Of a stretch of DNA of 64,000 bases, positions 1 through 64,000 are shown one piece after another. Positions within the stretch are counted from its first letter, which is position 1, and each line of letters begins with the position of its first letter. Origin of the DNA: Escherichia coli (GTDB lineage: Bacteria > Pseudomonadota > Gammaproteobacteria > Enterobacterales > Enterobacteriaceae); NCBI RefSeq assembly GCF_016026235.1, contig NZ_CP065613.1; one strand, 5' to 3'. Both the position numbers and the translations under genes were made by a program. The notes beneath the pieces are model-generated. The model worked only from the letters and a program-made list of their open reading frames with translations, was not told the DNA's origin and made no database searches.

Positions 1-134
1 CGTATAAGGGAGCGGTGAGATAAACGATGGGCGTTACCTGACGCGAAAAATTCCTTATCGGCAGCGGGGTAATGAGCGTAACCAACTCTGCGACCGCAAT
101 TATAACACTCTGGGGAGAAATGTGCCGAAAACAT

Positions 135-839
135 TCATTCTTGTGGTGAAAACAAGCATCGTGGTACCCAGAAATTATTCGGCAATCGTCCGAGGCGCAT
201 TTGATTGAGATAATTAAGGTAATCCCGGCGGGGAATTTCGCAGGCACCAAGCGATGCTGTGTGATCGTTAAGGACCTGGCAGTCGATAAGCTTACCGCCA
301 TAACCGATAAATTCCTCACAGAATACCAGAAGCGCCGTTTTAGACGCATTTTCCATCCGGCTGAACATGGACTCGCCACAAAATAGCGTTCCCTGGGCCA
401 CGCCGTACATACCGCCGACAAGCTCATCTTCACGCCAGACTTCAATGGAGTGGGCATGGCCGAGTTCGTGAAGGCGATGGTAGGCTTCGACCACGCCACG
501 CGTGATCCAGGTTCCTTCTTCGCGATCGCTGGCACAGCCTTCAATGACCTGACCAAAAGCGTAATTCATCGTGACACGATAGGGCGAGCGTTTATGAAAT
601 CGCTTCATACTACGGCTGATATGCAGTGATTCTGGCCATAGCACCGCGCGGGGATCGGGCGACCACCAGAGGATGGGGTCGCCTGGAGAAAACCACGGAA
701 AAATACCACGCTGGTAAGCCATTAACAGGCGCGCAGGGCTAAGATCGCCCCCAAGTGCCAGCAGGCCGTTAGGCTCACGTAATGCGCCTTCCGGGGAAGG
801 GAAGGCTATTGAATGGCGAGAAAGCTGAACCAGGCGCAT
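135..839 (-). CDS. aat: Leucyl/phenylalanyl-tRNA--protein transferase
   Basis: 234-aa ORF recognised as Aat; position immediately upstream of cydC as in E. coli. Confidence 0.9.
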
Positions 840-880
840 GACCGCAAAACTCCACGCAAGTCGGATCGTTCAATAATAGC

Positions 881-2602
881 TTACAAACCCTGCTTGAACT
901 GGTAATAACGCCCCTGTCTGGCAAGCAGCTCTGCGTGAGTACCTTGCTCAATAATTTGCCCGTTGTCCATCACTATTATTTGTTGGAAACGAGAGAGTCC
1001 GCGAAGTCGATGGGTGACCATTAACACCGTTTTCTCACGCATCATTTCTGCAAGCAATTCAAGGATCTGGCTTTCGGTTGTGGCATCTAAGCCTTCGGTA
1101 GGTTCATCCAGCAACACCAGTGGCGCATCATGTAACAGCGCACGGGCGATAGCCAGACGGCGCAGTTCACCACCGGAGAGCTGGCGTCCGCCTTCACCTA
1201 ACCAACTGTTGAGACCTGCATCCTCGAGCAGCTTCTCCAGACCAACGCGACGCAAGCTCTCCGCCAGAGCCTCATCACTACTGCCAGGCGAGGCGAGTAA
1301 CAGATTATCACGCAGCGTGGCGCTAAACAGATGCACTCGCTGAGGAACAACGCTGATGGTCTGTCGTAGAGCCGCTTCATTCAGGCTGGCTATGGGGCTA
1401 TCGTTAAGCAAAATCTCGCCCTGTTGCGGGTCCCAAGCGCGGGTCAGCAGTTGTAACAGTGTTGATTTGCCGCATCCGGTTCGCCCGAGAATCGCAATAT
1501 GTTCCCCGGCGTTTACCTGAAGAGAAATCCCTTTAAGTGCCTGTTGGGATTGCTCCGGATAAGTGAACTGAACATCCCGTAATGTCAGCGAAACGCGATC
1601 GGCAACACGAGTTTGGGTATCAGGGAAGGTGACTTCCGGTTTTTGATCCGTTAAATCAGTGATCCGAACGGCAGAGGCAATGACTTGCCCCAGATGCTGA
1701 AATGCACCCGTTACTGGTGCCAGTGCTTCAAACGCGGCTAACGCGCAGAAGACAAACAGGGCAATTAACGCGCCGGGTTGAGCATTGCCGCCAACGCCGC
1801 CAGACGCCATCCACAGCATCAGGATCACCGCTAACGCGCCAATGAGCAGCATTATCGCTTGCGACAATGCGGTCAGTTCAGATTGACGGCGTTGCGCTTC
1901 CAGCCATTGAATTTCTGTATTCTCTAGTTGCGTGCGATAACGATCGCTGGCACCAAAAATGGTCAGCTCAGCTTGCCCTTGCAGCCAGGCCGTCAGTTGT
2001 TGGCGATACTGTCCGCGAAGATGAGTCAGATTTTGCCCGGTGCTTTTTCCCGCACGATAAAACAGCGGTGGCATCAGGAAAAGCGTCAGTAACATAATGC
2101 CGCCCAGCGTAAAGGCGAGGGTGAAATCAAGGAAACTTAACCCGATTGTCACCACCATAATCACCACAAAAGCGCCCACCAGCGGCGAGATAACGCGCAG
2201 GTAAAGATGATCGAGCGTATCAACATCCGCCACCACGCGATTGAGCAATTCGCCCTGACGATAGCGCGCCAGTCCGGCAGGGGAGAGGGGCAACAATTTG
2301 CTGAAGGTGTAAATGCGCAGATGCTGCAACACGCGGAAAGTCGCGTCGTGACTTACCAGACGTTCAAAATAACGCCCGGCAGTACGGGTGATTGCGGCAC
2401 CACGCACGCCCGCAGCGGGTAGCATATAGTTGAAGCTGTACAGTCCGGCAACCCCCGCAACCGCTGAGGCCGAGAGGAACCAGCCGGAAAGTGTCAACAG
2501 ACCGATACTGGCGAGCAGCGTCACAATTGCCAGCACAATACCAAGACTTAACATCCATTTATGACGTTTATACAGTGCCAGATAGGGTAGCAAAGCGCGC
2601 AT
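881..2602 (-). CDS. cydC: ABC transporter CydC (glutathione/cysteine exporter needed for cytochrome bd assembly)
   Basis: 573-aa ORF with N-terminal transmembrane domain and C-terminal ABC ATPase (Walker A GRTGCGKST, signature LSGGE); stop abuts cydD. Confidence 0.93.
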   Translation of the reverse strand: MRALLPYLALYKRHKWMLSLGIVLAIVTLLASIGLLTLSGWFLSASAVAGVAGLYSFNYMLPAAGVRGAAITRTAGRYFERLVSHDATFRVLQHLRIYTFSKLLPLSPAGLARYRQGELLNRVVADVDTLDHLYLRVISPLVGAFVVIMVVTIGLSFLDFTLAFTLGGIMLLTLFLMPPLFYRAGKSTGQNLTHLRGQYRQQLTAWLQGQAELTIFGASDRYRTQLENTEIQWLEAQRRQSELTALSQAIMLLIGALAVILMLWMASGGVGGNAQPGALIALFVFCALAAFEALAPVTGAFQHLGQVIASAVRITDLTDQKPEVTFPDTQTRVADRVSLTLRDVQFTYPEQSQQALKGISLQVNAGEHIAILGRTGCGKSTLLQLLTRAWDPQQGEILLNDSPIASLNEAALRQTISVVPQRVHLFSATLRDNLLLASPGSSDEALAESLRRVGLEKLLEDAGLNSWLGEGGRQLSGGELRRLAIARALLHDAPLVLLDEPTEGLDATTESQILELLAEMMREKTVLMVTHRLRGLSRFQQIIVMDNGQIIEQGTHAELLARQGRYYQFKQGL

Positions 2603-4369
2603 TTAAATCTCCTCCTGACGATGGGCCAGTAATGTGGCGAATGGGCCACCAGCCACACTTAATTCCGCGTAACGTCCTTGCTCAATAATCCGGCCATCCT
2701 GCATAACCCAAATGACATCCCAGTCAGCAAGATCTTCTAACTGGTGGGTGACCATTAACGTTGTCTGGCGCAGAGAGGCGGCATTCAGCGCCTCCATTAC
2801 GCGCTGTTCACTGTGAGCATCAAGGCTGGCAGCGGGTTCATCCAACAGTAATAGCGAACAGGGATTTAGTAACGCACGGGCCACCGCCACGCGCTGCGCC
2901 TGCCCCACGGAAAGGCGGGCAGCCTGGTCGCCAACAGGCGTATCAACGCCTTGTGGCAGGAGCGGTAGAAACTCGCTGACCCAGGCGTTATCCAGCGCTG
3001 CTTGTAATTCATGTTCGCTGGCATCAGGTCGCGGCAGTAGTACGTTATCCCGTAATGTTGCTGCCGGTAATTGTGGATTTTGCCCAACCCAGGAGAGATG
3101 TTTACGCCATGATTCTGGTGATAAATCGCGTAATTCTATCCCGTTGATTCGTAGCGATCCCTGATATGAGAGAAAACCAGAAAGCGCGTTCAACAGTGAA
3201 CTTTTACCTGAACCGCTGCGACCAACCAACACGGCACGTTGGCCTGCTGGCAAAGTAAAGTTCAGCGGTCCGGCCAGCGTTTTACCTTCCGGCGACGTGA
3301 TAAACAGATCCTCGGCCTCAATGGTCACCGGAGCGGTCGATGCTAATTCCACCTCGCCACGCTGCGGATGGGCGAGCGGGGTTTCCATAAACGTTTTCAG
3401 ACTGTCAGCTGCACCAACAGCCTGGGCTTTAGCATGATAAAACGTACCGAGATCGCGTAATGGCTGGAAAAACTCTGGCGCAAGGATCAGGGCCAGAAAA
3501 CCCGCAGACAGCGTCACGCCAGTATCGTAGTGACCAAAATCCAGCTCGCCGAGATAGGAAAAACCAAAGTAGACCGCCACCAGAGCAATTGACAGCGAGG
3601 TAAAAAATTCGAGAATGCCGGAGGATAAAAATGCCAGCCGTAGCACTTCCATTGTCCGTTGGCGGAAATCTTCCGAAGCAGAACGAATACTTTCAATTTC
3701 AGCTTCACCACGACCAAAAATACGCAATGTTTCCATGCCGCGCAGGCGATCGAGGAAATGCCCACTTAAGCGAGCAAGAGCGAGAAAGTTACGTCGGTTA
3801 GCATCGGCAGCCCCCATTCCAACCAGCGCCATAAACAACGGAATTAACGGTGCAGTGCCCAGCAGAATGAGCGCCGCAGCCCAGTTTGAGGGGAAGATTG
3901 CCACCACAATCAGCAATGGCACCGACACTGCCAGCGCCATTTGCGGCAGGTAGCGTGCATAGTAATCATGCATATCGTCAATTTGCTCGAGTACCAGCGT
4001 CGCCCAGCTCCCCGCAGGTTTACCCTGAATCCACGCTGGCCCTGCTTGTTGCAGACGGTCGAGAACCTGCCGGCGGATGGCAAAGCGGATATGCTGCCCG
4101 GCGTGATAACCCACCCGTTCGCGTAACCAGACCACCCATGCGCGCAGTACAAAGGTCAGAACCAGTAACGTAAAGGGAAGCAGCAGGGCTTCACGGGGAA
4201 TATTCTCCATAATCATATGTTGCAGAATTCGCGCCATGAACCAGGCCTGGGCAATGATCAATATGCCGCTCACAAAGCCCAGCAGACGAGAAATATTCAG
4301 CCAACGTTGGGAGATGACGCTTTGCTGTTTTAACCAGCGGGTTAACTCTTTTTGACGAGATTTATTCAT
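2603..4369 (-). CDS. cydD: ABC transporter CydD
   Basis: 588-aa ORF, TMD plus ABC ATPase (GRSGSGKSS Walker A); partner of cydC. Confidence 0.93.
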   Translation of the reverse strand: MNKSRQKELTRWLKQQSVISQRWLNISRLLGFVSGILIIAQAWFMARILQHMIMENIPREALLLPFTLLVLTFVLRAWVVWLRERVGYHAGQHIRFAIRRQVLDRLQQAGPAWIQGKPAGSWATLVLEQIDDMHDYYARYLPQMALAVSVPLLIVVAIFPSNWAAALILLGTAPLIPLFMALVGMGAADANRRNFLALARLSGHFLDRLRGMETLRIFGRGEAEIESIRSASEDFRQRTMEVLRLAFLSSGILEFFTSLSIALVAVYFGFSYLGELDFGHYDTGVTLSAGFLALILAPEFFQPLRDLGTFYHAKAQAVGAADSLKTFMETPLAHPQRGEVELASTAPVTIEAEDLFITSPEGKTLAGPLNFTLPAGQRAVLVGRSGSGKSSLLNALSGFLSYQGSLRINGIELRDLSPESWRKHLSWVGQNPQLPAATLRDNVLLPRPDASEHELQAALDNAWVSEFLPLLPQGVDTPVGDQAARLSVGQAQRVAVARALLNPCSLLLLDEPAASLDAHSEQRVMEALNAASLRQTTLMVTHQLEDLADWDVIWVMQDGRIIEQGRYAELSVAGGPFATLLAHRQEEI

Positions 4370-4424
4370 TGCACGCTTAGCAGGTGAGTTATCAGAATTA
4401 TTTGCAGAGCAATGTTACAACGGG

Positions 4425-4462
4425 GAAAAAATAAAGGCGACCCATAGTCGCATGGTGTCGCC
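4425..4462 (-). terminator. Rho-independent terminator downstream of trxB
   Basis: GC-rich hairpin GGCGAC..GTCGCC followed by a T-run on the minus strand. Confidence 0.6.
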
Positions 4463-4491
4463 TTCTTTACTTTTGTTACTGATTTGTAAAA

Positions 4492-5574
<1,083 letters not shown>

Positions 5575-6001
5575 TCAAATTCTCCCGTCATTATCACCTC
5601 TGCTACTTAAATTTCCCGCTTTATAAGCCGATTAAATGATGAATAAACGCCCCTGTTAATGAATATCTGGCATGTTGTACTAAAAATCGATGTTTTGCTT
5701 TGACAATCCCCTAGTGTTTTGCGAAAACATTCGAGGAAGAAAAAAAACAGTATTCTTATATGCGCATAACCATGCATGTAAATACCATGTTTACCGTGCT
5801 AGTGAAATCTACGTATGGCGTGGACAGACGCCATTCGTGATGTCGATAGCTGCCACAAGGCAACGGTCTTCTCACCGTAGACCTAGGCATTGCGCGCCGT
5901 GAATCTTCATGATTTCGGTCTATCGTGACGGGTAGCGACTCTGAACAGTGATGTTTCAGGGTCAGACAGGAGTAGGGAAGGAATACAGAGAGACAATAAT
6001 A

Positions 6002-6496
6002 ATGGTAGATAGCAAGAAGCGCCCTGGCAAAGATCTCGACCGTATCGATCGTAACATTCTTAATGAGTTGCAAAAGGATGGGCGTATTTCTAACGTCGAG
6101 CTTTCTAAACGTGTGGGACTTTCCCCAACGCCGTGCCTTGAGCGTGTGCGTCGGCTGGAAAGACAAGGGTTTATTCAGGGCTATACGGCGCTGCTTAACC
6201 CCCATTATCTGGATGCATCACTTCTGGTATTCGTTGAGATTACTCTGAATCGTGGCGCACCGGATGTGTTTGAACAATTCAATACCGCTGTACAAAAACT
6301 TGAAGAAATTCAGGAGTGTCATTTAGTATCTGGTGATTTCGACTACCTGTTGAAAACACGCGTGCCGGATATGTCAGCTTACCGTAAGTTGCTGGGGGAA
6401 ACCCTGCTGCGTCTGCCTGGCGTCAATGACACACGGACATACGTTGTTATGGAAGAAGTCAAGCAGAGTAATCGTCTGGTTATTAAGACGCGCTAA
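6002..6496 (+). CDS. lrp: Leucine-responsive regulatory protein (AsnC family)
   Basis: ORF 5948..6496 trimmed to MVDSKKRPGKDLDRIDRNIL giving 164 aa; divergent from trxB with a long upstream regulatory region. Confidence 0.93.
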   Translation: MVDSKKRPGKDLDRIDRNILNELQKDGRISNVELSKRVGLSPTPCLERVRRLERQGFIQGYTALLNPHYLDASLLVFVEITLNRGAPDVFEQFNTAVQKLEEIQECHLVSGDFDYLLKTRVPDMSAYRKLLGETLLRLPGVNDTRTYVVMEEVKQSNRLVIKTR

Positions 6497-6630
6497 CACG
6501 GAACAGGTGCAAAATCGGCGTATTTTGATTACACTCCTGTTAATCCATACAGCAACAGTACTGGGGTAACCTGGTACTGTTGTCCGTTTTAGCATCGGGC
6601 AGGAAAAGCCTGTAACCTGGAGAGCCTTTC

Positions 6631-9600
6631 TTGAGCCAGGAATACACTGAAGACAAAGAAGTCACATTGACAAAGTTAAGTAGCGGCCGTCGCCTTCTGG
6701 AAGCGTTGCTGATCCTTATTGTCCTGTTTGCCGTCTGGTTGATGGCTGCCTTACTAAGCTTTAACCCTTCGGACCCCAGCTGGTCGCAAACGGCCTGGCA
6801 TGAACCTATCCATAATTTAGGTGGGATGCCCGGTGCGTGGCTGGCAGATACGCTGTTCTTTATTTTTGGCGTGATGGCTTACACCATTCCCGTCATTATT
6901 GTCGGCGGTTGTTGGTTTGCCTGGCGTCATCAGTCCAGTGACGAATACATTGATTATTTTGCCGTTTCGCTACGCATCATTGGCGTTTTGGCGCTCATCC
7001 TTACCTCCTGTGGTCTGGCGGCAATCAACGCTGACGATATCTGGTATTTTGCCTCCGGTGGCGTCATTGGCAGCTTACTAAGCACTACGCTACAACCACT
7101 GCTACACAGTAGCGGGGGAACTATTGCGCTGCTCTGCGTTTGGGCTGCGGGCCTGACGCTGTTCACCGGTTGGTCATGGGTGACCATTGCTGAAAAACTC
7201 GGCGGCTGGATTTTAAACATTCTCACCTTCGCTAGTAATCGTACCCGTCGCGATGATACCTGGGTCGATGAAGATGAATATGAAGATGACGAAGAGTATG
7301 AAGATGAAAACCACGGCAAACAGCATGAATCACGCCGTGCCCGTATTCTTCGCGGCGCGCTAGCGCGTCGTAAACGGTTGGCGGAAAAATTCATTAATCC
7401 GATGGGGCGGCAAACAGACGCTGCGTTGTTCTCCGGTAAGCGGATGGATGATGACGAAGAGATTACCTACACTGCACGCGGTGTGGCTGCCGACCCGGAC
7501 GACGTCCTATTTTCGGGCAATCGTGCAACGCAGCCAGAATATGACGAATACGATCCATTATTAAACGGTGCGCCAATTACCGAACCTGTCGCTGTGGCAG
7601 CTGCTGCTACCACGGCGACACAAAGCTGGGCTGCGCCGGTTGAACCTGTGACTCAGACGCCGCCTGTTGCCTCTGTTGATGTTCCACCTTCGCAACCTAC
7701 AGTAGCCTGGCAGCCTGTACCGGGTCCACAAACGGGAGAGCCGGTTATTGCTCCTGCACCGGAAGGTTACCCACAGCAGTCACAATATGTGCAGCCTGCA
7801 GTGCAATATAATGAGCCGCTGCAACAACCAGTACAGCCGCAGCAGCCGTATTATGCACCTGCAGCTGAACAACCTGCGCAACAACCTTACTACGCTCCTG
7901 CGGCGGAACAACCTGTTCAGCAACCGTATTACGCCCCTGCGCCAGAACAACCGGTGGCAGGTAACGCCTGGCAAGCCGAAGAGCAGCAATCCACTTTTGC
8001 TCCACAGTCTACATACCAGACTGAGCAAACTTATCAGCAACCAGCCGCTCAGGAGCCGTTGTACCAACAGCCGCAATCCGTTGAACAGCAGCCTGTTGTG
8101 GAGCCTGAACCCGTTGTAGAAGAGACAAAACCCGCGCGTCCGCCGCTTTACTATTTTGAAGAAGTGGAAGAGAAGCGAGCCCGTGAACGTGAACAACTTG
8201 CGGCCTGGTATCAACCGATTCCAGAACCGGTTAAAGAACCAGAACCGATCAAATCTTCGTTGAAAGCGCCTTCTGTTGCAGCAGTACCTCCAGTAGAAGC
8301 CGCTGCCGCTGTTTCTCCGCTGGCATCTGGCGTGAAAAAAGCGACACTGGCGACGGGGGCTGCCGCAACCGTTGCCGCGCCAGTCTTCAGTCTGGCAAAT
8401 AGCGGTGGACCGCGTCCGCAAGTCAAAGAGGGGATTGGCCCGCAGTTGCCACGACCGAAACGTATCCGCGTGCCAACTCGTCGTGAACTGGCGTCTTACG
8501 GTATTAAGCTGCCCTCACAGCGTGCGGCGGAAGAGAAAGCCCGTGAAGCCCAGCGCAATCAGTATGATTCTGGCGATCAGTATAACGATGATGAAATCGA
8601 TGCGATGCAGCAGGATGAACTGGCACGTCAGTTCGCCCAGACACAGCAGCAACGCTATGGCGAACAGTATCAACATGATGTGCCCGTAAACGCAGAAGAT
8701 GCAGATGCTGCGGCAGAGGCTGAACTGGCTCGTCAGTTTGCGCAAACTCAACAACAACGTTATTCCGGCGAACAACCGGCTGGGGCGAATCCGTTCTCGC
8801 TGGATGATTTTGAATTTTCGCCAATGAAAGCGTTGCTGGATGATGGTCCACACGAACCGTTGTTTACGCCAATTGTTGAACCTGTACAGCAGCCGCAACA
8901 ACCGGTTGCACCGCAGCAGCAGTATCAGCAGCCACAACAGCCGGTTGCGCCACAGCAGCAATATCAGCAGCCGCAACAGCCGGTTGCGCCGCAGCCGCAG
9001 TATCAGCAGCCACAACAGCAGGTTGCGCCGCAGCCACAATATCAGCAGCCGCAACAACCGGTTGCGCCACAGCAGCAATATCAGCAGCCGCAACAACCGA
9101 TTGCGCCACAGCAGCAATATCAGCAGCCGCAACAACCAGTTGCGCCGCAGCCGCAGTATCAACAGCCGCAACAACCGGTTGCACCGCAGCAGCAGGATAC
9201 CCTGCTTCATCCGCTGTTGATGCGTAATGGCGACAGCCGTCCGTTGCATAAACCGACGACGCCGCTGCCTTCTCTGGATTTGCTGACACCGCCGCCGAGC
9301 GAAGTGGAGCCGGTAGATACCTTTGCGCTTGAACAAATGGCTCGCCTGGTGGAAGCGCGTCTGGCTGATTTCCGTATTAAAGCCGATGTCGTCAATTACT
9401 CTCCGGGGCCGGTTATCACTCGCTTTGAACTTAACCTGGCTCCTGGCGTAAAAGCGGCGCGCATTTCTAACTTGTCACGGGACCTTGCCCGTTCACTTTC
9501 GACGGTGGCGGTGCGTGTCGTTGAAGTTATTCCTGGCAAACCCTATGTAGGTCTGGAGTTACCAAATAAAAAACGACAAACCGTTTATCTGCGCGAAGTT

Positions 9601-10737
9601 TTGGATAACGCCAAATTCCGCGATAATCCGTCGCCATTAACCGTGGTGCTGGGTAAAGATATCGCCGGTGAGCCGGTGGTTGCCGATCTGGCGAAAATGC
9701 CGCACTTGTTGGTTGCGGGGACTACCGGTTCCGGTAAATCTGTCGGTGTGAACGCGATGATCCTGAGCATGCTTTATAAAGCACAGCCAGAAGATGTGCG
9801 TTTCATCATGATCGACCCGAAAATGCTGGAGCTTTCGGTTTATGAAGGCATTCCGCATCTGTTAACGGAAGTCGTTACTGATATGAAAGATGCCGCCAAC
9901 GCGCTGCGCTGGTGTGTTAACGAGATGGAGCGTCGTTATAAACTGATGTCTGCGCTGGGTGTGCGTAATCTGGCGGGTTATAACGAAAAAATTGCTGAAG
10001 CCGATCGCATGATGCGTCCGATTCCAGACCCGTACTGGAAGCCGGGTGACAGTATGGATGCCCAGCATCCGGTGCTGAAAAAAGAACCATACATTGTGGT
10101 GTTGGTTGACGAATTTGCCGACCTGATGATGACGGTAGGTAAAAAAGTGGAAGAGCTGATAGCACGTCTGGCGCAAAAAGCCCGTGCCGCGGGTATCCAC
10201 CTCGTACTGGCAACTCAGCGTCCATCGGTTGATGTTATTACTGGTCTGATTAAAGCGAATATTCCGACCCGTATCGCCTTTACCGTATCCAGCAAGATTG
10301 ACTCACGTACCATTCTTGATCAGGCTGGCGCGGAATCACTGCTGGGGATGGGGGATATGCTCTACTCTGGGCCGAACTCCACGTTGCCGGTACGTGTCCA
10401 TGGTGCTTTTGTTCGCGATCAGGAAGTTCATGCCGTGGTGCAGGACTGGAAAGCGCGTGGTCGCCCACAGTATGTTGATGGCATCACTTCCGACAGTGAA
10501 AGCGAAGGTGGCGCGGGCGGTTTCGATGGCGCTGAAGAACTGGATCCGTTGTTCGATCAGGCGGTGCAGTTTGTCACTGAAAAACGCAAAGCGTCAATTT
10601 CTGGCGTACAGCGTCAGTTCCGCATTGGTTATAACCGTGCAGCGCGTATTATCGAACAGATGGAAGCGCAGGGGATTGTCAGCGAACAGGGGCACAACGG
10701 TAATCGTGAAGTGCTGGCCCCACCGCCGTTTGACTAA
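6631..10737 (+). CDS. ftsK: DNA translocase FtsK (TTG start), long-linker variant
   Basis: 1368-aa ORF: N-terminal membrane domain, Pro/Gln-rich linker, C-terminal motor domain (Walker A GTTGSGKS) and gamma domain. Confidence 0.93.
8887..9195 (+). repeat. In-frame tandem array of about 8 copies of a 39-bp unit encoding [13 protein letters not shown] variants in the FtsK linker
   Basis: Directly visible periodic repeat in the DNA and translation; a second 3-copy array ([13 protein letters not shown]) lies near 7840-7960. Confidence 0.85.
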
Positions 10738-10744
10738 TTAATGC

Positions 10745-10785
10745 ATTGCCGGATAAGGCGCGGTAGCGTCGCATCCGGCACTCTA
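10745..10785. repeat. REP-like palindromic element downstream of ftsK
   Basis: tgccggataaggcgcggtagcgtcgcatccggca resembles the GCCGGATAAGGCG / CGCATCCGGCA REP arms. Confidence 0.5.
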
Positions 10786-10891
10786 TCAACTGAAAATTCA
10801 GTATTTTCTTCTTTCCTCAAGCTGATTATTAGCCTGGAATAGAGAGTAGAGGGAACTCCCGATCGGGAGTGACGTAATTTGAGGAATAATG

Positions 10892-11503
10892 ATGAAAAAA
10901 ATTGCCATCACCTGTGCATTACTCTCAAGCTTAGTAGCAAGCAGCGTTTGGGCTGATGCCGCAAGCGATCTGAAAAGCCGCCTGGATAAAGTCAGCAGCT
11001 TCCACGCCAGCTTCACACAAAAAGTGACTGACGGTAGCGGCGCGGCGGTGCAGGAAGGTCAGGGCGATCTGTGGGTGAAACGTCCAAACTTATTCAACTG
11101 GCATATGACACAGCCTGATGAAAGCATTCTGGTTTCTGACGGTAAAACACTGTGGTTCTATAACCCGTTCGTTGAGCAAGCTACGGCAACTTGGCTGAAA
11201 GATGCCACCGGTAATACGCCGTTTATGCTGATTGCCCGCAACCAGTCCAGCGACTGGCAGCAGTACAATATCAAACAGAATGGCGATGACTTTGTCCTGA
11301 CGCCGAAAGCCAGCAATGGCAATCTGAAGCAGTTCACCATTAACGTGGGACGTGATGGCACAATCCATCAGTTTAGCGCGGTGGAGCAGGACGATCAGCG
11401 CAGCAGTTATCAACTGAAATCCCAGCAAAATGGGGCTGTGGATGCAGCGAAATTTACCTTCACCCCGCCGCAAGGCGTCACGGTAGATGATCAACGTAAG
11501 TAG
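10892..11503 (+). CDS. lolA: Outer-membrane lipoprotein carrier protein LolA
   Basis: ORF with signal peptide [21 protein letters not shown]; 203 aa from the second Met. Confidence 0.92.
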
Positions 11504-11513
11504 AGGCACCTGA

Positions 11514-12857
11514 GTGAGCAATCTGTCGCTCGATTTTTCGGATAATACTTTTCAACCTCTGGCCGCGCGTATGCGGCCAGAAAATTTAGCACAGTATATC
11601 GGCCAGCAACATTTGCTGGCTGCGGGGAAGCCGTTGCCGCGCGCTATCGAAGCCGGGCATCTGCATTCTATGATCCTCTGGGGGCCACCGGGTACCGGCA
11701 AAACAACTCTCGCTGAAGTGATTGCCCGCTATGCGAACGCTGATGTGGAACGTATTTCTGCCGTCACCTCTGGCGTGAAAGAGATTCGCGAGGCGATCGA
11801 GCGCGCCCGGCAAAACCGCAATGCAGGTCGCCGCACTATTCTTTTTGTTGACGAAGTTCACCGTTTCAACAAAAGCCAGCAGGATGCATTTCTGCCACAT
11901 ATTGAAGACGGCACCATCACTTTTATTGGCGCAACCACTGAAAACCCGTCGTTTGAGCTTAATTCGGCACTGCTTTCCCGTGCCCGTGTCTATCTGTTGA
12001 AATCCCTGAGTACAGAGGATATTGAGCAAGTACTAACTCAGGCGATGGAAGACAAAACCCGTGGCTATGGTGGTCAGGATATTGTTCTGCCAGATGAAAC
12101 ACGACGCGCCATTGCTGAACTGGTGAATGGCGACGCGCGCCGGGCGTTAAATACGCTGGAAATGATGGCGGATATGGCCGAAGTCGATGATAGCGGTAAG
12201 CGGGTCCTGAAGCCTGAATTACTGACCGAAATCGCAGGTGAACGTAGTGCCCGCTTTGATAACAAAGGTGATCGCTTTTACGATCTCATTTCCGCACTGC
12301 ATAAATCGGTACGTGGTAGCGCACCCGATGCGGCGCTGTACTGGTATGCGCGAATTATTACTGCCGGTGGCGATCCGTTATATGTTGCGCGTCGCTGTCT
12401 GGCGATTGCGTCTGAAGATGTGGGTAATGCTGATCCACGAGCGATGCAGGTGGCAATTGCAGCCTGGGATTGCTTTACTCGCGTTGGCCCGGCGGAAGGT
12501 GAACGCGCCATTGCTCAGGCGATTGTTTACCTGGCCTGCGCGCCAAAAAGCAACGCTGTCTACACTGCGTTTAAAGCTGCGCTGGCGGATGCTCGCGAAC
12601 GTCCGGATTATGACGTGCCGGTTCATTTGCGTAATGCGCCGACGAAATTAATGAAGGAAATGGGCTATGGGCAGGAATATCGTTACGCTCATGATGAAGC
12701 AAACGCTTATGCTGCCGGTGAGGTTTACTTCCCGCGGGAAATAGCACAAACACGCTATTATTTCCCGACAAACAGGGGCCTTGAAGGCAAGATTGGCGAA
12801 AAGCTCGCCTGGCTGGCTGAACAGGATCAAAATAGCCCCATAAAACGCTACCGTTAA
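11514..12857 (+). CDS. rarA: Replication-associated recombination protein A (AAA+ ATPase, MgsA/YcaJ)
   Basis: 447-aa ORF, GTG start, Walker [10 protein letters not shown]. Confidence 0.92.
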
Positions 12858-12926
12858 TGTTATCGTTGCGGTAATGTTGTTACTGTATCCCTGTGGTCGC
12901 AGGCTGTGGCCACATCTCCCATTTAA

Positions 12927-14240
<1,314 letters not shown>

Positions 14241-14258
14241 TACCCAATTTTTCTGAAT

Positions 14259-14288
14259 CTAAAAAGCGCCTGCGGGCGCTTTTTTTGT
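14259..14288 (+). terminator. Rho-independent terminator of serS
   Basis: aaaaaGCGCCtgcgGGCGCttttttt hairpin plus T-run. Confidence 0.8.
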
Positions 14289-14478
14289 CTCCCTTTGATA
14301 CCGAACAATAATTACTCCTCACTTACACGTAATACTACTTTCGAGTGAAAATCTACCTATCTCTTTGATTTTCAAATTATTCGATGTATACAAGCCTATA
14401 TAGCGAGCTGCTATAGAAATAATTACACAATACGGTTTGTTACTGGAATCAATCGTGAGCAAGCTTGAGTGAGCCATT

Positions 14479-16923
14479 ATGAAAACGAAAATCCCTGATG
14501 CGGTATTGGCTGCTGAGGTGAGTCGCCGTGGTTTGGTAAAAACGACAGCGATCGGCGGCCTGGCAATGGCCAGCAGCGCATTAACATTACCTTTTAGTCG
14601 GATTGCGCACGCTGTCGATAGCGCCATTCCAACAAAATCAGACGAAAAGGTTATCTGGAGCGCCTGTACAGTTAACTGTGGTAGTCGCTGCCCGCTACGT
14701 ATGCACGTCGTGGACGGTGAAATCAAATATGTCGAAACGGACAATACCGGCGATGACAATTACGACGGCCTGCACCAGGTTCGCGCCTGCCTGCGTGGGC
14801 GTTCCATGCGTCGCCGTGTCTACAATCCGGACCGCCTGAAATATCCGATGAAACGAGTCGGGGCGCGCGGTGAAGGCAAATTCGAGCGCATTAGCTGGGA
14901 AGAAGCCTACGACATCATCGCGACCAATATGCAGCGCCTGATCAAAGAGTACGGCAACGAGTCTATCTATCTGAACTATGGCACCGGTACGCTGGGCGGC
15001 ACCATGACCCGCTCCTGGCCGCCGGGAAATACCCTGGTCGCGCGGCTGATGAACTGCTGCGGCGGCTATCTGAACCATTACGGCGACTACTCCTCCGCGC
15101 AAATTGCGGAAGGTTTGAACTATACCTACGGCGGCTGGGCAGATGGCAACAGCCCGTCGGATATCGAAAACAGTAAGCTGGTAGTGCTGTTTGGTAATAA
15201 CCCTGGCGAAACGCGAATGAGTGGCGGTGGGGTGACTTACTATCTTGAACAGGCACGCCAGAAATCTAATGCCCGCATGATCATCATCGATCCGCGCTAT
15301 ACCGACACCGGTGCCGGGCGCGAAGATGAGTGGATCCCTATTCGTCCGGGAACAGATGCCGCACTGGTTAACGGTCTGGCGTACGTCATGATCACTGAAA
15401 ACCTGGTGGATCAGGCATTCCTCGATAAATATTGCGTTGGCTACGATGAGAAAACCCTGCCAGCCAGTGCGCCGAAAAATGGCCACTATAAAGCTTATAT
15501 TCTGGGTGAAGGGCCAGATGGCGTGGCTAAAACACCGGAATGGGCCTCACAAATCACCGGTGTTCCGGCAGACAAAATCATCAAACTGGCTCGTGAAATC
15601 GGCAGTACCAAACCGGCGTTTATCAGCCAGGGATGGGGCCCGCAGCGTCACGCTAACGGTGAAATCGCAACCCGTGCTATCTCGATGCTGGCGATTCTGA
15701 CCGGTAACGTTGGTATTAACGGAGGCAACAGCGGCGCGCGTGAAGGTTCATACAGCTTACCGTTTGTCCGTATGCCGACCTTGGAAAACCCGATCCAGAC
15801 CAGCATTTCGATGTTTATGTGGACCGATGCCATTGAACGTGGCCCGGAAATGACGGCGCTGCGTGATGGTGTACGCGGGAAAGATAAGCTGGATGTGCCG
15901 ATCAAAATGATCTGGAACTATGCCGGTAACTGCCTGATTAACCAGCATTCTGAAATCAACCGTACCCATGAAATCCTTCAGGATGATAAGAAGTGCGAGC
16001 TGATTGTGGTTATCGACTGCCACATGACCTCATCGGCGAAATATGCTGACATCCTGCTGCCTGACTGCACCGCTTCCGAACAGATGGACTTTGCGCTGGA
16101 TGCATCCTGCGGGAATATGTCTTACGTGATTTTCAACGATCAGGTGATTAAACCGCGCTTTGAATGTAAGACCATCTATGAAATGACCAGCGAACTGGCA
16201 AAACGTCTTGGCGTTGAGCAACAGTTTACTGAAGGCCGTACCCAGGAAGAGTGGATGCGGCATCTGTATGCCCAGTCGCGGGAAGCGATTCCTGAACTGC
16301 CAACGTTTGAAGAGTTCCGCAAGCAGGGGATCTTTAAAAAGCGCGACCCACAAGGGCATCACGTTGCTTATAAAGCTTTCCGTGAAGATCCTCAGGCAAA
16401 TCCACTGACCACGCCATCGGGTAAAATTGAGATTTATTCGCAGGCGCTGGCTGACATTGCCGCTACCTGGGAATTGCCAGAAGGCGATGTGATCGATCCA
16501 CTGCCGATCTACACGCCGGGCTTTGAAAGTTATCAGGATCCGCTGAACAAACAGTATCCGCTGCAGCTTACGGGTTTCCACTATAAATCTCGCGTTCACT
16601 CAACTTACGGCAACGTTGATGTGCTGAAAGCAGCTTGCCGTCAGGAAATGTGGATCAACCCGCTTGATGCGCAAAAACGCGGTATCAACAACGGCGATAA
16701 AGTCAGGATCTTTAACGATCGTGGTGAGGTTCATATTGAGGCGAAAGTGACGCCACGAATGATGCCGGGTGTGGTCGCACTGGGTGAAGGTGCCTGGTAT
16801 GACCCGGATGCAAAACGTGTCGATAAGGGGGGTTGTATTAACGTACTGACCACTCAACGTCCGTCTCCTCTCGCTAAGGGGAATCCGTCACATACAAACC
16901 TTGTTCAGGTTGAAAAGGTGTAA
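14479..16923 (+). CDS. dmsA: Anaerobic DMSO reductase catalytic subunit A (molybdopterin, Tat-exported)
   Basis: 814-aa ORF with twin-arginine signal (SRRGLVK) and N-terminal Cys cluster. Confidence 0.94.
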   Translation: MKTKIPDAVLAAEVSRRGLVKTTAIGGLAMASSALTLPFSRIAHAVDSAIPTKSDEKVIWSACTVNCGSRCPLRMHVVDGEIKYVETDNTGDDNYDGLHQVRACLRGRSMRRRVYNPDRLKYPMKRVGARGEGKFERISWEEAYDIIATNMQRLIKEYGNESIYLNYGTGTLGGTMTRSWPPGNTLVARLMNCCGGYLNHYGDYSSAQIAEGLNYTYGGWADGNSPSDIENSKLVVLFGNNPGETRMSGGGVTYYLEQARQKSNARMIIIDPRYTDTGAGREDEWIPIRPGTDAALVNGLAYVMITENLVDQAFLDKYCVGYDEKTLPASAPKNGHYKAYILGEGPDGVAKTPEWASQITGVPADKIIKLAREIGSTKPAFISQGWGPQRHANGEIATRAISMLAILTGNVGINGGNSGAREGSYSLPFVRMPTLENPIQTSISMFMWTDAIERGPEMTALRDGVRGKDKLDVPIKMIWNYAGNCLINQHSEINRTHEILQDDKKCELIVVIDCHMTSSAKYADILLPDCTASEQMDFALDASCGNMSYVIFNDQVIKPRFECKTIYEMTSELAKRLGVEQQFTEGRTQEEWMRHLYAQSREAIPELPTFEEFRKQGIFKKRDPQGHHVAYKAFREDPQANPLTTPSGKIEIYSQALADIAATWELPEGDVIDPLPIYTPGFESYQDPLNKQYPLQLTGFHYKSRVHSTYGNVDVLKAACRQEMWINPLDAQKRGINNGDKVRIFNDRGEVHIEAKVTPRMMPGVVALGEGAWYDPDAKRVDKGGCINVLTTQRPSPLAKGNPSHTNLVQVEKV

Positions 16924-16933
16924 GGAGTAACCG

Positions 16934-17551
16934 ATGACAACCCAGTATGGATTTTTTATTGATTCCAGCCGTTGCACCGGTTGCAAAACCTGCGAGCTGG
17001 CTTGTAAAGACTACAAAGATTTGACATCAGAAGTCAGCTTCCGCCGCATTTATGAATATGCTGGTGGCGACTGGCAGGAAGATAACGGTGTCTGGCACCA
17101 GAACGTGTTTGCCTACTATCTGTCGATTTCGTGCAACCACTGCGAAGATCCGGCTTGTACTAAAGTCTGCCCGAGCGGTGCGATGCATAAACGTGAAGAT
17201 GGTTTTGTTGTGGTCGATGAAGATGTGTGCATTGGCTGCCGCTACTGCCATATGGCTTGCCCGTATGGCGCACCGCAATATAACGAAACGAAAGGCCATA
17301 TGACCAAATGCGATGGTTGTTATGACCGTGTTGCGGAGGGTAAAAAGCCGATCTGTGTTGAATCTTGTCCGCTGCGGGCGCTGGATTTCGGCCCTATCGA
17401 CGAGCTGCGTAAAAAACATGGCGATCTGGCGGCCGTTGCGCCGTTGCCGCGAGCTCACTTTACCAAACCGAATATTGTGATCAAACCCAATGCCAATAGC
17501 CGCCCGACCGGGGATACCACTGGCTATCTGGCAAACCCGAAGGAGGTGTGA
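16934..17551 (+). CDS. dmsB: DMSO reductase iron-sulfur subunit B
   Basis: 205-aa ORF with four-Cys ferredoxin motifs (CxxCxxCxxxCP). Confidence 0.94.
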   Translation: MTTQYGFFIDSSRCTGCKTCELACKDYKDLTSEVSFRRIYEYAGGDWQEDNGVWHQNVFAYYLSISCNHCEDPACTKVCPSGAMHKREDGFVVVDEDVCIGCRYCHMACPYGAPQYNETKGHMTKCDGCYDRVAEGKKPICVESCPLRALDFGPIDELRKKHGDLAAVAPLPRAHFTKPNIVIKPNANSRPTGDTTGYLANPKEV

Positions 17552-17552
17552 G

Positions 17553-18416
17553 ATGGGAAGTGGATGGCATGAATGGCCGCTGATGATCTTCACGGTCTTC
17601 GGGCAATGTGTAGCAGGTGGTTTTATCGTTCTGGCTTTGGCGCTGCTCAAAGGCGACCTGCGAGCAGAAGCCCAGCAGCGTGTTATCGCCTGCATGTTTG
17701 GTTTATGGGTGCTGATGGGCATTGGCTTTATCGCCTCTATGCTCCATCTTGGTTCACCAATGCGCGCTTTTAACTCGCTCAACCGGGTAGGGGCTTCAGC
17801 ACTCAGTAACGAAATCGCCAGCGGTTCGATCTTTTTTGCCGTAGGCGGCATCGGCTGGTTGCTGGCAATGCTGAAAAAGCTGTCACCGGCATTGCGTACG
17901 CTGTGGCTGATAGTGACGATGGTTCTTGGCGTCATCTTTGTCTGGATGATGGTGCGTGTGTATAACAGCATTGATACCGTTCCGACCTGGTACAGCATCT
18001 GGACGCCGATGGGCTTCTTCCTGACGATGTTTATGGGCGGCCCGTTACTGGGTTACCTGTTGTTGAGTCTGGCTGGCGTCGATGGCTGGGCGATGCGTCT
18101 GCTGCCAGCAATTACTGTACTGGCACTGGTAGTGAGTGGCGTGGTGTCAGTGATGCAGGGCGCAGAGCTGGCGACTATTCATAGTTCTGTGCAGCAGGCC
18201 GCAGCGCTGGTGCCGGACTATGGTGCGCTGATGTCCTGGCGGATCGTGCTTTTGGCCGTTGCCCTGTGCTTGTGGATTGCACCACAGCTAAAAGGTTATC
18301 AGCCTGCGGTTCCGCTACTTTCTGTATCATTCATTCTGCTTCTGGCAGGGGAATTAATCGGTCGCGGCGTATTCTATGGTTTGCATATGACCGTGGGGAT
18401 GGCCGTCGCAAGCTAA
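17553..18416 (+). CDS. dmsC: DMSO reductase membrane anchor subunit C
   Basis: ORF 17490..18416 trimmed to MGSGWHEWPLMIF (287 aa), starting 1 nt after the dmsB stop; polytopic membrane protein. Confidence 0.9.
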   Translation: MGSGWHEWPLMIFTVFGQCVAGGFIVLALALLKGDLRAEAQQRVIACMFGLWVLMGIGFIASMLHLGSPMRAFNSLNRVGASALSNEIASGSIFFAVGGIGWLLAMLKKLSPALRTLWLIVTMVLGVIFVWMMVRVYNSIDTVPTWYSIWTPMGFFLTMFMGGPLLGYLLLSLAGVDGWAMRLLPAITVLALVVSGVVSVMQGAELATIHSSVQQAAALVPDYGALMSWRIVLLAVALCLWIAPQLKGYQPAVPLLSVSFILLLAGELIGRGVFYGLHMTVGMAVAS

Positions 18417-18423
18417 TCATAAC

Positions 18424-18456
18424 AACCGGGGTTTCGGCCCCGGTTCTCTTTTATTT
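18424..18456 (+). terminator. Hairpin terminator between convergent dmsC and ycaC
   Basis: AACCGGGGtttcggCCCCGGTT followed by ctcttttatttc. Confidence 0.7.
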
Positions 18457-19077
18457 CTGCTTCGTTAACGTGTCATAACTGGTCATCAAATTACGATAAT
18501 CAGGAATGTGGTTAGAGAACAACGTCGCCAGTCCTTCAATATCATTACGCCAGTCGCGATGCAGCTCGCACGCCACGCCGAACCATGTCATCAATTGCGC
18601 ACCAGCTTGCGACATGCGATCCCATGCCGAATGCCGGGTAATTTCATTAAAGGTCCCTGACGCGTCAGTCACGACAAAGACGTCAAACCCTTCTTCAATG
18701 GCTGAAAGCGCCGGGAATGCCACGCAAACTTCGGTTACCACACCGGCAATAATTAACTGTTTTTTACCTGTCGCTTTGACAGCTTTTACAAAATCTTCGT
18801 TATCCCAGGCGTTAATATTTCCCGGGCGAGCAATGTAAGGTGCATCGGGGAATTGTGCTTTCAGTTCTGGAACTAATGGGCCGTTAGGACCGGTTTCAAA
18901 ACTGGTGGTAAGAATAGTTGGTAAGTTGAAATACTTAGCCAGGTCACCCAGCGCCAGCACGTTATTTTTAAACTTATCGGGTTCGATATCCCGTACAAGG
19001 GAAAGTAAACCAGCCTGGTGATCAACAAGCAAAACGGCAGCATCATTTTTATCAAGACGAACATACGGTTTGGTCAT
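18451..19077 (-). CDS. ycaC: Isochorismatase-family hydrolase YcaC
   Basis: 208-aa ORF recognised as YcaC. Confidence 0.88.
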   Translation of the reverse strand: MTKPYVRLDKNDAAVLLVDHQAGLLSLVRDIEPDKFKNNVLALGDLAKYFNLPTILTTSFETGPNGPLVPELKAQFPDAPYIARPGNINAWDNEDFVKAVKATGKKQLIIAGVVTEVCVAFPALSAIEEGFDVFVVTDASGTFNEITRHSAWDRMSQAGAQLMTWFGVACELHRDWRNDIEGLATLFSNHIPDYRNLMTSYDTLTKQK

Positions 19078-19390
19078 CCTCTTCTCCTTTCGAGAGTCAG
19101 TGGTACGTCTGAAATCGATCAGACGCGATGCATTGCTCTGAAAGCATAGACGGGAAATATGAGTTTGCTGTGACCATGAAATTTTTCGACTGAACGAAGC
19201 GTATGAAATTTGTGTTAGTTCAATAAAAACAATCAGATGAGACTAATCATCTCTTCAGCATTAGCGTTATGAATGAGTAATATAAATCGATAATACCGCC
19301 GCTGGGATATCGCGTATTTTCACCCATTGACAATGTTTTTGGCGGTGGCATGATGCGCATGAAATTTGAACTTCCTCACGGTTTTAATTC

Positions 19391-20539
19391 ATGTCCACGT
19401 ATACCCGGCCTGTCATGCTTTTGCTGTCTGGCCTGCTTTTGTTGACTCTGGCGATTGCGGTGTTAAATACACTCGTGCCGCTTTGGCTCGCCCAGGAACA
19501 CATGTCCACATGGCAGGTAGGCGTTGTCAGCTCATCCTATTTTACCGGCAACCTTGTCGGTACATTGCTGACAGGGTATGTCATTAAGCGCATTGGCTTT
19601 AACCGCAGCTATTATCTGGCCTCCTTCATTTTTGCCGCTGGCTGTGCCGGCCTTGGCCTGATGATTGGATTCTGGAGCTGGTTGGCTTGGCGTTTTGTCG
19701 CGGGCGTCGGCTGTGCCATGATTTGGGTGGTTGTTGAGAGCGCGCTGATGTGCAGTGGGACGTCACGTAACCGTGGGCGTTTGCTTGCTGCGTATATGAT
19801 GGTTTATTACGTGGGAACGTTTTTAGGCCAGTTACTGGTCAGCAAAGTTTCAACCGAGCTGATGTCCGTATTGCCGTGGGTTACAGGTTTGACGTTGGCA
19901 GGGATCTTACCGCTGTTGTTTACGCGTGTGCTGAATCAGCAGGCTGAAAACCATGATTCGACGTCAATTACGTCAATGCTAAAACTCCGTCAGGCGCGGC
20001 TTGGCGTGAATGGCTGCATTATCTCAGGAATCGTTCTGGGATCTCTATATGGCCTGATGCCGCTGTACCTCAATCACAAAGGGGTGAGCAATGCTAGCAT
20101 TGGTTTCTGGATGGCGGTACTGGTCAGTGCGGGTATCCTTGGACAATGGCCGATTGGACGTCTGGCGGATAAGTTTGGTCGACTGCTGGTGTTGCGTGTT
20201 CAGGTCTTTGTCGTCATTCTCGGCAGTATCGCGATGCTTAGCCAGGCGGCGATGGCCCCAGCGTTATTCATCCTCGGTGCCGCTGGCTTTACGCTATATC
20301 CGGTGGCGATGGCATGGGCTTGCGAGAAAGTTGAACATCATCAACTGGTGGCGATGAACCAGGCCTTACTGTTGAGCTATACTGTGGGAAGTCTGCTTGG
20401 CCCGTCATTTACCGCTATGCTAATGCAGAATTTCTCCGATAATTTATTGTTTATCATGATCGCCAGCGTATCGTTTATCTATTTGCTGATGCTGCTGCGC
20501 AACGCCGGTCATACGCCGAAACCCGTTGCTCACGTGTAA
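19391..20539 (+). CDS. ycaD: MFS transporter YcaD
   Basis: 382-aa hydrophobic 12-TM-type ORF at the conserved position. Confidence 0.88.
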
Positions 20540-20748
20540 ATGAATTCAAGCAGAGTGTGAACTTACTGTTTCACACTCTGCTTTTTTGTTTCTTCTATCT
20601 GACTTGCTTTATTCCAAATTTTATTCGTTTAAAAATAAAATGTGCAGCAGGTTATAATTTTGCATTTCGCTATTTCCGCACTTCTTATTTGCCGCGCATA
20701 ATCCCTCGTTTTACAGATGCCCCTTTAATTTTGGCGAAGGATTTGTCT

Positions 20749-22179
20749 ATGGCTGGGAATGTTCAGGAAAAACAGTTGCGATGGTACAACATTGCGCTGA
20801 TGTCTTTTATCACTGTCTGGGGTTTTGGCAACGTTGTTAATAACTATGCCAACCAGGGGCTGGTGGTTGTTTTTTCATGGGTGTTTATCTTTGCACTCTA
20901 TTTCACACCTTATGCGCTAATTGTTGGTCAGTTAGGCTCGACCTTCAAAGATGGGAAGGGCGGGGTCAGTACCTGGATTAAACACACGATGGGACCCGGA
21001 CTGGCTTATCTCGCCGCGTGGACCTACTGGGTGGTGCATATTCCCTATCTGGCACAAAAACCCCAGGCAATTCTGATTGCGCTCGGTTGGGCGATGAAAG
21101 GCGACGGTTCGCTAATCAAAGAATATTCAGTCGTAGCGTTACAGGGGTTAACGCTGGTGCTGTTTATCTTCTTTATGTGGGTTGCTTCACGCGGTATGAA
21201 ATCGCTGAAAATCGTCGGTTCTGTGGCAGGGATTGCGATGTTTGTTATGTCGCTCCTGTATGTGGCGATGGCGGTAACCGCGCCTGCGATTACTGAAGTG
21301 CATATTGCGACCACAAACATTACCTGGGAAACGTTCATTCCTCATATCGACTTTACCTACATTACCACTATTTCAATGCTGGTTTTCGCGGTTGGCGGAG
21401 CAGAGAAGATTTCTCCTTACGTTAATCAAACGCGCAACCCAGGAAAAGAATTTCCAAAAGGGATGCTATGCCTGGCGGTGATGGTTGCGGTTTGTGCCAT
21501 TCTGGGCTCACTGGCGATGGGGATGATGTTTGACTCGCGTAATATCCCGGATGACTTAATGACGAACGGTCAATATTACGCCTTTCAGAAGCTGGGCGAG
21601 TATTACAACATGGGTAATACTTTAATGGTGATTTACGCCATTGCGAATACCCTGGGACAAGTAGCTGCGCTGGTATTCTCGATTGATGCCCCGCTTAAAG
21701 TGCTATTAGGTGATGCTGACAGCAAATATATTCCAGCCAGTTTATGTCGTACCAACGCTTCTGGTACGCCCGTTAATGGCTATTTTCTGACCCTGGTGCT
21801 GGTGGCAATTCTGATTATGCTGCCGACTCTCGGCATCGGTGATATGAACAATCTCTATAAATGGCTGTTGAATCTTAACTCGGTAGTGATGCCGCTGCGT
21901 TATTTATGGGTATTTGTTGCATTTATTGCAGTCGTTCGCCTGGCACAGAAATATAAGCCGGAATATGTCTTTATTCGTAATAAGTCTCTGGCAATGACCG
22001 TCGGGATTTGGTGTTTTGCCTTTACCGCCTTTGCCTGTTTGACGGGGATCTTCCCGAAAATGGAAGCCTTCACCGCAGAGTGGACCTTCCAGTTGGCGCT
22101 CAATGTTGCAACGCCGTTTGTGCTGGTTGGATTAGGACTGATATTCCCGCTGCTAGCGCGTAAAGCGAATAGCAAATAA
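20749..22179 (+). CDS. ycaM: Putative APC-family amino-acid transporter YcaM
   Basis: ORF 20557..22179 trimmed to MAGNVQEKQLRWYNIALMSF (476 aa). Confidence 0.85.
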   Translation: MAGNVQEKQLRWYNIALMSFITVWGFGNVVNNYANQGLVVVFSWVFIFALYFTPYALIVGQLGSTFKDGKGGVSTWIKHTMGPGLAYLAAWTYWVVHIPYLAQKPQAILIALGWAMKGDGSLIKEYSVVALQGLTLVLFIFFMWVASRGMKSLKIVGSVAGIAMFVMSLLYVAMAVTAPAITEVHIATTNITWETFIPHIDFTYITTISMLVFAVGGAEKISPYVNQTRNPGKEFPKGMLCLAVMVAVCAILGSLAMGMMFDSRNIPDDLMTNGQYYAFQKLGEYYNMGNTLMVIYAIANTLGQVAALVFSIDAPLKVLLGDADSKYIPASLCRTNASGTPVNGYFLTLVLVAILIMLPTLGIGDMNNLYKWLLNLNSVVMPLRYLWVFVAFIAVVRLAQKYKPEYVFIRNKSLAMTVGIWCFAFTAFACLTGIFPKMEAFTAEWTFQLALNVATPFVLVGLGLIFPLLARKANSK

Positions 22180-23088
22180 TTATTGTGGTCGGTGACGCTG
22201 ACTCTGGCAGATCTGACCCGTTTTTACATAATCGAGAAATGCGCGCAAGCCGCAGGACATATACTGGCGGTTTGGATAATAGATCTGGAAGCCTGGACGC
22301 TCTGTGCTCCAGTCTTCCAGTACACATTCTAAACGACCAGTATCAAGGTACTCCTTGATCTGTTCATAGAGCAGATACCCGATACCAGCACCCATCAAAA
22401 CGGCCTCCAGTTCAGCATCAACATCATCCAGAATGATATTTCCTGCGACAGCAATTTCCAGCTCCTTTGCAAATTGCCAGTGGAAAGGTTTGCCGCTGGG
22501 ATAACGAAAAACAACACATTGATGATTAAGCAGATCATGAGGATGGCGGGGTTTGCCATATCTTGCAAAGTACTCTGGCGTTGCTGCTACACATAATTTC
22601 ACTGGCGGGCCGATCGCCACGCTGATCATATCTTTTTCGACGATGCCACTAAGTCGAACGCCAGCGTCAAAGCCCTGCTGGACGATATCGACAAGAGAGT
22701 CGTCAGTTGTGAGCTCGACTTTAATATCAGGATATTCACGTGTGAAACCAACCAGTAAAGGCATTAAAAATATACGTGCAGCTACCCGGGCGGCATTGAT
22801 TTTGAGCGTTCCTGTTGGTGTCAGACGAAAATCATTCATCTCATCTAACATGATCTGAATTTCGTCGAAAGCTGGGCGCAATCGTTCATAGAGATTAGCA
22901 CCCGCTTCCGTTAACGATACGCTTCGGGTTGTCCGATTGAATAAGCGAATTTTAAGACGTTGTTCCAGTGTTTTAATACTATGGCTAATGGCGGACGAGG
23001 ATAAGCCTAACTCATCGCCCGCTGCACGAAAGCTTTGATTACGGGCCACAGCAAAGAAAGTGGCAAAGTCAGACATATTCATCCGCAT
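22180..23088 (-). CDS. ycaN: LysR-family transcriptional regulator YcaN
   Basis: 302-aa ORF with N-terminal HTH and LysR substrate-binding domain; divergent from ycaK. Confidence 0.88.
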   Translation of the reverse strand: MRMNMSDFATFFAVARNQSFRAAGDELGLSSSAISHSIKTLEQRLKIRLFNRTTRSVSLTEAGANLYERLRPAFDEIQIMLDEMNDFRLTPTGTLKINAARVAARIFLMPLLVGFTREYPDIKVELTTDDSLVDIVQQGFDAGVRLSGIVEKDMISVAIGPPVKLCVAATPEYFARYGKPRHPHDLLNHQCVVFRYPSGKPFHWQFAKELEIAVAGNIILDDVDAELEAVLMGAGIGYLLYEQIKEYLDTGRLECVLEDWSTERPGFQIYYPNRQYMSCGLRAFLDYVKTGQICQSQRHRPQ

Positions 23089-23187
23089 TAGTGAAAATCC
23101 TTCATTAACTCATCCTGAATCATCACGTTTACAGGATTATGCCGCCTGCGTAAAGTGCGCTCCAGAACTTAACGTGGAGGTAAAATT

Positions 23188-23778
23188 ATGCAGTCTGAAC
23201 GTATTTATTTGGTATGGGCCCATCCTCGTCATGATTCATTGACCGCACATATTGCTGATGCAATCCATCAGCGGGCAATGGAGCGGAAAATACAGGTGAC
23301 GGAACTCGATTTATATCGGCGTAATTTCAACCCAGTGATGACGCCGGAAGATGAACCAGACTGGAAGAATATGGATAAACGTTATTCTCCAGAGGTTCAT
23401 CAGCTTTATTCAGAGCTGCTTGAACATGACACGTTAGTGGTGGTTTTTCCTCTCTGGTGGTACAGCTTCCCGGCAATGCTAAAAGGATATATTGACAGAG
23501 TATGGAATAATGGGCTGGCTTATGGAGATGGGCACAAATTACCATTCAATAAAGTTCGTTGGGTGGCGCTGGTTGGAGGAGACAAAGAATCATTTGTCCA
23601 GATGGGCTGGGAAAAAAATATAAGCGATTATTTGATAAATATGTGCAGTTATCTTGGTATTGAAGATGCCGATGTCACTTTCTTGTGTAATACAGTGGTA
23701 TTCGATGGGCAAGAACTTCATGCGAGCTATTATCAGTCGTTATTATCTCAGGTACGGGATATGGTAGATGCACTATAA
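23188..23778 (+). CDS. ycaK: NAD(P)H-dependent oxidoreductase (flavodoxin-like) YcaK
   Basis: 196-aa ORF recognised as YcaK. Confidence 0.85.
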   Translation: MQSERIYLVWAHPRHDSLTAHIADAIHQRAMERKIQVTELDLYRRNFNPVMTPEDEPDWKNMDKRYSPEVHQLYSELLEHDTLVVVFPLWWYSFPAMLKGYIDRVWNNGLAYGDGHKLPFNKVRWVALVGGDKESFVQMGWEKNISDYLINMCSYLGIEDADVTFLCNTVVFDGQELHASYYQSLLSQVRDMVDAL

Positions 23779-23814
23779 AATGTGTTAAAAACGCTGTAGC
23801 AGAATGAAGCGCGG

Positions 23815-23850
23815 AATAAAAAAGCGGCAACTCAATAAAGTTGCCGCTTT
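23815..23850 (-). terminator. Hairpin terminator downstream of pflA (bidirectional with ycaK)
   Basis: AGCGGCAACTcaataaAGTTGCCGCT with a T-run on the minus strand. Confidence 0.7.
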
Positions 23851-23859
23851 ACGGGGAAA

Positions 23860-24600
23860 TTAGAACATTACCTTATGACCGTACTGCTCAAGAATGCCTT
23901 TCACGCGTTCCATGGTTTCTTTCTTCGGTGGTTTAACACCATCGAGTTTGTATTCTTCACCCATCGCCACCCATTTGTGTTTGCCCAGTTCGTGGTAGGG
24001 GAGAAGTTCGATTTTCTCAACGTTACCCATATCACGGGTAAATTCACCGAGGCGATGCGCTGAATCGTCATCGTCAGACCAGCCTGGGACAACAACGTAG
24101 CGGATCCACACCTTCACATTTTTGTTCGCCAGATATTTAGCGAACTCCAGCGTGCGGTGGTTGGAAACTCCAACCAGATTTTGGTGGATCTCGTCGTTCA
24201 TCTGTTTGAGATCGAGCATTACCAGGTCGGTTACTTCCAGCAGTTCATCAATCACCGGATCGTAACGACGAACAAAACCGTTGGTATCCAGACAGGTATG
24301 AATGCCTTCTTTTTTACAGGCGCGGAACCAGTCACGAACAAACTCAGCTTGCAGGATTGCTTCACCGCCGGATGCGGTAACGCCGCCGCCGGAAGCGTTC
24401 ATAAAGTGGCGATAGGTCACCACTTCCTTCATCAAATCTTCAACGGTAACTTCTTTACCGCCATGCGTGTCCCAGGTGTCGCGGTTATGACAATACAGGC
24501 AGCGCATCAGGCAGCCCTGGAAAAAGGTGATAAAGCGAATACCCGGGCCGTCTACGGTTCCACAGGATTCAAAGGAGTGAATGCGACCAATAACTGACAT
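23860..24600 (-). CDS. pflA: Pyruvate formate-lyase activating enzyme (radical SAM)
   Basis: ORF trimmed to [23 protein letters not shown] (246 aa); CxxxCxxC radical-SAM motif. Confidence 0.93.
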
Positions 24601-24723
24601 TGCGGTGTTTCTCCAGATGTGGCCCATCTGAGGCCGTGTTGGTGCGCAGCTCGAAGGCTACGTCGAGTCTGTTTTGGCAGTCACCTTAAAGTATAGATAG
24701 CTGACAAAAAAGGCTCTCGTGCT

Positions 24724-24749
24724 AAAAAAGGCCCCACTTTCGTGGAGCC
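24724..24749 (-). terminator. Rho-independent terminator of pflB
   Basis: Minus-strand hairpin GGCTCCACgaaaGTGGGGCC followed by TTTTTT. Confidence 0.75.
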
Positions 24750-24791
24750 TTTATTGTACGCTTTTTACTGTACGATTTCAGTCAAATCTAA

Positions 24792-27074
<2,283 letters not shown>

Positions 27075-27128
27075 GTAACACCTACCTTCTTAAGTGGATT
27101 TTTTATTTACTGCGTACTTCGACAACCA

Positions 27129-27986
27129 TTAATGGTGATCGTTTTCACGCAGGTAAATGACCCAGTATGTCAACCCAACCAACAAACCACCGCCGATAAT
27201 ATTACCGATCGTAACCGGAATCAGGTTATCAGTGATGAAGTTCATCACGGTCAGGTGAGAAAAATTTTCCGGTGCAGAACCGACAGCGGTCCAGAATTCC
27301 GGAGATGCGAAGTCGCGGATTACAATACCCATCGGGATCATAAACATGTTTGCGATACTGTGCTCAAAACCGCTGGCAACAAACATCGCGACCGGCAGCA
27401 CCATGATAAACGCTTTGTCCATCAGGCTGCGGCCAGAATAACTCATCCATACTGCCAGACATACCATCAGGTTTGCCAGGATACCAAGGCAGACGGCCTC
27501 AATAAAAGTATGGTGCACTTTGTGGTCGGCGGTTTGTAGGACGTTTAGTCCCCATTGACCATTTGCGGTCATATACTCGCCGGAAAGCCACATTAAAAGT
27601 ACAAACAGCAGTGCGCCGACCAGGTTGCCAAAATAGACATTTAGCCAGTTTTTAGCCAACTGACCCCAGGTGATGCGCCCACTCGCCTTAGCAACAACAA
27701 TCAACACTGTGGAAGTAAAGAGATCGGCTCCGCAGACAACACAAAGAATCAGCCCCAGAGAGAAGCAAATGCCGCCAACCAGTTTTGCCATGCCGAAGGG
27801 CATTGTGCCTGTGCCAGTGGTTGCTGTGATATAGAAGACGAATGCGATTGAGATGAAAACACCGGCGGTAATCGCCAGATAGAAAGTCTTAAGCGGATGT
27901 TTCGTTGCTTTATAGACACCCGCCTCTTCGGCCACTTTGGCCATTGCAGCAGGAAGTAAAAGATCAAAAGGGTTGTCAGCTTTCAC
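27129..27986 (-). CDS. focA: Formate channel FocA (FNT family)
   Basis: ORF track gives 398 aa; trimmed to the GTG start (VKADNPFDLLLPAAMAK) for the known 285-aa FocA. Confidence 0.88.
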   Translation of the reverse strand: MKADNPFDLLLPAAMAKVAEEAGVYKATKHPLKTFYLAITAGVFISIAFVFYITATTGTGTMPFGMAKLVGGICFSLGLILCVVCGADLFTSTVLIVVAKASGRITWGQLAKNWLNVYFGNLVGALLFVLLMWLSGEYMTANGQWGLNVLQTADHKVHHTFIEAVCLGILANLMVCLAVWMSYSGRSLMDKAFIMVLPVAMFVASGFEHSIANMFMIPMGIVIRDFASPEFWTAVGSAPENFSHLTVMNFITDNLIPVTIGNIIGGGLLVGLTYWVIYLRENDHH

Positions 27987-28046
27987 ACTAACTCTCTCTT
28001 TATTAAGTCGGCGACGAGATACTAACAAAGCATTATAGATGAGAAA

Positions 28047-28060
28047 TTGATATAGATCAT
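28047..28060 (-). promoter_or_regulatory. Candidate FNR box in the focA-pflB upstream region
   Basis: TTGATatagATCAT fits TTGAT-N4-ATCAA, about 65 bp upstream of the focA start in an AT-rich region. Confidence 0.4.
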
Positions 28061-28391
28061 ATCTCGCCTGGCTTATAGGCCCGTAACTCGCATGGTTTTT
28101 ATGCAAATACGGAGTAAATATTTGATTATCCAAATAAAAATAAATTTTAAAAATTAACAAATGAGTTGAATTTTTTCCGCATCCTCCGCTAAAACAGTTA
28201 ATTAAAAGGGAGCACCAGGCGAATAAAGTAACAATATCGATCGTATTTATTAAATACAAATTACCGATATTTAACCTTATAATTACAATTATTTTATTAA
28301 TGCAAATATATGTAAAGCGGGGCATTAAAAAAACGCCCCGTAATATAACTCAGACGAATCATTAAGCCTACATTGCGTAGGCTATTTGATT

Positions 28392-30152
28392 TTATTTTGC
28401 CCAGAATGCTGCTTTGGCGCGCTGCAGCTTTTCGTAGGCCTTCAACAGCGACTGATGTGCAGCAAACGCGTGCAGATCGCTATCTACTGGTTGCAAGCCA
28501 TAAAACGCCGCTTCGCCGCTCATTGCCGCACTAGCGGCTTCCACGGCATCTGCGCCGTACATGCGAACAAACGCATTCAGATATTGCAGCGGCTGGCGAT
28601 CTTCTTCCTGCGCCAGTAATAACAACGTTTGCAGGCAGCGATAATAGTTGGCGCGTTCCGGGCTGAATACCGATGAGTTAAACTCCATCGTCCATTCGGT
28701 CCAGACCAGAGCCTGTTCCAGATCGCCACCAGCCAGCGCCAGCATGGCTTTTAATTCACCAATACGCAGGGTGTACCAACCGTTATCCGACCCGGTCGCC
28801 AGACCCAACAGCTCACGCACGCGGGTAAAGTCATCAAAACCTTCTTCATCCAGTTGCTCGATGAGGTTCAGGTAATCTTCTTTTTCCCACTCGCTGCCTG
28901 GTAGCGAAAGAATCGTTTCACGTAAATGGCTGCCCATACTGTTATTCGCGAGCCACAGATCTTCAGCCGGATAAATATCGGACATGCCAGGCACGATAAT
29001 ACGGCAAGCATAAACGCCCAGATGCTCGTAATCGGCAATATAAACTTCTTTATCTTCTTTGTTGAAGATAGCCATCAGCGTAGCAAACTCTTCTTCCGTG
29101 GTGCCGGAGAAATTCCAGTCCACAAACGGATAATCGGCATCCTGCTTGAACAGGTCCCAGGAGATTAAACCGCTGGAATCGATAAAGTGCGTTTCGAGGT
29201 TGGTATGTTCAGCGACTTCTTCATCATCGAAGGTTGGCGGAGTAAACACATCCAAATCTTTCAGGCCACGACCTTGCAGCAGCTCGGTCACGGTACGTTC
29301 CAGTGCTACGCCAAAATCAGGATGCGCACCGAAAGAGGCAAAGCAGGTGCCGTTAGCAGGATTAAACAGTACCACGCAAATCACCGGATACTGGCCGCCA
29401 AGGGAACCATCATATGCGAAGATCGGGAAACCTTCTGCTTCCAGTGTTTCGATCGCTTCAACCACCGCTGGGTAACGCGCCAGCACGTCTGCCGGGATTT
29501 CCGGCAAGCTGATGCTTTCTGCAATAATGCGGTTTTTCACGTAGCGTTCGAAAACTTCGGACAACCCCTGAACGCGTGCTTCGTTGCGGGTATTGCCAGC
29601 GGACATACCGTTAGAAACGTACAGGTTACCAATGATATTCATCGGAATATAAACGGTCTGATTGTCGGACTGGCGCGTAAACGGCAGACCGCAAATACCA
29701 CGATCTTCGTTACCGGATTGTAGGTCAATCAGCATACTGCCGGTCAATTCATTCTCCGGATCGTAAAATGCGCGCAGACGGTCATCGAGCAGCCCTTCTG
29801 GCACATCGTCATTTTCGGTCAGTGGGAACCATTTTTCGTTGGGATAATGCACAAATGGACCGTTGGCGATGGTTTCGCCCAGCCAGAAATCAGCAAAAAA
29901 GTAGTTGGTTGAGAGACGCTCGAAATATTCACCGAGTGCAGAAGCCAGCGCCGCTTTCTTGGTTGCGCCTTTACCGTTGGTAAAACACAGTGCGCACTCT
30001 TTGTCGCGAATATGTACAGACCAGACGTTAGGCACGGGATTCAGCCAGGAGGCCTCTTCAATCTGAAAGCCGAGGTCTGAAAGTTTTTGCTGGAAGCGAG
30101 CGATGGAATCTTCCAGAGCGGCATCTTTGCCGGGGATAAATGTTTGCGTCAT
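28392..30152 (-). CDS. ycaO: YcaO-domain protein (ribosomal protein S12 methylthiolation accessory factor)
   Basis: ORF trimmed to MTQTFIPGKDAALEDSIARF (586 aa). Confidence 0.9.
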   Translation of the reverse strand: MTQTFIPGKDAALEDSIARFQQKLSDLGFQIEEASWLNPVPNVWSVHIRDKECALCFTNGKGATKKAALASALGEYFERLSTNYFFADFWLGETIANGPFVHYPNEKWFPLTENDDVPEGLLDDRLRAFYDPENELTGSMLIDLQSGNEDRGICGLPFTRQSDNQTVYIPMNIIGNLYVSNGMSAGNTRNEARVQGLSEVFERYVKNRIIAESISLPEIPADVLARYPAVVEAIETLEAEGFPIFAYDGSLGGQYPVICVVLFNPANGTCFASFGAHPDFGVALERTVTELLQGRGLKDLDVFTPPTFDDEEVAEHTNLETHFIDSSGLISWDLFKQDADYPFVDWNFSGTTEEEFATLMAIFNKEDKEVYIADYEHLGVYACRIIVPGMSDIYPAEDLWLANNSMGSHLRETILSLPGSEWEKEDYLNLIEQLDEEGFDDFTRVRELLGLATGSDNGWYTLRIGELKAMLALAGGDLEQALVWTEWTMEFNSSVFSPERANYYRCLQTLLLLAQEEDRQPLQYLNAFVRMYGADAVEAASAAMSGEAAFYGLQPVDSDLHAFAAHQSLLKAYEKLQRAKAAFWAK

Positions 30153-30281
30153 GAAAATCACTTTAGTCGTACGGAAAGCGCGCAATAATACGGGTTTTAT
30201 CTCAAAGGCGCTATCACCGCCGCCATGCCGATGAACTGTTGACTATGCTTTTAGCGGATAAACCACGTTAAGAGCATAAAA

Positions 30282-30974
30282 ATGAAGGCGTTCGATCTCC
30301 ACCGTATGGCATTTGATAAAGTGCCTTTTGATTTCCTTGGCGAAGTTGCACTACGTAGTCTGTATACCTTTGTACTGGTTTTTTTGTTCCTCAAAATGAC
30401 CGGAAGACGCGGAGTGCGGCAGATGTCGCTGTTTGAAGTGTTAATCATTCTGACGCTGGGGTCAGCGGCGGGAGATGTGGCGTTTTATGATGATGTGCCG
30501 ATGGTCCCGGTACTTATCGTCTTTATCACTCTGGCGTTGTTATACCGCCTGGTAATGTGGTTGATGGCACACAGTGAAAAACTGGAAGATCTTCTGGAAG
30601 GTAAGCCGGTTGTCATTATTGAAGATGGCGAGCTGGCCTGGTCGAAACTCAATAACTCCAACATGACGGAATTTGAGTTCTTTATGGAGCTACGATTGCG
30701 CGGTGTAGAGCAGCTGGGGCAAGTACGTCTGGCGATTCTCGAAACCAACGGGCAAATCAGTGTCTATTTCTTTGAAGATGACAAGGTGAAACCGGGTTTA
30801 CTTATTTTACCCAGTGATTGTACTCAGCGTTACAAAGTGGTGCCGGAGTCGGCGGACTATGCCTGCATCCGTTGTAGTGAAATCATTCATATGAACGCGG
30901 GGGAAAAACAATTATGTCCGCGCTGTGCAAATCCAGAATGGACGGAGGCAAGTCGGGCTAAACGGGTGACCTGA
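30282..30974 (+). CDS. ycaP: DUF421-family inner-membrane protein YcaP
   Basis: 230-aa ORF with N-terminal TM segments at the conserved position. Confidence 0.85.
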   Translation: MKAFDLHRMAFDKVPFDFLGEVALRSLYTFVLVFLFLKMTGRRGVRQMSLFEVLIILTLGSAAGDVAFYDDVPMVPVLIVFITLALLYRLVMWLMAHSEKLEDLLEGKPVVIIEDGELAWSKLNNSNMTEFEFFMELRLRGVEQLGQVRLAILETNGQISVYFFEDDKVKPGLLILPSDCTQRYKVVPESADYACIRCSEIIHMNAGEKQLCPRCANPEWTEASRAKRVT

Positions 30975-31172
30975 CAGCAAAAATATCGGTTTTTTGGTAA
31001 TAATCCGAGAGATTCTGTTGTGTGACGCGTGCCGCATTTTTGCCCTCAACGGTTTTACCCATTGCGATGCGTGTCACTGAATGATAAAACCGATAGCCAC
31101 AGGAATAACATATTACCCGCGGTCGCAATCGATTGACTGGGGGTTAATGGCAACGCAACGTGGTGAGGGGAA

Positions 31173-32261
31173 ATGGCTCAAATCTTCAATTTTAGTTCTG
31201 GTCCGGCAATGCTACCGGCAGAGGTGCTTAAACAGGCTCAACAGGAACTGCGTGACTGGAACGGTCTTGGTACGTCGGTGATGGAAGTGAGTCACCGTGG
31301 CAAAGAGTTCATTCAGGTTGCAGAGGAAGCCGAGAAGGATTTTCGCGATCTTCTTAATGTCCCCTCCAACTACAAGGTATTGTTCTGCCATGGCGGCGGT
31401 CGCGGTCAGTTTGCTGCTGTTCCGCTGAATATTCTCGGTGATAAAACCACCGCAGATTATGTTGATGCCGGTTACTGGGCGGCAAGTGCCATCAAAGAAG
31501 CGAAAAAATACTGCACGCCTAATGTCTTTGACGCCAAAGTGACTGCTGATGGTCTGCGCGCGGTTAAGCCAATGCGAGAATGGCAACTCTCTGATAATGC
31601 TGCTTATATGCATTACTGCCCGAATGAAACCATCGACGGTATCGCCATCGACGAAACGCCAGACTTCGGCAAAGATGTGGTGGTCGCCGCCGACTTCTCT
31701 TCAACCATTCTTTCCCGTCCGATTGACGTTAGCCGTTATGGCGTGATTTACGCTGGCGCGCAGAAAAATATCGGCCCGGCAGGCCTGACAATCGTCATCG
31801 TTCGTGAAGATTTGCTGGGCAAAGCGAATATCGCGTGTCCGTCGATTCTGGATTATTCCATCCTCAACGATAACGGCTCCATGTTTAACACGCCGCCGAC
31901 ATTTGCCTGGTATCTGTCTGGTCTGGTCTTTAAATGGCTGAAAGCGAACGGCGGTGTAGCTGAAATGGATAAAATCAATCAGCAAAAAGCAGAACTGCTG
32001 TATGGGGTAATTGATAACAGCGATTTCTACCGCAATGACGTGGCGAAAGCTAACCGTTCGCGGATGAACGTACCATTCCAGTTGGCAGACAGTGCGCTTG
32101 ACAAATTGTTCCTTGAAGAGTCTTTTGCTGCAGGCCTTCATGCACTGAAAGGTCACCGTGTGGTCGGCGGAATGCGCGCGTCCATTTATAACGCCATGCC
32201 GCTGGAAGGCGTTAAAGCGCTGACAGACTTCATGGTTGAGTTCGAACGCCGTCACGGCTAA
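31173..32261 (+). CDS. serC: Phosphoserine aminotransferase
   Basis: 362-aa ORF recognised as SerC ([15 protein letters not shown]). Confidence 0.95.
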
Positions 32262-32280
32262 TGCCGAAATTTTGCTTAAT

Positions 32281-32310
32281 CCCCACAGCCAGCCTGTGGG
32301 GTTTTTATTT
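32281..32310 (+). terminator. Intra-operon hairpin/attenuator between serC and aroA
   Basis: CCCCACAGCCagCCTGTGGGG followed by tttttatttc. Confidence 0.6.
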
Positions 32311-32331
32311 CTGTTGTAGAGAGTTGAGTTC

Positions 32332-33615
32332 ATGGAATCCCTGACGTTACAACCCATCGCTCGTGTCGATGGCACTATTAATCTGCCCGGTTCCAAGAGC
32401 GTTTCTAACCGCGCTTTATTGCTGGCGGCATTAGCACACGGCAAAACAGTATTAACCAATCTGCTGGATAGCGATGACGTGCGCCATATGCTGAATGCAT
32501 TAGCAGCGTTAGGGGTAAGCTATACGCTTTCAGCCGATCGTACGCGTTGCGAAATTATCGGTAACGGCGGTCCATTACACGCAGAAGGTGCCCTGGAGTT
32601 GTTCCTCGGAAACGCCGGAACGGCAATGCGTCCGCTGGCGGCAGCTCTTTGTCTGGGTAGCAATGATATTGTGCTGACCGGTGAGCCGCGTATGAAAGAA
32701 CGCCCGATTGGTCATCTGGTGGATGCGCTGCGCCTGGGCGGGGCGAAGATCACTTACCTGGAACAAGAAAATTATCCGCCGTTGCGTTTACAGGGCGGCT
32801 TTACTGGCGGCAACGTTGACGTTGATGGCTCCGTTTCCAGCCAATTCCTCACCGCACTGTTAATGACTGCGCCTCTTGCGCCGGAAGATACGGTGATTCG
32901 TATTAAAGGCGATCTGGTTTCTAAACCTTATATCGACATCACACTCAATCTGATGAAGACGTTTGGTGTTGAAATTGAAAATCAGCACTATCAACAATTT
33001 GTCGTAAAAGGCGGGCAGTCTTATCAGTCTCCGGGTACTTATTTGGTCGAAGGCGATGCATCTTCGGCTTCTTACTTTCTGGCAGCAGCAGCAATCAAAG
33101 GCGGCACTGTAAAAGTGACCGGTATTGGACGTAACAGTATGCAGGGTGATATTCGCTTTGCTGATGTGCTGGAAAAAATGGGCGCGACCATTTGCTGGGG
33201 CGATGATTATATTTCCTGCACGCGTGGTGAACTGAACGCTATTGATATGGATATGAACCATATTCCTGATGCGGCGATGACCATTGCCACGGCGGCGTTA
33301 TTTGCAAAAGGCACCACCACGCTGCGCAATATCTATAACTGGCGTGTTAAAGAAACCGATCGCCTGTTTGCGATGGCAACAGAACTGCGTAAAGTCGGTG
33401 CGGAAGTAGAAGAGGGGCACGATTACATTCGTATCACTCCACCGGAAAAACTGAACTTTGCCGAGATCGCGACATACAATGATCACCGGATGGCGATGTG
33501 TTTCTCGCTGGTGGCGTTGTCAGATACACCAGTGACGATTCTTGATCCCAAATGTACGGCCAAAACATTTCCGGATTATTTCGAGCAGTTGGCGCGGATT
33601 AGCCAGGCAGCCTGA
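32332..33615 (+). CDS. aroA: 3-phosphoshikimate 1-carboxyvinyltransferase (EPSP synthase)
   Basis: 427-aa ORF recognised as AroA ([23 protein letters not shown]). Confidence 0.95.
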
Positions 33616-33661
33616 ATGAACAACGGGCAATAAATAGCCAAATCTTTCTTTATCAAAACGT

Positions 33662-33674
33662 CGGCACATTGTCG
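33662..33674. repeat. 13-bp target-site duplication, left copy, of IS4 copy 1 (cggcacattgtcg)
   Basis: Identical 13-mer directly abuts both ends of the element (second copy at 35101..35113). Confidence 0.85.
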
Positions 33675-35100
33675 TAATGCCAGTCAGTTAAGCAACTGAC
33701 TGGCTCTTTTTCGGGGCTGTGGGGTATTTCCAGGGCCTCTCCTTTACCACTCTCGGGAAGGCCCTTCCCCTTCTCGTCGGTAATTTCACAAGTTGTCCCA
33801 TACTTGCAAGATCGCGCATCAGCTCCGGTATACGTCCCGGTGAAGCGCCCTGCAATGTCATCAGCATTCTCATCACCATTCCGCATGATTCTGAGAAACT
33901 CAGTTGATTCGGCCAGTAACCTTTCAGATGTTCCGCCATTTTAATCATCTGATATCTCACCAGATTATAAGCCAGTAAGACACCCCACAGCTCTTGCTCC
34001 ACAAGCTCCGGCTTTTTACTTCTCAGCGTCAGCCTGCTCAGTTGCATCGTCTGTTTTATCTCCCTGTATCCCAGTTCGATTTCCCAGCGATGACTGTACA
34101 GATCCGCCATTTCTCCTCCGGGGAAGCGCATGGCGTCCGTCATCGACGTCAGCAGATGGCAGACTTTTCCTTTGCGCGTCACGGTCAGCAGGCGGGCTGT
34201 CACTTCATTTCCCAGTCCCGGCCACTTTTTTCGTGCCTGCGGGCTGGTTTTCAGCTTCACCAGATGATCGCCTTTACCCAGTTTTCTGAGCTCTTCATAT
34301 TGCGCTCCCTTTCTGAGAGGTATCATCCAGTGGCGGTGTTCTCCCGCCAGGCTCCAGGCATTTAACAGTCCCAGTGAGTAATAACCTTTATCCATTAACG
34401 TCAGAGTGTTATCGCCGGTTTGTTCTATAAGTTGCTCAGCAAGCTCATTTTCGCTGTTCTTCATCGTGCCGAAGGCTGCAGCCGTCAGCAGATGGCTGGT
34501 CAGTTCCATCTGGCAGACCATTTTGACCTGCGGGTAGAGCGCCGGGTTCCCGGCATGTGTCTGGCGGGGGAAGGCTGCATCGTTCTCTGGTGTATCCGGT
34601 GTGCGCCAGAACACACCATCGATGGCCAGCAGGGTCAGGCCGCACCAGTGCGGATGCGGCGTGGCGTTATGCCAGAGCTGCGCTGTTTTCGTGAACACGC
34701 GGCGGACAGCCTCACTTCCCAGGCGCTGGCGGGCCTGAATAACGGCACTGGGGGCAACGAAGGGGCGATTGCCCGGCAGCATGATGTCCAGGCGATTCAC
34801 AATCTGGTGAAGAGGTTCTTTACGCTCAAGCGCCATGCCAACAATACACCAGACCATCATTTCGAGGGGAAGACGGCGCTTGCGTAGCGTTACAGTACCT
34901 GATTCGGCAAGGCAACGAGAGATGAGTTCGGGGTCGAGGTAATCCCCCAGAGAAGTCAGTGGGTTACGCAGAGAATCGTAACGGGATACCAGATCAAGAG
35001 CCTGTCCAATGTGCATAAAAAAATCCGGAAACAAGTGAGCGTTTCCGGATTCTTACACAGCCACTGGATCGGTCAACTGATCCTTAACTGATCGGCATTA
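33675..35100 (-). mobile_element. Insertion sequence IS4, copy 1 (1426 bp)
   Basis: Imperfect 18-bp terminal inverted repeats (TAATGCCAGTCAGTTAAG / TAATGCCGATCAGTTAAG), single DDE transposase ORF, flanking 13-bp direct repeats; interrupts the aroA-loiP intergenic region. Confidence 0.93.
33688..35016 (-). CDS. insG: IS4 transposase
   Basis: 448-aa ORF (to 35034); 442 aa from the Met at [10 protein letters not shown]; recognised as IS4 family transposase. Confidence 0.9.
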
Positions 35101-35113
35101 CGGCACATTGTCG
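35101..35113. repeat. 13-bp target-site duplication, right copy, of IS4 copy 1
   Basis: cggcacattgtcg immediately after the right IR. Confidence 0.85.
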
Positions 35114-35222
35114 GCGTTTTTTTTCGGACCTTGTGAGTCATTTTGATTAATGGTAGCGTCGCTTGTCAATGTAATTTGTTGATACATAATATTTATATAT
35201 GATTAATCAACGGATGATTCAC

Positions 35223-35987
35223 ATGAAGAATACTAAATTACTGCTGGCGATTGCGACCTCTGCAGCATTACTGACAGGGTGTCAAAATACCCACGGTATT
35301 GATACCAATATGGCTATCAGCTCCGGTTTAAATGCCTATAAAGCAGCAACATTAAGCGATGCCGATGCAAAAGCGATTGCCAATCAGGGCTGTGCCGAAA
35401 TGGACAGCGGCAATCAAGTCGCAAGTAAATCCAGCAAGTACGGTAAACGTCTGGCAAAAATCGCCAAAGCATTGGGTAACAATATTAATGGCACGCCGGT
35501 CAACTATAAGGTTTATATGACCAGCGACGTCAACGCATGGGCGATGGCGAACGGCTGTGTCCGTGTCTACAGTGGCCTGATGGACATGATGAATGACAAC
35601 GAAATTGAAGGTGTTCTGGGCCATGAACTGGGCCACGTCGCGTTGGGTCACTCGCTGGCTGAAATGAAAGCTTCTTATGCGATCGTTGCCGCACGCGATG
35701 CCATTTCAGCTACCAGCGGTGTGGCTTCCCAGCTTTCCCGCTCACAATTGGGTGATATCGCAGAAGGCGCTATTAATGCTAAATACTCCCGTGATAAAGA
35801 GTCCGAAGCAGATGATTTCTCCTTTGATCTGTTGAAGAAACGTGGCATCAGCACCCAGGGGCTGGTTGGCAGCTTTGAAAAACTGGCTAGTCTGGATGGC
35901 GGTCGCACCCAGTCCATGTTTGACTCTCACCCACCATCAACAGAGCGTGCGCAACACATCCGTGATCGTATCGCCTCTGGTAAGTAA
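35223..35987 (+). CDS. loiP: Outer-membrane metalloprotease LoiP (YcaL; M48 family lipoprotein)
   Basis: ORF trimmed to MKNTKLLLAIATSAALLTGC (lipobox) giving 254 aa; HELGH zinc motif. Confidence 0.9.
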   Translation: MKNTKLLLAIATSAALLTGCQNTHGIDTNMAISSGLNAYKAATLSDADAKAIANQGCAEMDSGNQVASKSSKYGKRLAKIAKALGNNINGTPVNYKVYMTSDVNAWAMANGCVRVYSGLMDMMNDNEIEGVLGHELGHVALGHSLAEMKASYAIVAARDAISATSGVASQLSRSQLGDIAEGAINAKYSRDKESEADDFSFDLLKKRGISTQGLVGSFEKLASLDGGRTQSMFDSHPPSTERAQHIRDRIASGK

Positions 35988-36159
35988 ATCATTGTCATCT
36001 TTCGGGCTGGTCTTCTGCCAGCCCGCTATAATTGCGCAATAAATCCCCATCTGAATACAGACAAAACTGGTTTTTGCACACAACGTTAACGATTTGTGGC
36101 GTCGGCGCGTATAATGCGCGCGGTTATGTTAACGGTACGCCTGTTTTAAGGAGATAAAG

Positions 36160-36843
36160 ATGACGGCAATTGCCCCGGTTATTACCATTGATGGCCCAAG
36201 CGGTGCAGGGAAAGGCACCTTGTGTAAGGCTATGGCGGAAGCATTGCAATGGCATCTGCTGGATTCGGGTGCAATTTATCGCGTACTGGCATTGGCGGCA
36301 TTACATCACCATGTTGATGTTGCGTCAGAAGATGCGCTGGTACCGCTGGCATCCCATCTGGATGTACGTTTTGTGTCAACCAATGGCAATCTGGAAGTGA
36401 TCCTCGAAGGGGAAGATGTCAGCGGCGAAATTCGTACTCAGGAAGTGGCGAATGCAGCTTCACAAGTCGCGGCATTCCCACGCGTTCGTGAAGCATTATT
36501 GCGTCGCCAACGCGCGTTTCGCGAATTACCAGGCCTGATTGCCGATGGCCGCGACATGGGAACAGTGGTATTCCCTGATGCGCCAGTGAAAATTTTCCTT
36601 GACGCCTCCTCGGAAGAACGTGCGCATCGCCGCATGCTACAGTTGCAGGAGAAGGGCTTTAGTGTTAACTTTGAGCGCCTTTTGGCCGAGATCAAAGAAC
36701 GCGACGACCGCGATCGTAACCGAGCGGTAGCGCCACTGGTTCCGGCAGCCGATGCTTTAGTGTTGGATTCCACCACCTTAAGCATTGAGCAAGTGATTGA
36801 AAAAGCGCTACAATACGCGCGCCAGAAATTGGCTCTCGCATAA
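36160..36843 (+). CDS. cmk: Cytidylate kinase
   Basis: 227-aa ORF, P-loop GPSGAGKGT. Confidence 0.95.
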
Positions 36844-36953
36844 GCGACCGAATTTGCAGTACCCCCGTTGCAATGGAATGACAGCGGGTATGTTAAACAA
36901 CCCCATCCGGCATGGAGCCAGGTGGACGTTAAATATAAACCTGAAGATTAAAC

Positions 36954-38627
36954 ATGACTGAATCTTTTGCTCAACTCTTTGAAGAGTCCTTAAAAGAAAT
37001 CGAAACCCGCCCGGGTTCTATCGTTCGTGGCGTTGTTGTTGCTATCGACAAAGACGTAGTACTGGTTGACGCTGGTCTGAAATCTGAGTCCGCCATCCCG
37101 GCTGAGCAGTTCAAAAACGCCCAGGGCGAGCTGGAAATCCAGGTAGGTGACGAAGTTGACGTTGCTCTGGACGCAGTAGAAGACGGCTTCGGTGAAACTC
37201 TGCTGTCCCGTGAGAAAGCTAAACGTCACGAAGCCTGGATCACGCTGGAAAAAGCTTACGAAGATGCTGAAACTGTTACCGGTGTTATCAACGGCAAAGT
37301 TAAGGGCGGCTTCACTGTTGAGCTGAACGGTATTCGTGCGTTCCTGCCAGGTTCTCTGGTAGACGTTCGTCCGGTGCGTGACACTCTGCACCTGGAAGGC
37401 AAAGAGCTTGAATTTAAAGTAATCAAGCTGGATCAGAAGCGCAACAACGTTGTTGTTTCTCGTCGTGCCGTTATCGAATCCGAAAACAGCGCAGAGCGCG
37501 ATCAGCTGCTGGAAAACCTGCAGGAAGGCATGGAAGTTAAAGGTATCGTTAAGAACCTCACTGACTACGGTGCATTCGTTGATCTGGGCGGCGTTGACGG
37601 CCTGCTGCACATCACTGACATGGCCTGGAAACGCGTTAAGCATCCGAGCGAAATCGTCAACGTGGGCGACGAAATCACTGTTAAAGTGCTGAAGTTTGAC
37701 CGCGAACGTACCCGTGTATCCCTGGGCCTGAAACAGCTGGGCGAAGATCCGTGGGTAGCTATCGCTAAACGTTATCCGGAAGGTACCAAACTGACTGGTC
37801 GCGTGACCAACCTGACCGACTACGGCTGCTTCGTTGAAATCGAAGAAGGCGTTGAAGGCCTGGTACACGTTTCCGAAATGGATTGGACCAACAAAAACAT
37901 CCACCCGTCCAAAGTTGTTAACGTTGGCGATGTAGTGGAAGTTATGGTTCTGGATATCGACGAAGAACGTCGTCGTATCTCCCTGGGTCTGAAACAGTGC
38001 AAAGCTAACCCGTGGCAGCAGTTCGCGGAAACCCACAACAAGGGCGACCGTGTTGAAGGTAAAATCAAGTCTATCACTGACTTCGGTATCTTCATCGGCC
38101 TGGACGGCGGCATCGACGGCCTGGTTCACCTGTCTGACATCTCCTGGAACGTTGCAGGCGAAGAAGCAGTTCGTGAATACAAAAAAGGCGACGAAATCGC
38201 TGCAGTTGTTCTGCAGGTTGACGCAGAACGTGAACGTATCTCCCTGGGCGTTAAACAGCTCGCAGAAGATCCGTTCAACAACTGGGTTGCTCTGAACAAG
38301 AAAGGCGCTATCGTAACCGGTAAAGTAACTGCAGTTGACGCTAAAGGCGCAACCGTAGAACTGGCTGACGGCGTTGAAGGTTACCTGCGTGCTTCTGAAG
38401 CATCCCGTGACCGCGTTGAAGACGCTACCCTGGTTCTGAGCGTTGGCGACGAAGTTGAAGCTAAATTCACCGGCGTTGATCGTAAAAACCGCGCAATCAG
38501 CCTGTCTGTTCGTGCGAAAGACGAAGCTGACGAGAAAGATGCAATCGCAACTGTTAACAAACAGGAAGATGCAAACTTCTCCAACAACGCAATGGCTGAA
38601 GCTTTCAAAGCAGCTAAAGGCGAGTAA
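36954..38627 (+). CDS. rpsA: 30S ribosomal protein S1
   Basis: 557-aa ORF with repeated S1 domains; high codon bias. Confidence 0.97.
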
Positions 38628-38786
38628 TTCTCTGACTCTTCGGGATTTTTATTCCGAAGTTTGTTGAGTTTACTTGACAGATTGCAGGTTTCGTCCTGTA
38701 ATCAAGCACTAAGGGCGGCTACGGCCGCCCTTAATCAATGCAGCAACAGCAGCCGCTTAATTTGCCTTTAAGGAACCGGAGGAATC

Positions 38787-39071
38787 ATGACCAAGTCAGA
38801 ATTGATAGAAAGACTTGCCACCCAGCAATCGCACATTCCCGCCAAGACGGTTGAAGATGCAGTAAAAGAGATGCTGGAGCATATGGCCTCGACTCTTGCG
38901 CAGGGCGAGCGTATTGAAATCCGCGGTTTCGGCAGTTTCTCTTTGCACTACCGCGCACCACGTACCGGACGTAATCCGAAGACTGGCGATAAAGTAGAAC
39001 TGGAAGGAAAATACGTTCCTCACTTTAAACCTGGTAAAGAACTGCGCGATCGCGCCAATATTTACGGTTAA
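38787..39071 (+). CDS. ihfB: Integration host factor beta subunit
   Basis: 94-aa [19 protein letters not shown] fold. Confidence 0.96.
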
Positions 39072-39096
39072 GTTTTTACTCAAACTTGAACGCGAG

Positions 39097-39124
39097 AAAA
39101 GCACCTGTCGGGTGCTTTTTTCAT
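39097..39124 (+). terminator. Rho-independent terminator of ihfB
   Basis: aaaaGCACCtgtcGGGTGCttttttc. Confidence 0.8.
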
Positions 39125-39277
39125 TTCTCTAATCTGGAACTGGAAGCTGCCTCGCAGAGTTTTGAGCAGTTTTCACCCTTTCGTTAAATTCTTCTGAATG
39201 TGCCTCGGGGAACGCAAAATTCCCACCAGACAACCGCTCAACAAAGTTGCACACTTTCCATAAACAGGGAGGGGTGC

Positions 39278-41542
39278 ATGAAAATAACGACAGTCGGCGT
39301 ATGCATAATTTGCGGAATTTTTCCGTTGCTGATTTTGCCCCAATTGCCTGGGACATTAACCCTTGCGTTTCTGACTCTCTTCGCCTGCGTACTGGCATTT
39401 ATCCCTGTTAAAACCGTCCGTTATATCGCGCTGACGTTGCTGTTTTTCGTTTGGGGCATATTATCAGCAAAGCAAATTTTGTTGGCAGGAGAAACCTTAA
39501 CTGGCGCGACGCAGGATGCAATTGTTGAGATCACTGCTACTGACGGCATGACCACTCATTACGGTCAAATTACTTATCTACAAGGTCGACGTGTATTCCC
39601 TGCGCCAGGCCTTGTGCTGTATGGCGAATATCTTCCGCAAGCGGTTTGTGCCGGACAACTGTGGTCAATGAAACTCAAAGTTCGTGCCGTTCATGGTCAA
39701 CTTAATGATGGCGGCTTTGATAGCCAGCGTTATGCCATTGCCCTGCATCAGCCACTCACCGGCCGCTTTCTGCAGGCAAGTGTTATTGAACCGAATTGTA
39801 GCCTGCGTGCACAGTATCTGGCGTCACTACAAACAACGCTGCAACCCTATCCGTGGAATGCGGTTATTCTTGGTTTAGGTATGGGGGAACGGTTATCCGT
39901 CCCTAAAGAAATCAAAAATATCATGCGTGATACTGGAACGGCGCATTTAATGGCGATATCGGGATTGCACATCGCTTTTGCGGCGTTGCTGGCTGCCGGA
40001 CTCATTCGCAGTGGACAAATTTTTCTGCCTGGGCACTGGATCCACTGGCAAATGCCATTAATTGGCGGTATCTGCTGTGCTGCTTTTTATGCCTGGCTGA
40101 CGGGAATGCAACCTCCTGCATTGCGTACCGTTGTGGCGCTTGCTACGTGGGGAATGCTTAAGTTAAGTGGGCGACAGTGGAGTGGCTGGGATGTATGGAT
40201 ATGTTGTCTGGCGGCAATTTTGCTGATGGATCCTGTTGCCATTCTCTCGCAAAGTTTATGGCTCTCTGCCGCTGCGGTCGCGGCATTGATATTTTGGTAT
40301 CAGTGGTTTCCCTGTCCTGAGTGGCAACTGCCGCCGGTATTGCGTGCAGTTGTTTCCCTCATCCATCTGCAACTGGGAATCACACTTCTGCTTATGCCCG
40401 TGCAAATCGTCATATTTCATGGCATTAGTCTGACCTCGTTTATTGCAAATCTATTAGCAATTCCCTTGGTGACATTTATCACGGTTCCGTTGATCCTCGC
40501 CGCGATGGTTGTGCATTTAAGCGGGCCGTTAATCTTGGAGCAAGGGTTATGGTTTCTTGCCGACCGGTCTTTGGCTTTACTTTTCTGGGGGTTAAAGAGT
40601 TTGCCAGAAGGGTGGATCAACATTGCTGAACGTTGGCAATGGCTATCATTTTCCCCATGGTTCTTACTGGTGGTATGGCGATTAAACGCCTGGCGAACGT
40701 TGCCAGCAATGTGTGTGGCTGTAGGCTTGCTGATGTGCTGGCCGCTGTGGCAAAAACCTCGACCTGACGAGTGGCAGGTGTACATGCTTGATGTCGGGCA
40801 AGGGCTGGCAATGGTGATAGCCAGAAACGGCAAAGCGATTCTCTATGACACGGGACTGGCCTGGCCCGAAGGGGATAGTGGGCAACAACTGATTATCCCC
40901 TGGCTCCACTGGCATAATCTTGAACCGGAAGGCGTTATTCTGAGTCATGAACATCTGGATCACCGGGGAGGGCTGGACTCAATATTGCACACATGGCCGA
41001 TGTTATGGATCAGAAGTCCGTTAAACTGGGAACATCATCAGCCCTGTGTGCGTGGCGAAGCGTGGCAATGGCAAGGATTGCGTTTCAGCGTGCACTGGCC
41101 TTTACAAGCTAGCAACGATAAAGGAAATAACCATTCCTGTGTGGTTAAGGTTGATGACGGGACGAATAGCATTCTTCTAACCGGTGATATTGAAGTCCCC
41201 GCTGAACAAAAGATGCTAAGCCGTTACTGGCAGCAAGTGCAGGCAACATTGCTTCAGGTACCTCACCATGGCAGTAATACCTCATCATCGTTGCCATTAA
41301 TTCAGCGAGTGAATGGAAAAGTGGCACTCGCATCGGCATCGCGCTATAACGCATGGCGACTGCCCTCTAACAAAGTTAAGCATCGCTATCAACAACAGGG
41401 TTATACGTGGCTTGATACTCCTCATCAGGGGCAACTAACGGTCAATTTTTCAGCACAAGGCTGGCGGATTAGGAGCCTCAGGGAGCAAATTTTACCTCGT
41501 TGGTATCATCAGTGGTTTGGCGTGCCAGTGGATAACGGGTAG
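39278..41542 (+). CDS. ycaI: ComEC/Rec2-family inner-membrane protein YcaI (with metallo-beta-lactamase domain)
   Basis: ORF trimmed to MKITTVGVCIICGIFPLLIL (754 aa); polytopic membrane N-terminus and C-terminal HxHxDH motif (SHEHLDHRGG). Confidence 0.88.
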   Translation: MKITTVGVCIICGIFPLLILPQLPGTLTLAFLTLFACVLAFIPVKTVRYIALTLLFFVWGILSAKQILLAGETLTGATQDAIVEITATDGMTTHYGQITYLQGRRVFPAPGLVLYGEYLPQAVCAGQLWSMKLKVRAVHGQLNDGGFDSQRYAIALHQPLTGRFLQASVIEPNCSLRAQYLASLQTTLQPYPWNAVILGLGMGERLSVPKEIKNIMRDTGTAHLMAISGLHIAFAALLAAGLIRSGQIFLPGHWIHWQMPLIGGICCAAFYAWLTGMQPPALRTVVALATWGMLKLSGRQWSGWDVWICCLAAILLMDPVAILSQSLWLSAAAVAALIFWYQWFPCPEWQLPPVLRAVVSLIHLQLGITLLLMPVQIVIFHGISLTSFIANLLAIPLVTFITVPLILAAMVVHLSGPLILEQGLWFLADRSLALLFWGLKSLPEGWINIAERWQWLSFSPWFLLVVWRLNAWRTLPAMCVAVGLLMCWPLWQKPRPDEWQVYMLDVGQGLAMVIARNGKAILYDTGLAWPEGDSGQQLIIPWLHWHNLEPEGVILSHEHLDHRGGLDSILHTWPMLWIRSPLNWEHHQPCVRGEAWQWQGLRFSVHWPLQASNDKGNNHSCVVKVDDGTNSILLTGDIEVPAEQKMLSRYWQQVQATLLQVPHHGSNTSSSLPLIQRVNGKVALASASRYNAWRLPSNKVKHRYQQQGYTWLDTPHQGQLTVNFSAQGWRIRSLREQILPRWYHQWFGVPVDNG

Positions 41543-41578
41543 AATATGCGGCTATTTCAACAAATGCTGGTTTTTTGA

Positions 41579-43327
41579 ATGCATAACGACAAAGATCTCT
41601 CTACGTGGCAGACATTCCGCCGACTGTGGCCAACCATTGCGCCTTTCAAAGCGGGTCTGATCGTGGCGGGCGTAGCGTTAATCCTCAACGCAGCCAGCGA
41701 TACCTTCATGTTATCGCTCCTTAAGCCACTTCTTGATGATGGCTTTGGTAAAACAGATCGCTCCGTGCTGGTGTGGATGCCGCTGGTGGTGATCGGGCTG
41801 ATGATTTTGCGTGGTATCACCAGCTATGTCTCCAGCTACTGTATCTCCTGGGTATCAGGAAAGGTGGTAATGACCATGCGTCGTCGCCTGTTTGGTCACA
41901 TGATGGGAATGCCGGTTTCATTCTTTGACAAACAGTCAACGGGTACGCTGTTGTCACGTATCACCTACGATTCCGAACAGGTTGCTTCTTCCTCTTCCGG
42001 CGCACTGATTACTGTTGTGCGTGAAGGTGCGTCGATCATCGGCCTGTTCATCATGATGTTCTATTACAGTTGGCAATTGTCGATCATTTTGATTGTGCTG
42101 GCACCGATTGTTTCGATTGCGATTCGCGTTGTATCGAAGCGTTTTCGCAACATCAGTAAAAACATGCAGAACACCATGGGGCAGGTGACCACCAGCGCAG
42201 AACAAATGCTGAAGGGCCACAAAGAAGTATTGATTTTCGGTGGTCAGGAAGTGGAAACGAAACGCTTCGATAAAGTCAGTAACCGAATGCGTCTTCAGGG
42301 GATGAAAATGGTTTCAGCCTCTTCCATCTCTGATCCGATCATTCAGCTGATCGCCTCTTTGGCGCTGGCGTTTGTTCTGTATGCGGCGAGCTTCCCAAGT
42401 GTCATGGATAGCCTGACTGCCGGTACGATTACCGTTGTTTTCTCTTCGATGATTGCACTGATGCGTCCGCTTAAATCGCTGACCAACGTTAACGCCCAGT
42501 TCCAGCGCGGTATGGCGGCTTGTCAGACGCTGTTTACCATTCTGGACAGTGAGCAGGAGAAAGACGAAGGTAAGCGCGTGATCGAGCGTGCGACTGGCGA
42601 CGTGGAATTCCGCAATGTCACCTTTACTTATCCGGGACGTGACGTACCCGCCTTGCGTAACATCAACCTGAAAATTCCGGCAGGGAAAACGGTCGCTCTG
42701 GTTGGACGCTCTGGTTCAGGTAAATCAACCATCGCCAGCCTGATCACGCGTTTTTACGATATTGATGAAGGCGAAATCCTGATGGATGGTCACGATCTGC
42801 GCGAGTATACCCTGGCGTCGTTGCGTAACCAGGTTGCTCTGGTGTCGCAGAATGTCCATCTGTTTAACGATACGGTTGCTAACAACATTGCTTACGCACG
42901 GACTGAACAGTACAGCCGTGAGCAAATTGAAGAAGCGGCGCGTATGGCCTACGCCATGGACTTCATCAATAAGATGGATAACGGTCTCGATACAGTGATT
43001 GGTGAAAACGGCGTGCTGCTCTCTGGCGGTCAGCGTCAGCGTATTGCTATCGCTCGAGCCTTGTTGCGTGATAGCCCGATTCTGATTCTGGACGAAGCTA
43101 CCTCGGCGTTGGATACCGAATCCGAACGTGCGATTCAGGCGGCACTGGATGAGTTGCAGAAAAACCGTACCTCTCTGGTGATTGCCCACCGCTTGTCTAC
43201 CATTGAAAAGGCAGACGAAATCGTGGTCGTTGAGGATGGTGTCATTGTGGAACGCGGTACGCATAACGATTTGCTTGAGCACCGCGGCGTTTACGCGCAA
43301 CTTCACAAAATGCAGTTTGGCCAATGA
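41579..43327 (+). CDS. msbA: Lipid A flippase MsbA (ABC transporter)
   Basis: 582-aa ORF, TMD plus NBD ([17 protein letters not shown]). Confidence 0.96.
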
Positions 43328-44310
43328 TCGAAAAAATCTGGTCTGGTGAATCCCCTTTGTGGCGGCTATTGCTGCCACTCTCCTGGTTGTATGGCCTGGT
43401 GAGTGGCGCGATCCGTCTTTGCTATAAACTAAAACTGAAGCGCGCCTGGCGTGCCCCCGTACCGGTTGTCGTGGTTGGTAATCTCACCGCAGGCGGCAAC
43501 GGAAAAACCCCGGTCGTTGTCTGGCTGGTGGAACAGTTGCAACAGCGCGGTATTCGCGTGGGGGTCGTATCGCGGGGATATGGTGGTAAGGCTGAATCTT
43601 ATCCGCTGTTATTGTCGGCAGATACCACCACAGCACAGGCGGGTGATGAACCTGTGTTGATTTATCAACGCACTGATGCGCCTGTTGCGGTTTCTCCCGT
43701 TCGTTCTGATGCGGTAAAAGCCATTCTGGCGCAACACCCTGATGTGCAGATCATCGTAACCGACGACGGTTTACAGCATTACCGTCTGGCGCGTGATGTG
43801 GAAATTGTCGTTATTGATGGTGTGCGTCGCTTTGGCAATGGCTGGTGGTTGCCGGCGGGGCCAATGCGTGAGCGAGCGGGGCGCTTAAAGTCAGTTGATG
43901 CGGTAATCGTCAACGGCGGTGTCCCCCGCAGCGGTGAAATCCCCATGCATCTGCTGCCGGGTCAGGCGGTGAATTTACGTACCGGTACGCGTTGTGACGT
44001 TGCTCAGCTTGAACATGTGGTGGCGATGGCAGGGATTGGGCATCCGCCGCGCTTTTTTGCCACGCTGAAGATGTGCGGCGTACAACCGGAAAAATGTGTA
44101 CCGCTGGCCGATCATCAGTCTTTGAACCATGCGGATGTCAGCGCGTTGGTAAGCACCGGGCAAACGCTGGTAATGACTGAAAAAGATGCGGTGAAATGCA
44201 GGGCCTTTGCAGAAGAAAATTGGTGGTATTTGCCCGTTGACGCACAGCTTTCAGGTGATGAACCAGCGAAACTGCTTGCGCAACTAACCTCGCTGGCTTC
44301 TGGCAACTAG
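43324..44310 (+). CDS. lpxK: Tetraacyldisaccharide 4'-kinase
   Basis: 328-aa ORF; ATGA overlap with the msbA stop. Confidence 0.95.
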
Positions 44311-44346
44311 TTACGCCGCGGCAGCGTTCGATTGATGGAGTCATGA

Positions 44347-45579
44347 ATGTCGCTGCCGCACCTCTCCCTTGCTGATGCGCGTAATCTTCACCTTGCCGCG
44401 CAAGGCCTGTTAAACAAACCCCGCCGTCGAGCGTCGTTGGAGGATATTCCGGCAACGATCTCCCGCATGTCCTTGCTGCAAATCGATACCATCAATATTG
44501 TTGCCCGTAGTCCATATCTGGTGCTTTTCAGTCGTCTGGGAAATTATCCTGCCCAGTGGCTGGATGAGTCTCTGGCGCGTGGCGAATTAATGGAATACTG
44601 GGCGCATGAAGCCTGCTTTATGCCACGCAGCGACTTTCGTCTTATTCGCCACCGCATGCTGGCACCTGAAAAAATGGGCTGGAAATACAAAGACGCCTGG
44701 ATGCAGGAACATGAGGCGGAAATTGCACAGTTAATTCAGCATATTCATGATAAGGGGCCGGTACGTTCAGCCGATTTTGAGCATCCTCGTAAAGGTGCAA
44801 GCGGCTGGTGGGAATGGAAGCCGCATAAACGGCATCTGGAAGGTTTATTTACTGCCGGAAAGGTGATGGTGATTGAACGGCGCAACTTCCAGCGCGTTTA
44901 TGATTTAACCCACCGTGTCATGCCTGACTGGGATGATGAGCGCGATCTCGTTTCGCAAACAGAAGCAGAAATCATCATGCTGGATAACAGTGCGCGTAGC
45001 CTGGGAATATTCCGCGAACAGTGGCTGGCAGATTACTATCGGCTGAAACGTCCGGCACTGGCGGCGTGGCGCGAAGCGAGGGCTGAACAGCAGCAAATCA
45101 TTGCTGTGCATGTTGAAAAATTGGGCAATCTTTGGCTGCATGCTGATTTGCTGCCGCTACTCGAGCGTGCGCTGGCCGGAAAGCTCACTGCAACGCACAG
45201 CGCGGTACTTTCGCCTTTTGATCCTGTTGTCTGGGATCGCAAACGCGCAGAGCAGCTTTTTGATTTTAGCTACCGGCTGGAGTGCTATACCCCAGCGCCG
45301 AAACGCCAGTATGGCTATTTTGTTCTGCCATTATTACATCGTGGGCAATTAGTTGGGCGAATGGATGCCAAAATGCATCGCCAGACAGGCATCCTTGAAG
45401 TTATCTCTCTGTGGTTACAGGAAGGCATTAAACCAACGACAATGCTGCAAAAAGGGTTACGTCAGGCGATTACTGATTTCGCGAGCTGGCAGCAGGCAAC
45501 GCGGGTGACATTAGGACGCTGCCCGCAAGGTCTCTTTACTGATTGCCGCACTGGCTGGGAAATAGACCCCGTCGCATAA
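44347..45579 (+). CDS. ycaQ: Winged-helix DNA glycosylase YcaQ
   Basis: 410-aa ORF at the conserved position. Confidence 0.88.
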   Translation: MSLPHLSLADARNLHLAAQGLLNKPRRRASLEDIPATISRMSLLQIDTINIVARSPYLVLFSRLGNYPAQWLDESLARGELMEYWAHEACFMPRSDFRLIRHRMLAPEKMGWKYKDAWMQEHEAEIAQLIQHIHDKGPVRSADFEHPRKGASGWWEWKPHKRHLEGLFTAGKVMVIERRNFQRVYDLTHRVMPDWDDERDLVSQTEAEIIMLDNSARSLGIFREQWLADYYRLKRPALAAWREARAEQQQIIAVHVEKLGNLWLHADLLPLLERALAGKLTATHSAVLSPFDPVVWDRKRAEQLFDFSYRLECYTPAPKRQYGYFVLPLLHRGQLVGRMDAKMHRQTGILEVISLWLQEGIKPTTMLQKGLRQAITDFASWQQATRVTLGRCPQGLFTDCRTGWEIDPVA

Positions 45580-45630
45580 ATGATTATGATAAGATTTATG
45601 CATTCATAACCCGATCCATCTGGAGGAACT

Positions 45631-46556
<926 letters not shown>

Positions 46557-46709
46557 TTTCACTTCACGACACTCCAGCCAATTTTGGGAGGAGTGTCGTA
46601 CCGTTACGATTTTCCTCAATTTTTCTTTTCAACAATTGATCTCATTCAGGTGACATCTTTTATATTGGCGCTCATTATGAAAGCAGTAGCTTTTATGAGG
46701 GTAATCTGA

Positions 46710-47603
46710 ATGGAACAGCTGCGTGCCGAATTAAGCCATTTACTGGGCGAAAAACTCAGTCGTATTGAGTGCGTCAATGAAAAAGCGGATACGGCGTTGT
46801 GGGCTTTGTATGACAGCCAGGGAAACCCAATGCCGTTAATGGCAAGAAGCTTTAGTACGCCCGGAAAAGCCCGACAACTGGCATGGAAAACCACCATGCT
46901 GGCAAGAAGTGGGACTGTCCGTATGCCGACTATTTATGGTGTGATGACGCATGAAGAACACCCCGGCCCTGATGTCCTGCTACTGGAGCGGATGCGTGGT
47001 GTTTCGGTGGAGGCACCAGCCCGAACACCAGAACGCTGGGAACAGCTCAAAGACCAAATCGTTGAAGCCTTACTGGCCTGGCACCGTCAGGACAGTCGCG
47101 GTTGCGTCGGCGCGGTCGACAATACTCAGGAAAATTTCTGGCCCTCATGGTACCGGCAACATGTTGAAGTGCTATGGACCACGCTCAATCAGTTCAATAA
47201 CACCGGTCTGACGATGCAGGATAAGCGGATCCTGTTTCGCACTCGCGAATGTCTCCCGGCATTATTTGAAGGCTTTAACGACAATTGTGTGTTGATTCAC
47301 GGTAACTTCTGTTTACGCAGCATGCTGAAAGATTCGCGCAGCGATCAGTTACTGGCGATGGTCGGGCCGGGACTAATGCTTTGGGCACCGCGAGAATACG
47401 AACTGTTCCGACTAATGGATAATTCTCTGGCGGAAGATTTGCTCTGGAGTTACCTGCAACGCGCGCCAGTGGCGGAGTCGTTCATCTGGCGGCGTTGGTT
47501 GTATGTGTTATGGGATGAAGTTGCGCAACTGGTTAATACCGGACGATTTAGTCGGCGCAACTTCGATCTGGCATCAAAATCACTCTTGCCGTGGCTCGCC
47601 TGA
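46710..47603 (+). CDS. ycbJ: Putative kinase/phosphotransferase YcbJ
   Basis: 297-aa ORF at the conserved position. Confidence 0.85.
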   Translation: MEQLRAELSHLLGEKLSRIECVNEKADTALWALYDSQGNPMPLMARSFSTPGKARQLAWKTTMLARSGTVRMPTIYGVMTHEEHPGPDVLLLERMRGVSVEAPARTPERWEQLKDQIVEALLAWHRQDSRGCVGAVDNTQENFWPSWYRQHVEVLWTTLNQFNNTGLTMQDKRILFRTRECLPALFEGFNDNCVLIHGNFCLRSMLKDSRSDQLLAMVGPGLMLWAPREYELFRLMDNSLAEDLLWSYLQRAPVAESFIWRRWLYVLWDEVAQLVNTGRFSRRNFDLASKSLLPWLA

Positions 47604-48359
47604 CGGACCTTTCAGCCACTGCCAGATGCGGCCAAGCGTTTCATAGCCAACACGATCGCTATGCATCAGCCAGACCGGAGAAGGGATTGCCCGTTCCCAC
47701 GGATTAAGCGGCGAGTCGATGGCCAACTGATTCGCCGGGGCTGGCAGCGGATTTAACCCTTCCTGCTGAAAAAAGATCATCGCCCGCGGCAAATGAGACG
47801 CGGATGTCACCAGCAGGAAAGGGGCGTCACCAATCTCCTGTTTCACTGCCGCAGCTTCTTCTTCGGTATCTTTTGGCAAATCCAGAGTGATAATTTGCTC
47901 ACGCGGCACGCCCAGCGATTGCGCAACTCTGGCACCTACTTCCGCTGTACTCACCGTATTGGTTTTTGCTACGCCTCCCGTGAAGATCAGTTTTGATCCC
48001 GGATTTTCGCGCCATAAGCGAATACCTTCATTCAGGCGTGGCAGACTGTTATTGATTAAATTAGAGCTCGGTGCCCACTGCGGGTTCCAGGTATAACCGC
48101 CTCCGAGCACCACGATATAGTCCACTTTTTGTGAATTATTCCATGTCGGATAGGTGCTTTCGATGGGACGCAACAGGCGGTCGGCTACCGGTTGCAAACT
48201 CAATAACAAGAGTGCCAGCCACCCAATGCTAATAAAAATCTTCCCGGTTTTTTGAAAACGGCTAAACCACAGCAGTGCCAGGCCAGCGCCAATAATTAAC
48301 AACATCAGCGGAAGTGGCAGCAACATATTGCCAATCACTTTTTTCAGTGTAAAAAGCAT
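47580..48359 (-). CDS. elyC: Envelope biogenesis factor ElyC (YcbC, DUF218)
   Basis: 259-aa ORF with N-terminal TM segment; 3' end overlaps the ycbJ 3' end convergently by 24 bp. Confidence 0.88.
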   Translation of the reverse strand: MLFTLKKVIGNMLLPLPLMLLIIGAGLALLWFSRFQKTGKIFISIGWLALLLLSLQPVADRLLRPIESTYPTWNNSQKVDYIVVLGGGYTWNPQWAPSSNLINNSLPRLNEGIRLWRENPGSKLIFTGGVAKTNTVSTAEVGARVAQSLGVPREQIITLDLPKDTEEEAAAVKQEIGDAPFLLVTSASHLPRAMIFFQQEGLNPLPAPANQLAIDSPLNPWERAIPSPVWLMHSDRVGYETLGRIWQWLKGPSGEPRQE

Positions 48360-48494
48360 CCTTTCTGGTTCCTTTTTTAACCATATAGCAAGGGATCGCC
48401 AGCGATATTACACCAGACGGGTTCATTCTCGCCGTGGCTGTGACAAAATAGCGTCTTTATCAGAAAACGTCTTAGCCAACCGGTGGAGAAAGCA

Positions 48495-49280
48495 ATGCAG
48501 GATCGCAATTTTGATGATATTGCGGAAAAGTTTTCCCGTAACATTTACGGCACCACCAAAGGGCAGCTTCGACAGGCTATTCTGTGGCAGGATCTCGATC
48601 ACGTGCTGGCGGAAATGGGCCCGCAAAAACTGCGTGTGCTGGATGCTGGCGGTGGAGAAGGGCAGACCGCAATCAAAATGGCCGAGCGTGGGCATCAGGT
48701 CATTTTATGCGATCTTTCTGCGCAGATGATCGACCGCGCAAAACAGGCGGCAGAAGCAAAAGGTGTGAGCGACAACATGCAATTTATACATTGCGCCGCT
48801 CAGGATGTTGCTTCGCATTTGGAAACGCCCGTTGATCTGATATTGTTCCATGCGGTGCTCGAGTGGGTGGCCGATCCCCGCAGCGTATTACAGACCCTGT
48901 GGTCAGTGTTGCGTCCAGGCGGTGTGTTGTCGTTAATGTTCTACAATGCGCACGGCTTGCTGATGCATAACATGGTCGCCGGGAATTTTGATTACGTGCA
49001 GGCGGGAATGCCGAAAAAGAAAAAACGGACGCTTTCGCCAGATTATCCACGCGACCCGGCGCAGGTTTATCTGTGGCTGGAAGAAGCTGGTTGGCAAATT
49101 ATGGGTAAGACAGGCGTTCGCGTGTTTCATGATTATCTGCGCGAGAAGCACCAGCAGCGCGACTGCTATGAAGCATTACTTGAATTAGAAACGCGTTATT
49201 GCCGTCAGGAACCGTATATTACCCTGGGGCGTTATATTCATGTCACCGCGCGCAAACCGCAGAGCAAGGATAAAGTATGA
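48495..49280 (+). CDS. cmoM: tRNA cmo5U34 methyltransferase CmoM (SmtA), SAM-dependent
   Basis: ORF trimmed to [13 protein letters not shown] (261 aa); SAM motif LDAGGGEG. Confidence 0.9.
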
Positions 49281-50599
49281 GTGAATTTTCCCAGACAGTC
49301 CCCGAACTGGTTGCCTGGGCCAGAAAAAATGACTTCTCCATCTCGCTGCCGGTAGACCGACTCTCTTTTCTGCTGGCGGTTGCCACGCTGAACGGCGAGC
49401 GTCTGGATGGTGAAATGAGTGAAGGCGAGCTGGTGGATGCATTCCGCCATGTGAGTGATGCGTTTGAGCAAACCAGCGAAACCATCGGCGTGCGCGCCAA
49501 TAACGCGATCAACGACATGGTGCGTCAACGTCTGCTGAACCGCTTTACCAGCGAGCAGGCGGAAGGGAACGCAATTTACCGTCTGACGCCGCTCGGCATC
49601 GGCATTACTGACTACTACATCCGTCAGCGCGAGTTTTCTACGCTGCGTCTTTCTATGCAGTTGTCGATTGTGGCGGGTGAGCTCAAACGCGCAGCAGATG
49701 CCGCCGAAGAGGGCGGTGATGAATTTCACTGGCACCGTAATGTCTATGCGCCACTGAAATATTCGGTAGCAGAAATTTTCGACAGTATCGACCTGACGCA
49801 ACGTCTGATGGACGAACAGCAGCAGCAGGTGAAGGACGATATCGCCCAGTTGCTGAACAAAGACTGGCGGGCGGCGATTTCCAGCTGTGAATTGTTGCTT
49901 TCGGAAACTTCCGGAACGCTGCGTGAATTGCAGGATACGCTGGAAGCGGCAGGCGACAAATTGCAGGCTAATCTGTTGCGCATTCAGGATGCGACGATGA
50001 CCCATGACGATCTGCATTTCGTCGATCGTCTGGTGTTCGATCTGCAGAGCAAACTCGATCGTATTATCAGTTGGGGCCAGCAATCCATCGACTTGTGGAT
50101 TGGCTACGACCGCCACGTACACAAATTTATTCGTACCGCGATCGATATGGATAAAAACCGCGTCTTTGCTCAGCGGTTACGTCAGTCGGTACAAACCTAT
50201 TTTGATGAGCCGTGGGCGCTAACTTATGCCAATGCCGATCGTCTGCTGGATATGCGTGACGAAGAGATGGCACTGCGCGATGAAGAAGTGACTGGGGAAC
50301 TTCCTGAGGATCTGGAATACGAAGAGTTTAACGAGATCCGCGAACAGCTGGCGGCGATCATCGAAGAACAACTTGCCGTGTACAAAACCAGACAAGTGCC
50401 GCTGGATCTTGGTCTGGTGGTACGCGAATATCTGTCACAGTATCCGCGTGCACGTCACTTTGACGTTGCGCGCATTGTTATTGATCAGGCGGTACGTCTT
50501 GGCGTAGCGCAAGCAGATTTCACCGGACTGCCAGCGAAATGGCAGCCGATTAATGATTACGGAGCCAAGGTACAGGCGCATGTCATCGACAAATATTGA
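49277..50599 (+). CDS. mukF: Chromosome partition protein MukF (kleisin)
   Basis: 440-aa ORF; ATGA overlap with the cmoM stop. Confidence 0.96.
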
Positions 50600-51284
50600 A
50601 CAAGTGATGCCGGTTAAGCTGGCGCAGGCGCTGGCGAATCCGTTATTTCCGGCGCTGGACAGCGCCTTACGTTCAGGCCGCCATATTGGCCTCGACGAAC
50701 TGGATAATCATGCATTCCTGATGGATTTTCAGGAATATCTGGAAGAGTTTTACGCGCGTTATAACGTTGAGCTTATTCGCGCACCGGAAGGGTTCTTCTA
50801 TTTACGCCCACGTTCCACCACTCTTATCCCGCGTTCCGTCTTGTCGGAACTGGATATGATGGTCGGGAAAATCCTCTGTTATCTCTATCTCAGCCCGGAA
50901 CGGCTGGCGAATGAGGGGATTTTCACCCAGCAGGAACTGTACGACGAACTGCTCACCCTGGCCGATGAAGCAAAACTGCTGAAACTGGTGAACAACCGTT
51001 CAACCGGTTCAGACGTTGACCGTCAGAAGTTGCAGGAGAAAGTACGTTCTTCGCTCAACCGTCTGCGTCGTTTAGGCATGGTGTGGTTTATGGGCCACGA
51101 CAGCAGCAAGTTTCGCATTACCGAATCGGTGTTCCGCTTCGGAGCCGATGTGCGTGCTGGCGACGATCCCCGTGAAGCACAGCGTCGCCTGATTCGTGAT
51201 GGCGAAGCAATGCCGATTGAAAATCATCTGCAACTCAACGATGAAACCGAAGAGAATCAGCCAGATAGCGGAGAGGAAGAATAA
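50580..51284 (+). CDS. mukE: Chromosome partition protein MukE
   Basis: ORF trimmed to [21 protein letters not shown] (234 aa); overlaps the mukF 3' end. Confidence 0.92.
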
Positions 51285-54200
51285 TGATTGAACGCGGTAA
51301 ATTTCGCTCACTGACGCTGATTAACTGGAACGGCTTTTTTGCCCGAACTTTTGACCTTGACGAGCTGGTCACGACGCTTTCTGGCGGTAACGGGGCGGGT
51401 AAATCCACCACCATGGCGGCGTTCGTTACGGCGCTGATCCCCGACCTGACCCTGCTGCATTTCCGTAACACTACGGAAGCCGGGGCCACCAGCGGTTCGC
51501 GCGATAAAGGTCTGCACGGTAAGCTGAAAGCGGGTGTCTGTTATTCGATGCTCGACACCATTAACTCGCGCCACCAGCGCGTGGTGGTCGGTGTGCGTCT
51601 GCAACAGGTTGCCGGACGCGATCGTAAAGTGGATATCAAACCATTTGCCATTCAGGGACTGCCGATGTCGGTGCAGCCGACACAGCTGGTGACCGAAACC
51701 CTGAACGAACGCCAGGCGCGCGTGCTGCCGCTTAACGAGCTGAAAGACAAGCTCGAGGCGATGGAAGGCGTGCAGTTTAAACAGTTCAACTCCATTACCG
51801 ATTACCACTCGCTGATGTTCGATCTGGGCATCATCGCGCGTCGTCTGCGCTCCGCATCTGACCGTAGCAAATTCTATCGTCTGATCGAAGCTTCGCTGTA
51901 TGGCGGGATCTCCAGTGCCATTACCCGTTCTCTGCGCGACTACCTGTTGCCGGAAAACAGCGGCGTGCGTAAAGCGTTCCAGGACATGGAAGCGGCGCTG
52001 CGTGAAAACCGCATGACGCTGGAAGCGATTCGTGTCACCCAGTCGGACCGTGACCTGTTTAAGCATCTGATCAGCGAAGCTACCAACTACGTGGCGGCGG
52101 ACTACATGCGTCACGCCAACGAGCGCCGTGTCCATCTCGACAAAGCCCTGGAGTTTCGTCGCGAGCTACATACTTCGCGTCAGCAACTGGCGGCTGAGCA
52201 GTACAAACACGTCGATATGGCGCGTGAGCTGGCAGAGCACAACGGTGCCGAAGGCGATCTGGAAGCGGATTATCAGTCGGCCAGCGATCACCTGAACCTG
52301 GTGCAAACCGCACTGCGTCAGCAGGAGAAGATCGAACGCTACGAAGCGGATCTCGATGAGCTGCAGATCCGTCTGGAAGAGCAAAACGAAGTGGTGGCAG
52401 AAGCCATCGAACGCCAGGAAGAGAACGAGGTTCGTGCGGAAGCTGCCGAACTGGAAGTGGACGAGCTGAAAAGCCAGCTTGCTGACTACCAGCAGGCGCT
52501 GGACGTCCAGCAAACGCGCGCGATCCAGTATAACCAGGCGATTGCTGCGCTTAATCGCGCCAAAGAATTGTGTCATCTGCCGGACTTAACCGCCGACAGC
52601 GCCGCCGAATGGCTGGAAACCTTCCAGGCGAAAGAGCTGGAAGCGACTGAAAAAATGCTCACTCTTGAGCAGAAAATGAGCATGGCGCAAACCGCGCACA
52701 GCCAGTTTGAGCAGGCTTATCAGCTGGTGGTGGCAATCAACGGCCCGCTGGCGCGTAACGAGGCGTGGGATGTCGCTCGCGAACTATTGCGCGAAGGGGT
52801 CGATCAGCGTCACCTGGCAGAGCAGGTTCAGCCGTTGCGGATGCGCTTAAGCGAACTGGAACAGCGTCTGCGCGAGCAGCAAGAAGCTGAGCGTCTGCTG
52901 GCAGATTTCTGCAAACGTCAGGGCAAGAATTTTGATATTGATGAACTGGAAGCTCTGCATCAGGAGCTGGAAGCACGCATTGCCTCTCTTTCCGATAGCG
53001 TATCTAACGCCCGTGAAGAGCGGATGGCACTGCGGCAGGAACAGGAACAGCTGCAGTCTCGCATTCAGAGTTTGATGCAGCGTGCGCCGGTTTGGCTGGC
53101 AGCGCAAAACAGTCTCAACCAGTTGAGCGAACAGTGCGGCGAAGAGTTCACCTCCAGCCAGGACGTCACCGAATTCCTGCAACAGCTGCTGGAGCGTGAG
53201 CGCGAAGCCATTGTTGAACGCGATGAAGTGGGCGCGCGCAAAAACGCTGTCGATGAAGAGATCGAACGTTTAAGCCAGCCTGGCGGCTCTGAAGACCAGC
53301 GTCTGAATGCGCTGGCGGAGCGTTTTGGCGGCGTGCTGCTGTCAGAAATTTATGATGACGTTAGCCTGGAAGATGCGCCGTACTTCTCAGCGCTGTATGG
53401 CCCGTCACGCCACGCCATCGTGGTGCCAGATCTGTCACAGGTAACTGAACACCTGGAGGGCTTGACCGATTGCCCGGAAGATCTCTATTTGATCGAAGGG
53501 GATCCGCAGTCATTCGATGACAGCGTGTTCAGCGTTGATGAGCTGGAAAAAGCGGTAGTGGTGAAAATCGCCGATCGTCAGTGGCGTTATTCACGTTTCC
53601 CGGAAGTGCCGCTGTTTGGTCGTGCTGCGCGTGAAAGCCGTATTGAAAGCCTCCATGCCGAGCGTGAAGTGCTTTCCGAACGCTTCGCCACGCTCTCCTT
53701 TGACGTACAGAAAACCCAGCGTCTGCATCAGGCGTTCAGCCGCTTTATCGGTAGTCATCTGGCGGTGGCGTTTGAGTCTGACCCGGAAGCAGAAATCCGT
53801 CAACTGAACAGCCGTCGCGTCGAACTGGAGCGGGCGCTGAGTAATCATGAAAATGATAACCAGCAGCAGCGTATTCAATTTGAGCAGGCGAAAGAGGGCG
53901 TTACGGCGCTGAACCGCATTCTGCCGCGTCTCAACCTGTTGGCTGATGACAGCCTGGCGGATCGCGTCGATGAAATCCGCGAACGTCTGGATGAAGCCCA
54001 GGAAGCCGCGCGTTTTGTTCAGCAGTTTGGCAATCAACTGGCGAAACTGGAACCGATTGTTTCAGTGTTGCAGAGCGACCCGGAACAGTTCGAACAGTTA
54101 AAAGAAGATTACGCGTACTCTCAGCAGATGCAGCGCGATGCCCGTCAGCAGGCGTTTGCCCTGACGGAAGTGGTGCAGCGTCGTGCGCACTTTAGCTATT

Positions 54201-55744
54201 CTGACTCGGCAGAAATGCTTAGCGGTAACAGCGATCTCAACGAAAAACTGCGTGAACGTCTGGAACAGGCGGAAGCGGAGCGTACCCGCGCTCGTGAAGC
54301 GTTGCGCGGTCACGCAGCGCAGTTGAGTCAGTACAACCAGGTGCTGGCTTCGCTGAAAAGTTCGTATGACACCAAAAGAGAGCTACTTAACGATCTGCAA
54401 CGTGAATTGCAGGATATCGGCGTGCGTGCTGATAGCGGGGCAGAAGAGCGGGCACGTATTCGCCGTGACGAGTTGCACGCACAACTGAGCAATAACCGTT
54501 CCCGCCGCAATCAACTGGAAAAAGCGCTTACATTCTGCGAAGCGGAGATGGACAACCTGACCCGCAAACTGCGCAAGCTGGAGCGGGATTACTTTGAGAT
54601 GCGCGAGCAGGTAGTGACCGCCAAAGCGGGCTGGTGTGCGGTGATGCGCATGGTGAAAGATAACGGCGTTGAGCGCCGCTTACACCGTCGTGAGCTGGCT
54701 TATCTCTCCGCTGATGATTTGCGTTCCATGTCGGATAAGGCGTTAGGTGCGCTGCGTCTGGCGGTGGCGGATAACGAACATCTGCGCGACGTGCTGCGCA
54801 TGTCGGAAGATCCGAAACGTCCGGAGCGTAAAATTCAGTTCTTCGTGGCGGTTTATCAGCATCTGCGTGAACGTATTCGTCAGGATATTATTCGTACCGA
54901 TGATCCGGTGGAAGCTATCGAACAGATGGAGATCGAACTTAGCCGTCTGACCGAAGAATTAACCTCCCGTGAACAGAAACTGGCGATCAGTTCCCGCAGC
55001 GTGGCGAACATCATTCGCAAAACCATTCAGCGCGAGCAGAACCGTATCCGTATGCTCAACCAGGGGTTGCAGAACGTATCGTTTGGCCAGGTGAACAGCG
55101 TACGTCTGAACGTGAACGTACGTGAAACGCACGCCATGCTGCTGAATGTGCTCTCTGAACAGCACGAGCAGCATCAGGATCTGTTTAACAGCAACCGCCT
55201 GACCTTCTCAGAAGCGCTGGCGAAACTGTATCAACGTCTTAACCCGCAGATTGATATGGGGCAGCGCACGCCGCAGACCATTGGCGAAGAACTGCTGGAT
55301 TACCGCAACTATCTGGAAATGGAAGTTGAGGTTAACCGTGGTTCCGATGGCTGGTTGCGCGCAGAGTCTGGTGCATTGTCGACCGGTGAGGCGATTGGTA
55401 CCGGTATGTCGATTCTGGTGATGGTGGTACAAAGCTGGGAAGATGAATCTCGCCGCCTGCGCGGTAAAGATATCTCTCCTTGCCGCCTGCTGTTCCTCGA
55501 TGAAGCCGCGCGACTGGATGCTCGTTCTATCGCCACGCTGTTTGAATTGTGTGAACGTTTGCAAATGCAGCTCATCATCGCAGCGCCGGAAAATATCAGT
55601 CCGGAAAAAGGCACCACCTATAAACTGGTACGTAAAGTCTTCCAGAATACCGAACATGTTCACGTCGTCGGCCTGCGAGGATTTGCGCCGCAACTCCCTG
55701 AAACGCTTCCAGGAAGTGACGAAGCGCCTTCCCAGGCGAGTTAA
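51284..55744 (+). CDS. mukB: Chromosome partition protein MukB (SMC-like condensin)
   Basis: 1486-aa ORF, N-terminal Walker [10 protein letters not shown], long coiled coil, C-terminal head. Confidence 0.97.
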
Positions 55745-55748
55745 AATG

Positions 55749-55780
55749 AAGGCGGCAGCAATGCCGCCTTTTCTTTTTCC
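55749..55780 (+). terminator. Rho-independent terminator of mukB
   Basis: GGCGGCAGCAATGCCGCC hairpin followed by ttttcttttt; lies upstream of the IS4 insertion point and is intact. Confidence 0.75.
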
Positions 55781-55809
55781 GAAAACTCCGTTTCTGCACT
55801 AAAAAAGTG

Positions 55810-55822
55810 GCACATTACGGCG
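55810..55822. repeat. 13-bp target-site duplication, left copy, of IS4 copy 2 (gcacattacggcg)
   Basis: Identical 13-mer at 57249..57261 directly after the right IR. Confidence 0.85.
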
Positions 55823-57248
55823 TAATGCCAGTCAGTTAAGCAACTGACTGGCTCTTTTTCGGGGCTGTGGGGTATTTCCAGGGCCTCTCCTTTACCACTC
55901 TCGGGAAGGCCCTTCCCCTTCTCGTCGGTAATTTCACAAGTTGTCCCATACTTGCAAGATCGCGCATCAGCTCCGGTATACGTCCCGGTGAAGCGCCCTG
56001 CAATGTCATCAGCATTCTCATCACCATTCCGCATGATTCTGAGAAACTCAGTTGATTCGGCCAGTAACCTTTCAGATGTTCCGCCATTTTAATCATCTGA
56101 TATCTCACCAGATTATAAGCCAGTAAGACACCCCACAGCTCTTGCTCCACAAGCTCCGGCTTTTTACTTCTCAGCGTCAGCCTGCTCAGTTGCATCGTCT
56201 GTTTTATCTCCCTGTATCCCAGTTCGATTTCCCAGCGATGACTGTACAGATCCGCCATTTCTCCTCCGGGGAAGCGCATGGCGTCCGTCATCGACGTCAG
56301 CAGATGGCAGACTTTTCCTTTGCGCGTCACGGTCAGCAGGCGGGCTGTCACTTCATTTCCCAGTCCCGGCCACTTTTTTCGTGCCTGCGGGCTGGTTTTC
56401 AGCTTCACCAGATGATCGCCTTTACCCAGTTTTCTGAGCTCTTCATATTGCGCTCCCTTTCTGAGAGGTATCATCCAGTGGCGGTGTTCTCCCGCCAGGC
56501 TCCAGGCATTTAACAGTCCCAGTGAGTAATAACCTTTATCCATTAACGTCAGAGTGTTATCGCCGGTTTGTTCTATAAGTTGCTCAGCAAGCTCATTTTC
56601 GCTGTTCTTCATCGTGCCGAAGGCTGCAGCCGTCAGCAGATGGCTGGTCAGTTCCATCTGGCAGACCATTTTGACCTGCGGGTAGAGCGCCGGGTTCCCG
56701 GCATGTGTCTGGCGGGGGAAGGCTGCATCGTTCTCTGGTGTATCCGGTGTGCGCCAGAACACACCATCGATGGCCAGCAGGGTCAGGCCGCACCAGTGCG
56801 GATGCGGCGTGGCGTTATGCCAGAGCTGCGCTGTTTTCGTGAACACGCGGCGGACAGCCTCACTTCCCAGGCGCTGGCGGGCCTGAATAACGGCACTGGG
56901 GGCAACGAAGGGGCGATTGCCCGGCAGCATGATGTCCAGGCGATTCACAATCTGGTGAAGAGGTTCTTTACGCTCAAGCGCCATGCCAACAATACACCAG
57001 ACCATCATTTCGAGGGGAAGACGGCGCTTGCGTAGCGTTACAGTACCTGATTCGGCAAGGCAACGAGAGATGAGTTCGGGGTCGAGGTAATCCCCCAGAG
57101 AAGTCAGTGGGTTACGCAGAGAATCGTAACGGGATACCAGATCAAGAGCCTGTCCAATGTGCATAAAAAAATCCGGAAACAAGTGAGCGTTTCCGGATTC
57201 TTACACAGCCACTGGATCGGTCAACTGATCCTTAACTGATCGGCATTA
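55823..57248 (-). mobile_element. Insertion sequence IS4, copy 2 (1426 bp), identical to copy 1 and in the same orientation
   Basis: Same terminal IRs and identical 448-aa ORF translation as copy 1; own 13-bp direct repeats; interrupts the mukB-ldtD intergenic region. Confidence 0.93.
55836..57164 (-). CDS. insG: IS4 transposase
   Basis: Translation identical to the copy-1 transposase ORF. Confidence 0.9.
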
Positions 57249-57261
57249 GCACATTACGGCG
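57249..57261. repeat. 13-bp target-site duplication, right copy, of IS4 copy 2
   Basis: gcacattacggcg immediately after the right IR. Confidence 0.85.
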
Positions 57262-57443
57262 CGCTTTTCTTTAAACTTCTTTACATTAGGTTATGTAAAA
57301 ACGTATCGGCGTTTATATACTGAAGATAAGCCTGATGAGTAACAGGCTTGCTCGTCATACTTTCGTGAGTATTGGCGTTGTACAGGCAAGTCGTAAAATA
57401 ACAGCCTGGCTATTCAGAGTATGATAAAAACAGGGGGCAAGGG

Positions 57444-59291
57444 ATGTTGCTTAATATGATGTGTGGTCGTCGGCTGTCGGCAATCAGTTTGTGCCTGGCC
57501 GTAACATTCGCTCCACTGTTCAATGCGCAGGCCGATGAGCCTGAAGTAATCCCTGGCGACAGCCCGGTGGCTGTCAGTGAACAGGGCGAGGCACTGCCGC
57601 AGGCGCAAGCCACGGCAATAATGGCGGGGATCCTGCCATTGCCTGAAGGTGCGGCAGAAAAAGCCCGCACGCAAATCGAATCTCAATTACCCGCAGGTTA
57701 CAAGCCGGTTTATCTTAACCAGCTTCAACTGTTGTATGCCGCACGCGATATGCAACCCATGTGGGAAAACCGTGATGCTGTTAAAGCCTTCCAGCAACAG
57801 CTGGCAGAGGTGGCGATTGCCGGTTTCCAGCCGCAGTTTAATAAATGGGTAGAGTTACTGACCGATCCTGGTGTTAACGGGATGGCACGCGACGTGGTGC
57901 TCTCTGATGCGATGATGGGCTATCTCCATTTCATTGCAAATATTCCGGTCAAAGGCACTCGCTGGCTATATAGCAGTAAACCTTATGCGCTTTCAACGCC
58001 GCCGCTTTCGGTGATTAACCAATGGCAGCAGGCGCTGGATAAAGGTCAATTGCCTACGTTTGTTGCAGGACTGGCACCGCAGCATCCGCAATATGCGGCG
58101 ATGCATGAATCGTTACTGGCCTTACTCAGTGACACCAAACCGTGGCCCCAACTGACCGGCAAAGCAACGTTGCGCCCAGGGCAGTGGAGTAACGACGTAC
58201 CGGCGTTGCGCGAAATATTGCAACGCACAGGCATGTTGGACGGGGGGCCGAAAATTACTCTACCTGGCGATGACACGCCAACTGACGCGGTAGTCAGCCC
58301 ATCCGCTGTTACTGTTGAAACAGCAGAAACTAAGCCGATGGACAAGCAAACGACGTCTCGTAGTAAACCTGCGCCTGCCGTTCGTGCCGCCTACGATAAT
58401 GAACTGGTGGAAGCCGTTAAACGTTTTCAGGCATGGCAAGGATTGGGGGCAGATGGTGCTATTGGCCCGGCAACGCGTGACTGGTTAAACGTAACGCCTG
58501 CCCAGCGTGCTGGCGTGTTGGCACTCAACATCCAGCGATTGCGCTTGCTGCCAACAGAGCTTTCTACCGGGATCATGGTTAACATTCCGGCCTATTCGTT
58601 GGTCTACTATCAGAACGGCAATCAGGTGCTGGATTCGCGAGTCATTGTCGGTCGCCCCGATCGCAAAACGCCGATGATGAGCAGTGCCCTTAACAACGTA
58701 GTGGTAAACCCGCCGTGGAACGTACCACCAACTCTGGCACGCAAAGATATTCTGCCGAAAGTGCGCAACGATCCGGGATATCTCGAAAGCCATGGCTATA
58801 CGGTGATGCGCGGCTGGAACAGCAGAGAAGCGATTGACCCATGGCAGGTTGACTGGTCTACAATCACGGCCTCGAATTTACCGTTTCGCTTCCAGCAGGC
58901 TCCAGGCCCACGGAACTCGCTGGGGCGCTATAAATTCAATATGCCGAGTTCAGAGGCCATTTATTTGCATGACACGCCGAACCACAATCTGTTCAAGCGT
59001 GATACACGCGCATTGAGCTCAGGCTGTGTACGAGTGAATAAAGCTTCCGATCTGGCGAATATGCTGTTGCAGGATGCAGGCTGGAATGACAAACGTATTT
59101 CTGATGCGCTGAAGCAGGGTGATACACGTTACGTCAATATTCGGCAGTCGATTCCGGTGAATCTCTACTACCTGACGGCCTTTGTTGGTGCAGATGGTCG
59201 TACCCAGTATCGTACAGATATTTACAATTATGATCTGCCTGCGCGATCCAGCTCGCAAATCGTATCGAAAGCGGAACAATTAATCAGGTAA
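57444..59291 (+). CDS. ldtD: L,D-transpeptidase LdtD (YcbB)
   Basis: 615-aa ORF with signal peptide, peptidoglycan-binding domain and YkuD catalytic domain (SSGCVRV active-site Cys). Confidence 0.93.
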
Positions 59292-59471
59292 ATGAAGTAG
59301 TTCGGGGAAATCAGTTGTCGTAATAATTAGCATGATTGGGGGCGATTCTCTGCAGCCCCCGTCACTGCTGGGGTTGAGTCATCTTGACGTCTGCTTTACG
59401 GGCGGTTAAGGTGCCTCTTGTGCGCCAGAAGTGCATATAAACGATAACATTGACCTGTAGACTTGATTATC

Positions 59472-60020
59472 ATGGACAAATTCGACGCTAATCGCCGCAA
59501 ATTGCTGGCGCTTGGTGGCGTTGCACTCGGTGCCGCCATCCTGCCGACCCCTGCGTTTGCAACACTCTCTACCCCACGCCCGCGCATTTTGACACTCAAT
59601 AATCTTCATACCGGAGAGTCAATCAAAGCGGAGTTTTTCGATGGCAGAGGCTATATTCAGGAAGAATTGGCAAAACTTAACCATTTTTTCCGCGATTACC
59701 GCGCGAACAAAATAAAGTCCATCGACCCAGGATTATTCGACCAGTTGTATCGCCTGCAAGGGTTGTTAGGCACGCGTAAACCGGTGCAACTCATTTCCGG
59801 TTATCGTTCCATTGATACCAACAATGAACTACGCGCCCGCAGCCGTGGAGTAGCGAAGAAAAGCTATCACACTAAAGGCCAGGCGATGGATTTCCATATT
59901 GAAGGTATCGCGTTAAGCAATATTCGCAAAGCCGCGTTATCTATGCGCGCAGGTGGTGTAGGATATTACCCACGTAGTAACTTTGTGCATATTGATACCG
60001 GGCCAGCACGGCACTGGTAG
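59472..60020 (+). CDS. mepK: Peptidoglycan L,D-endopeptidase MepK (YcbK), Tat-type signal
   Basis: ORF trimmed to MDKFDANRRKLLALGGVALGAA (182 aa); twin-arginine-like motif. Confidence 0.88.
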   Translation: MDKFDANRRKLLALGGVALGAAILPTPAFATLSTPRPRILTLNNLHTGESIKAEFFDGRGYIQEELAKLNHFFRDYRANKIKSIDPGLFDQLYRLQGLLGTRKPVQLISGYRSIDTNNELRARSRGVAKKSYHTKGQAMDFHIEGIALSNIRKAALSMRAGGVGYYPRSNFVHIDTGPARHW

Positions 60021-60046
60021 TAATTGCTTAACGAAACAGGGGCAGT

Positions 60047-60694
60047 ATGAACTATCGTATTATTCCGGTCACCGCATTCTCCCAGAACTGTTCATTGATC
60101 TGGTGTGAACAAACCCGCCTGGCCGCACTGGTCGATCCTGGCGGCGATGCGGAAAAAATCAAACAGGAAGTTGATGCCAGCGGCCTGACACTGATGCAGA
60201 TCCTGCTGACGCATGGTCATCTGGACCACGTTGGCGCAGCAGCGGAACTGGCGCAACATTACGGCGTGCCGGTTTTTGGTCCGGAAAAAGAAGATGAGTT
60301 CTGGCTGCAAGGCTTGCCTGCGCAAAGTCGTATGTTTGGTCTGGAAGAGTGCCAGCCGCTGACGCCAGATCGTTGGCTGAACGAAGGCGATACCATCAGC
60401 ATAGGGAATGTGACTTTACAGGTGTTACATTGCCCTGGGCATACGCCGGGTCATGTCGTGTTTTTTGATGATCGGGCAAAGCTGCTGATTTCTGGCGATG
60501 TTATTTTCAAAGGCGGAGTAGGGCGCAGTGACTTCCCGCGTGGCGATCATAATCAACTGATTTCTTCAATCAAAGATAAATTGCTGCCACTGGGGGATGA
60601 CGTGACATTTATTCCGGGTCACGGACCATTATCCACACTTGGTTATGAACGCCTGCATAATCCCTTCCTGCAAGACGAAATGCCCGTCTGGTAA
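60047..60694 (+). CDS. gloC: Hydroxyacylglutathione hydrolase GloC (YcbL), metallo-beta-lactamase fold
   Basis: 215-aa ORF with THGHLDH motif. Confidence 0.9.
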
Positions 60695-60700
60695 GGCACA

Positions 60701-60740
60701 CATAAAAAAGCCCGCTTTTCAGCGGGCTTCATTGTTTTTA
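60701..60740 (-). terminator. Hairpin terminator between convergent gloC and aspC
   Basis: aaaaaAGCCCGCttttcaGCGGGCTtcattgttttt; T-runs on both strands. Confidence 0.75.
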
Positions 60741-60744
60741 ACGC

Positions 60745-61935
60745 TTACAGCACTGCCACAATCGCTTCGCACAGCGGAGCCATGTTATCTGGTGTCATCC
60801 CGGCCACGTTTACGCGACCAGAAGCAACAGCATACACGCCAAACTCTTCGCGCAGACGCAGCACTTGTTCTTTTGTCAGGCCACTGAAGGAGAACATGCC
60901 GTTCTGTTTGATGATAAAGCTGAAGTCGCGGTTTGCCCCTTTTTCCTGCAGCGTATTGACGAACAACTGACGCATACGCTGAATACGCTGGCGCATATCA
61001 GTCAGCTCTTGTTCCCAAATCGCACGTAACGCATCGTTGCTCAGGATGGTGGCAACAACAGAAGCGCCGTGTGCTGGTGGGTTAGAGTAGTTAGCGCGAA
61101 TCGCCGCTTTCATTTGGCTGAATGCGCGATCAACGGTTTCACTGTCGGCAGCAACCAGAGTACAAGCGCCAACACGCTCGTTGTACAGGCCAAAGTTTTT
61201 AGAGTAGGAACTGGCAACAATCAGCTCTTTATGCATAGCCGCGAAAGCGCGCAGTCCTTCAGCATCTTCTTCCAGACCACGGGCAAAACCCTGGTAAGCG
61301 AAGTCAAACAGCGGTAACCAGCCTTTCTCAACGGAGAGTTGTGCCAGTGTCTGCCATTGTTCCAGCGTAGGGTCGATACCGGTTGGGTTGTGGCAGCAGC
61401 CATGGAACAGCACTACGTCGCCAGCCTGAGCTTCGTTCAGGCTGTTAATCAGTGCATCGAAGTCAAGGGTGTGGTTTTCCGCATCATAATAAGCGTATTC
61501 ACGAACTTCCAGACCTGCAGAGTTAAAGACGCTCTTATGGTTCGGCCAGCTTGGGTTGCTCACCCACACACGCTTAACGCTGGTATTTTTTGCCAGGAAA
61601 TCGGCAGCCACGCGTAGTGCGCCAGTGCCACCCGGAGTCTGTGCCGTGCGAGCACGTTTGTCATTGATCAGGGCGCTACCTTTACCAAACAGCAGTTCCT
61701 GAGTGCAGCGACCAAATTCAGGGATGCCGTCAATGCCGAGGTAATTTTTGGTGGTTTCATTTTCGAGCAGATACTGTTCAGCCTTTTTCACGCTGGTCAG
61801 TACCGGGGTTTTGCCCGTCTCATCTTTATAGACACCAATCCCGAGGTTAATTTTGCCGGGACGTTCATCGGCACGAAACAGATCGGCCAGGCCCAGAATC
61901 GGGTCGGCAGGAGCGGCGGTAATGTTCTCAAACAT
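60745..61935 (-). CDS. aspC: Aspartate aminotransferase
   Basis: 396-aa [26 protein letters not shown]. Confidence 0.96.
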
Positions 61936-62061
61936 GACGAGGTTCCATTATGGTTACAGAAGGGAAGTCCGTTATCAGGGTAACGGGAGATTTACAAAAT
62001 TCCAACTATTACTGATGAAAACGCAGGCTGTTTTTGCAAGACGTGAGATTGCTCTGGAAGG

Positions 62062-62092
62062 CATAAAAAAAACAGGACCAACGTCCTGTTTT
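62062..62092 (-). terminator. Rho-independent terminator of ompF
   Basis: AACAGGACcaacGTCCTGTT hairpin followed by T8 on the minus strand. Confidence 0.8.
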
Positions 62093-62119
62093 TTCGGCAT
62101 TTAACAAAGAGGTGTGCTA

Positions 62120-63208
62120 TTAGAACTGGTAAACGATACCCACAGCAACGGTGTCGTCAGAACCTACGCCCAGTTTGTTGTCAGAATCGATCTGGTTGAT
62201 GATGTAGTCAACATAGGTGGACATGTTTTTGTTGAAGTAGTAGGTTGCGCCCACTTCAAAGTAGTTCACCAGATCAACATCACCGATAACTTCTACGTCT
62301 TTCGCTTTAGATTTGGTGTAAGCGATGGACGGACGCAGACCGAAATCGAACTGGTATTGCGCAACTAACAGAACGTCTTGCGTTTTGTTGGCGAAGCCGC
62401 TGATGTTTGTAAATTTATTAGTGATCGGCGTAGCGTTACGCGTTTCACCGTAGTTCGCTGCCAGGTAGATGTTGTTCGCATCATACTTCAGACCAGTAGC
62501 CCACTGTTCAGCTTTTTTACCGTTGCCAAGAAGTTGAGCTTCTTGCAGGTTGGTACGGTCAGCTGCACCATAAGCACCAACGATACCAAAGCCTTCGTAT
62601 TCGTAGCTGATAGAACCGCCAACACCGTCGCCGTTAGAGCGGCGTGCAGTGTCACGCTCGTTTTTACCCAGGTACTGAACAGCGAAGTTCAGGCCATCAA
62701 CCAGACCAAAGAAGTTGGAGTTACGATAGGTAGCAACGCCGCCAACACGACCAACGAAGAAGTCATCGCTGTATGCAGTATCACCACCAAATTCTGGCAG
62801 CATATCGGTGTAACCCAGTGCATCATAAACCACACCGTAGTTACGGCCGTAATCGAAAGAACCAACGTCAGCGTATTTAAGACCCGCGAATGCCAGACGC
62901 GTTTTGTTACCAGTTTGAGCGTCAGCGCCTTCAGAGTTGTTACCCTGGAAGTTATATTCCCACTGACCATAACCGGTCAGATCGGAATTGATTTGAGTTT
63001 CCCCTTTAAAACCAAGACGGGCATAAGTTTTGTCGCCGTTTCCGCCGTAACTGTTTACACCATTGTCTTTAGAAAAATAATGCAGACCGACAGCTTTACC
63101 GTACAGATCTACTTTGTTGCCATCTTTGTTATAGATTTCTGCAGCGTTTGCAGTACCTGCTACTAACAGAGCAGGGACGATCACTGCCAGAATATTGCGC
63201 TTCATCAT
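62120..63208 (-). CDS. ompF: Outer membrane porin F
   Basis: 362-aa ORF with signal peptide [22 protein letters not shown] and C-terminal F residue; porin beta-barrel. Confidence 0.96.
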
Positions 63209-63339
63209 TATTTATTACCCTCATGGTTTTTTTTTATGACACCTGCCACTGCCGTCAATAAGTTCTGTCAATAAAAATTTACGGAACTATTGATGAGAGT
63301 TTGGTGTCTTTATGTGTCTGCAGGCATCTTTCCATTCAA

Positions 63340-63420
63340 ACTAACGTTTCGCTACCGTGAAAGTGCTACAAAGATAAAGATTTGGTTTCAAAAAGAAAAA
63401 TATGTAACCAAAAGTAAAAT
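63340..63420 (-). promoter_or_regulatory. ompF promoter-proximal OmpR-binding region (F1-F3 boxes)
   Basis: Minus-strand sequence TTTACTTTTGGTTACATATTT (recognised F1 box) followed by TTTTCTTTTTGAAACCAAATC and TTTATCTTTGTAGCACTTTCAC; about 110-nt leader to the ATG. Confidence 0.65.
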
Positions 63421-63767
63421 TTAAGGAACTTTGTGAACACCGTCATATTTCCATAGAGGCGTGATGATATTTACAGCAATTTTTATCTATTTATATGATT
63501 TCCTTATATTTAAATTAACTAAACGGAAATTTTGTTTCTGATGGAAACTTTATCGACCTAGCACAAAATCCTCTTTCAGACATCCGGAATGCCAAAAAAT
63601 GGTATGAAAATTGTGCTATCAGCTAAGAAAAAACTAATCCGCAATAAGAATGCGGGTTATTTTTTTGTGCGTAAATGTTGCAATGTAATATTCTGTAACA
63701 GGATGATCGTTATGGCGGGGTTGCAAATAGATTGATTGACTTAACAAACAGATAACTTGACAGAAAG

Positions 63768-63798
63768 GATAAAAAAGAGCCAGCGGGTGCTGGCTCTT
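63768..63798 (-). terminator. Rho-independent terminator of asnS
   Basis: AGAGCCAGCgggtgCTGGCTCT followed by a T-run on the minus strand. Confidence 0.7.
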
Positions 63799-63810
63799 GA
63801 AGACGCTAAA

Positions 63811-64000
63811 TTAGAAGCTGGCGTTACGCGGAGTACGTGGGAACGGAATCACATCACGCACGTTTTGCACACCAGTTACGTAAGCAATCAGGCGTTCAAA
63901 ACCAAGACCGAAACCTGAATGCGGAACAGTACCGTAGCGACGCAGATCGCGATACCACCAGTAATCTTCTTTATTCAGGCCCATTTCCAGCATACGCTCG
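63811..64000 (-). CDS. asnS: Asparaginyl-tRNA synthetase, 3' portion only (gene continues beyond the window)
   Basis: C-terminal class II aaRS sequence ...[34 protein letters not shown]; ORF open to the window edge. Confidence 0.9.

Follow-up and report, generated by a model that had tools for sequence, protein, structure and literature searches.

Polymorphism of ftsK has been used to type strains of E. coli, Shigella, and Salmonella since about 2003-2008. Closest to the locus described here are ms06 and ms07 of the E. coli/Shigella MLVA panel, which is credited to French work on Shigella and E. coli: for ms06, alleles 2, 3, and 4 with amplicons of 301-379 bp were published from Tehran isolates, and for ms07, the published range is 392-821 bp, with alleles 1-12 (PMC8215070). 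The generic E. coli MLVA, which follows the scheme of Lindstedt et al. 2007 as used in PMC8143711 and PMC5217547, includes CVN001, a locus with a 39-bp unit at which the allele is computed as (product - 250)/39 (PMC8143711). Among Swedish ESBL-producing isolates, CVN001 alleles 4, 5, 6, 7, and 8 occur at 1, 40, 40, 13, and 5%, respectively. In a different genus, the STTR7/SENTR2 locus of Salmonella enterica is likewise a 39-bp repeat in the PQ region of ftsK that varies among serovars and is used for MLVA; the likeness to the E. coli arrays is drawn purely by gene and unit length, from the literature. Salmonella Enteritidis is listed with 9.3 copies at this locus, the literature explicitly speaks of a “variable PQ repeat region” in ftsK, and two strains of this serovar are known to differ by an in-frame deletion of ftsK repeats.

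These repeats fall within a segment of FtsK whose general properties are well described. Reviews portray the ~650-aa linker of E. coli FtsK as unstructured and rich in proline and glutamine. They describe it as necessary for FtsK to act normally and as contacting FtsQ, FtsL, FtsI, and FtsZ. Its length varies greatly between species, to ~125 aa in Pseudomonas and ~200 aa in vibrios, with function retained.

The DNA considered here (the window, meaning the whole 64-kb stretch that was analyzed) is a segment of the E. coli chromosome in which the list of open reading frames gives the order trxB - lrp - ftsK - lolA - rarA - serS. This order is common to the window, annotated K-12, and other genomes. 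The ftsK gene and its conserved domains are laid out as follows:

6631..10737, + strand: ftsK coding sequence, with a TTG start and 1368 aa plus stop (from the list of open reading frames); lrp lies upstream, lolA and rarA downstream
6688..7203, + strand: N-terminal four-helix (4-TM) membrane domain, residues 20-191 (Pfam PF13491 FtsK_4TM, E = 5.4e-42)
9265..10719, + strand: C-terminal DNA-translocase motor, made up of the alpha, FtsK_SpoIIIE, and gamma domains (Pfam; alignment with K-12)

The product is an FtsK/SpoIIIE DNA translocase, the orthologue of E. coli FtsK, as is evident from its membrane domain, its motor domain, and its gene context. Within the motor, FtsK_alpha covers residues 879-979 (Pfam PF17854), the P-loop FtsK_SpoIIIE domain covers residues 987-1200 (Pfam PF01580, E = 8.9e-88), and the KOPS/XerD-interacting FtsK_gamma domain covers residues 1303-1363 (Pfam PF09397). 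The Walker A motif GTTGSGKS is present in the translation, and the amino acid sequence of the motor region as a whole is identical to that of K-12 in the alignment. The closest public record, NZ_LT883142.1 from an E. coli isolate from France, carries the same coding sequence of 4107 nt in its RefSeq annotation, from which the window gene departs at three single bases: 7790 (T/C), 10293 (C/T), and 10602 (T/A); the window therefore derives from a very close relative of that genome, or from a different version of it. By the Pfam bounds, the linker extends from residue 192 to about residue 878, and it is this segment that holds two tandem arrays:

7840..7953, + strand: array A, MLVA locus ms06 allele 3; 3 units (39 bp each, except a final one of 36 bp) (Tandem Repeats Finder, unit typing)
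8887..9195, + strand: array B, allele 8 of MLVA locus ms07 and allele 7 of CVN001; 8 units (39 bp each, except a final one of 36 bp) (Tandem Repeats Finder, unit table, unit typing)
9043..9120, + strand: units 5 and 6 of array B (9043..9081 and 9082..9120), which differ by one nucleotide, G to A, changing V to I

In Tandem Repeats Finder, both arrays have a period of 39: array A, at 7838..7952, scores 125 with 2.9 copies and 78% matches, and array B, at 8887..9194, scores 469 with 7.9 copies and 89% matches. When read in the register of the reading frame, the units of array A encode 13, 13, and 12 residues, and the 309 bp of array B encode eight variants of a single 13-residue unit. The initial annotation had already recognized about eight 39-bp units at 8887..9195 and a separate three-copy array around 7840..7960, and both are borne out by the repeat search and the unit tables. 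Across the full 64-kb window, the only tandem repeats with a score of at least 60 are these two arrays and one small acidic repeat, all of them in ftsK; hence, the two arrays are real and far beyond what chance would produce. The acidic repeat, (GATGAA)n with a period of 6/18 at 7267..7308, encodes 14 residues just past the membrane domain and is the same in K-12. The linker also contains a dispersed direct repeat just upstream of array B, at about 8617..8658 and 8722..8763, in which 14 residues are encoded twice at a distance of about 20 residues; its first copy contains the site of the ms07 forward primer.

All units of array B are distinct, with 1 to 8 nucleotide differences between pairs; among adjacent units, 5 and 6 are the most alike. 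The unit table has 11 variable nucleotide positions, 8 of which are synonymous, and therefore the units are old and their peptide motif is conserved. Array B is not a fresh expansion.

The published primers identify both arrays directly. We took the ms06 and ms07 primers from PMC8215070 and matched them in silico to the window and to the sampled loci described below, and applied the CVN001 primers in the same manner:

7730..8069, + strand: ms06 amplicon, 340 bp; exact primer matches at 7730..7749 and 8050..8069
8627..9291, + strand: ms07 amplicon, 665 bp; exact primer matches; 587 bp in K-12
8774..9296, + strand: CVN001 amplicon, 523 bp; exact primer matches at 8774..8792 and 9277..9296; (523-250)/39 = 7.00

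For ms06, the exact primers, the 39-bp unit, and the series of in-silico amplicons in the sample (301, 340, and 379 bp) are the same as published, with the window corresponding to allele 3. The ms07 primers bracket array B, and the sampled amplicons lie between 548 and 704 bp at 39-bp intervals, except for one variant of 602 bp; the window is simply allele 8, a number derived from the 39-bp step and the published range, and differs in nothing substantive from the described locus. In-silico PCR for CVN001 on the sampled loci returns alleles 4 to 8, the same as the published range, and the count of this scheme for array B is one unit below that of Tandem Repeats Finder (7 versus 7.9). Arrays A and B are accordingly the long-established VNTR typing loci ms06 and ms07/CVN001, and their polymorphism is already known. 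The initial annotation had suggested linker length as a plausible strain marker; this is right, but the marker has been in routine use under these names for well over a decade. As a practical outcome, the window can be assigned in silico to ms06 = 3, ms07 = 8, and CVN001 = 7. The discovery value of the observation is small, since variability of the linker is standard knowledge. With high confidence, we read the locus as two in-frame 39-bp minisatellites (VNTRs) in the PQ-rich linker, represented in the window by allele 3 of ms06 and allele 8 of ms07 as ordinary polymorphism.

This reading is supported by the comparison with K-12, which the initial annotation had named beforehand as the test of its proposal that the window FtsK exceeds the K-12 protein by exactly three 13-residue units. 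The K-12 length of 1329 aa that it gave is correct, as the ftsK gene of strain W3110 comprises 3990 nt. Alignment of the two proteins shows three 13-aa gaps, all within the arrays, and only seven substitutions elsewhere; the whole excess of 39 residues is thereby accounted for, and no length difference lies outside the repeats. The number of extra units stands as proposed, and their location can be refined: one is in array A (3 units in the window versus 2 in K-12) and two are in array B (8 versus 6). The accompanying suggestion that the array had expanded, by slippage or recombination, fares unevenly. Gain and loss of whole units are supported by the unit maps discussed below, but the linker is “expanded” only relative to K-12, whose own FtsK is among the shortest in E. 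coli. Because of this position of K-12, and because alleles longer than that of the window exist (1381 aa, in NZ_CM125680.1), the direction of change is not established.

To place the window within the species, we searched 5,426 complete E. coli genomes with megablast and took evenly spaced rows of the results as population samples; these samples are small and systematic, and the genome collection is clinically biased. The ftsK linker queries matched 5,425 of the 5,426 genomes, leaving one without a match. Counts for array B combine the match spans of 40 sampled records with units counted in the translations of 18 fetched loci, as megablast spans are not directly usable for this array where at least two units differ: overlapping pieces are not joined, and K-12 itself appears as partial matches.

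Array A is present with 2 units in 18, 3 units in 20, and 4 units in 21 of 60 records, with one record other or unresolved. Its three alleles thus occur in roughly equal thirds, with the 3 units of the window as the middle allele. In NZ_OZ547043.1, the megablast record span across array A exceeds the matched part of the query by about 64 bp, and this record may hold a longer or irregular ms06 allele. Array B spans 5 to 9 units: among 40 records, 6 units (14 records) and 7 units (19 records) are common, 5 units and 9 units are seen once each, and a variant of 6.4 units with a 5-residue partial unit is seen twice. The 8 units of the window, found in 3 of the 40 records (~7%), constitute a minority allele. 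The array B frequencies agree with those of CVN001 in the Swedish isolates, and the array A alleles agree with those of ms06 in Tehran. The partial unit, QQPQY, belongs to the 1347-aa allele WP_000077107.1 of L009 and L018 (NZ_CP069996.1 and NZ_OZ546967.1), in which array B encodes 83 residues; its in-silico CVN001 value is a noninteger, 5.38, which could give rise to rounding ambiguity in MLVA.

The lengths of FtsK found were 1329, 1342, 1347, 1355, 1368, and 1381 aa, and all 19 alleles examined (19/19) encode a full-length, in-frame protein of 1329-1381 aa. The 3 + 8 combination of the window is therefore an ordinary, moderately uncommon one inside the normal range. The exact allele of the window is rare, with 99.9% identity over 1701 bp (7700..9400) reached only in two records, NZ_LT883142.1 and the canine isolate NZ_CM176494.1; the same 3 + 8 architecture is present in at least five further genomes at 98.2-98.6% identity. 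The 1329-aa FtsK of K-12 should not count as the species norm, and annotation pipelines should expect E. coli FtsK lengths of at least 1329-1381 aa.

Evidence on how the copy number changes comes from unit maps, in which each 39-bp unit of array B was typed by its exact DNA sequence. The nine-unit map of the sampled locus L010 (0 16 0 16 2 3 17 6 7) is the seven-unit map of the related allele L004 (0 16 2 3 17 6 7) with the block 0 16 duplicated in tandem. In the window map (0 1 2 3 4 5 6 7), two neighboring, nearly identical units take the place of a single unit of L004, and this pair, units 5 and 6, appears to be the likeliest candidate for the most recent single-unit duplication. The map of L017 (NZ_CP115984.1; 8 9 10 4 6 7) has K-12-type units at the 5' side and window-type units at the 3' side, which suggests a mosaic that arose by recombination within the array. 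Block duplications and mosaics of this kind are typical of replication slippage or unequal homologous recombination, and from the comparison of alleles we infer one or the other as the probable mechanism. This fits with established knowledge of minisatellites. Identical unit maps, in turn, recur in isolates that differ in country and source (L001 and L013 to L016), from which it follows that the arrays are slow-changing relative to clonal spread and, therefore, work as typing markers.

Taken as a mechanism, copy number may shift by replication slippage or by unequal homologous recombination between units, with point mutation and conversion-like exchange yielding mosaic arrays. As the unit is 13 codons long, gain or loss of whole units preserves the frame and only lengthens or shortens the linker, the tether between the N-terminal domain anchored at the septum and the DNA pump at the C terminus. 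Phase-variable contingency loci likewise vary by gain and loss of repeat copies; unlike these, the ftsK arrays remain in frame in every allele examined. We accordingly rejected a phase-variable contingency locus, given the 39-bp unit and the 19/19 in-frame, full-length alleles, which leave no on/off switching.

The alternative that survives best, though we consider it improbable, is that the number of units in the PQ arrays tunes the reach of the tether or its divisome contacts, and that lineages have been selected for different lengths. Several observations are compatible with such tuning: the peptide motif is conserved while the synonymous sites vary, unrelated isolates of different countries (L013 to L016) have identical, fixed unit maps, and the linker is reported to be necessary for normal FtsK activity and to contact FtsQ, FtsL, FtsI, and FtsZ. 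Were it true, tether length could affect when or how efficiently chromosome dimers are resolved and how stable the divisome is, and the MLVA markers would be functional alleles as well. Yet the population counts argue otherwise, as the near-equal proportions of the three array A alleles and the broad distribution of array B counts give no sign of one favored length. On a larger scale, function is retained over interspecific linker lengths of ~125 to ~650 aa. The one direct swap that we found, an exchange of ftsK repeat alleles in Salmonella Enteritidis, left survival in egg white, the phenotype assayed, unaltered; as this was a single phenotype, the experiment is weak evidence for neutrality. 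Most simply, a tether of ~650 residues that becomes 13-39 residues longer or shorter would do so neutrally or nearly so.

Still less probable, to the point of being very unlikely, is that the copy number reflects expansion or collapse by the assembler and that the true allele is different. Repeat arrays can indeed be misassembled from short-read data, but the two records that match the window allele at 99.9% identity are separate RefSeq complete genomes, and the additional genomes with the 3 + 8 architecture provide further occurrences of the same counts. Moreover, array B is resolvable, with all its units distinct and a total length of only 309 bp, and 8-unit alleles (CVN001 = 7) were recovered by PCR sizing in 13% of the Swedish isolates. 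We rejected this reading too.

The long stop-free antisense frames over the repeats, which the initial annotation had pointed out, are present in the six-frame analysis and in the list of open reading frames:

8518..9474, - strand: antisense stop-free stretch of 319 codons
8867..9376, - strand: antisense stop-free stretch of 170 codons

Despite the existence of these stretches, that they encode a protein has a negligible likelihood, and we rejected an antisense gene: array B is stop-free in 5 of the 6 frames for no other reason than that stop triplets are absent from the CAG/CCG/CAA-rich unit and from its complement, the translations are of low complexity (L/R-rich and A-rich), the length of the frame would shift with every copy-number allele, and RefSeq has no annotation there, so that the open frames are a by-product of repeat composition. 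As for RNA genes, no tRNA genes were found in the 64-kb window, and its sole Rfam match at the gathering threshold is a full-length copy of the enterobacterial sRNA STnc130 at 14254..14388 on the - strand (140 bits).

Follow-up and report, generated by a model that had tools for sequence, protein, structure and literature searches.

The 64,000-nucleotide stretch of Escherichia coli DNA analysed here (hereafter, the window) carries an ORF corresponding to ftsK (6631–10737) and an ORF corresponding to lolA (10889–11503), and a palindrome lies in the spacer between the ftsK stop codon and lolA, about 108 nt before the latter. In annotated E. coli genomes the identical DNA is labelled ftsK and lolA, and K-12 MG1655 presents the same layout. 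The 401 nt around the palindrome were 100% identical to many E. coli genomes and found matches in 5,425 of 5,426 complete genomes. A check of the sequence placed the 34-mer tgccggataaggcgcggtagcgtcgcatccggca inside the interval (10745–10785) in which a previous sequence-only reading had seen an imperfect REP-like dyad. The two arms of the dyad surround a 4-nt centre, and the predicted RNA fold, ((((((((..(((((....)))))..)))))))), has an energy of −23.7 kcal/mol with 12 pairs (a 7-bp lower and a 5-bp upper stem) plus a closing T-A pair. Dinucleotide shuffles of the palindrome gave a mean of −13.3 kcal/mol (z = −3.7), only 1 out of 200 folding as well, and the pattern GCCGGAT-N12-24-ATCCGGC was matched once in the 64-kb window for 0.01 matches expected. 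The dyad was thus confirmed by its fold, by the shuffles and by the pattern expectation. The coordinates of its parts are collected in Table 1.

Table 1. Parts of the REP downstream of ftsK (positions in the window)
Feature	Position	Strand	Basis or remark
ftsK stop codon TAA	10735..10737	+	REP stem 9 nt downstream here; 13 nt in K-12 and most alleles
Junction of the 4-nt deletion, 5' GTAG box lost	10746..10747	+	Alignments, allele frequency
Whole REP (palindromic unit)	10747..10780	+	y-type lower stem, slightly longer upper stem
Lower stem, 5' arm GCCGGAT	10748..10754	+	Pairs with 10773–10779
AA side of the AA-GC mismatch bulge	10755..10756	+	Sequence; PMC8266576, PMC3333891
Upper stem, 5' arm GGCGC	10757..10761	+	Pairs with 10766–10770; one G-T/G-U pair
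Loop GGTA	10762..10765	+	IS1397 insertion point and target duplication
Upper stem, 3' arm GCGTC	10766..10770	+	Fold
GC side of the AA-GC bulge	10771..10772	+	Sequence; PMC8266576
Lower stem, 3' arm ATCCGGC	10773..10779	+	Fold

An AA-GC bulge and a 5' GTAG are the hallmarks of E. coli REPs, the bulge being present in all three types (PMC8266576, PMC3333891). The sequence-only reading had proposed a search with a REP consensus and a comparison with the K-12 ftsK-lolA spacer. The y consensus, with GTAG at its 5' end, is GTAGGCCGGATAAGGCGTTCACGCCGCATCCGGCA, and both of its arms were matched exactly by the window element (13 nt and 11 nt). The long z consensus aligned with 86% identity over 29 nt, because the upper stem of the window element is one base pair longer than that of the y type. 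As for K-12, the REP body is identical. Following the convention that places GTAG at the 5' end, the element is oriented on the + strand, i.e., on the ftsK sense strand. The 40-nt REP core was found in at least 216,431 places in 5,425 of the 5,426 complete E. coli genomes, with a median of at least 40 places per genome and at least 40 in 5,248 records. Since it recurs 40 times or more per E. coli genome, this core is a dispersed high-copy repeat. Rfam holds no REP family as such. Its naRNA4 model, which derives from REP325, was matched over half of its length on the minus strand (positions 41–76) with 26.8 bits for a gathering score of 59.5, and with an E-value of 0.014 on 801 nt or 1.1 on 64 kb. 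Such a score below the gathering value is expected, because one REP was scored against a multi-REP RNA, and the match does not amount to a formal family assignment.

The window was also searched with a two-arm REP regular expression, for which the recovery of both REPs of the K-12 yaaX-yaaA spacer served as positive control. This search returned the ftsK-lolA site and one chance match inside the ycaO coding sequence. One extragenic site by regular expression and one naRNA4/REP325-type hit by Rfam scan confirm, for this strain, the earlier statement that no other REP-like element is visible in the window. RefSeq NC_000913.3 (K-12) carries no REP feature wherever checked, even in yaaX-yaaA where two REPs were found here; hence, the missing annotation of the ftsK-lolA copy, at about 937,224–937,260 in K-12, is uninformative. 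No REP coordinates usable for ftsK or lolA were found in the supplementary data of Ton-Hoang 2012 or of the RepRanger paper.

Just 5' of the palindrome, K-12 MG1655 differs from the window by a 4-nt CGTA insertion and one SNP, so that this flank reads CATCGTATGCCGG in K-12, CATTGCCGG in the window and CATCGTAGGCCGG in other E. coli. In an alignment of seven E. coli lineages, the majority form was CGTAGGCCGGATAAGG..., in which a GTAG box abuts the stem. The canonical GTAG was present in UM146, ST131, RM14516, GPEC464 and the representatives of two other Escherichia species, as well as in E. whittamii as far as its contig extends. The box reads GTAT in K-12 and TTAG in IAI39, and it is gone from the window, where GCATT is directly followed by GCCGG. 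A 91-nt probe across this junction, matched without a gap, detected the deleted allele in about 2,560 of 5,426 genomes, i.e., roughly half, including O157:H7, O111:H8 and a B-strain derivative. From these alignments, the GTAG-bearing allele is likely the ancestral form of the locus, and the box appears to have decayed twice independently, once in K-12 and once in the lineage of the window.

This loss bears on the mobility of the element. At the DNA level, the element would owe its spread to TnpA(REP), the REP-associated tyrosine transposase (RAYT), acting on a folded single strand. Both GTAG and the bulge are required for TnpA(REP) binding and cleavage (PMC3333891, PMC8266576). Of these two substrate features, the window allele has kept the unpaired AA-GC bulge and lacks the 5' GTAG. 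The window copy is therefore predicted to escape recognition by TnpA(REP), and we infer that the GTAG-less allele, having lost a box that the enzyme requires, would now be a fixed and immobile relic.

Another mobile element has left a trace at this locus. The match between the IAI39 genome and the window began midway through the palindrome, and the IAI39 spacer holds an insertion sequence annotated as IS1397. At one junction, GGCGC and GGTA are followed by TGAACTGCACCCC, and at the other GGGGTTCAGTTCA is followed by GGTA and GCGTC. Hence, the loop of the REP is the exact insertion point of IS1397, and GGTA was duplicated. In GF43, IS1397 occupies this site too and is likewise bordered by GGTA on either side, and the two insertions may go back to one shared ancestral event. 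IS1397 was experimentally shown to be specific for REPs/palindromic units (PMC1525189). Given this specificity, its insertion exactly in the loop means that a REP-seeking transposase treats the palindrome as a REP, and the loop of the ftsK-lolA REP is a natural IS1397 target. The general suggestion that REPs can act as IS insertion sites was therefore verified directly, in an orthologous copy of the very same element. Altogether, the arms, the AA-GC bulge, the extragenic site, the copy number and the IS1397 in the loop bear out the REP/PU interpretation, with the sub-threshold naRNA4 match as partial support, and we consider it virtually certain that the palindrome after ftsK is an E. coli REP.

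The conservation of the element was then considered. Over 10 Escherichia copies, 99.2% of the pair cells were standard and 2 pairs had changed on both sides in a compensatory manner; 27 of 500 shuffles matched the observed pairing, which gives modest support for a maintained hairpin. The 5' arm of the lower stem, GCCGGAT, was invariant and paired in all 10 copies, save for its variable outermost pair. In the seven E. coli lineages, spacer polymorphism was found mostly in or beside the REP and the lolA-proximal 100 nt were almost invariant, which suggests that the REP is under weak constraint, less than the region upstream of lolA. The REP was retained in 5,422 of the 5,426 genomes.

Orthologous spacers were collected with an FtsK C-terminal peptide pattern, using one genome per species, and this yielded at least 120 Enterobacteriaceae loci. 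Among the matches listed, the E. coli-type REP was limited to Escherichia. The spacer measures 151–158 nt in Escherichia (151 in the window), 108 nt in Citrobacter and about 117–125 nt in Klebsiella/Enterobacter. The spacers of these last three genera, about 35–45 nt shorter, contain neither a REP nor any hairpin at this place. In a four-way alignment, the approximately 45 extra nt of E. coli lie directly after the stop codon, and the sequence from AATTCAGTATTTTC to lolA is conserved. Since Citrobacter, Klebsiella and Enterobacter do without a hairpin there, the REP is no general requirement for the expression of ftsK or lolA. In Salmonella arizonae (S. enterica subsp. arizonae), the first 35 nt after the ftsK stop contain ACCAGATAGCGACGTTGGCTGCCATCCGGCA, in which the 3' arm CCATCCGGCA is kept. 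Judging from this one sequence, it may be a decayed REP, so that the insertion might be older than the divergence of Escherichia and Salmonella. In Buttiauxella, Shimwellia, Cedecea and Mangrovibacter, a canonical intrinsic terminator (e.g., AGAGCCGCCGTTGCGGCTTTTAT) stands right after ftsK in the place of the REP. Different hairpins thus occupy the post-ftsK position in different genera.

The remainder of the spacer has features of its own. The segment 10790–10850, AATTCAGTATTTTCTTCTTTCCTCA...GCCTGGAAT, is nearly invariant in Escherichia, Salmonella and Citrobacter, and a TAnAGT-like hexamer within it aligns across many genera; this segment could be the lolA promoter. A simple sigma-70 scan of 10500–11000 returned no promoter sites. 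A perfect 16-nt palindrome, ACTCCCGATCGGGAGT, is located at 10855–10870, some 18 nt before the Shine-Dalgarno sequence of lolA. A CTCCC...GGGAG hairpin was found at the same place in 54 of 114 Enterobacteriaceae loci among the matches listed, and further genera have other GC hairpins there. Across genera, no RNAalifold consensus structure was obtained for the hairpin upstream of lolA and its pair counts were no better than those of slid controls. On the other side, ftsK contains an internal array in which a 39-nt unit is repeated in tandem about eight times (8848–9268), and on which Rfam gave a spurious sub-threshold isrG hit. The length of ftsK among strains ranges from 3,990 nt (K-12) to 4,107 nt, and the difference from K-12 is a multiple of 39 nt in some cases but not in all. 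The array may therefore account for part of this length variation.

When compared with known systems, the element resembles most features of the y-type REP of K-12 yaaX-yaaA (GTAGGCAGGATAAGGCGTTCACGCCGCATCCGGCA). Both have the GCCGGAT/ATCCGGC lower stem, the AA-GC bulge and the 3' A, both are extragenic and present in high copy number, and the 5' GTAG is shared with the orthologous alleles of the ftsK-lolA REP. The differences are an upper stem of 5 bp (GGCGC/GCGTC, with one G-T pair) instead of 4 bp, a GTAG-bearing unit of 37 nt instead of 35 nt, a length that resembles the long z type, and the lack of GTAG in the window allele. BIMEs, such as that of K-12 gloC-aspC, are built from the same palindromic units, whereas the ftsK-lolA spacer holds one unit; no inverted second REP or linker motif was found in its 151 nt, so that it does not qualify as a BIME. 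Singletons make up 84 of the 584 REPs of K-12 (PMC3333891). REP325/naRNA4 (Rfam RF02564) is the transcript of a multi-REP cluster, unlike the single unit described here, which is not a naRNA4 gene. The post-ftsK terminators of Buttiauxella, Shimwellia, Cedecea and Mangrovibacter are also GC-rich hairpins located a few nt after the stop, but they consist of a perfect stem with a T-run and are unrepeated, whereas in Escherichia the hairpin contains the REP bulge, lacks a T-run and is related to hundreds of other copies in the genome. REPINs are made of two REPs, and this doublet is regarded as the mobile unit. The REPIN/RAYT systems (e.g., in Pseudomonas fluorescens) share with E. coli REPs the concept of short palindromic non-autonomous elements combined with a domesticated HUH tyrosine transposase (PMC3333891). 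In contrast to a REPIN, the ftsK-lolA REP stands alone; it is of the E. coli group-2 type, and its window allele lacks the GTAG recognition box. A single REP copy with a y-type stem, located in the ftsK 3' untranslated region, is the best explanation of the palindrome (probability of about 0.9). As such, it is an ordinary, slightly decayed copy of a well-known repeat and adds nothing new to this family.

The location of this REP raises the question of its effect on RNA. Every ftsK transcript passing the stop codon would carry the −23.7 kcal/mol hairpin, whose most likely activity would be that of a barrier to 3'-to-5' exonucleases, shaping the 3' end of the ftsK mRNA. Newbury et al. reportedly identified REP hairpins as 3' exonuclease barriers in 1987. 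The same description is found in PMC12306157. We infer from this that the REP would stabilise the ftsK mRNA. Besides, according to Liang et al. 2015, as relayed by PMC12306157, a REP less than 16 nt after a stop codon is reported to stall the terminating ribosome and lower upstream translation. With its stem 9 nt after the stop (13 nt in K-12), the hairpin is inside this reported stalling range. In the Term-seq data of Adams et al. 2021, the tabulated RNA 3' ends include none from K-12 positions 934931 to 938065; hence, no prominent REP-protected ftsK 3' end was detected, for a gene that is weakly expressed. Our literature search found no experiment on the ftsK-lolA REP copy. That the RNA hairpin measurably affects the ftsK mRNA or protein has, in our view, an even chance of being true, and a physiologically important role of the REP is improbable.

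Several other explanations of the palindrome were weighed. A chance palindrome merely resembling a REP would be compatible with the shortness of the sequence and with an Rfam score under the gathering threshold. Yet 0.01 matches are expected per window, the bulge is canonical, and the high copy number (at least 216,431 places with a similar sequence across E. coli), the GTAG of the orthologous alleles and the IS1397 insertion in the loop together refute this explanation, whose probability is close to nil. If the palindrome were the Rho-independent terminator of ftsK and shielded lolA from read-through, it would also appear as a GC-rich hairpin directly after the stop codon, as do the canonical GC stems with a T-run that occupy the equivalent place in Buttiauxella, Shimwellia, Cedecea and Mangrovibacter. 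However, the stem in the window is followed by CACTCTATCAAC, which has no T-run, the promoter/terminator scan of 10500–11000 returned 0 sites, the Term-seq tables give no 3' end for the spacer, and the sequence belongs to a dispersed repeat instead of being specific to the locus. A function as terminator is thus very unlikely. Activities linked to gyrase, IHF and Pol I are attributed mainly to BIMEs, i.e., paired inverted REPs with specific linkers. At ftsK-lolA there is one REP, with no partner in the spacer and no IHF-type linker. A BIME-type architectural site for DNA gyrase, IHF or Pol I that would organise local supercoiling is therefore highly improbable, even though REPs were reported to bind the three proteins (PMC1525189). 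The same holds for the role as gyrase site that the sequence-only reading had evoked, since gyrase and IHF roles belong mainly to BIMEs and not to single REPs.

If the palindrome is a REP copy, it may be neutral or it may act on translation. A neutral relic would be a selfish or junk REP that was fixed by drift, has no needed effect and serves only as an IS landing pad; we give this explanation slightly less than an even chance. It is in line with the clustering of polymorphism in the REP and its flanks in an otherwise nearly invariant spacer, with the independent decay of the GTAG box in K-12 and in the window lineage, with the lack of a hairpin here in related genera, with the lack of a listed Term-seq 3' end and with the disruption by IS1397 in the natural isolates IAI39 and GF43 without apparent harm. 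By contrast, the stem is paired in 10 of 10 Escherichia copies with two compensatory changes, the REP was kept in 5,422 of 5,426 genomes, and its distance to the stop codon is within the reported effective range. Neutrality accommodates these counterpoints, since the pairing could also be kept up by gene conversion between copies of the REP. Alternatively, the hairpin might act as a brake on translation, stalling the terminating ribosome and leading to mRNA cleavage, tmRNA rescue and less FtsK (Liang, Rudd and Deutscher 2015). The hairpin is stable, and whichever allele is considered, it starts closer to the stop than the 16 nt given in PMC12306157, at 9 nt in the window and at 13 nt in K-12 and the majority of alleles. 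But the argument is one of position, and about half of all REPs have such a position, so that it is not distinguishing; this role is possible and rather doubtful. In a further scenario, the hairpin would stall ribosomes and tune FtsK, and the 4-nt deletion would both have immobilised the REP and tightened the stop-hairpin spacing from 13 to 9 nt. This scenario is a long shot. If it were true, E. coli lineages would differ heritably in their level of FtsK, an essential cell-division DNA translocase.

Considered as a REP copy, the element has little significance beyond correct annotation, the repeat family having been described about 40 years ago. Nevertheless, this single locus displays the life cycle of a REP, with a GTAG allele, two GTAG decays, an IS1397-interrupted allele and absence in sister genera. 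Besides, an essential gene with a REP 9–13 nt beyond its stop codon is a convenient natural test case for the proposed ribosome-stalling mechanism.

Elsewhere in the window, 13-nt BLAST matches to the REP consensus were obtained at 34651, 56799, 54732 and 24501. None of them had a REP-type palindrome, and they were rejected as REPs. The matches at 34651 and 56799 fall in the duplicated copies of IS4. These two identical copies of 1,428 bp (33673–35100 and 55821–57248) encode a transposase with the Pfam domains Nterm_IS4 and DDE_Tnp_1, and each is flanked by a 13-bp direct duplication, CGGCACATTGTCG and GCACATTACGGCG, the two sequences being similar. When mapped to K-12, one insertion site is just 3' of aroA and the other is between mukB and ldtD. 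The aroA-IS4 junction is common to 39 complete E. coli genomes.

The gloC-aspC spacer (60705–60720 in the window) was also compared with K-12, in which it contains 171 extra nt with a BIME (an inverted y REP and a z REP). In K-12, this BIME is flanked by the 11-nt direct repeat AGCCCGCTTTT, which is half of a terminator hairpin, and the window presents a clean "empty" site devoid of the BIME. Both alleles are common, the empty one being found in O157:H7 and UTI89 and the filled one in K-12-like strains. The bidirectional terminator hairpin of gloC-aspC, AAAAAGCCCGCTTTTCAGCGGGCTT, gave weak sub-threshold Rfam hits to Trp_leader, Thr_leader, STnc50 and BSnc120 (60657–60788), which are probably generic terminator-like matches. 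Finally, the minus strand of the serS-dmsA spacer (14254–14388) gave a full-length match to the sRNA STnc130 with 140 bits, well over the gathering score.

Follow-up and report, generated by a model that had tools for sequence, protein, structure and literature searches.

Two IS4 copies in an Escherichia coli window occupy sites that fit the element's symmetric A/T-arm target preference, and the 8-mer common to both sites is incidental

The two IS4 copies in the window (the whole stretch of Escherichia coli DNA that was analyzed, 64,000 nucleotides of contig NZ_CP065613.1) are most readily explained as two ordinary insertions into sites that fit an intrinsic target preference of the element, a pseudo-palindrome of about 30 bp. 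We put the probability of this explanation at about 0.85. IS4 does prefer targets with symmetric A/T arms, strongly so, and this has been published before. The 8-mer GGCACATT that both sites contain, which an earlier note on this DNA had taken for the core of the target, is incidental and is not part of that preference.

Terminal-sequence and repeat searches located the two copies at positions 33675 to 35100 (copy 1) and 55823 to 57248 (copy 2), and alignment showed that each is 1426 bp long, that they are 100% identical, and that they lie in the same orientation, on the minus strand. The IRR end of copy 1 is at 33675 and its IRL end at 35100, with the transposase open reading frame on the minus strand at 33688 to 35016. 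We also observed that the reverse complement of IRL is within 2 mismatches of IRR. The ends of the window elements, TAATGCCGATCAGTTAAG and TAATGCCAGTCAGTTAAG, are imperfect terminal inverted repeats that start with TAATGCC and bound an element of ~1426 bp, as in IS4. The 442-amino-acid transposase scores 304 bits against the NCBIfam model NF033592 (IS4 family; cutoff, 115 bits) and contains the domains PF13006 (Nterm_IS4) and PF01609 (DDE_Tnp_1); the element thus encodes one transposase, of the DDE class and the IS4 type. Both copies are flanked by 13-bp duplications, in keeping with the duplication of about one helical turn (11 to 13 bp) expected of IS4. The insG element of strain K-12 is 99.6% identical to the window copies, and identical elements in RefSeq carry the annotation "IS4-like element IS4 family transposase." By every membership feature that we tested, the element is the classical IS4 known from Shigella and E. 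coli; it belongs to the IS4 subgroup and is the type member of the family.

At site 1, the 13-bp direct repeat (DR) CGGCACATTGTCG is present to the left of the element at 33662 to 33674, where it holds GGCACATT at 33663 to 33670, and again to the right at 35101 to 35113. On the plus strand, the left arm (33655 to 33661) consists of AAAA (33655 to 33658) and a 3-nt gap, CGT, and the right arm (35114 to 35124) consists of a 3-nt gap, GCG, and eight T residues (35117 to 35124). At site 2, the DR GCACATTACGGCG is found at 55810 to 55822 and at 57249 to 57261; its left arm on the plus strand (55801 to 55809) is AAAAAA (55801 to 55806) followed by the gap GTG, and its right arm (57262 to 57272, plus strand) is the gap CGC followed by TTTTCTTT. 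Here GGCACATT occupies 55809 to 55816, and its first G falls outside the duplication. The observation in the earlier note that both sites contain GGCACATT, in a register relative to the 13-bp DR that differs by 2 nt, is thus accurate as description.

Empty sites were reconstructed by removing the IS and one copy of the repeat, and a 240-nt query was used for each. Empty site 1 reads AAAA-CGT-[DR]-GCG-TTTTTTTT (in wider form, ...ATCAAAACGT[CGGCACATTGTCG]GCGTTTTTTTTCGG), and empty site 2 reads AAAAAA-GTG-[DR]-CGC-TTTTCTTT (in wider form, ...CTAAAAAAGTG[GCACATTACGGCG]CGCTTTTCTTTAA). Uninterrupted empty sites with 100% identity over the 240 nt were present in 5261 (site 1) and 5307 (site 2) of 5426 complete E. 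coli genomes, in the first case between aroA and ycaL and in the second between mukB and ldtD. The reconstructions proposed earlier are therefore correct, each of them being carried intact by upwards of 5,200 genomes of the species, and so is the remark that both sites lie just past the 3' ends of genes: site 1 is 46 nt beyond the aroA stop codon and site 2 is 65 nt beyond that of mukB. Both window sites have the same layout of A-run, 3 nt, 13 bp, 3 nt and T-run, and both fit AAA-N19-20-TTT.

We compared these two sites with a wider collection of IS4 insertions drawn from four sources. The exact transposase protein led to 10 loci, in genomes of E. coli and Shigella. A search for the IRL end in contigs representing one genome per species yielded 34 loci, none of them in E. 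coli (Kosakonia, Photorhabdus, Pectobacterium, Buttiauxella and others), and these matches served as half-sites. The IRR end matched at least 120 stretches in metagenome contigs, and a further 16 places came from complete E. coli genomes. In all, the 5426 E. coli genomes have roughly 5,478 IS4 places. De-duplication left 139 distinct half-sites (among the matches listed) and 31 distinct, fully reconstructed sites; the metagenome flanks, though de-duplicated, may contain orthologous sites from related strains.

Flanks for a half-site logo were taken next to exact end motifs. Read outward from the end of the IS, the logo of the 139 flanks, from genomes and metagenomes together, has C at +1 (73 to 82%), S at +3 and C at +4 (75 to 79%), then carries less than 0.2 bit at each position from +5 to +8, and continues with G at +9, +10 and +12 (~50 to 60%) and S at +13 and +14. 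A T-run follows from +16/+17 to +21, with 70 to 86% T from +17 to +20 and a peak at +18 (85 to 86%). The logos of the IRL side and the IRR side are the same, and the target is therefore two-fold symmetric, with the form A-run, ~3 nt, [C-N-S-C ... G-S-N-G], ~3 nt, T-run. When the duplication is 12 bp long, tracts that peak at -18 and +18 amount to AAA-N20-TTT.

The 31 full sites show how the tracts relate to the duplication. Its length is 11 bp at 4 sites, 12 bp at 16, 13 bp at 7 and 14 bp at 4. The distance between tract and DR is exactly 3 nt in 37 of the 62 arms and 2 to 5 nt in 50 of them, and both tracts lie 2 to 5 nt from the DR at 20 of the 31 sites, compared with 0.32% of random window positions. 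Bracketing by an A-run and a T-run, which the earlier note described for the two window sites, is thus real and general. Among 20 sites, the length of the duplication rises with the spacing of the tracts (r = 0.67). The distance from a cut to the tract beside it is nearly constant, in most cases 3 nt, and the spacing of the tracts thereby sets how long the duplication is. There are exceptions: one used site (L182) is a perfect dyad without either run, three others (L003, L056 and L186) have no T-run, and the site of the resident IS4 of K-12, while of the form AAA-N20-TTT, scores only 5.6 bits with the matrix described below. Since sites that are missing one or both tracts are nevertheless used, the consensus represents a preference and not a requirement. 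Four of the E. coli sites are inside genes; the insertions in ygeA, yicI and an IS66 tnpA keep most of the arm and consensus pattern (matrix scores of 13.8 to 17.3), with an A-run that is weak or absent on one side in two of the three.

A position weight matrix was built from 135 half-sites, none of them from the window, and the window, with its IS copies removed, was then searched with it for half-sites paired symmetrically. Among ~61,000 positions, site 2 ranked 1st and site 1 ranked 4th. The best match of the matrix in the 3-kb pheST region is the attenuator terminator between pheM and pheS, and its three best matches in the 5.5-kb gal region all fall within galT. We take galT and the pheST attenuator to be the two historical IS4 targets, the loci at which IS4 insertions were first characterized.

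Folding indicates that most IS4 sites are GC-rich hairpins that resemble bidirectional intrinsic terminators, and 17 of 23 sites folded into hairpins with z scores below -2. The empty aroA site folds as AAAACGUCGGCA-CAU-UGUCGGCGUUUU (-14 kcal/mol; z, -4.2), followed by eight T residues; in this reconstructed hairpin, the left gap CGT pairs with the GCG of the right arm. Although the fold is clear, a simple terminator scan of this empty locus missed site 1; pairing between its A-run and T-run probably lengthens the stem and uses up the tail. At site 2 the plus-strand hairpin is weak (-7.7 kcal/mol; z, -0.9), and in the empty locus the minus strand has a terminator-like site with a 5-bp stem. 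A stronger terminator-like hairpin after mukB, AAGGCGGCAGCAATGCCGCCTTTTCTTTTT at 55749 to 55778 on the plus strand, is unoccupied in the window, lies 60 nt upstream of site 2 and ranks 6th with the matrix. Across sites, mirrored positions agree more often within a site (4.5 of 7) than between sites (2.9 of 7), and none of 5000 permutations reached the observed value.

These hairpins raise the alternative that IS4 recognizes structure, either an extruded hairpin or cruciform or a terminator in the act of being transcribed, with the sequence consensus as a by-product. The dyad symmetry that individual sites possess beyond the consensus, the frequency of hairpins, the strong terminator-like fold of site 1, and the use of the perfect dyad without A/T runs would all be expected on this account. 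It does not, however, explain why 5 of 23 used sites, L009 and the K-12 site among them, are non-palindromic, with agreement at just 1 of 7 mirrored positions, or why site 2 was used in preference to the stronger hairpin upstream of it. The four E. coli sites inside genes also speak against a need for hairpins. High-scoring sites that are unoccupied in the window are hairpins as well, and the dyad may simply accompany the one abundant natural source of A-run-N-T-run sequence; terminator-like hairpins are the main natural supply of the motif, and an apparent preference for dyad structure may be no more than a reflection of that supply. A GC stem of no particular sequence, moreover, gives no reason to expect C at both position 1 and position 4 while position 2 is unconstrained, and Tn5-like DDE transposases are known to act on duplex targets. 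We therefore regard recognition of structure as rather unlikely, and we favor recognition of the duplex by a symmetric transpososome, with bending or deformability that depends on the tracts.

A different question is whether IS4 chooses its targets at all. Most IS4 sites are intergenic and follow gene 3' ends, where insertions should be nearly neutral, so a distribution of this kind might also arise if IS4 inserted roughly at random and only the copies in harmless spots after genes persisted. The reuse of individual sites argues against this. The junction between the aroA flank and IRR, which corresponds to the orientation in the window, was found in 39 E. coli genomes, and the junction between the aroA flank and IRL, which corresponds to the opposite orientation and was sought with a chimeric query, was found in 68, at up to 100% identity; in strain P27_L1_05.20, IS4 lies between aroA and ycaL in the opposite orientation with the identical 13-bp DR. 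At the mukB site, IS4 is present in the orientation of the window in 18 genomes and in the opposite one in 2. One site inside another IS has been used in opposite orientations (L006 and L062, with DRs of 11 and 12 bp), and the eno-ygcG site has been used twice independently, with DRs of 14 and 13 bp. Nucleotide-exact reuse in both orientations goes beyond what inheritance or selection on neutral positions can produce and therefore indicates true target choice. Selection is equally unable to account for the fixed 3-nt distance to the tracts or for a fixed preference for C at positions 1 and 4 beside a free choice at position 2, and the insertions in ygeA, yicI and IS66 tnpA carry most of the consensus pattern in spite of being inside genes. 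Survivorship is accordingly a very improbable explanation.

The proposal that IS4 selects its targets by sequence or structure and not at random thus stands, on the strength of the symmetric logo, the predictive matrix and the exact reuse of sites, but the particular core that was proposed with it does not. Among the matches listed, GGCACATT occurs on either strand at none of 111 other distinct IS4 sites, that is, at only the window's own two of 113, and 2 of the others are within 1 mismatch of it, compared with 1.4 expected from shuffles. The flank collection and logo for which the earlier note called gave a divided answer, with enrichment of the A/T-tract symmetry and none of the GGCACATT core, which falls by the refuting condition that the note itself had set.

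What can be said for GGCACATT as the determinant that the transposase truly recognizes is that the exact 8-mer is present in both empty window sites and that the site between yddM and fdnI has GGCACCTT, one mismatch away, in a similar placement. Any common 8-mer in the first 15 nt is seen in only 0.5% of pairs of IS4 sites, and its presence at both window sites is therefore an uncommon coincidence, but one without recurrence; judged from these two sites alone, it may reflect a weak local preference. The logo, however, is almost free of information at positions 5 to 8, and the ATT half of GGCACATT falls in this uninformative interior; measured from the cuts, the 8-mer is displaced by 2 nt between the two sites; and a matrix without any such core already places both sites at the top. 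When the DRs of the two sites are aligned by their cuts, they agree at 4 of 13 positions (4, 10, 12 and 13), all of them on or beside consensus positions. We consider it very improbable that GGCACATT directs IS4. The CGGCG-containing segment named in the earlier note likewise differs in register between the two sites and simply belongs to the 3' half of the hairpin stem, which is rich in G/S.

Two apparent relatives of the core were set aside. GCACATT at the start codon of the transposase gene (ATGCACATTGG) is shared with no other site, and a 7-mer such as this is expected ~0.17 times in 2.8 kb. The flank of the insertion in fiu (L185) had been considered as a third GGCACATT site, and alignment to fiu of K-12 showed that its 13-mer is not native to the gene.

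Descent of the sites from one repeat family, or copying of flanks between IS4 copies, is the least credible explanation of all: although the IS4 in fiu of strain RMDEC465 has CGGCACATTGCCG, which resembles the aroA DR, at its IRL junction in place of the expected fiu duplication, so that flank-proximal sequence apparently sometimes travels with IS4 unless this case is an assembly artifact, empty versions of the two sites that already contain the core are found at 100% identity in thousands of loci that lack IS4, so that GGCACATT predates the insertions and was not imported with them, the two sites are unrelated outside the 8-mer, and GGCACATT is not a repeated element of the window (5 matches compared with 3.15 expected).

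Ordinary insertion into preferred sites can be put in mechanistic terms. The target consists of an A-run, a gap of ~3 nt, a segment of 11 to 14 bp that becomes the DR, a second gap of ~3 nt whose sequence is complementary to that of the first, and a T-run, and this pattern is supplied mainly by GC-rich hairpins with A/T-run flanks just after genes and occasionally by sequences inside genes. Each half-site would be read by a two-fold symmetric transpososome, a dimer of a Tn5-like DDE transposase holding both ends of the element. The A/T tracts probably act through bending or deformability of the DNA or through a narrow minor groove, and the C residues at positions 1 and 4 are probably contacted in a base-specific manner, close to the scissile phosphates.

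A more tentative extension, which we think possible but on balance doubtful, is that IS4 is a terminator-homing element with a "tract ruler": strand transfer would take place ~3 bp inside each A/T run, the duplication of 11 to 14 bp would be set by the spacing of the tracts and not by a fixed stagger, and the insulation of the locus would be roughly preserved. On the tract-ruler reading, the duplicated segment holds the upper part of the hairpin, so each junction would keep an outward-facing hairpin beside a T-run; the right DR copy of site 1, together with GCG-TTTTTTTT, still scored as a terminator-like site with a 5-bp stem. IS4 may also bring inward-facing, terminator-like hairpins at both of its ends, in which case the retained outward hairpins and the supplied inward ones would together keep the transcriptional insulation of the locus roughly as it was.

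Mayaux et al. are said to have arrived in 1984 at the IS4 consensus 5'-AAA-N20-TTT-3' from sites in galT, in the pheST attenuator and in the K-12 chromosome, and Lee et al. reportedly described 8 de novo IS4 insertions, from mutation-accumulation lines, in 2016. Relative to the published consensus, our sites involve the same element (1426 bp, with 11- to 13-bp duplications) and the same symmetric arms of A-run and T-run, and nothing essential differs; the K-12 site, the logo and the match of the matrix to the pheST attenuator are all consistent with AAA-N20-TTT. De Palmenaer, Siguier & Mahillon 2008 (PMC2266710) also describe arm specificity for the IS4 subgroup. We found no statement on IS4 targets in a paper on Shigella IS elements or in a plasmid-repository paper. 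Beyond that consensus, our data contain the C-N-S-C/G-S-N-G pattern inside the duplication, the 3-nt rule and a class of 14-bp duplications; these may be refinements, modest ones, and perhaps are already published. The tract ruler and the retention of hairpins would likewise amount to a modest mechanistic refinement if they are absent from the older literature. The practical yield is that the arm specificity already published is borne out at more than 100 natural IS4 sites, and that the landing places of IS4 can be predicted with a simple matrix. This is of use for the annotation of IS4 hot spots, the aroA and eno terminators being examples, and in recognizing IS4-mediated rearrangements in E. 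coli and Shigella.

Among known systems, IS231A reportedly targets GGG(N)5CCC, a symmetric, GC-rich sequence between bent, A/T-rich flanks, and makes duplications of about one helical turn. It resembles IS4 in belonging to the IS4 family and in having a symmetric consensus with A/T flanks, and it differs in the core consensus and in the spacing. Its natural target is the ends of Tn4430, whereas IS4 is found mainly at terminator-like hairpins. For the target preference of IS231A, PMC2266710 cites Hallet et al. 1994 (Mol Microbiol 14:131).

Tn10/IS10 and Tn5/IS50 are like IS4 in that their transposases belong to the same superfamily and that a symmetric consensus reflects a two-fold transpososome. 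At their hot spots, flanking sequence reportedly modulates use (Bender & Kleckner 1992). Unlike IS4, whose duplications of 11 to 14 bp vary with the spacing of the tracts, these elements have a fixed 9-bp stagger and no A/T-run arms.

Several elements home to terminators or palindromes: Tn7 inserts at attTn7 in the glmS terminator, class C group II introns insert after intrinsic terminators, and IS1397 and ISKpn1 insert into REP/BIME palindromes. Like IS4, they use hairpin-bearing and mostly neutral sites downstream of genes, but recognition is unrelated, since TnsD binds protein-coding DNA, the intron RNA pairs with its target, and IS1397 and ISKpn1 are specific for REP sequences. IS4 further differs from Tn7, group II introns and IS1397-type homers in that it also uses sites within genes that bear its motif.

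The copy of IS4 that follows aroA (window positions 33675 to 35100, with IRR at 33675 and IRL at 35100) carries a strong terminator-like hairpin just inside each of its ends, and both of these hairpins point inward. The one at the IRR end lies on the plus strand at positions 33679 to 33710 and reads GCCAGTCAGTT-AAGC-AACTGACTGGC followed by TCTTTTT, with a folding energy of -18.7 kcal/mol. Its counterpart, on the minus strand at positions 35015 to 35060, lies upstream of the transposase ATG and has the form AAUCCGGAAAC...GUUUCCGGAUUUUUUU (-24 kcal/mol). These inward hairpins would stop read-through out of a gene whose terminator has been split by the insertion. After insertion, positions 35101 to 35124, which comprise the right copy of the repeat and GCG-TTTTTTTT, continue to score as a short terminator-like site with a 5-bp stem. 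Because the upper hairpin sits within the duplication, a hairpin beside a tract is kept at each IS4 junction. The transposase start, at positions 35011 to 35021 on the minus strand, reads ATGCACATTGG, so that GCACATT, the 7-mer considered in relation to the core common to both window target sites, is present within IS4 too, adjoining a T-run; with an expectation of ~0.17 per 2.8 kb for a 7-mer, we took this occurrence as chance.

Several metagenome right flanks among the matches listed belong to one family, CAGCC...GCTGCCGTTTTTTTATTC, one of them being the raiA-bamD site in E. coli, and these flanks probably represent an orthologous terminator that has been targeted repeatedly in different strains or species. 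In E. coli EC1722-1, the target in the ybaY-MGMT intergenic region is a perfect dyad, TAACCCT[CTCCGGGCGGAG]AGGGTTA, without A or T runs and with a score of just 6.8 by the position weight matrix built from 135 IS4 half-sites outside the window, which hints that dyad symmetry alone is sometimes enough. The fiu::IS4 locus of E. coli RMDEC465, a genome with 32 IS4 copies, has an unusual IRL junction: at locus positions ~1616 to 1628, the duplication CCCCGGCGTGGG expected from fiu is missing, and the 13 nt found there, CGGCACATTGCCG, do not occur in K-12 fiu and differ from the aroA-site repeat by one base. Directly upstream, AAAACGT is present in both the fiu and aroA sites. IS4 copies may have exchanged sequence here by gene conversion, or the junction may be an artefact of assembly or polishing.

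In ~119 members of the E. coli genome collection (5,426 genomes), the empty site between mukB and ldtD is not intact, and only 20 of these have an IS4 junction at the exact position of the mukB site. In the others, the mukB terminator close by, sixth in the matrix ranking, may have received an IS4, or the locus may hold a different insertion or variant. In the E. coli 2020S05-013 series (two of the collection matches, H29 and H38, and others), the mukB-flank/IRR junction and the aroA-flank/IRL junction are separated by only ~1.4 kb, and hence a single IS4 lies between the mukB and aroA 3' ends. Such a layout is the mark of recombination between inverted IS4 copies at the two hot spots, which inverts the stretch from aroA to mukB. 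The two window copies (33675 to 35100 and 55823 to 57248) are 100% identical and in direct orientation, and the segment between them spans ~20.7 kb, from ycaL to mukB. The pair with this segment is a composite-transposon-like unit and a predicted substrate for recombination leading to deletion or duplication.

On a 265-bp contig of Methylobacterium mesophilicum NBRC 15688, the IS4-end flank is identical to the resident IS4 (insG) site of E. coli K-12; this contig probably entered the assembly as contaminating E. coli K-12 DNA. Across the E. coli collection, the only IS4 100% identical to that of the window is on the 294-kb plasmid pCFSAN029787_01; chromosomal copies reach at most 99.7% identity. 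A distinct IS4 allele is common to Shigella and EIEC (Hawkey et al. 2020), which, together with these identities, suggests a Shigella/EIEC-type lineage as the source of the window.

Follow-up and report, generated by a model that had tools for sequence, protein, structure and literature searches.

In the 64,000-nucleotide stretch of Escherichia coli DNA analysed here (the window), a complete IS4 element occupies the centre of a terminator-like palindrome downstream of aroA, at a site that IS4 has entered at least five times independently. We consider it very probable (roughly 0.9) that IS4 insertion into this palindrome, guided by the target rule of the element, explains the arrangement as a whole. 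Public genomes, IAI39 and NCTC86 among them, already have annotated insertions of this kind at the same site. What is added here is that the site is a recurrent hotspot, predictable from sequence and located in a terminator-like palindrome, and that the window holds a second, identical copy of the element. In the literature searched, no earlier report of IS4 at aroA/ycaL was found. The features on which the argument draws are the following.

32332-33615, plus strand: aroA (3-phosphoshikimate 1-carboxyvinyltransferase), a 427-aa ORF, named from the RefSeq annotation of matching loci
33655-33661: A-run half of the palindrome, AAAACGT, now the left target arm (sequence; hairpin fold of the empty site)
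33662-33674: left copy of the target-site duplication, CGGCACATTGTCG (direct-repeat search)
33675-33692: IS4 end distal to the transposase start, terminal inverted repeat, 16 of 18 positions matching the opposite end
33679-33711, plus strand: 11-bp hairpin followed by TCTTTTT, just inside the IS end and facing aroA transcription (terminator-like scan call; stable junction fold)
33688-35016, minus strand: CDS of the IS4 transposase (InsG-type), from the ATG at 35016, 442 aa plus stop
35019-35054, minus strand: hairpin in the transposase leader, with a T7 run between it and the ATG (inverted repeat; fold -35 kcal/mol, z -6.8)
35049-35076, minus strand: candidate transposase promoter, TTGACC-16-AAGAAT, with TG (consensus scan only)
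35083-35100: IS4 end proximal to the transposase start, terminal inverted repeat, 16 of 18 positions matching the opposite end
35101-35113: right copy of the target-site duplication, CGGCACATTGTCG, 100% identical to the left copy
35114-35124: T-run half of the terminator, GCG plus T8, now the right target arm (sequence)
35163-35207, plus strand: ycaL promoter region, downstream of IS4 (scan; genomic SELEX list)
35223-35987, plus strand: ycaL (M48 outer-membrane lipoprotein metalloprotease), start equivalent to that of K-12 b0909, RefSeq name
55823-57248, minus strand: second IS4 (55810-57261 with its duplications), 100% identical to the first copy (self-comparison)

The element at 33675-35100 (1426 bp, minus strand) is a complete IS4. 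Over its full length it is 99.5-100% identical to RefSeq-annotated IS4, and full IS4 copies are present in 2,479 of the 5,426 complete E. coli genomes; RMDEC465, a high-copy strain, has 31. The terminal inverted repeats are 18 nt long and imperfect, with 16 of 18 positions matching (TAATGCCAGTCAGTTAAG vs TAATGCCGATCAGTTAAG). The transposase frame, which ends at 33688, is intact from its ATG, and an alternative TTG start at 35034 would yield a protein of 448 aa. The protein passes the NCBIfam model NF033592 ("IS4 family transposase") with 303.8 bits (cut-off 115), and Pfam recognizes Nterm_IS4 (PF13006, E 7.6e-33) as well as DDE_Tnp_1 (PF01609, E 1e-31), the latter as a full-length model match. 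Its Y(2)R(3)E(6)K motif, a hallmark of the IS4 family (PMC2266710), is intact at residue 307. Comparisons with RefSeq, K-12, NCBIfam and Pfam all returned IS4, the assignment made in the earlier note.

The closest well-described relative is the IS4 of K-12 (mobile element with insG, b4278, 4,502,090-4,503,515 of NC_000913.3), which has the same length of 1426 bp, 18-bp inverted repeats and a single DDE transposase of 442 aa, and which differs from the window copy at 6 of 1426 nucleotides (1420 identical) and at 4 of the 442 residues of InsG. Its duplication likewise falls inside the 11-13 bp range, and its target likewise carries A-run and T-run arms. In contrast, the K-12 element sits between yjgZ and nanX instead of aroA and ycaL, its duplication measures 12 bp rather than the 13 bp of the window aroA site, and its target forms a poorer hairpin (z -0.9 vs about -4). 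Combining near-identity at the DNA level, terminal inverted repeats, a DDE reading frame, the YREK motif, a duplication of 11-13 bp and symmetric A-run/T-run arms, the window element is an ordinary intact IS4 of the IS4 family, IS4 subgroup. The copy is apparently functional, judging from its intact ORF and ends and from the 100% identical second copy 20.7 kb away. Identical copies also occur in EIEC-like strains. A search for Rfam families in 31000-37500 gave no hit at E values up to 0.1.

The insertion site can be reconstructed precisely. IS4 starts 59 nt behind the aroA stop codon (33613-33615), aroA being the last gene of the serC-aroA unit, and ends 122 nt before the ycaL ATG (35223). Removing the element together with one repeat copy leaves an aroA-ycaL spacer of 168 nt, which is the spacer found without any IS in K-12 MG1655 (aroA end 960095, ycaL start 960264), and the in-silico empty site departs from K-12 by a single substitution, at window position 35175. 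When rebuilt as a 513-bp sequence, the empty site was found unbroken in 4,955 of 5,426 complete E. coli genomes (91%). Save for the two IS4 copies the window is collinear with K-12 926,594-987,774, and it contains no other IS. The description given in the earlier note, namely a complete 1426-bp IS4 with 18-bp imperfect inverted repeats, an intact transposase ORF, a perfect 13-bp direct repeat, distances of 59 and 122 bp to the neighbouring genes, and a restored 168-bp spacer corresponding to the K-12 arrangement, is reproduced by these measurements. The name that it gave to the downstream gene, loiP, has to be corrected: the gene is ycaL (b0909), and LoiP is its paralogue YggG. HtpX, YcaL, LoiP (YggG) and BepA are four distinct M48 proteases of E. 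coli (PMC7950410). The NCBIfam model for LoiP scores YcaL above its cut-off (414 bits vs 365), which may be the source of the mix-up.

In its uninterrupted form, the target reads AAAACGTCGGCA-CAT-TGTCGGCGTTTTTTTT and, read onward, AAAACGTCGGCA-CAT-TGTCGGCGTTTT followed by more T. Folded as RNA, the empty site forms a 12-bp hairpin of -14 kcal/mol (z -4.0 to -4.2, none of 200 shuffles equally stable) that begins 39 nt past the aroA stop and is directly followed on its 3' side by the T8 stretch, a U-run in the transcript. The 13 duplicated bases are the exact centre of this hairpin, with an arm of 7 nt on either side. A G+C-rich hairpin and a U-run downstream of a gene, the sequence criterion for an intrinsic terminator, are thus both present at the target, which we presume to be the bidirectional terminator of serC-aroA and at which termination is predicted. 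A serC-aroA terminator was reportedly published by Duncan and Coggins in 1986. The right half that remains beside the element, a stem of 5 bp with T8 behind it, is no more stable in folding than shuffled sequence (z 0.12), yet it is flagged by the consensus terminator scan, and the same scan flagged no terminator in the intact empty site of K-12. This miss looks like a limit of the scanner, as the stem, extended through A-T pairs, uses up the T-run. The terminator call at the aroA target depends on the rule used, scan or fold; folding, not the consensus scan, served as the basis for the hairpin described here.

We next consider how often this position is occupied. Queries spanning the left and right junctions detected IS4 here, in the orientation of the window, in 39 of 5,426 complete E. 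coli genomes, and a chimeric junction query detected the opposite orientation in 68. In total, 107 genomes (about 2%) are occupied, in both orientations, a figure that counts genomes and not events, many of them being clonal (for example seven 2020S05-013 isolates). The earlier note had given the uninterrupted spacer as the K-12 arrangement, which stands, with 4,955 of 5,426 genomes empty; the insertion is not particular to one strain, recurring at exactly this position in the 107 complete genomes. Genomes as distant in background as IAI39/CE10 and NCTC86 are among those occupied. Twelve occupied loci, six per orientation, were compared in detail. In all 12 the IS ends at the identical base and the 13-bp duplication has the identical register, while the host allele within the duplication is either TGTCG or TGCCG, the left arm is either AAAACG or AAAGACG, and the IS4 copies have 3-16 nt differences to that of the window. 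Because orientation, allele and left arm combine differently among these 12 loci, at least five independent insertions have occurred at the aroA-ycaL site.

Three public loci closely resemble that of the window: IAI39 (NC_011750.1), NCTC86 (NZ_CP019778.1) and 14EC029 (NZ_CP024141.1) have IS4 at the identical position, in the identical 13-bp register and in the identical orientation, and loci of this type carry the RefSeq label "IS4-like element IS4 family transposase". Unlike the window, however, the same-orientation loci of other strains have IS4 copies that differ by 4-16 nt from the window's, some loci lie on the TGCCG allele or the AAAGACG arm, the copy of MS20645 is frameshifted, and the flanks are only 94-99.8% identical to those of the window. 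Run against the complete E. coli genomes, the junction queries had no match at 100% (best 99.6% and 99.8%), and the best 25-kb matches to the window in that set reached about 99%.

A single ancient insertion, passed on vertically and lost from most E. coli including K-12 by precise excision, would likewise place the element at one position with one 13-bp duplication in 12 of 12 loci and in distant backgrounds. We regard this history as highly improbable. The two orientations (39 vs 68 genomes) are impossible to derive from one ancestral event, the local host allele is present in both copies of the 13-bp duplication, no more than about 2% of genomes carry the insertion, against 4,955 in which the site is cleanly empty, and a target matrix trained independently of this locus accounts for the position. 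Precise excision of IS elements is rare, which also counts against such a history.

The target matrix derives from metagenome contigs, which were scanned with a degenerate pattern for both IS4 termini. This non-random sample gave at least 120 loci; the loci listed supplied 143 ends and 80 unique flanks, which were reduced to 73 distinct half-sites after near-duplicates had been collapsed. Among the matches listed, the 73 half-sites are marked by an A-run covering -21 to -16 (counted from the IS end), with A at -18 in 86%, and 62 of the 73 contain AAA within -24 to -14 as compared to 16% of random control positions. These listed half-sites are moreover C-rich at -12, -10 and -9 and prefer G at -4, -3 and -1, position -1 being G in 79% and never A. 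In the last 11-13 nt, which correspond to the duplication, the outer four pairs are fully complementary in 33% of the listed half-sites vs 1% of controls. Both half-sites of the window aroA site carry the A-run.

Full targets could be rebuilt in 13 cases, with duplications of 12 bp in seven, 13 bp in four and 11 bp in two. Eight of the 13 fold with z < -2, several of them in the manner of classic terminators, for example AAACGGCCCCTTCTGGGGCCGTTTTTT. Poor hairpins are formed by the K-12 IS4 site (z -0.9) and by the mukB site of the window (z -0.8), both of which keep the arms. Since these two sites retain the arms but fold poorly, the arms look like the constant feature and terminators like their commonest carriers, so that "terminator targeting" would be a correlate and not the rule itself. 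A consensus of the form 5'-AAA-N20-TTT-3' was reportedly described by Mayaux et al. in 1984 (Gene) for IS4 in the pheST attenuator. The empty aroA site, AAAACGT[13 bp]GCGTTTT, follows this form with an A-run, about 20 nt and a T-run, as does the rule re-derived from the 73 half-sites among the matches listed, which differs in adding G/C preferences within the duplication.

The rule was then applied to the window as a prediction. A log-odds matrix was trained on the 73 metagenome half-sites only, and the aroA-site insertion is absent from the 80 unique metagenome flanks among the matches listed. Both half-sites were scored, at duplication lengths of 11-13 bp, across the window from which both IS4 copies had been removed in silico (183,222 candidates at about 61,000 positions, mean -20.2, sd 8.9). 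The aroA-ycaL site ranked 5th with a score of 20.6. The top rank, with a score of 27.4, went to the mukB-ldtD site, the seat of the second IS4.

This second IS4, absent from the earlier note, lies 20.7 kb downstream in the same orientation as the first, between the mukB stop (55744) and ldtD (57444), and has its own 13-bp duplication, GCACATTACGGCG, at 55810-55822 and 57249-57261. Its target, AAAAAAGTG[13]CGCTTTTC, has the core GGCACATT in common with the aroA site. Between the two IS4 lie 20,722 bp with ycaL, cmk, rpsA, ihfB, ycaI, msbA, lpxK, ycaQ, ycaR, kdsB, ycbJ, elyC, cmoM and mukFEB. We rejected a composite transposon in which the two direct IS4 copies moved the ycaL-to-mukB segment as a unit. 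Two identical direct copies bracketing 20,722 bp would be its signature, but each copy has a perfect duplication of its own, with different outer flanks (CGGCACATTGTCG towards aroA, GCACATTACGGCG towards ldtD), the segment occupies its native position, collinear with K-12, other genomes have just one of the copies, and one assembly has an empty mukB site; the odds of such a transposon are accordingly minimal. Different outer flanks, and collinearity of the rest of the window with K-12, identify the two copies as separate insertions. In CRE444-like genomes, the ycaL-mukB segment is found in an IS4-bounded inversion.

At mukB-ldtD, 19 genomes are occupied in the window orientation and about two in the opposite one. 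Many draft contigs, about 20.8-21.2 kb long, encode a MukB protein exactly like that of the window, draft assemblies of this lineage breaking at IS4. One draft contig extends past mukB into the end of IS4 and is identical in sequence to the window, and one assembly with an identical MukB has an empty mukB-ldtD site. These data support a recent, lineage-level polymorphism at the mukB-ldtD site. They also bear on the idea that a repeat consensus was pasted into two assembly gaps, for which the 100% identity of the copies and the breaking of draft assemblies at IS4 could be cited. Such an artefact is scarcely credible, given that each copy has the correct site-specific 13-bp duplication, both sites fit the target rule, the mukB contig is an independent witness of the junction, and closed genomes exist with IS4 at both sites. 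We regard the insertion as recent, in agreement with the earlier note, because the two window copies are 100% identical and the mukB-ldtD site is empty in an assembly with identical MukB.

The preferred reading, insertion of IS4 into the aroA palindrome through its target rule, would proceed as follows. The element would have transposed by DDE cut-and-paste, with staggered target cuts 13 bp apart, and integrated at the centre of the palindromic terminator-like sequence behind aroA. The choice of site would follow a strict symmetric rule, with an A-run 16-21 nt outside one end, the mirror T-run beyond the other and G/C preferences inside the duplication, and bidirectional intrinsic terminators would be the E. 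coli sequences that most often satisfy it. The aroA-ycaL position has been struck independently several times, in both orientations. While splitting the aroA terminator, the insertion would likely have a small effect, given inward-facing hairpin and T-run ends and an untouched ycaL promoter region.

Terminator-like sequences are enriched beside ISs in general, according to a preprint. The arrangement resembles that of IS200/IS605 elements, which are found next to terminators, and of ISPpu9, which is found in REP sequences, in having an intergenic palindromic target, in sparing genes and in carrying a terminator-like sequence beside the transposase gene. IS4 moves by DDE cut-and-paste and leaves 11-13 bp duplications, whereas IS200/IS605 elements use a single-strand mechanism without duplication.

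Structures within the IS ends point to what the insertion may do to its neighbours. The hairpin at 33679-33711 could act as a substitute terminator for aroA transcripts. At the other end, the leader hairpin may block read-through expression of the transposase from outside: the -10 of the candidate transposase promoter lies inside the 5' arm of this hairpin, so that transcripts made by the IS itself would lack the hairpin and read-through transcripts would form it. Protection against outside activation is known from other IS elements, and the leader arrangement of IS4 resembles theirs. As terminator-like structures face inward at each of its ends, IS4 could, whichever way round it lies, stand in for the terminator that it destroys.

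On the ycaL side, the sigma70-like promoter candidate listed in the earlier note as retained is indeed in place (TTGTCA-16-CATAAT, 35163-35190, matching at 10 of 12 positions) and occurs in K-12 as well. A second promoter sequence, TTGATA-17-ATTAAT, lies at 35179-35207 and was assigned by genomic SELEX to the aroA>ycaL spacer as a constitutive RpoD promoter for ycaL (PMC3946193). Because the ycaL promoter region is intact and inward hairpin/T-run structures are present at both IS ends, the insertion is probably near-neutral, with a small effect on aroA and ycaL.

Were the recurrence instead mainly a product of selection, on aroA 3'-end processing or on ycaL expression, target preference would be secondary. 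The 107 genomes occupied at the aroA site exceed the 19 plus two at the higher-scoring mukB-ldtD site, and the aroA terminator is destroyed. We nevertheless find this unlikely, although less so than the alternatives discussed above. Both orientations are present, from which differing transcriptional consequences would be expected, and the ycaL promoter region is intact. The published screens cited by PMC11481492 gave no clear phenotype for loss of ycaL. Finally, the empty site is kept in 91% of genomes, and the occupied counts are inflated by clonal isolates.

The same observations allow a bolder proposal, which we offer tentatively and at somewhat less than even odds. IS4 may be a dedicated "terminator-swapping" element, the transposase of which recognizes the A-run/T-run arms of bidirectional intrinsic terminators and integrates at the hairpin centre, and the ends of which, each with an inward-facing hairpin and T-run, functionally replace the host terminator in either orientation. 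If so, its insertions would have next to no effect on the host, would arise in parallel again and again in different strains and could be foretold from sequence, and recombination substrates would arise as a side effect, the inversion in CRE444-like genomes being an example.

Established knowledge of IS4 is unchanged by these results, the value of which lies mostly in annotation and typing. The IS4 insertions at aroA-ycaL and mukB-ldtD are presence/absence polymorphic markers between strains, they interrupt assemblies of short reads, leaving contigs of about 21 kb, and parallel insertions at such hotspots can be misread as common descent. The two copies, direct and identical, constitute a substrate for duplication or amplification of the bracketed segment, in which the essential genes rpsA, msbA, lpxK and kdsB lie, and relatively inverted copies, as found in other genomes, support inversion. 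A small but usable result is that, by means of the quantitative target matrix, IS4 insertion sites become predictable from sequence.

The window carries a second complete IS4, identical to the copy between aroA and ycaL (100%) but flanked by its own 13-bp duplication, GCACATTACGGCG, and inserted at the site that scores highest of all the IS4 targets predicted in the window by a log-odds target matrix. Five further sites within the top seven of this ranking are unoccupied.

IS4 copy and unoccupied predicted target sites (window coordinates)
55823-57248 (55810-57261 with duplications), same orientation as the first IS4: second complete IS4, between mukB and ldtD
24735: unoccupied predicted IS4 target site
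39102: unoccupied predicted IS4 target site
14267: unoccupied predicted IS4 target site
63781: unoccupied predicted IS4 target site
60713: unoccupied predicted IS4 target site

All five unoccupied sites have a terminator-like arrangement of A-run, hairpin and T-run, and the matrix predicts them as future IS4 landing sites.

Compared to K-12, the aroA-ycaL spacer differs solely at 35175 (T in the window, G in K-12), a position located within the spacer of the candidate promoter TTGTCA-16-CATAAT and 4 nt upstream of the TTGATA hexamer of the SELEX-listed RpoD promoter. The YcaL protein encoded downstream (35223-35987) scores 414 bits against the NCBIfam model NF052399 'metalloprotease LoiP', above its cut-off of 365, and this match may give rise to misnamed annotations. 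Despite this score, YcaL and LoiP (YggG) are regarded as distinct paralogues. Elsewhere, a tandem repeat at 8887-9194 (39-bp unit, 7.9 copies, 89% matches) corresponds to the K-12 ftsK position and codes for a Q/P-rich repeat; at this point the window is ~74-78 bp longer than K-12, or about two additional units. At ~60709-60719, between gloC and aspC, ~160 bp of K-12 (984,321-984,482) are missing, probably reflecting variation of an intergenic repeat element.

A MukB protein exactly matching that of the window is present on many contigs of ~20.8-21.2 kb, a size equal to the spacing of the two IS4 copies in the window. For comparison, we used draft loci L137, L138 and L139, from assemblies GCA_902503985.1 and GCA_001907535.1 and run SRR13627093. 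The L138 contig runs into IS4 exactly as the window sequence does, and terminates within the element. L137 encodes the same MukB and has an empty mukB-ldtD site, so presence of the second insertion varies within the lineage.

In several complete genomes (comparison locus L136, NZ_CP166764.1, CRE444, positions 2908-8500; search matches H99-H111 vs H166-H177), one IS4 has aroA next to one of its ends and an inverted mukB next to the opposite end, whereas P27_L1_05.20 and 23CRST004 retain the uninverted ycaL-to-mukB arrangement. From the former configuration it follows that the ~20.7-kb ycaL-to-mukB segment was inverted when IS4 copies lying in opposite orientations at the two hotspots recombined.

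Follow-up and report, generated by a model that had tools for sequence, protein, structure and literature searches.

Does an insertion sequence that settles between two genes alter the expression of the downstream gene, and what decides where it settles? This question is raised by the junction between aroA and the gene that follows it in a 64,000 nt stretch of Escherichia coli DNA (contig NZ_CP065613.1 of assembly GCF_016026235.1), which we refer to as the window. The original prediction for this locus was that an IS4 copy had placed 1.4 kb of foreign DNA upstream of a gene called loiP, moving regulatory input away from it and probably blocking read-through from serC-aroA, and that a proximal promoter had been left intact.

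A Complete IS4 Copy Separates aroA From ycaL

The aroA coding sequence (32332..33615, + strand, 427 aa) is intact according to the ORF list and the RefSeq annotation of the matching locus, and ends with a TGA codon at 33613-33615. IS4 starts 59 bp past this stop codon and occupies 33675..35100 on the - strand (1426 bp), as identified from the sequence, the ORF list, the inverted repeats and the RefSeq annotation. In strain 14EC029, RefSeq describes the matching locus as aroA, “IS4-like element IS4 family transposase” (WP_000483767.1) and ycaL. The element is bounded by 18-bp imperfect terminal inverted repeats, TAATGCCAGTCAGTTAAG and TAATGCCGATCAGTTAAG, beginning TAATGCC (IRR end, 33675-33692; IRL end, 35083-35100). 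An exact 13-bp direct repeat, CGGCACATTGTCG, flanks it at 33662-33674 and 35101-35113 and represents the target duplication. The transposase ORF (33688..35034, - strand) has a TTG start in RefSeq, and the 442-aa form starts at the ATG at 35016. Thus, the length, the inverted repeats, the single long transposase ORF, the duplication and the form of the target are all those of IS4, whose target duplications measure 11-13 bp at other complete sites and exactly 13 bp for both copies in the window. The presence of a full IS4 between the 3′ end of aroA and the next gene was hereby confirmed, and the insertion is an ordinary, annotated polymorphism of a known kind.

The downstream gene (35223..35987, + strand) is intact and encodes a 254-aa M48 zinc metalloprotease lipoprotein with the lipobox LLTGC and a HELGH motif. 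The name loiP, under which it had been predicted, was not borne out; loiP is yggG, which lies elsewhere on the chromosome. At every locus inspected RefSeq names the gene ycaL (“metallopeptidase YcaL”), and it is entered as b0909 ycaL in Table S1 of Kim et al. (2012). Furthermore, two recent papers count LoiP and YcaL as two distinct M48 lipoproteins of E. coli. The YcaL protein scores 414 bits against the NCBIfam “exception” model M48_lipo_LoiP, above its cutoff of 365, and by this measure of sequence similarity the two proteins are close paralogues, which probably explains the mix-up. As the gene is ycaL, what is known about the regulation of LoiP does not apply to it. We also considered an in-frame ATG at 35199 (262-aa ORF) as the start of ycaL, and rejected it as it is absent in other genera; the annotated start at 35223 was kept.

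YcaL-like proteins with ∼56–66% identity were seen in Serratia, Rahnella, Pectobacterium, Xenorhabdus, Paraburkholderia and Halomonas, where they do not adjoin aroA. These are probably LoiP-type paralogues or relocated genes. Superficieibacter electus carries a second YcaL-like copy of the same identity class.

IS4 Interrupts the Predicted serC-aroA Terminator

To rebuild the empty site, IS4 and one copy of the repeat were removed. This yields a 168-bp aroA-ycaL spacer that is 100% identical to that of strain STEC346. The empty site reads AAAACGTCGGCACATTGTCGGCGTTTTTTTT and is laid out as AAAA CGTCGGCA CAT TGTCGGCG TTTTTTTT, that is, as a GC-rich hairpin with a stem of 8–10 bp, a 3-nt loop and a U8 tract, starting ∼40 nt past the aroA stop codon. 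The fold has a predicted energy of -15 kcal/mol and a z-score of -5 relative to shuffled sequences. In an alignment of 10 sequences from four genera, which is a small sample, 93% of the cells in the stem pair and three pairs are changed on both sides, compared with 23–61% pairing in slid controls. In the B2-phylogroup allele one G-U pair of the stem is replaced by G-C. This hairpin is the sole aroA-proximal feature of the spacer that is kept in Citrobacter, Pseudocitrobacter and Superficieibacter. The 39-nt 3′ UTR of aroA preceding it (33616..33654, + strand) is not conserved outside E. coli in the alignment of syntenic spacers, and in these three genera it is shorter and cannot be aligned. 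Based on the fold and the covariation, IS4 is predicted to sit inside the hairpin of the intrinsic (Rho-independent) serC-aroA terminator. Duncan and Coggins are said to have described an intrinsic terminator of serC-aroA in 1986.

The 13-bp duplication corresponds to the inner five stem pairs and the loop of the terminator, and each junction of IS4 consequently keeps a mini-hairpin of 5 bp. On the aroA side, the left half of the split terminator (33655..33674, + strand) comprises the A-tract at 33655-33658, the outer stem and the left copy of the duplication. On the ycaL side, the residual terminator (35101..35124, + strand) consists of the right copy at 35101-35113, GCG and the T8 tract at 35117-35124, and its stem is 5 bp long. 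This residual hairpin is predicted to lie between IS4 and the ycaL promoter and is weak, with a z-score of -1.4 in its 51-nt context. A search of 33500..35300 and its surroundings at the Rfam gathering threshold matched no family. The sole match at this threshold in the window is the enterobacterial sRNA STnc130 (14254..14388, - strand, 140 bits).

IS4 itself carries terminator-like structures at both ends. At the IRR end, a hairpin at 33679..33711 (+ strand) has a perfect 11-bp stem, GCCAGTCAGTT/AACTGACTGGC, followed by TCTTTTT. The fold of this end (33640-33715) has an energy of -22 kcal/mol and a z-score of -4.6, and it was also matched by a terminator scan and by an inverted-repeat search. 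As it meets incoming transcription from aroA, this hairpin and its U-run are predicted to take over the termination of serC-aroA transcription. At the other end, a 14-bp hairpin followed by a U-run lies directly 5′ of the transposase ATG (35019..35054, - strand; -23.5 kcal/mol, z -4.4) and is overlapped by a candidate transposase promoter, TTGACC-16-AAGAAT (35076..35049, - strand). By analogy with other IS elements, this hairpin probably shields the transposase gene against read-in transcription: the layout of the region (35014..35076, - strand) would stop or sequester transcripts reading in from outside and spare those from the element's own promoter.

The DNA Retained Upstream of ycaL Contains the Conserved Blocks and Candidate Promoters

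The stretch between IS4 and ycaL, 35101..35222, comprises exactly the 122 bp before the annotated ycaL ATG at 35223, as had been predicted; the duplicated target makes up the first 13 bp of it. Across these 122 bp there is a single difference to K-12, a T instead of a G at 35175, in a promoter spacer. For phylogenetic footprinting we used eight syntenic non-K-12 loci from Escherichia, Citrobacter, Pseudocitrobacter and Superficieibacter, leaving out the ∼60% identical matches that are not linked to aroA. Apart from the terminator, all blocks conserved across genera are found on the ycaL side of IS4. Short blocks of this kind, CGGACYTT directly after the T-tract and AATG.TA, lie in the spacer at 35125..35162 (+ strand), and a Shine-Dalgarno-like GGATGA (35212..35217, + strand) lies within the invariant block ATCAACGGATGATTCAC ATG. 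The displaced 59 bp (33616..33674) show no cross-genus conservation except in the terminator arm.

The proximal promoter that was thought to have survived the insertion, TTGTCA-16-CATAAT, is indeed present as a sigma-70 candidate matching 10/12 positions, but at 35163..35190 rather than at about 35164..35195. Chance could account for the hexamer match by itself, as the 2-kb region contains four promoter-like sites compared with 2.0 ± 1.2 in shuffled sequences. Its -35 hexamer TTGTCA is specific to E. coli and reads TTATCA in the B2 allele. An alternative candidate, TTGATA-17-ATTAAT (35179..35207, + strand), overlaps it and was proposed for a genomic-SELEX RpoD peak in the aroA-ycaL spacer of K-12 (Shimada et al., 2014; PMC3946193). 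RpoS and RpoH genomic-SELEX peaks have also been assigned to this spacer in K-12, at the position of the RpoD peak (PMC5493296). For all three holoenzymes, the resolution is too coarse to tell the aroA-proximal from the ycaL-proximal half. In Pseudocitrobacter the -10 element aligned with ATTAAT reads TATAAT or CATAAT. The TTGTCA-16-CATAAT candidate draws support from the SELEX RNA polymerase peaks in the spacer and from its conservation within E. coli. Both candidate promoters lie at least 62 bp downstream of IS4.

A divergent promoter-like site, TTGACA-18-CAAAAT (35140..35169, - strand, 10/12), points towards IS4 and aroA. This candidate is specific to E. coli and is directed at the start of the IS4 transposase gene; its -35 is also that of the candidate ycaL promoter. 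Without IS4, transcripts from this site would meet the bidirectional terminator. Two further motifs in this stretch, a sigma-E-like GGACCTT at 35126 and a CRP half-site TGTGA at 35132, were rejected because they have no matching second element and are not conserved in other genera.

IS4 Is Predicted to Have Little Effect on ycaL Expression

Kim et al. (2012) give just two K-12 transcription start sites for ycaL, at 959191 (3 reads) and 959207 (4 reads), and none within the stretch corresponding to 35101..35222. We mapped the two sites onto the window, checking against the 51-nt sequences in their table, and they correspond to 33488 and 33504 on the + strand, inside aroA, preceded by TACAAT at 33475-33480. 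They are close to the noise floor and lie upstream of both the terminator and IS4. The assignment to ycaL followed nearest-downstream-gene rules that allowed distances of 600–700 nt. The supplements of SMRT-Cappable-seq, Mendoza-Vargas 2009 and Adams 2021 contain no entry for ycaL, and that of Adams 2021 contains none for aroA.

These start sites are a reason to consider that IS4 lowers or rewires ycaL expression in a meaningful way, by removing read-through, aroA-internal starts or an aroA-proximal regulator site. Some transcripts from them may have read through the terminator and contributed to ycaL, and IS4 would end such a supply: the only starts given for the gene are upstream of the element and none is in the proximal spacer, and two extra terminator-like hairpins and 1.4 kb now lie between them and ycaL. 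However, they consist of 3–4 reads each and were assigned to the nearest gene, and a strong, conserved terminator hairpin stands between them and ycaL even in the empty site. Past the terminator arm, no conservation is seen in the displaced 59 bp; both candidate promoters lie in the retained part, and the SELEX peaks are assigned to the spacer. Thus, we find this explanation unlikely. Read-through from serC-aroA is a related case. Such transcripts can no longer plausibly reach ycaL, as was predicted, but the insertion point is the terminator hairpin itself. Since this hairpin would have limited read-through into ycaL before IS4 arrived, its “blocking” by IS4 changes little, and the effect on ycaL expression is probably small.

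We therefore favor, as the likely explanation, a simple transposition of IS4 into the serC-aroA terminator by target preference, in which the promoter region of ycaL was kept and which is most likely near-neutral. The element would have entered the loop and inner stem of the terminator, leaving 35101..35222 as the unaltered ycaL-proximal two-thirds of the 168-bp spacer, cut from its aroA-proximal third. Transcripts of aroA would now end ∼30–40 nt later, at the IRR hairpin and U-run. ycaL would keep its own promoter or promoters (35163..35207), its ribosome-binding site and all upstream blocks conserved across genera, and the weakened old terminator, a 5-bp stem followed by U8, would stand between IS4 and the ycaL promoter. 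The kept promoter and the replacement terminator for aroA make the insertion most likely near-neutral for both neighbors, and its recurrence and tolerance among E. coli genomes, described below, suggest the same.

Even a real change in ycaL expression may be tolerated, since loss of YcaL has no known phenotype: no fitness phenotype was detected in Salmonella, nor in the E. coli screens cited in that study (PMC11481492). A mobile-element lesion at the same junction is found in Salmonella SL3261, where a Tn10-derived deletion of aroA also truncates ycaL (PMC11481492; PMC3632133). This lesion differs from the present one in that it removes aroA and the 5′ end of ycaL, whereas both genes are intact here, and loss of YcaL in SL3261 is without obvious phenotype. 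None of the IS4-bearing E. coli loci inspected shows damage to ycaL, which is annotated as a normal CDS throughout. Hence the insertion is of little importance for ycaL biology, as the promoter-proximal DNA is intact, the lost input was terminator-blocked and no loss-of-function phenotype is known. The value of the analysis for this gene is corrective: the gene is ycaL and not loiP, and the event is an insertion into a terminator and not the displacement of a promoter.

A Probable Preference of IS4 for Terminator-Like Targets

To examine why IS4 landed here, IS4 ends were gathered from public metagenome contigs and 45 distinct IRL-side flanks were profiled. The flanks have an A-tract at -22..-16, with A at -18 in 41/45, are C-rich at -14..-9, and carry G at -4 in 34/45 and at -1 in 33/45. 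AAA within -24..-15 was found in 38 of the 45 flanks, compared with 12.6% of random window positions. A mirror T-tract is present at the sites for which both flanks were obtained, and many of the targets are obvious terminators, e.g., AAAAAAAAGCCCCTCCGAAGAGGGGC and AAAACCCCCAGCTAGGCTGGGGGTT. The target signature of IS4, an A-tract and a T-tract separated by ∼20 bp, is strong. The empty aroA site, AAAA-CGTCGGCACATTGTCGGCG-TTTTTTTT, fits this signature. The preference of the transposase would accordingly be for an A-tract, ∼20 bp that often form a GC-rich palindrome, and a T-tract; a bidirectional intrinsic terminator is built in the same way. We attribute the position of IS4 to this preference and not to anything about ycaL.

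A similar case is said to be the IS4 insertion in the pheST attenuator, for which Mayaux et al., in Gene (30:137) in 1984, reportedly proposed the target AAA-N20-TTT. The two insertions have in common the element, a duplication of 11–13 bp and a target in which a terminator palindrome lies between an A-tract and a T-tract spaced by ∼20 bp; they differ in the locus, which here is the serC-aroA terminator. Our compilation of 45 sites reproduces this AAA-N20-TTT rule. Hallet et al. reportedly found in 1994 that IS231A, a member of the IS4 family, prefers GGG-N5-CCC flanked by bent A/T tracts. This would likewise be an IS4-family transposase choosing a short GC-rich palindrome between A- and T-tracts, though the element, the host and the consensus are different.

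The hairpin at the left end of IS200, ACAGAAAACCCCCAGCTAGGCTGGGGGTTCC, is recurrently hit by IS4 (metagenome loci L093, L162 and others; L004:3176-3210). IS4 is thus also found inserted in the terminator-like hairpin of another IS element.

The aroA-ycaL Junction Is a Recurrent Insertion Site

We surveyed 5426 complete E. coli genomes for insertions at the junction. IS4 in the orientation seen in the window was found in 39 of them, and a flipped aroA/IS4 junction in 68, a count that rests on the aroA-side junction and includes strains with an inverted segment between two IS4 copies. The empty site, counted where one unbroken match covers 80% or more of the 313-bp query for it, was present in 5261/5426. 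In strain P27_L1_05.20 the flipped IS4 has the identical 13-bp duplication and ycaL lies directly next to it. The aroA flanks of IS4-bearing genomes show 0, 6 and 22 differences in 375 bp, and these different flank alleles suggest several insertion events. The junction is thus a recurrent hot spot for IS4 that can serve to mark strains and gives rise to IS4-mediated inversions.

The recurrence could instead have arisen because a change in aroA or ycaL phenotype was selected, or because one ancestral insertion spread by recombination. The number of carriers (107/5426, ∼2% of complete E. coli genomes) is compatible with this, and the diversity of the flanks could come from an IS4-bearing segment recombining into different backgrounds. 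However, the same 13-bp target in both orientations requires at least two events. The target signature is common to 45 unrelated sites, the second copy in the window lies in a similar target, and no ycaL phenotype is known. Therefore, we regard selection or recombination as a very improbable cause, and target preference remains the explanation we adopt. IS2, IS1 and other IS elements can supply outward or hybrid promoters, and IS2 is found even closer to ycaL in strain FDAARGOS_943, but activation of ycaL from the IRL end of IS4 is the least probable of all, since no -35/-10 combination of at least 8/12 is present on the + strand of 34950..35135, any outward transcript would meet the residual hairpin and U8 at 35101-35124, and the occurrence of both orientations fits poorly with an orientation-dependent benefit.

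Other elements were also found in the spacer. In ST2747 an IS200 lies directly after the T8 tract. In FDAARGOS_943 an IS2, interrupted by an IS5-family element and flanked by a 5-bp GTAGC duplication, lies 70 bp from the ycaL ATG; the insertion site is equivalent to window positions 35153-35157, 5 bp before the TTGTCA hexamer. Like IS4, these elements occupy the aroA-ycaL spacer at or just past the terminator and leave ycaL intact; they differ from it in their insertion points and in their transposition chemistry. A literature search found no paper on IS4 at aroA-ycaL.

About one quarter of the records (1376) carry a spacer allele that is only 80–90% identical to that of the window, e.g., APEC O2-211 with 87.9% over 313 bp. 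This is much above the typical divergence of E. coli core DNA. The divergent allele keeps the terminator, with a G-U pair changed to G-C, and the -10 region, and has TTATCA in place of TTGTCA.

Two IS4 Copies Bracket a Block of Largely Essential Genes

A second IS4 copy (55823..57248, - strand) is located between mukB and ldtD, in the same orientation as the first. The two copies have no differences in 1426 bp. The second is flanked by its own 13-bp duplication, GCACATTACGGCG, and its target, AAAAAAGTGGCACATTACGGCGCGCTTTTC, has a similar A-tract/T-tract form. The two direct copies, each with an intact duplication, bracket ∼20.7 kb of DNA with largely essential genes: cmk, rpsA, ihfB, msbA, lpxK, kdsB and mukFEB. 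FDAARGOS_943 is 100% identical to the window over 36000..55800 and has no IS4 at either site.

In strain CRE444, which has the flipped aroA copy, the aroA-proximal IS4 is followed by mukB in reverse, and the 2020S05-013 series is probably alike. This arrangement indicates that IS4 copies lying in opposite orientation at the two sites have recombined and thereby inverted the entire block. A broader, tentative idea, which we consider less likely than not, is that IS4 may be a “terminator-homing” element that targets bidirectional intergenic terminators, the same few sites, here at aroA and mukB, being hit again in both orientations and thereby seeding inversions of essential blocks such as that in CRE444. 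Such insertions would be near-neutral because the IRR end brings a replacement terminator and half of the old one stays. The bare AAA-N20-TTT consensus is old; the genome-wide picture of terminators as a “safe harbour”, together with its consequences for rearrangement, is seemingly undescribed in the literature searched.

Follow-up and report, generated by a model that had tools for sequence, protein, structure and literature searches.

Two complete copies of the insertion sequence IS4 lie in the same orientation in the DNA analysed here, a stretch of 64,000 nucleotides from Escherichia coli (contig NZ_CP065613.1) that is referred to as the window. The first (copy 1) is located between aroA and ycaL, the second (copy 2) in the spacer between mukB and ldtD. 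This raises the question of how copy 2 came to lie at this position: by transposition of its own, or by import, selection, misassembly or movement together with the first copy. A recent transposition, independent of copy 1, into a sequence of the mukB-ldtD spacer that IS4 prefers as a target is very probably the correct explanation. The observations behind it are the identity of the copies, the duplication at the ends, the empty site in relatives, the intact transposase, the fit of the target and the recurrence of insertions at this site.

Structure and identity of the element

The original prediction of a second, sequence-identical IS4 in the same orientation was borne out by a pairwise comparison, in which the two 1426-bp elements showed 0 mismatches (Table 1). 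Beyond the element, the identity between the two loci runs for 2 bp on the left and 0 bp on the right side. Apart from the IS4 copies and the internal repeats of ftsK and rpsA, the repeat search found no long repeats in the window. The duplication that had been proposed to surround copy 2 is present and perfect. With 13 bp and a single copy in the empty sites, it has the size of about one helical turn (11-13 bp) that is characteristic of IS4. The termini are imperfect 18-bp inverted repeats that match at 16 of 18 positions and have the form TAATGCC(AG/GA)TCAGTTAAG, as expected for IS4.

Table 1. Features of the mukB-ldtD spacer and of the two IS4 copies, with positions in the window
Feature	Position	Strand	Remarks
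IS4 copy 1 with its own 13-bp duplication CGGCACATTGTCG	33662..35113 (element 33675-35100)	-	In aroA terminator hairpin; duplication at 33662-33674 and 35101-35113
mukB intrinsic terminator, intact	55748..55778	+	Hairpin (55748-55771) and T-tract (to ~55778); itself an IS4 target in SW070919
Left target-site duplication copy GCACATTACGGCG, 13 bp	55810..55822		Single copy at empty site in K-12 and close relatives
IS4 copy 2, complete, 1426 bp	55823..57248	-	Identical to 33675-35100; 6 substitutions, 0 indels vs K-12 IS4
Terminal inverted repeat, transposase-distal end TAATGCCAGTCAGTTAAG	55823..55840		Other end matches at 16/18 positions
Terminator-like hairpin and T-run inside IS4 end, inward-facing	55827..55852	+	11-bp stem, then TCTTTTT
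IS4 transposase gene (InsG-type), intact, 442 aa	55836..57164	-	ATG at 57164, stop 55836-55838
Sigma-70-like promoter match upstream of transposase start	57197..57224	-	TTGACC-16-AAGAAT with TG; consensus match only
Terminal inverted repeat, transposase-proximal end, reverse complement TAATGCCGATCAGTTAAG	57231..57248		End comparison
Right target-site duplication copy, 13 bp	57249..57261		Perfect match to left copy
CpxR-box-like motif GTAAA-N5-TTAAA	57270..57284	-	9/10 matches; 22 bp from IS end
Two overlapping promoter-like matches for ldtD	57372..57425	+	Consensus matches only; downstream of insertion
ldtD (L,D-transpeptidase), intact	57444..59291	+	ORF, annotation, Pfam

The transposase gene is the sole ORF of copy 2 and reads towards mukB and away from ldtD. 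The encoded protein scores 303.8 bits against the NCBIfam profile NF033592 'IS4 family transposase' (cut-off 115), and a precomputed collection assigns PF13006 (Nterm_IS4) and PF01609 (DDE_Tnp_1) to exactly this sequence. As expected for a single-ORF DDE transposase of this kind, the Y(2)R(3)E(6)K motif, the signature that defines the IS4 family (PMC2266710), is found at residue 307. The length of about 1426 bp and the near-identity to the reference IS4 over the full length are those of IS4, and RefSeq labels near-identical copies as 'IS4-like element IS4 family transposase'. Since its only differences from K-12 IS4 are 6 substitutions, with no indels, and since it matches the family profile and carries the motif, the element is IS4 itself, complete and apparently functional. 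An ability to transpose is suggested by the intact ORF and ends, by the two identical copies and by the empty sites in relatives whose backbone sequence is 99.95-100% identical.

Evidence for a recent and independent insertion

K-12 aligns to the window up to position 55822 and resumes at 57249 with an overlap of 13 bp, so that its uninterrupted site contains one GCACATTACGGCG; the same holds at copy 1. The presence of just one 13-mer at the uninterrupted site shows that the repeat arose as a target-site duplication and not by chance. The duplications of the two copies differ from each other, and each is matched on both sides of its element. The insertions are therefore independent, in agreement with the original claim of two separate transposition events.

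The empty mukB-ldtD site is found in GCA_902503985.1, with 2 mismatches in 14.5 kb. FDAARGOS_943, the nearest complete RefSeq genome (99.95-100% identical), is without IS4 at both mukB-ldtD and aroA-ycaL. Over the 20.7-kb block between the two copies, no other complete RefSeq E. coli genome exceeds 99.1% identity. As near-identical relatives have empty sites, both insertions are young. The only departures of the window from colinearity with K-12 are the two IS4 copies and the number of ftsK repeats.

The formation of the duplication can be described by the mechanism of related elements. A DDE transposase of the IS4 family would introduce staggered cuts about one helical turn apart, and the repair would duplicate the bases in between, which here would be 13 bp. 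The underlying cut-and-paste chemistry is presumed by analogy with IS10 and IS50 of the same family.

Two further structural differences were observed in these comparisons. The ftsK linker region (8848-9268) contains a tandem array of 39-bp repeats, of which 8 registers were found; its repeat alignment and number are unlike those of K-12, and it is the only non-IS structural difference of the window from K-12. FDAARGOS_943 carries an IS2 interrupted by an IS5-family element (NZ_CP065615.1, locus 6058-8306), about 55 bp downstream of the aroA-ycaL IS4 target and equivalent to ~35153-35157 in the window.

Target preference of IS4

The mukB-ldtD target reads AAAAGTG-GCACATTACGGCG-CGCTTTT, and the complete 27-bp site is AAAAGTGGCACATTACGGCGCGCTTTT. 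It has the conserved A-run and T-run arms of IS4 targets, the form of which is an A-run, 3 bp, a GC-rich and partly palindromic core of 11-14 bp with an AT-rich centre, 3 bp, and a T-run. Ten further complete IS4 insertions with an identical transposase have duplications of 11-14 bp, and almost all of their targets consist of an A-run, a GC-rich palindrome and a T-run, e.g. AAAAAATGGCGCCGATGGGCGCCATTTTT and AAAAAACCGGAGTCTGTGCTCCGGTTTTTT. Many of these targets fold at -14 to -20 kcal/mol and thus resemble bidirectional intrinsic terminators. Compared with these typical values, the mukB-ldtD core forms a weak hairpin of -7.7 kcal/mol. Due to this weakly palindromic core, the score of the site is owed mainly to its A/T arms and its GC composition.

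For a quantitative description of this preference, the IS4 terminal 20-mer was scanned in one genome per species, which resulted in 115 non-redundant outside flanks belonging to many genera of gammaproteobacteria. In 86-100 of these 115 flanks, a T is present at positions 17-19 after the IS end, following a GC-rich and often palindromic stretch. The old IS4 target consensus from the literature of the 1980s, AAA-N20-TTT, is in agreement with this rule derived from the data. A scoring matrix was built from the 115 flanks, all of which stem from other species and none of which is a site of the window, and was applied symmetrically to both arms. The window was scanned with both IS4 copies removed, leaving about 61,000 positions. 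Here, the mukB-ldtD site ranks 2nd, the mukB terminator 3rd and the aroA-ycaL site 5th. In shuffled sequence, a mean of 0.07 positions per 61 kb reach the score of 20.5 of the aroA-ycaL site. Since both sites are top-ranked, target preference is enough to explain both insertions, and the mukB-ldtD site would have been chosen for its fit to the succession of A-run, 3 bp, core, 3 bp and T-run. The terminator-like preference agrees with De Palmenaer et al., and the survey adds a quantitative measure of the bias of IS4 towards terminator-like palindromes.

The top-scoring target of the window, located at 14267-14278 just after serS (AAAAAGCGCCTGCGGGCGCTTTTTTT, score 25.5), is unoccupied in the window. 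The exact 20-nt IS4 terminus was found in Budvicia, Aeromonas, Pseudoalteromonas, Pseudomonas, Pectobacterium, Silvania, Dryocola and others, and all genomes with this terminus show the same terminator-like flanks. The adjoining 100 bp are at least 90% identical to IS4 in only about one third of the testable cases. Either these are diverged elements of the IS4 subgroup with the same terminus, or indels break the ungapped comparison.

Genomic setting and likely effect of the insertion

The positions given for the element by the original prediction proved accurate. Copy 2 begins 45 bp after the intact mukB terminator, where about 45 bp had been proposed, and ends 195 nt before the ATG of ldtD. 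The terminator-like hairpin in the end of the element that faces mukB would stop transcription entering from that side. On the opposite side, the promoter-like matches of ldtD and the CpxR-box-like motif stay attached to ldtD, downstream of the element. Matches to the CpxR box at this level are rare, with only 5 in 64 kb on both strands. Cpx control of ldtD is known (PMC4791840), and a role of the motif near ldtD is suggested by this control. The motif is a pattern match only, and the papers on Cpx control of ldtD yielded no coordinates of the ldtD promoter. An Rfam scan (E<=0.1) found no RNA family in 55500-57600, so no known sRNA is disrupted there. Situated past the mukB terminator and ahead of the ldtD promoter region, the insertion leaves every recognisable functional element uninterrupted and is therefore probably near-neutral.

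Alternatively, the insertion could be adaptive, if IS4 altered the expression of ldtD, e.g. because it cuts the CpxR-box region off from the DNA further upstream or because transcription runs outward from it; the recurrence at this site would then reflect selection and not target preference alone. At least four independent-looking insertions with distinct alleles or duplication lengths share one orientation, the IS end lies close to the CpxR-box-like motif, and several of the carriers are clinical isolates whose names suggest carbapenem resistance. However, the target score alone already predicts the site, four events in the same orientation give only p ~0.125, and clinical isolates dominate the database. 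The promoter scan found no promoter-like match out of IS4 towards ldtD at the threshold used, and the promoter-like sites and the box of ldtD are untouched. In addition, the mukB-ldtD site is occupied in only 19 of 5426 complete RefSeq E. coli genomes, where a site was scored as occupied when a match covered at least 80% of the junction query. For these reasons, an adaptive effect on ldtD is decidedly unlikely as the explanation of this insertion. It is likewise unlikely that the repeated same-orientation insertions about 195 bp upstream of ldtD, which are seen in at least four independent lineages, were selected for altered LdtD expression and do not merely reflect target preference. LdtD is an L,D-transpeptidase able to bypass beta-lactam-sensitive cross-linking.

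Copy 1 has a different setting, as it lies in the aroA intrinsic terminator (AAAACGTCGGCACATTGTCGGCGTTTTTTTT, -14 kcal/mol) and splits the stem from the T-run. The aroA-facing end of this IS4 has a terminator-like hairpin and T-run of its own, corresponding to 55827-55852 in copy 2, which could take over the function of the lost terminator.

Recurrence of the insertion in E. coli genomes

IS4 is present in 2686 of the 5426 complete E. coli genomes, with a median of 1 place per genome and a maximum of 32. K-12 has its single copy elsewhere, between yjgZ and nanX, as had been stated in the original prediction and as is also listed by Lee et al. 2016 (Table 1, PMC5009759). The assumption that more than one IS4 copy is atypical holds relative to K-12, but not for E. 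coli in general, as about half of the complete genomes carry IS4. Both spacers are recurrent landing sites of IS4, and the one between aroA and ycaL is occupied in 39 of the 5426 genomes.

At the mukB-ldtD site, the examined cases P27_L1_05.20, 23CRST004, SK0189, GN02350, VL40 and CRE444 have the same left junction, orientation and target as the window. In contrast to the window, the duplication in these genomes, CACATTACGGCG, is 12 bp long, and their IS4 alleles differ from that of copy 2 at 1-6 positions. The duplications of 12 bp and 13 bp, together with the different alleles, indicate parallel independent hits at this site, and the insertion in the window is its own event. In VL40 (NZ_CM177011.1 1856248-1862986), a complete IS4 abuts two partial IS4 pieces in mixed orientation at the mukB-ldtD site, which looks like a nested or rearranged IS4-in-IS4 structure.

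The occupation of the same site in several lineages could also mean that an IS4-bearing mukB-ldtD segment was acquired from another lineage by homologous recombination or horizontal transfer, as the flanking homology would allow allelic exchange. However, all other occupied examples examined differ from the window in the duplication and the allele, and the allele of copy 2 is identical to that of copy 1. Furthermore, the flanks are 99.97-100% identical to those of empty-site relatives and show no sign of an imported tract. An imported segment is hence a highly improbable source of copy 2, and a separate transposition remains the preferred explanation.

Both sites are occupied in at least 15 genomes, and the 20.7-kb block between the copies is inverted in 13 of them. 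In P27_L1_05.20 and 23CRST004, both sites are occupied by copies that are inverted relative to each other. The genomes with the inverted block show both reciprocal junctions, aroA-IS4-mukB(rev) and ycaL(rev)-IS4-ldtD, with the duplications swapped. In these genomes, recombination between inverted IS4 copies at mukB-ldtD and aroA-ycaL flipped the block. The two copies in the window have the same orientation and each is enclosed by a matching pair of duplications, so the block has not been rearranged there.

The 13 genomes with the inverted block include CRE444, the 2020S05-013 series, 488, 492, EC1908157, 31B19CPO010B and LR130532 among their names, and the loci examined were NZ_CP166764.1 4852621-4862499 and 4831000-4840000. 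The block comprises ycaL-cmk-rpsA-ihfB-ycaI-msbA-lpxK-...-mukFEB and lies between oppositely oriented IS4 copies at the two sites of the window. Its inversion reverses rpsA and the muk operon relative to the ancestral direction.

SW070919 carries IS4 at aroA-ycaL with the same duplication as copy 1 of the window. A second IS4 of this genome (NZ_CM129861.1, 23738-25163) lies inside the mukB terminator hairpin with the duplication CGGCAGCAATGCC, at a position equivalent to 55755-55767 and about 55 bp upstream of the site used in the window. The mukB-ldtD spacer thus holds two distinct IS4 targets, which are those ranked 2nd and 3rd by the matrix.

Assembly and a possible movement as a unit

Identical repeats require attention to the assembly, since collapsed or polished repeats can be 100% identical, as the two copies are, and an assembler might have placed or collapsed an IS4 consensus into the spacer. 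However, each copy is flanked by a perfect 13-bp duplication of sequence that occurs once in relatives, a pattern that no assembler would generate. Both sites rank among the best IS4 targets, and complete genomes from other laboratories carry IS4 at the mukB-ldtD site. Moreover, in at least four independent short-read assemblies that share the MukB allele of the window (GCA_001907535.1, GCA_001907545.1, GCA_050054195.1 and SRR13627093), contigs of 20,772-21,191 bp break off 28-222 bp into an IS4 located directly behind mukB, while the distance between the copies is 20,722 bp. The match of these contig ends to the inter-copy distance points to a clade carrying both copies and makes an artefact very unlikely. 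Taking these points together, it is scarcely credible that the assembler produced copy 2.

There is next to no probability that the two copies moved together with the intervening 20.7 kb as a unit, in the manner of a composite transposon. Two identical direct IS copies do bracket a discrete block, but this block is colinear with K-12, thus occupying its ancestral position in the ancestral order, and is present in relatives without any IS4. A composite would share a single duplication at its outer ends; here, the outer flanks differ and each IS is enclosed by a matching duplication of its own.

A segmental duplication was also considered and was ruled out by the duplication pattern.

Implications

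A recent insertion such as copy 2 can be used as a lineage marker, and the two IS4 copies explain why short-read assemblies of the clade break into contigs of about 21 kb here. As direct repeats on either side of essential genes (rpsA, msbA, lpxK, kdsB and mukFEB), the copies form a substrate for duplication, although loss of the intervening DNA would be lethal. Inversion of the block has already occurred in other lineages, through IS4 copies in inverted orientation at these two sites.

Comparison with known systems

The closest known counterpart is the IS4 of K-12 (insG; NC_000913.3 4502090-4503515), which shares the length of 1426 bp without indels at 99.58% identity, the 18-bp terminal inverted repeats, and one 442-aa transposase with PF13006, PF01609 and the YREK motif. 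A duplication within 11-14 bp and A-rich and T-rich target arms are common to both as well. The K-12 element differs from that of the window by 6 nucleotide substitutions and, in InsG, by 4 amino-acid substitutions, and it is the only copy in its genome, located between yjgZ and nanX with a 12-bp duplication, ATCTTGGTTCTG.

Within the IS4 family, the consensus targets of IS231 and IS10 differ from that of IS4, whose arms are A/T runs about 19-20 bp apart. Like IS4, these two elements encode DDE transposases, duplicate about one helical turn of target DNA and recognise their targets symmetrically (PMC2266710).

The allele found in the window has exact counterparts elsewhere. IS4 copies with 100% identity are present on 217-kb plasmids of S. 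flexneri, on EIEC-type plasmids and chromosomes, e.g. CFSAN029787, and on the 277-kb plasmid CP065612 of FDAARGOS_945, and the exact transposase was found in several multi-copy genomes. Typical chromosomal IS4 copies of E. coli are 99.6-99.7% identical to that of the window. Hawkey et al. 2020 described an IS4 subpopulation of Shigella and EIEC and proposed its spread through pINV (PMC7373316). Compared with this allele of pINV-size plasmids, the IS4 of the window is 100% identical but chromosomal, and a plasmid of virulence-plasmid size may have been its source. In summary, copy 2 is a known element behaving as known, at a site where public E. coli genomes already show annotated IS4 insertions.
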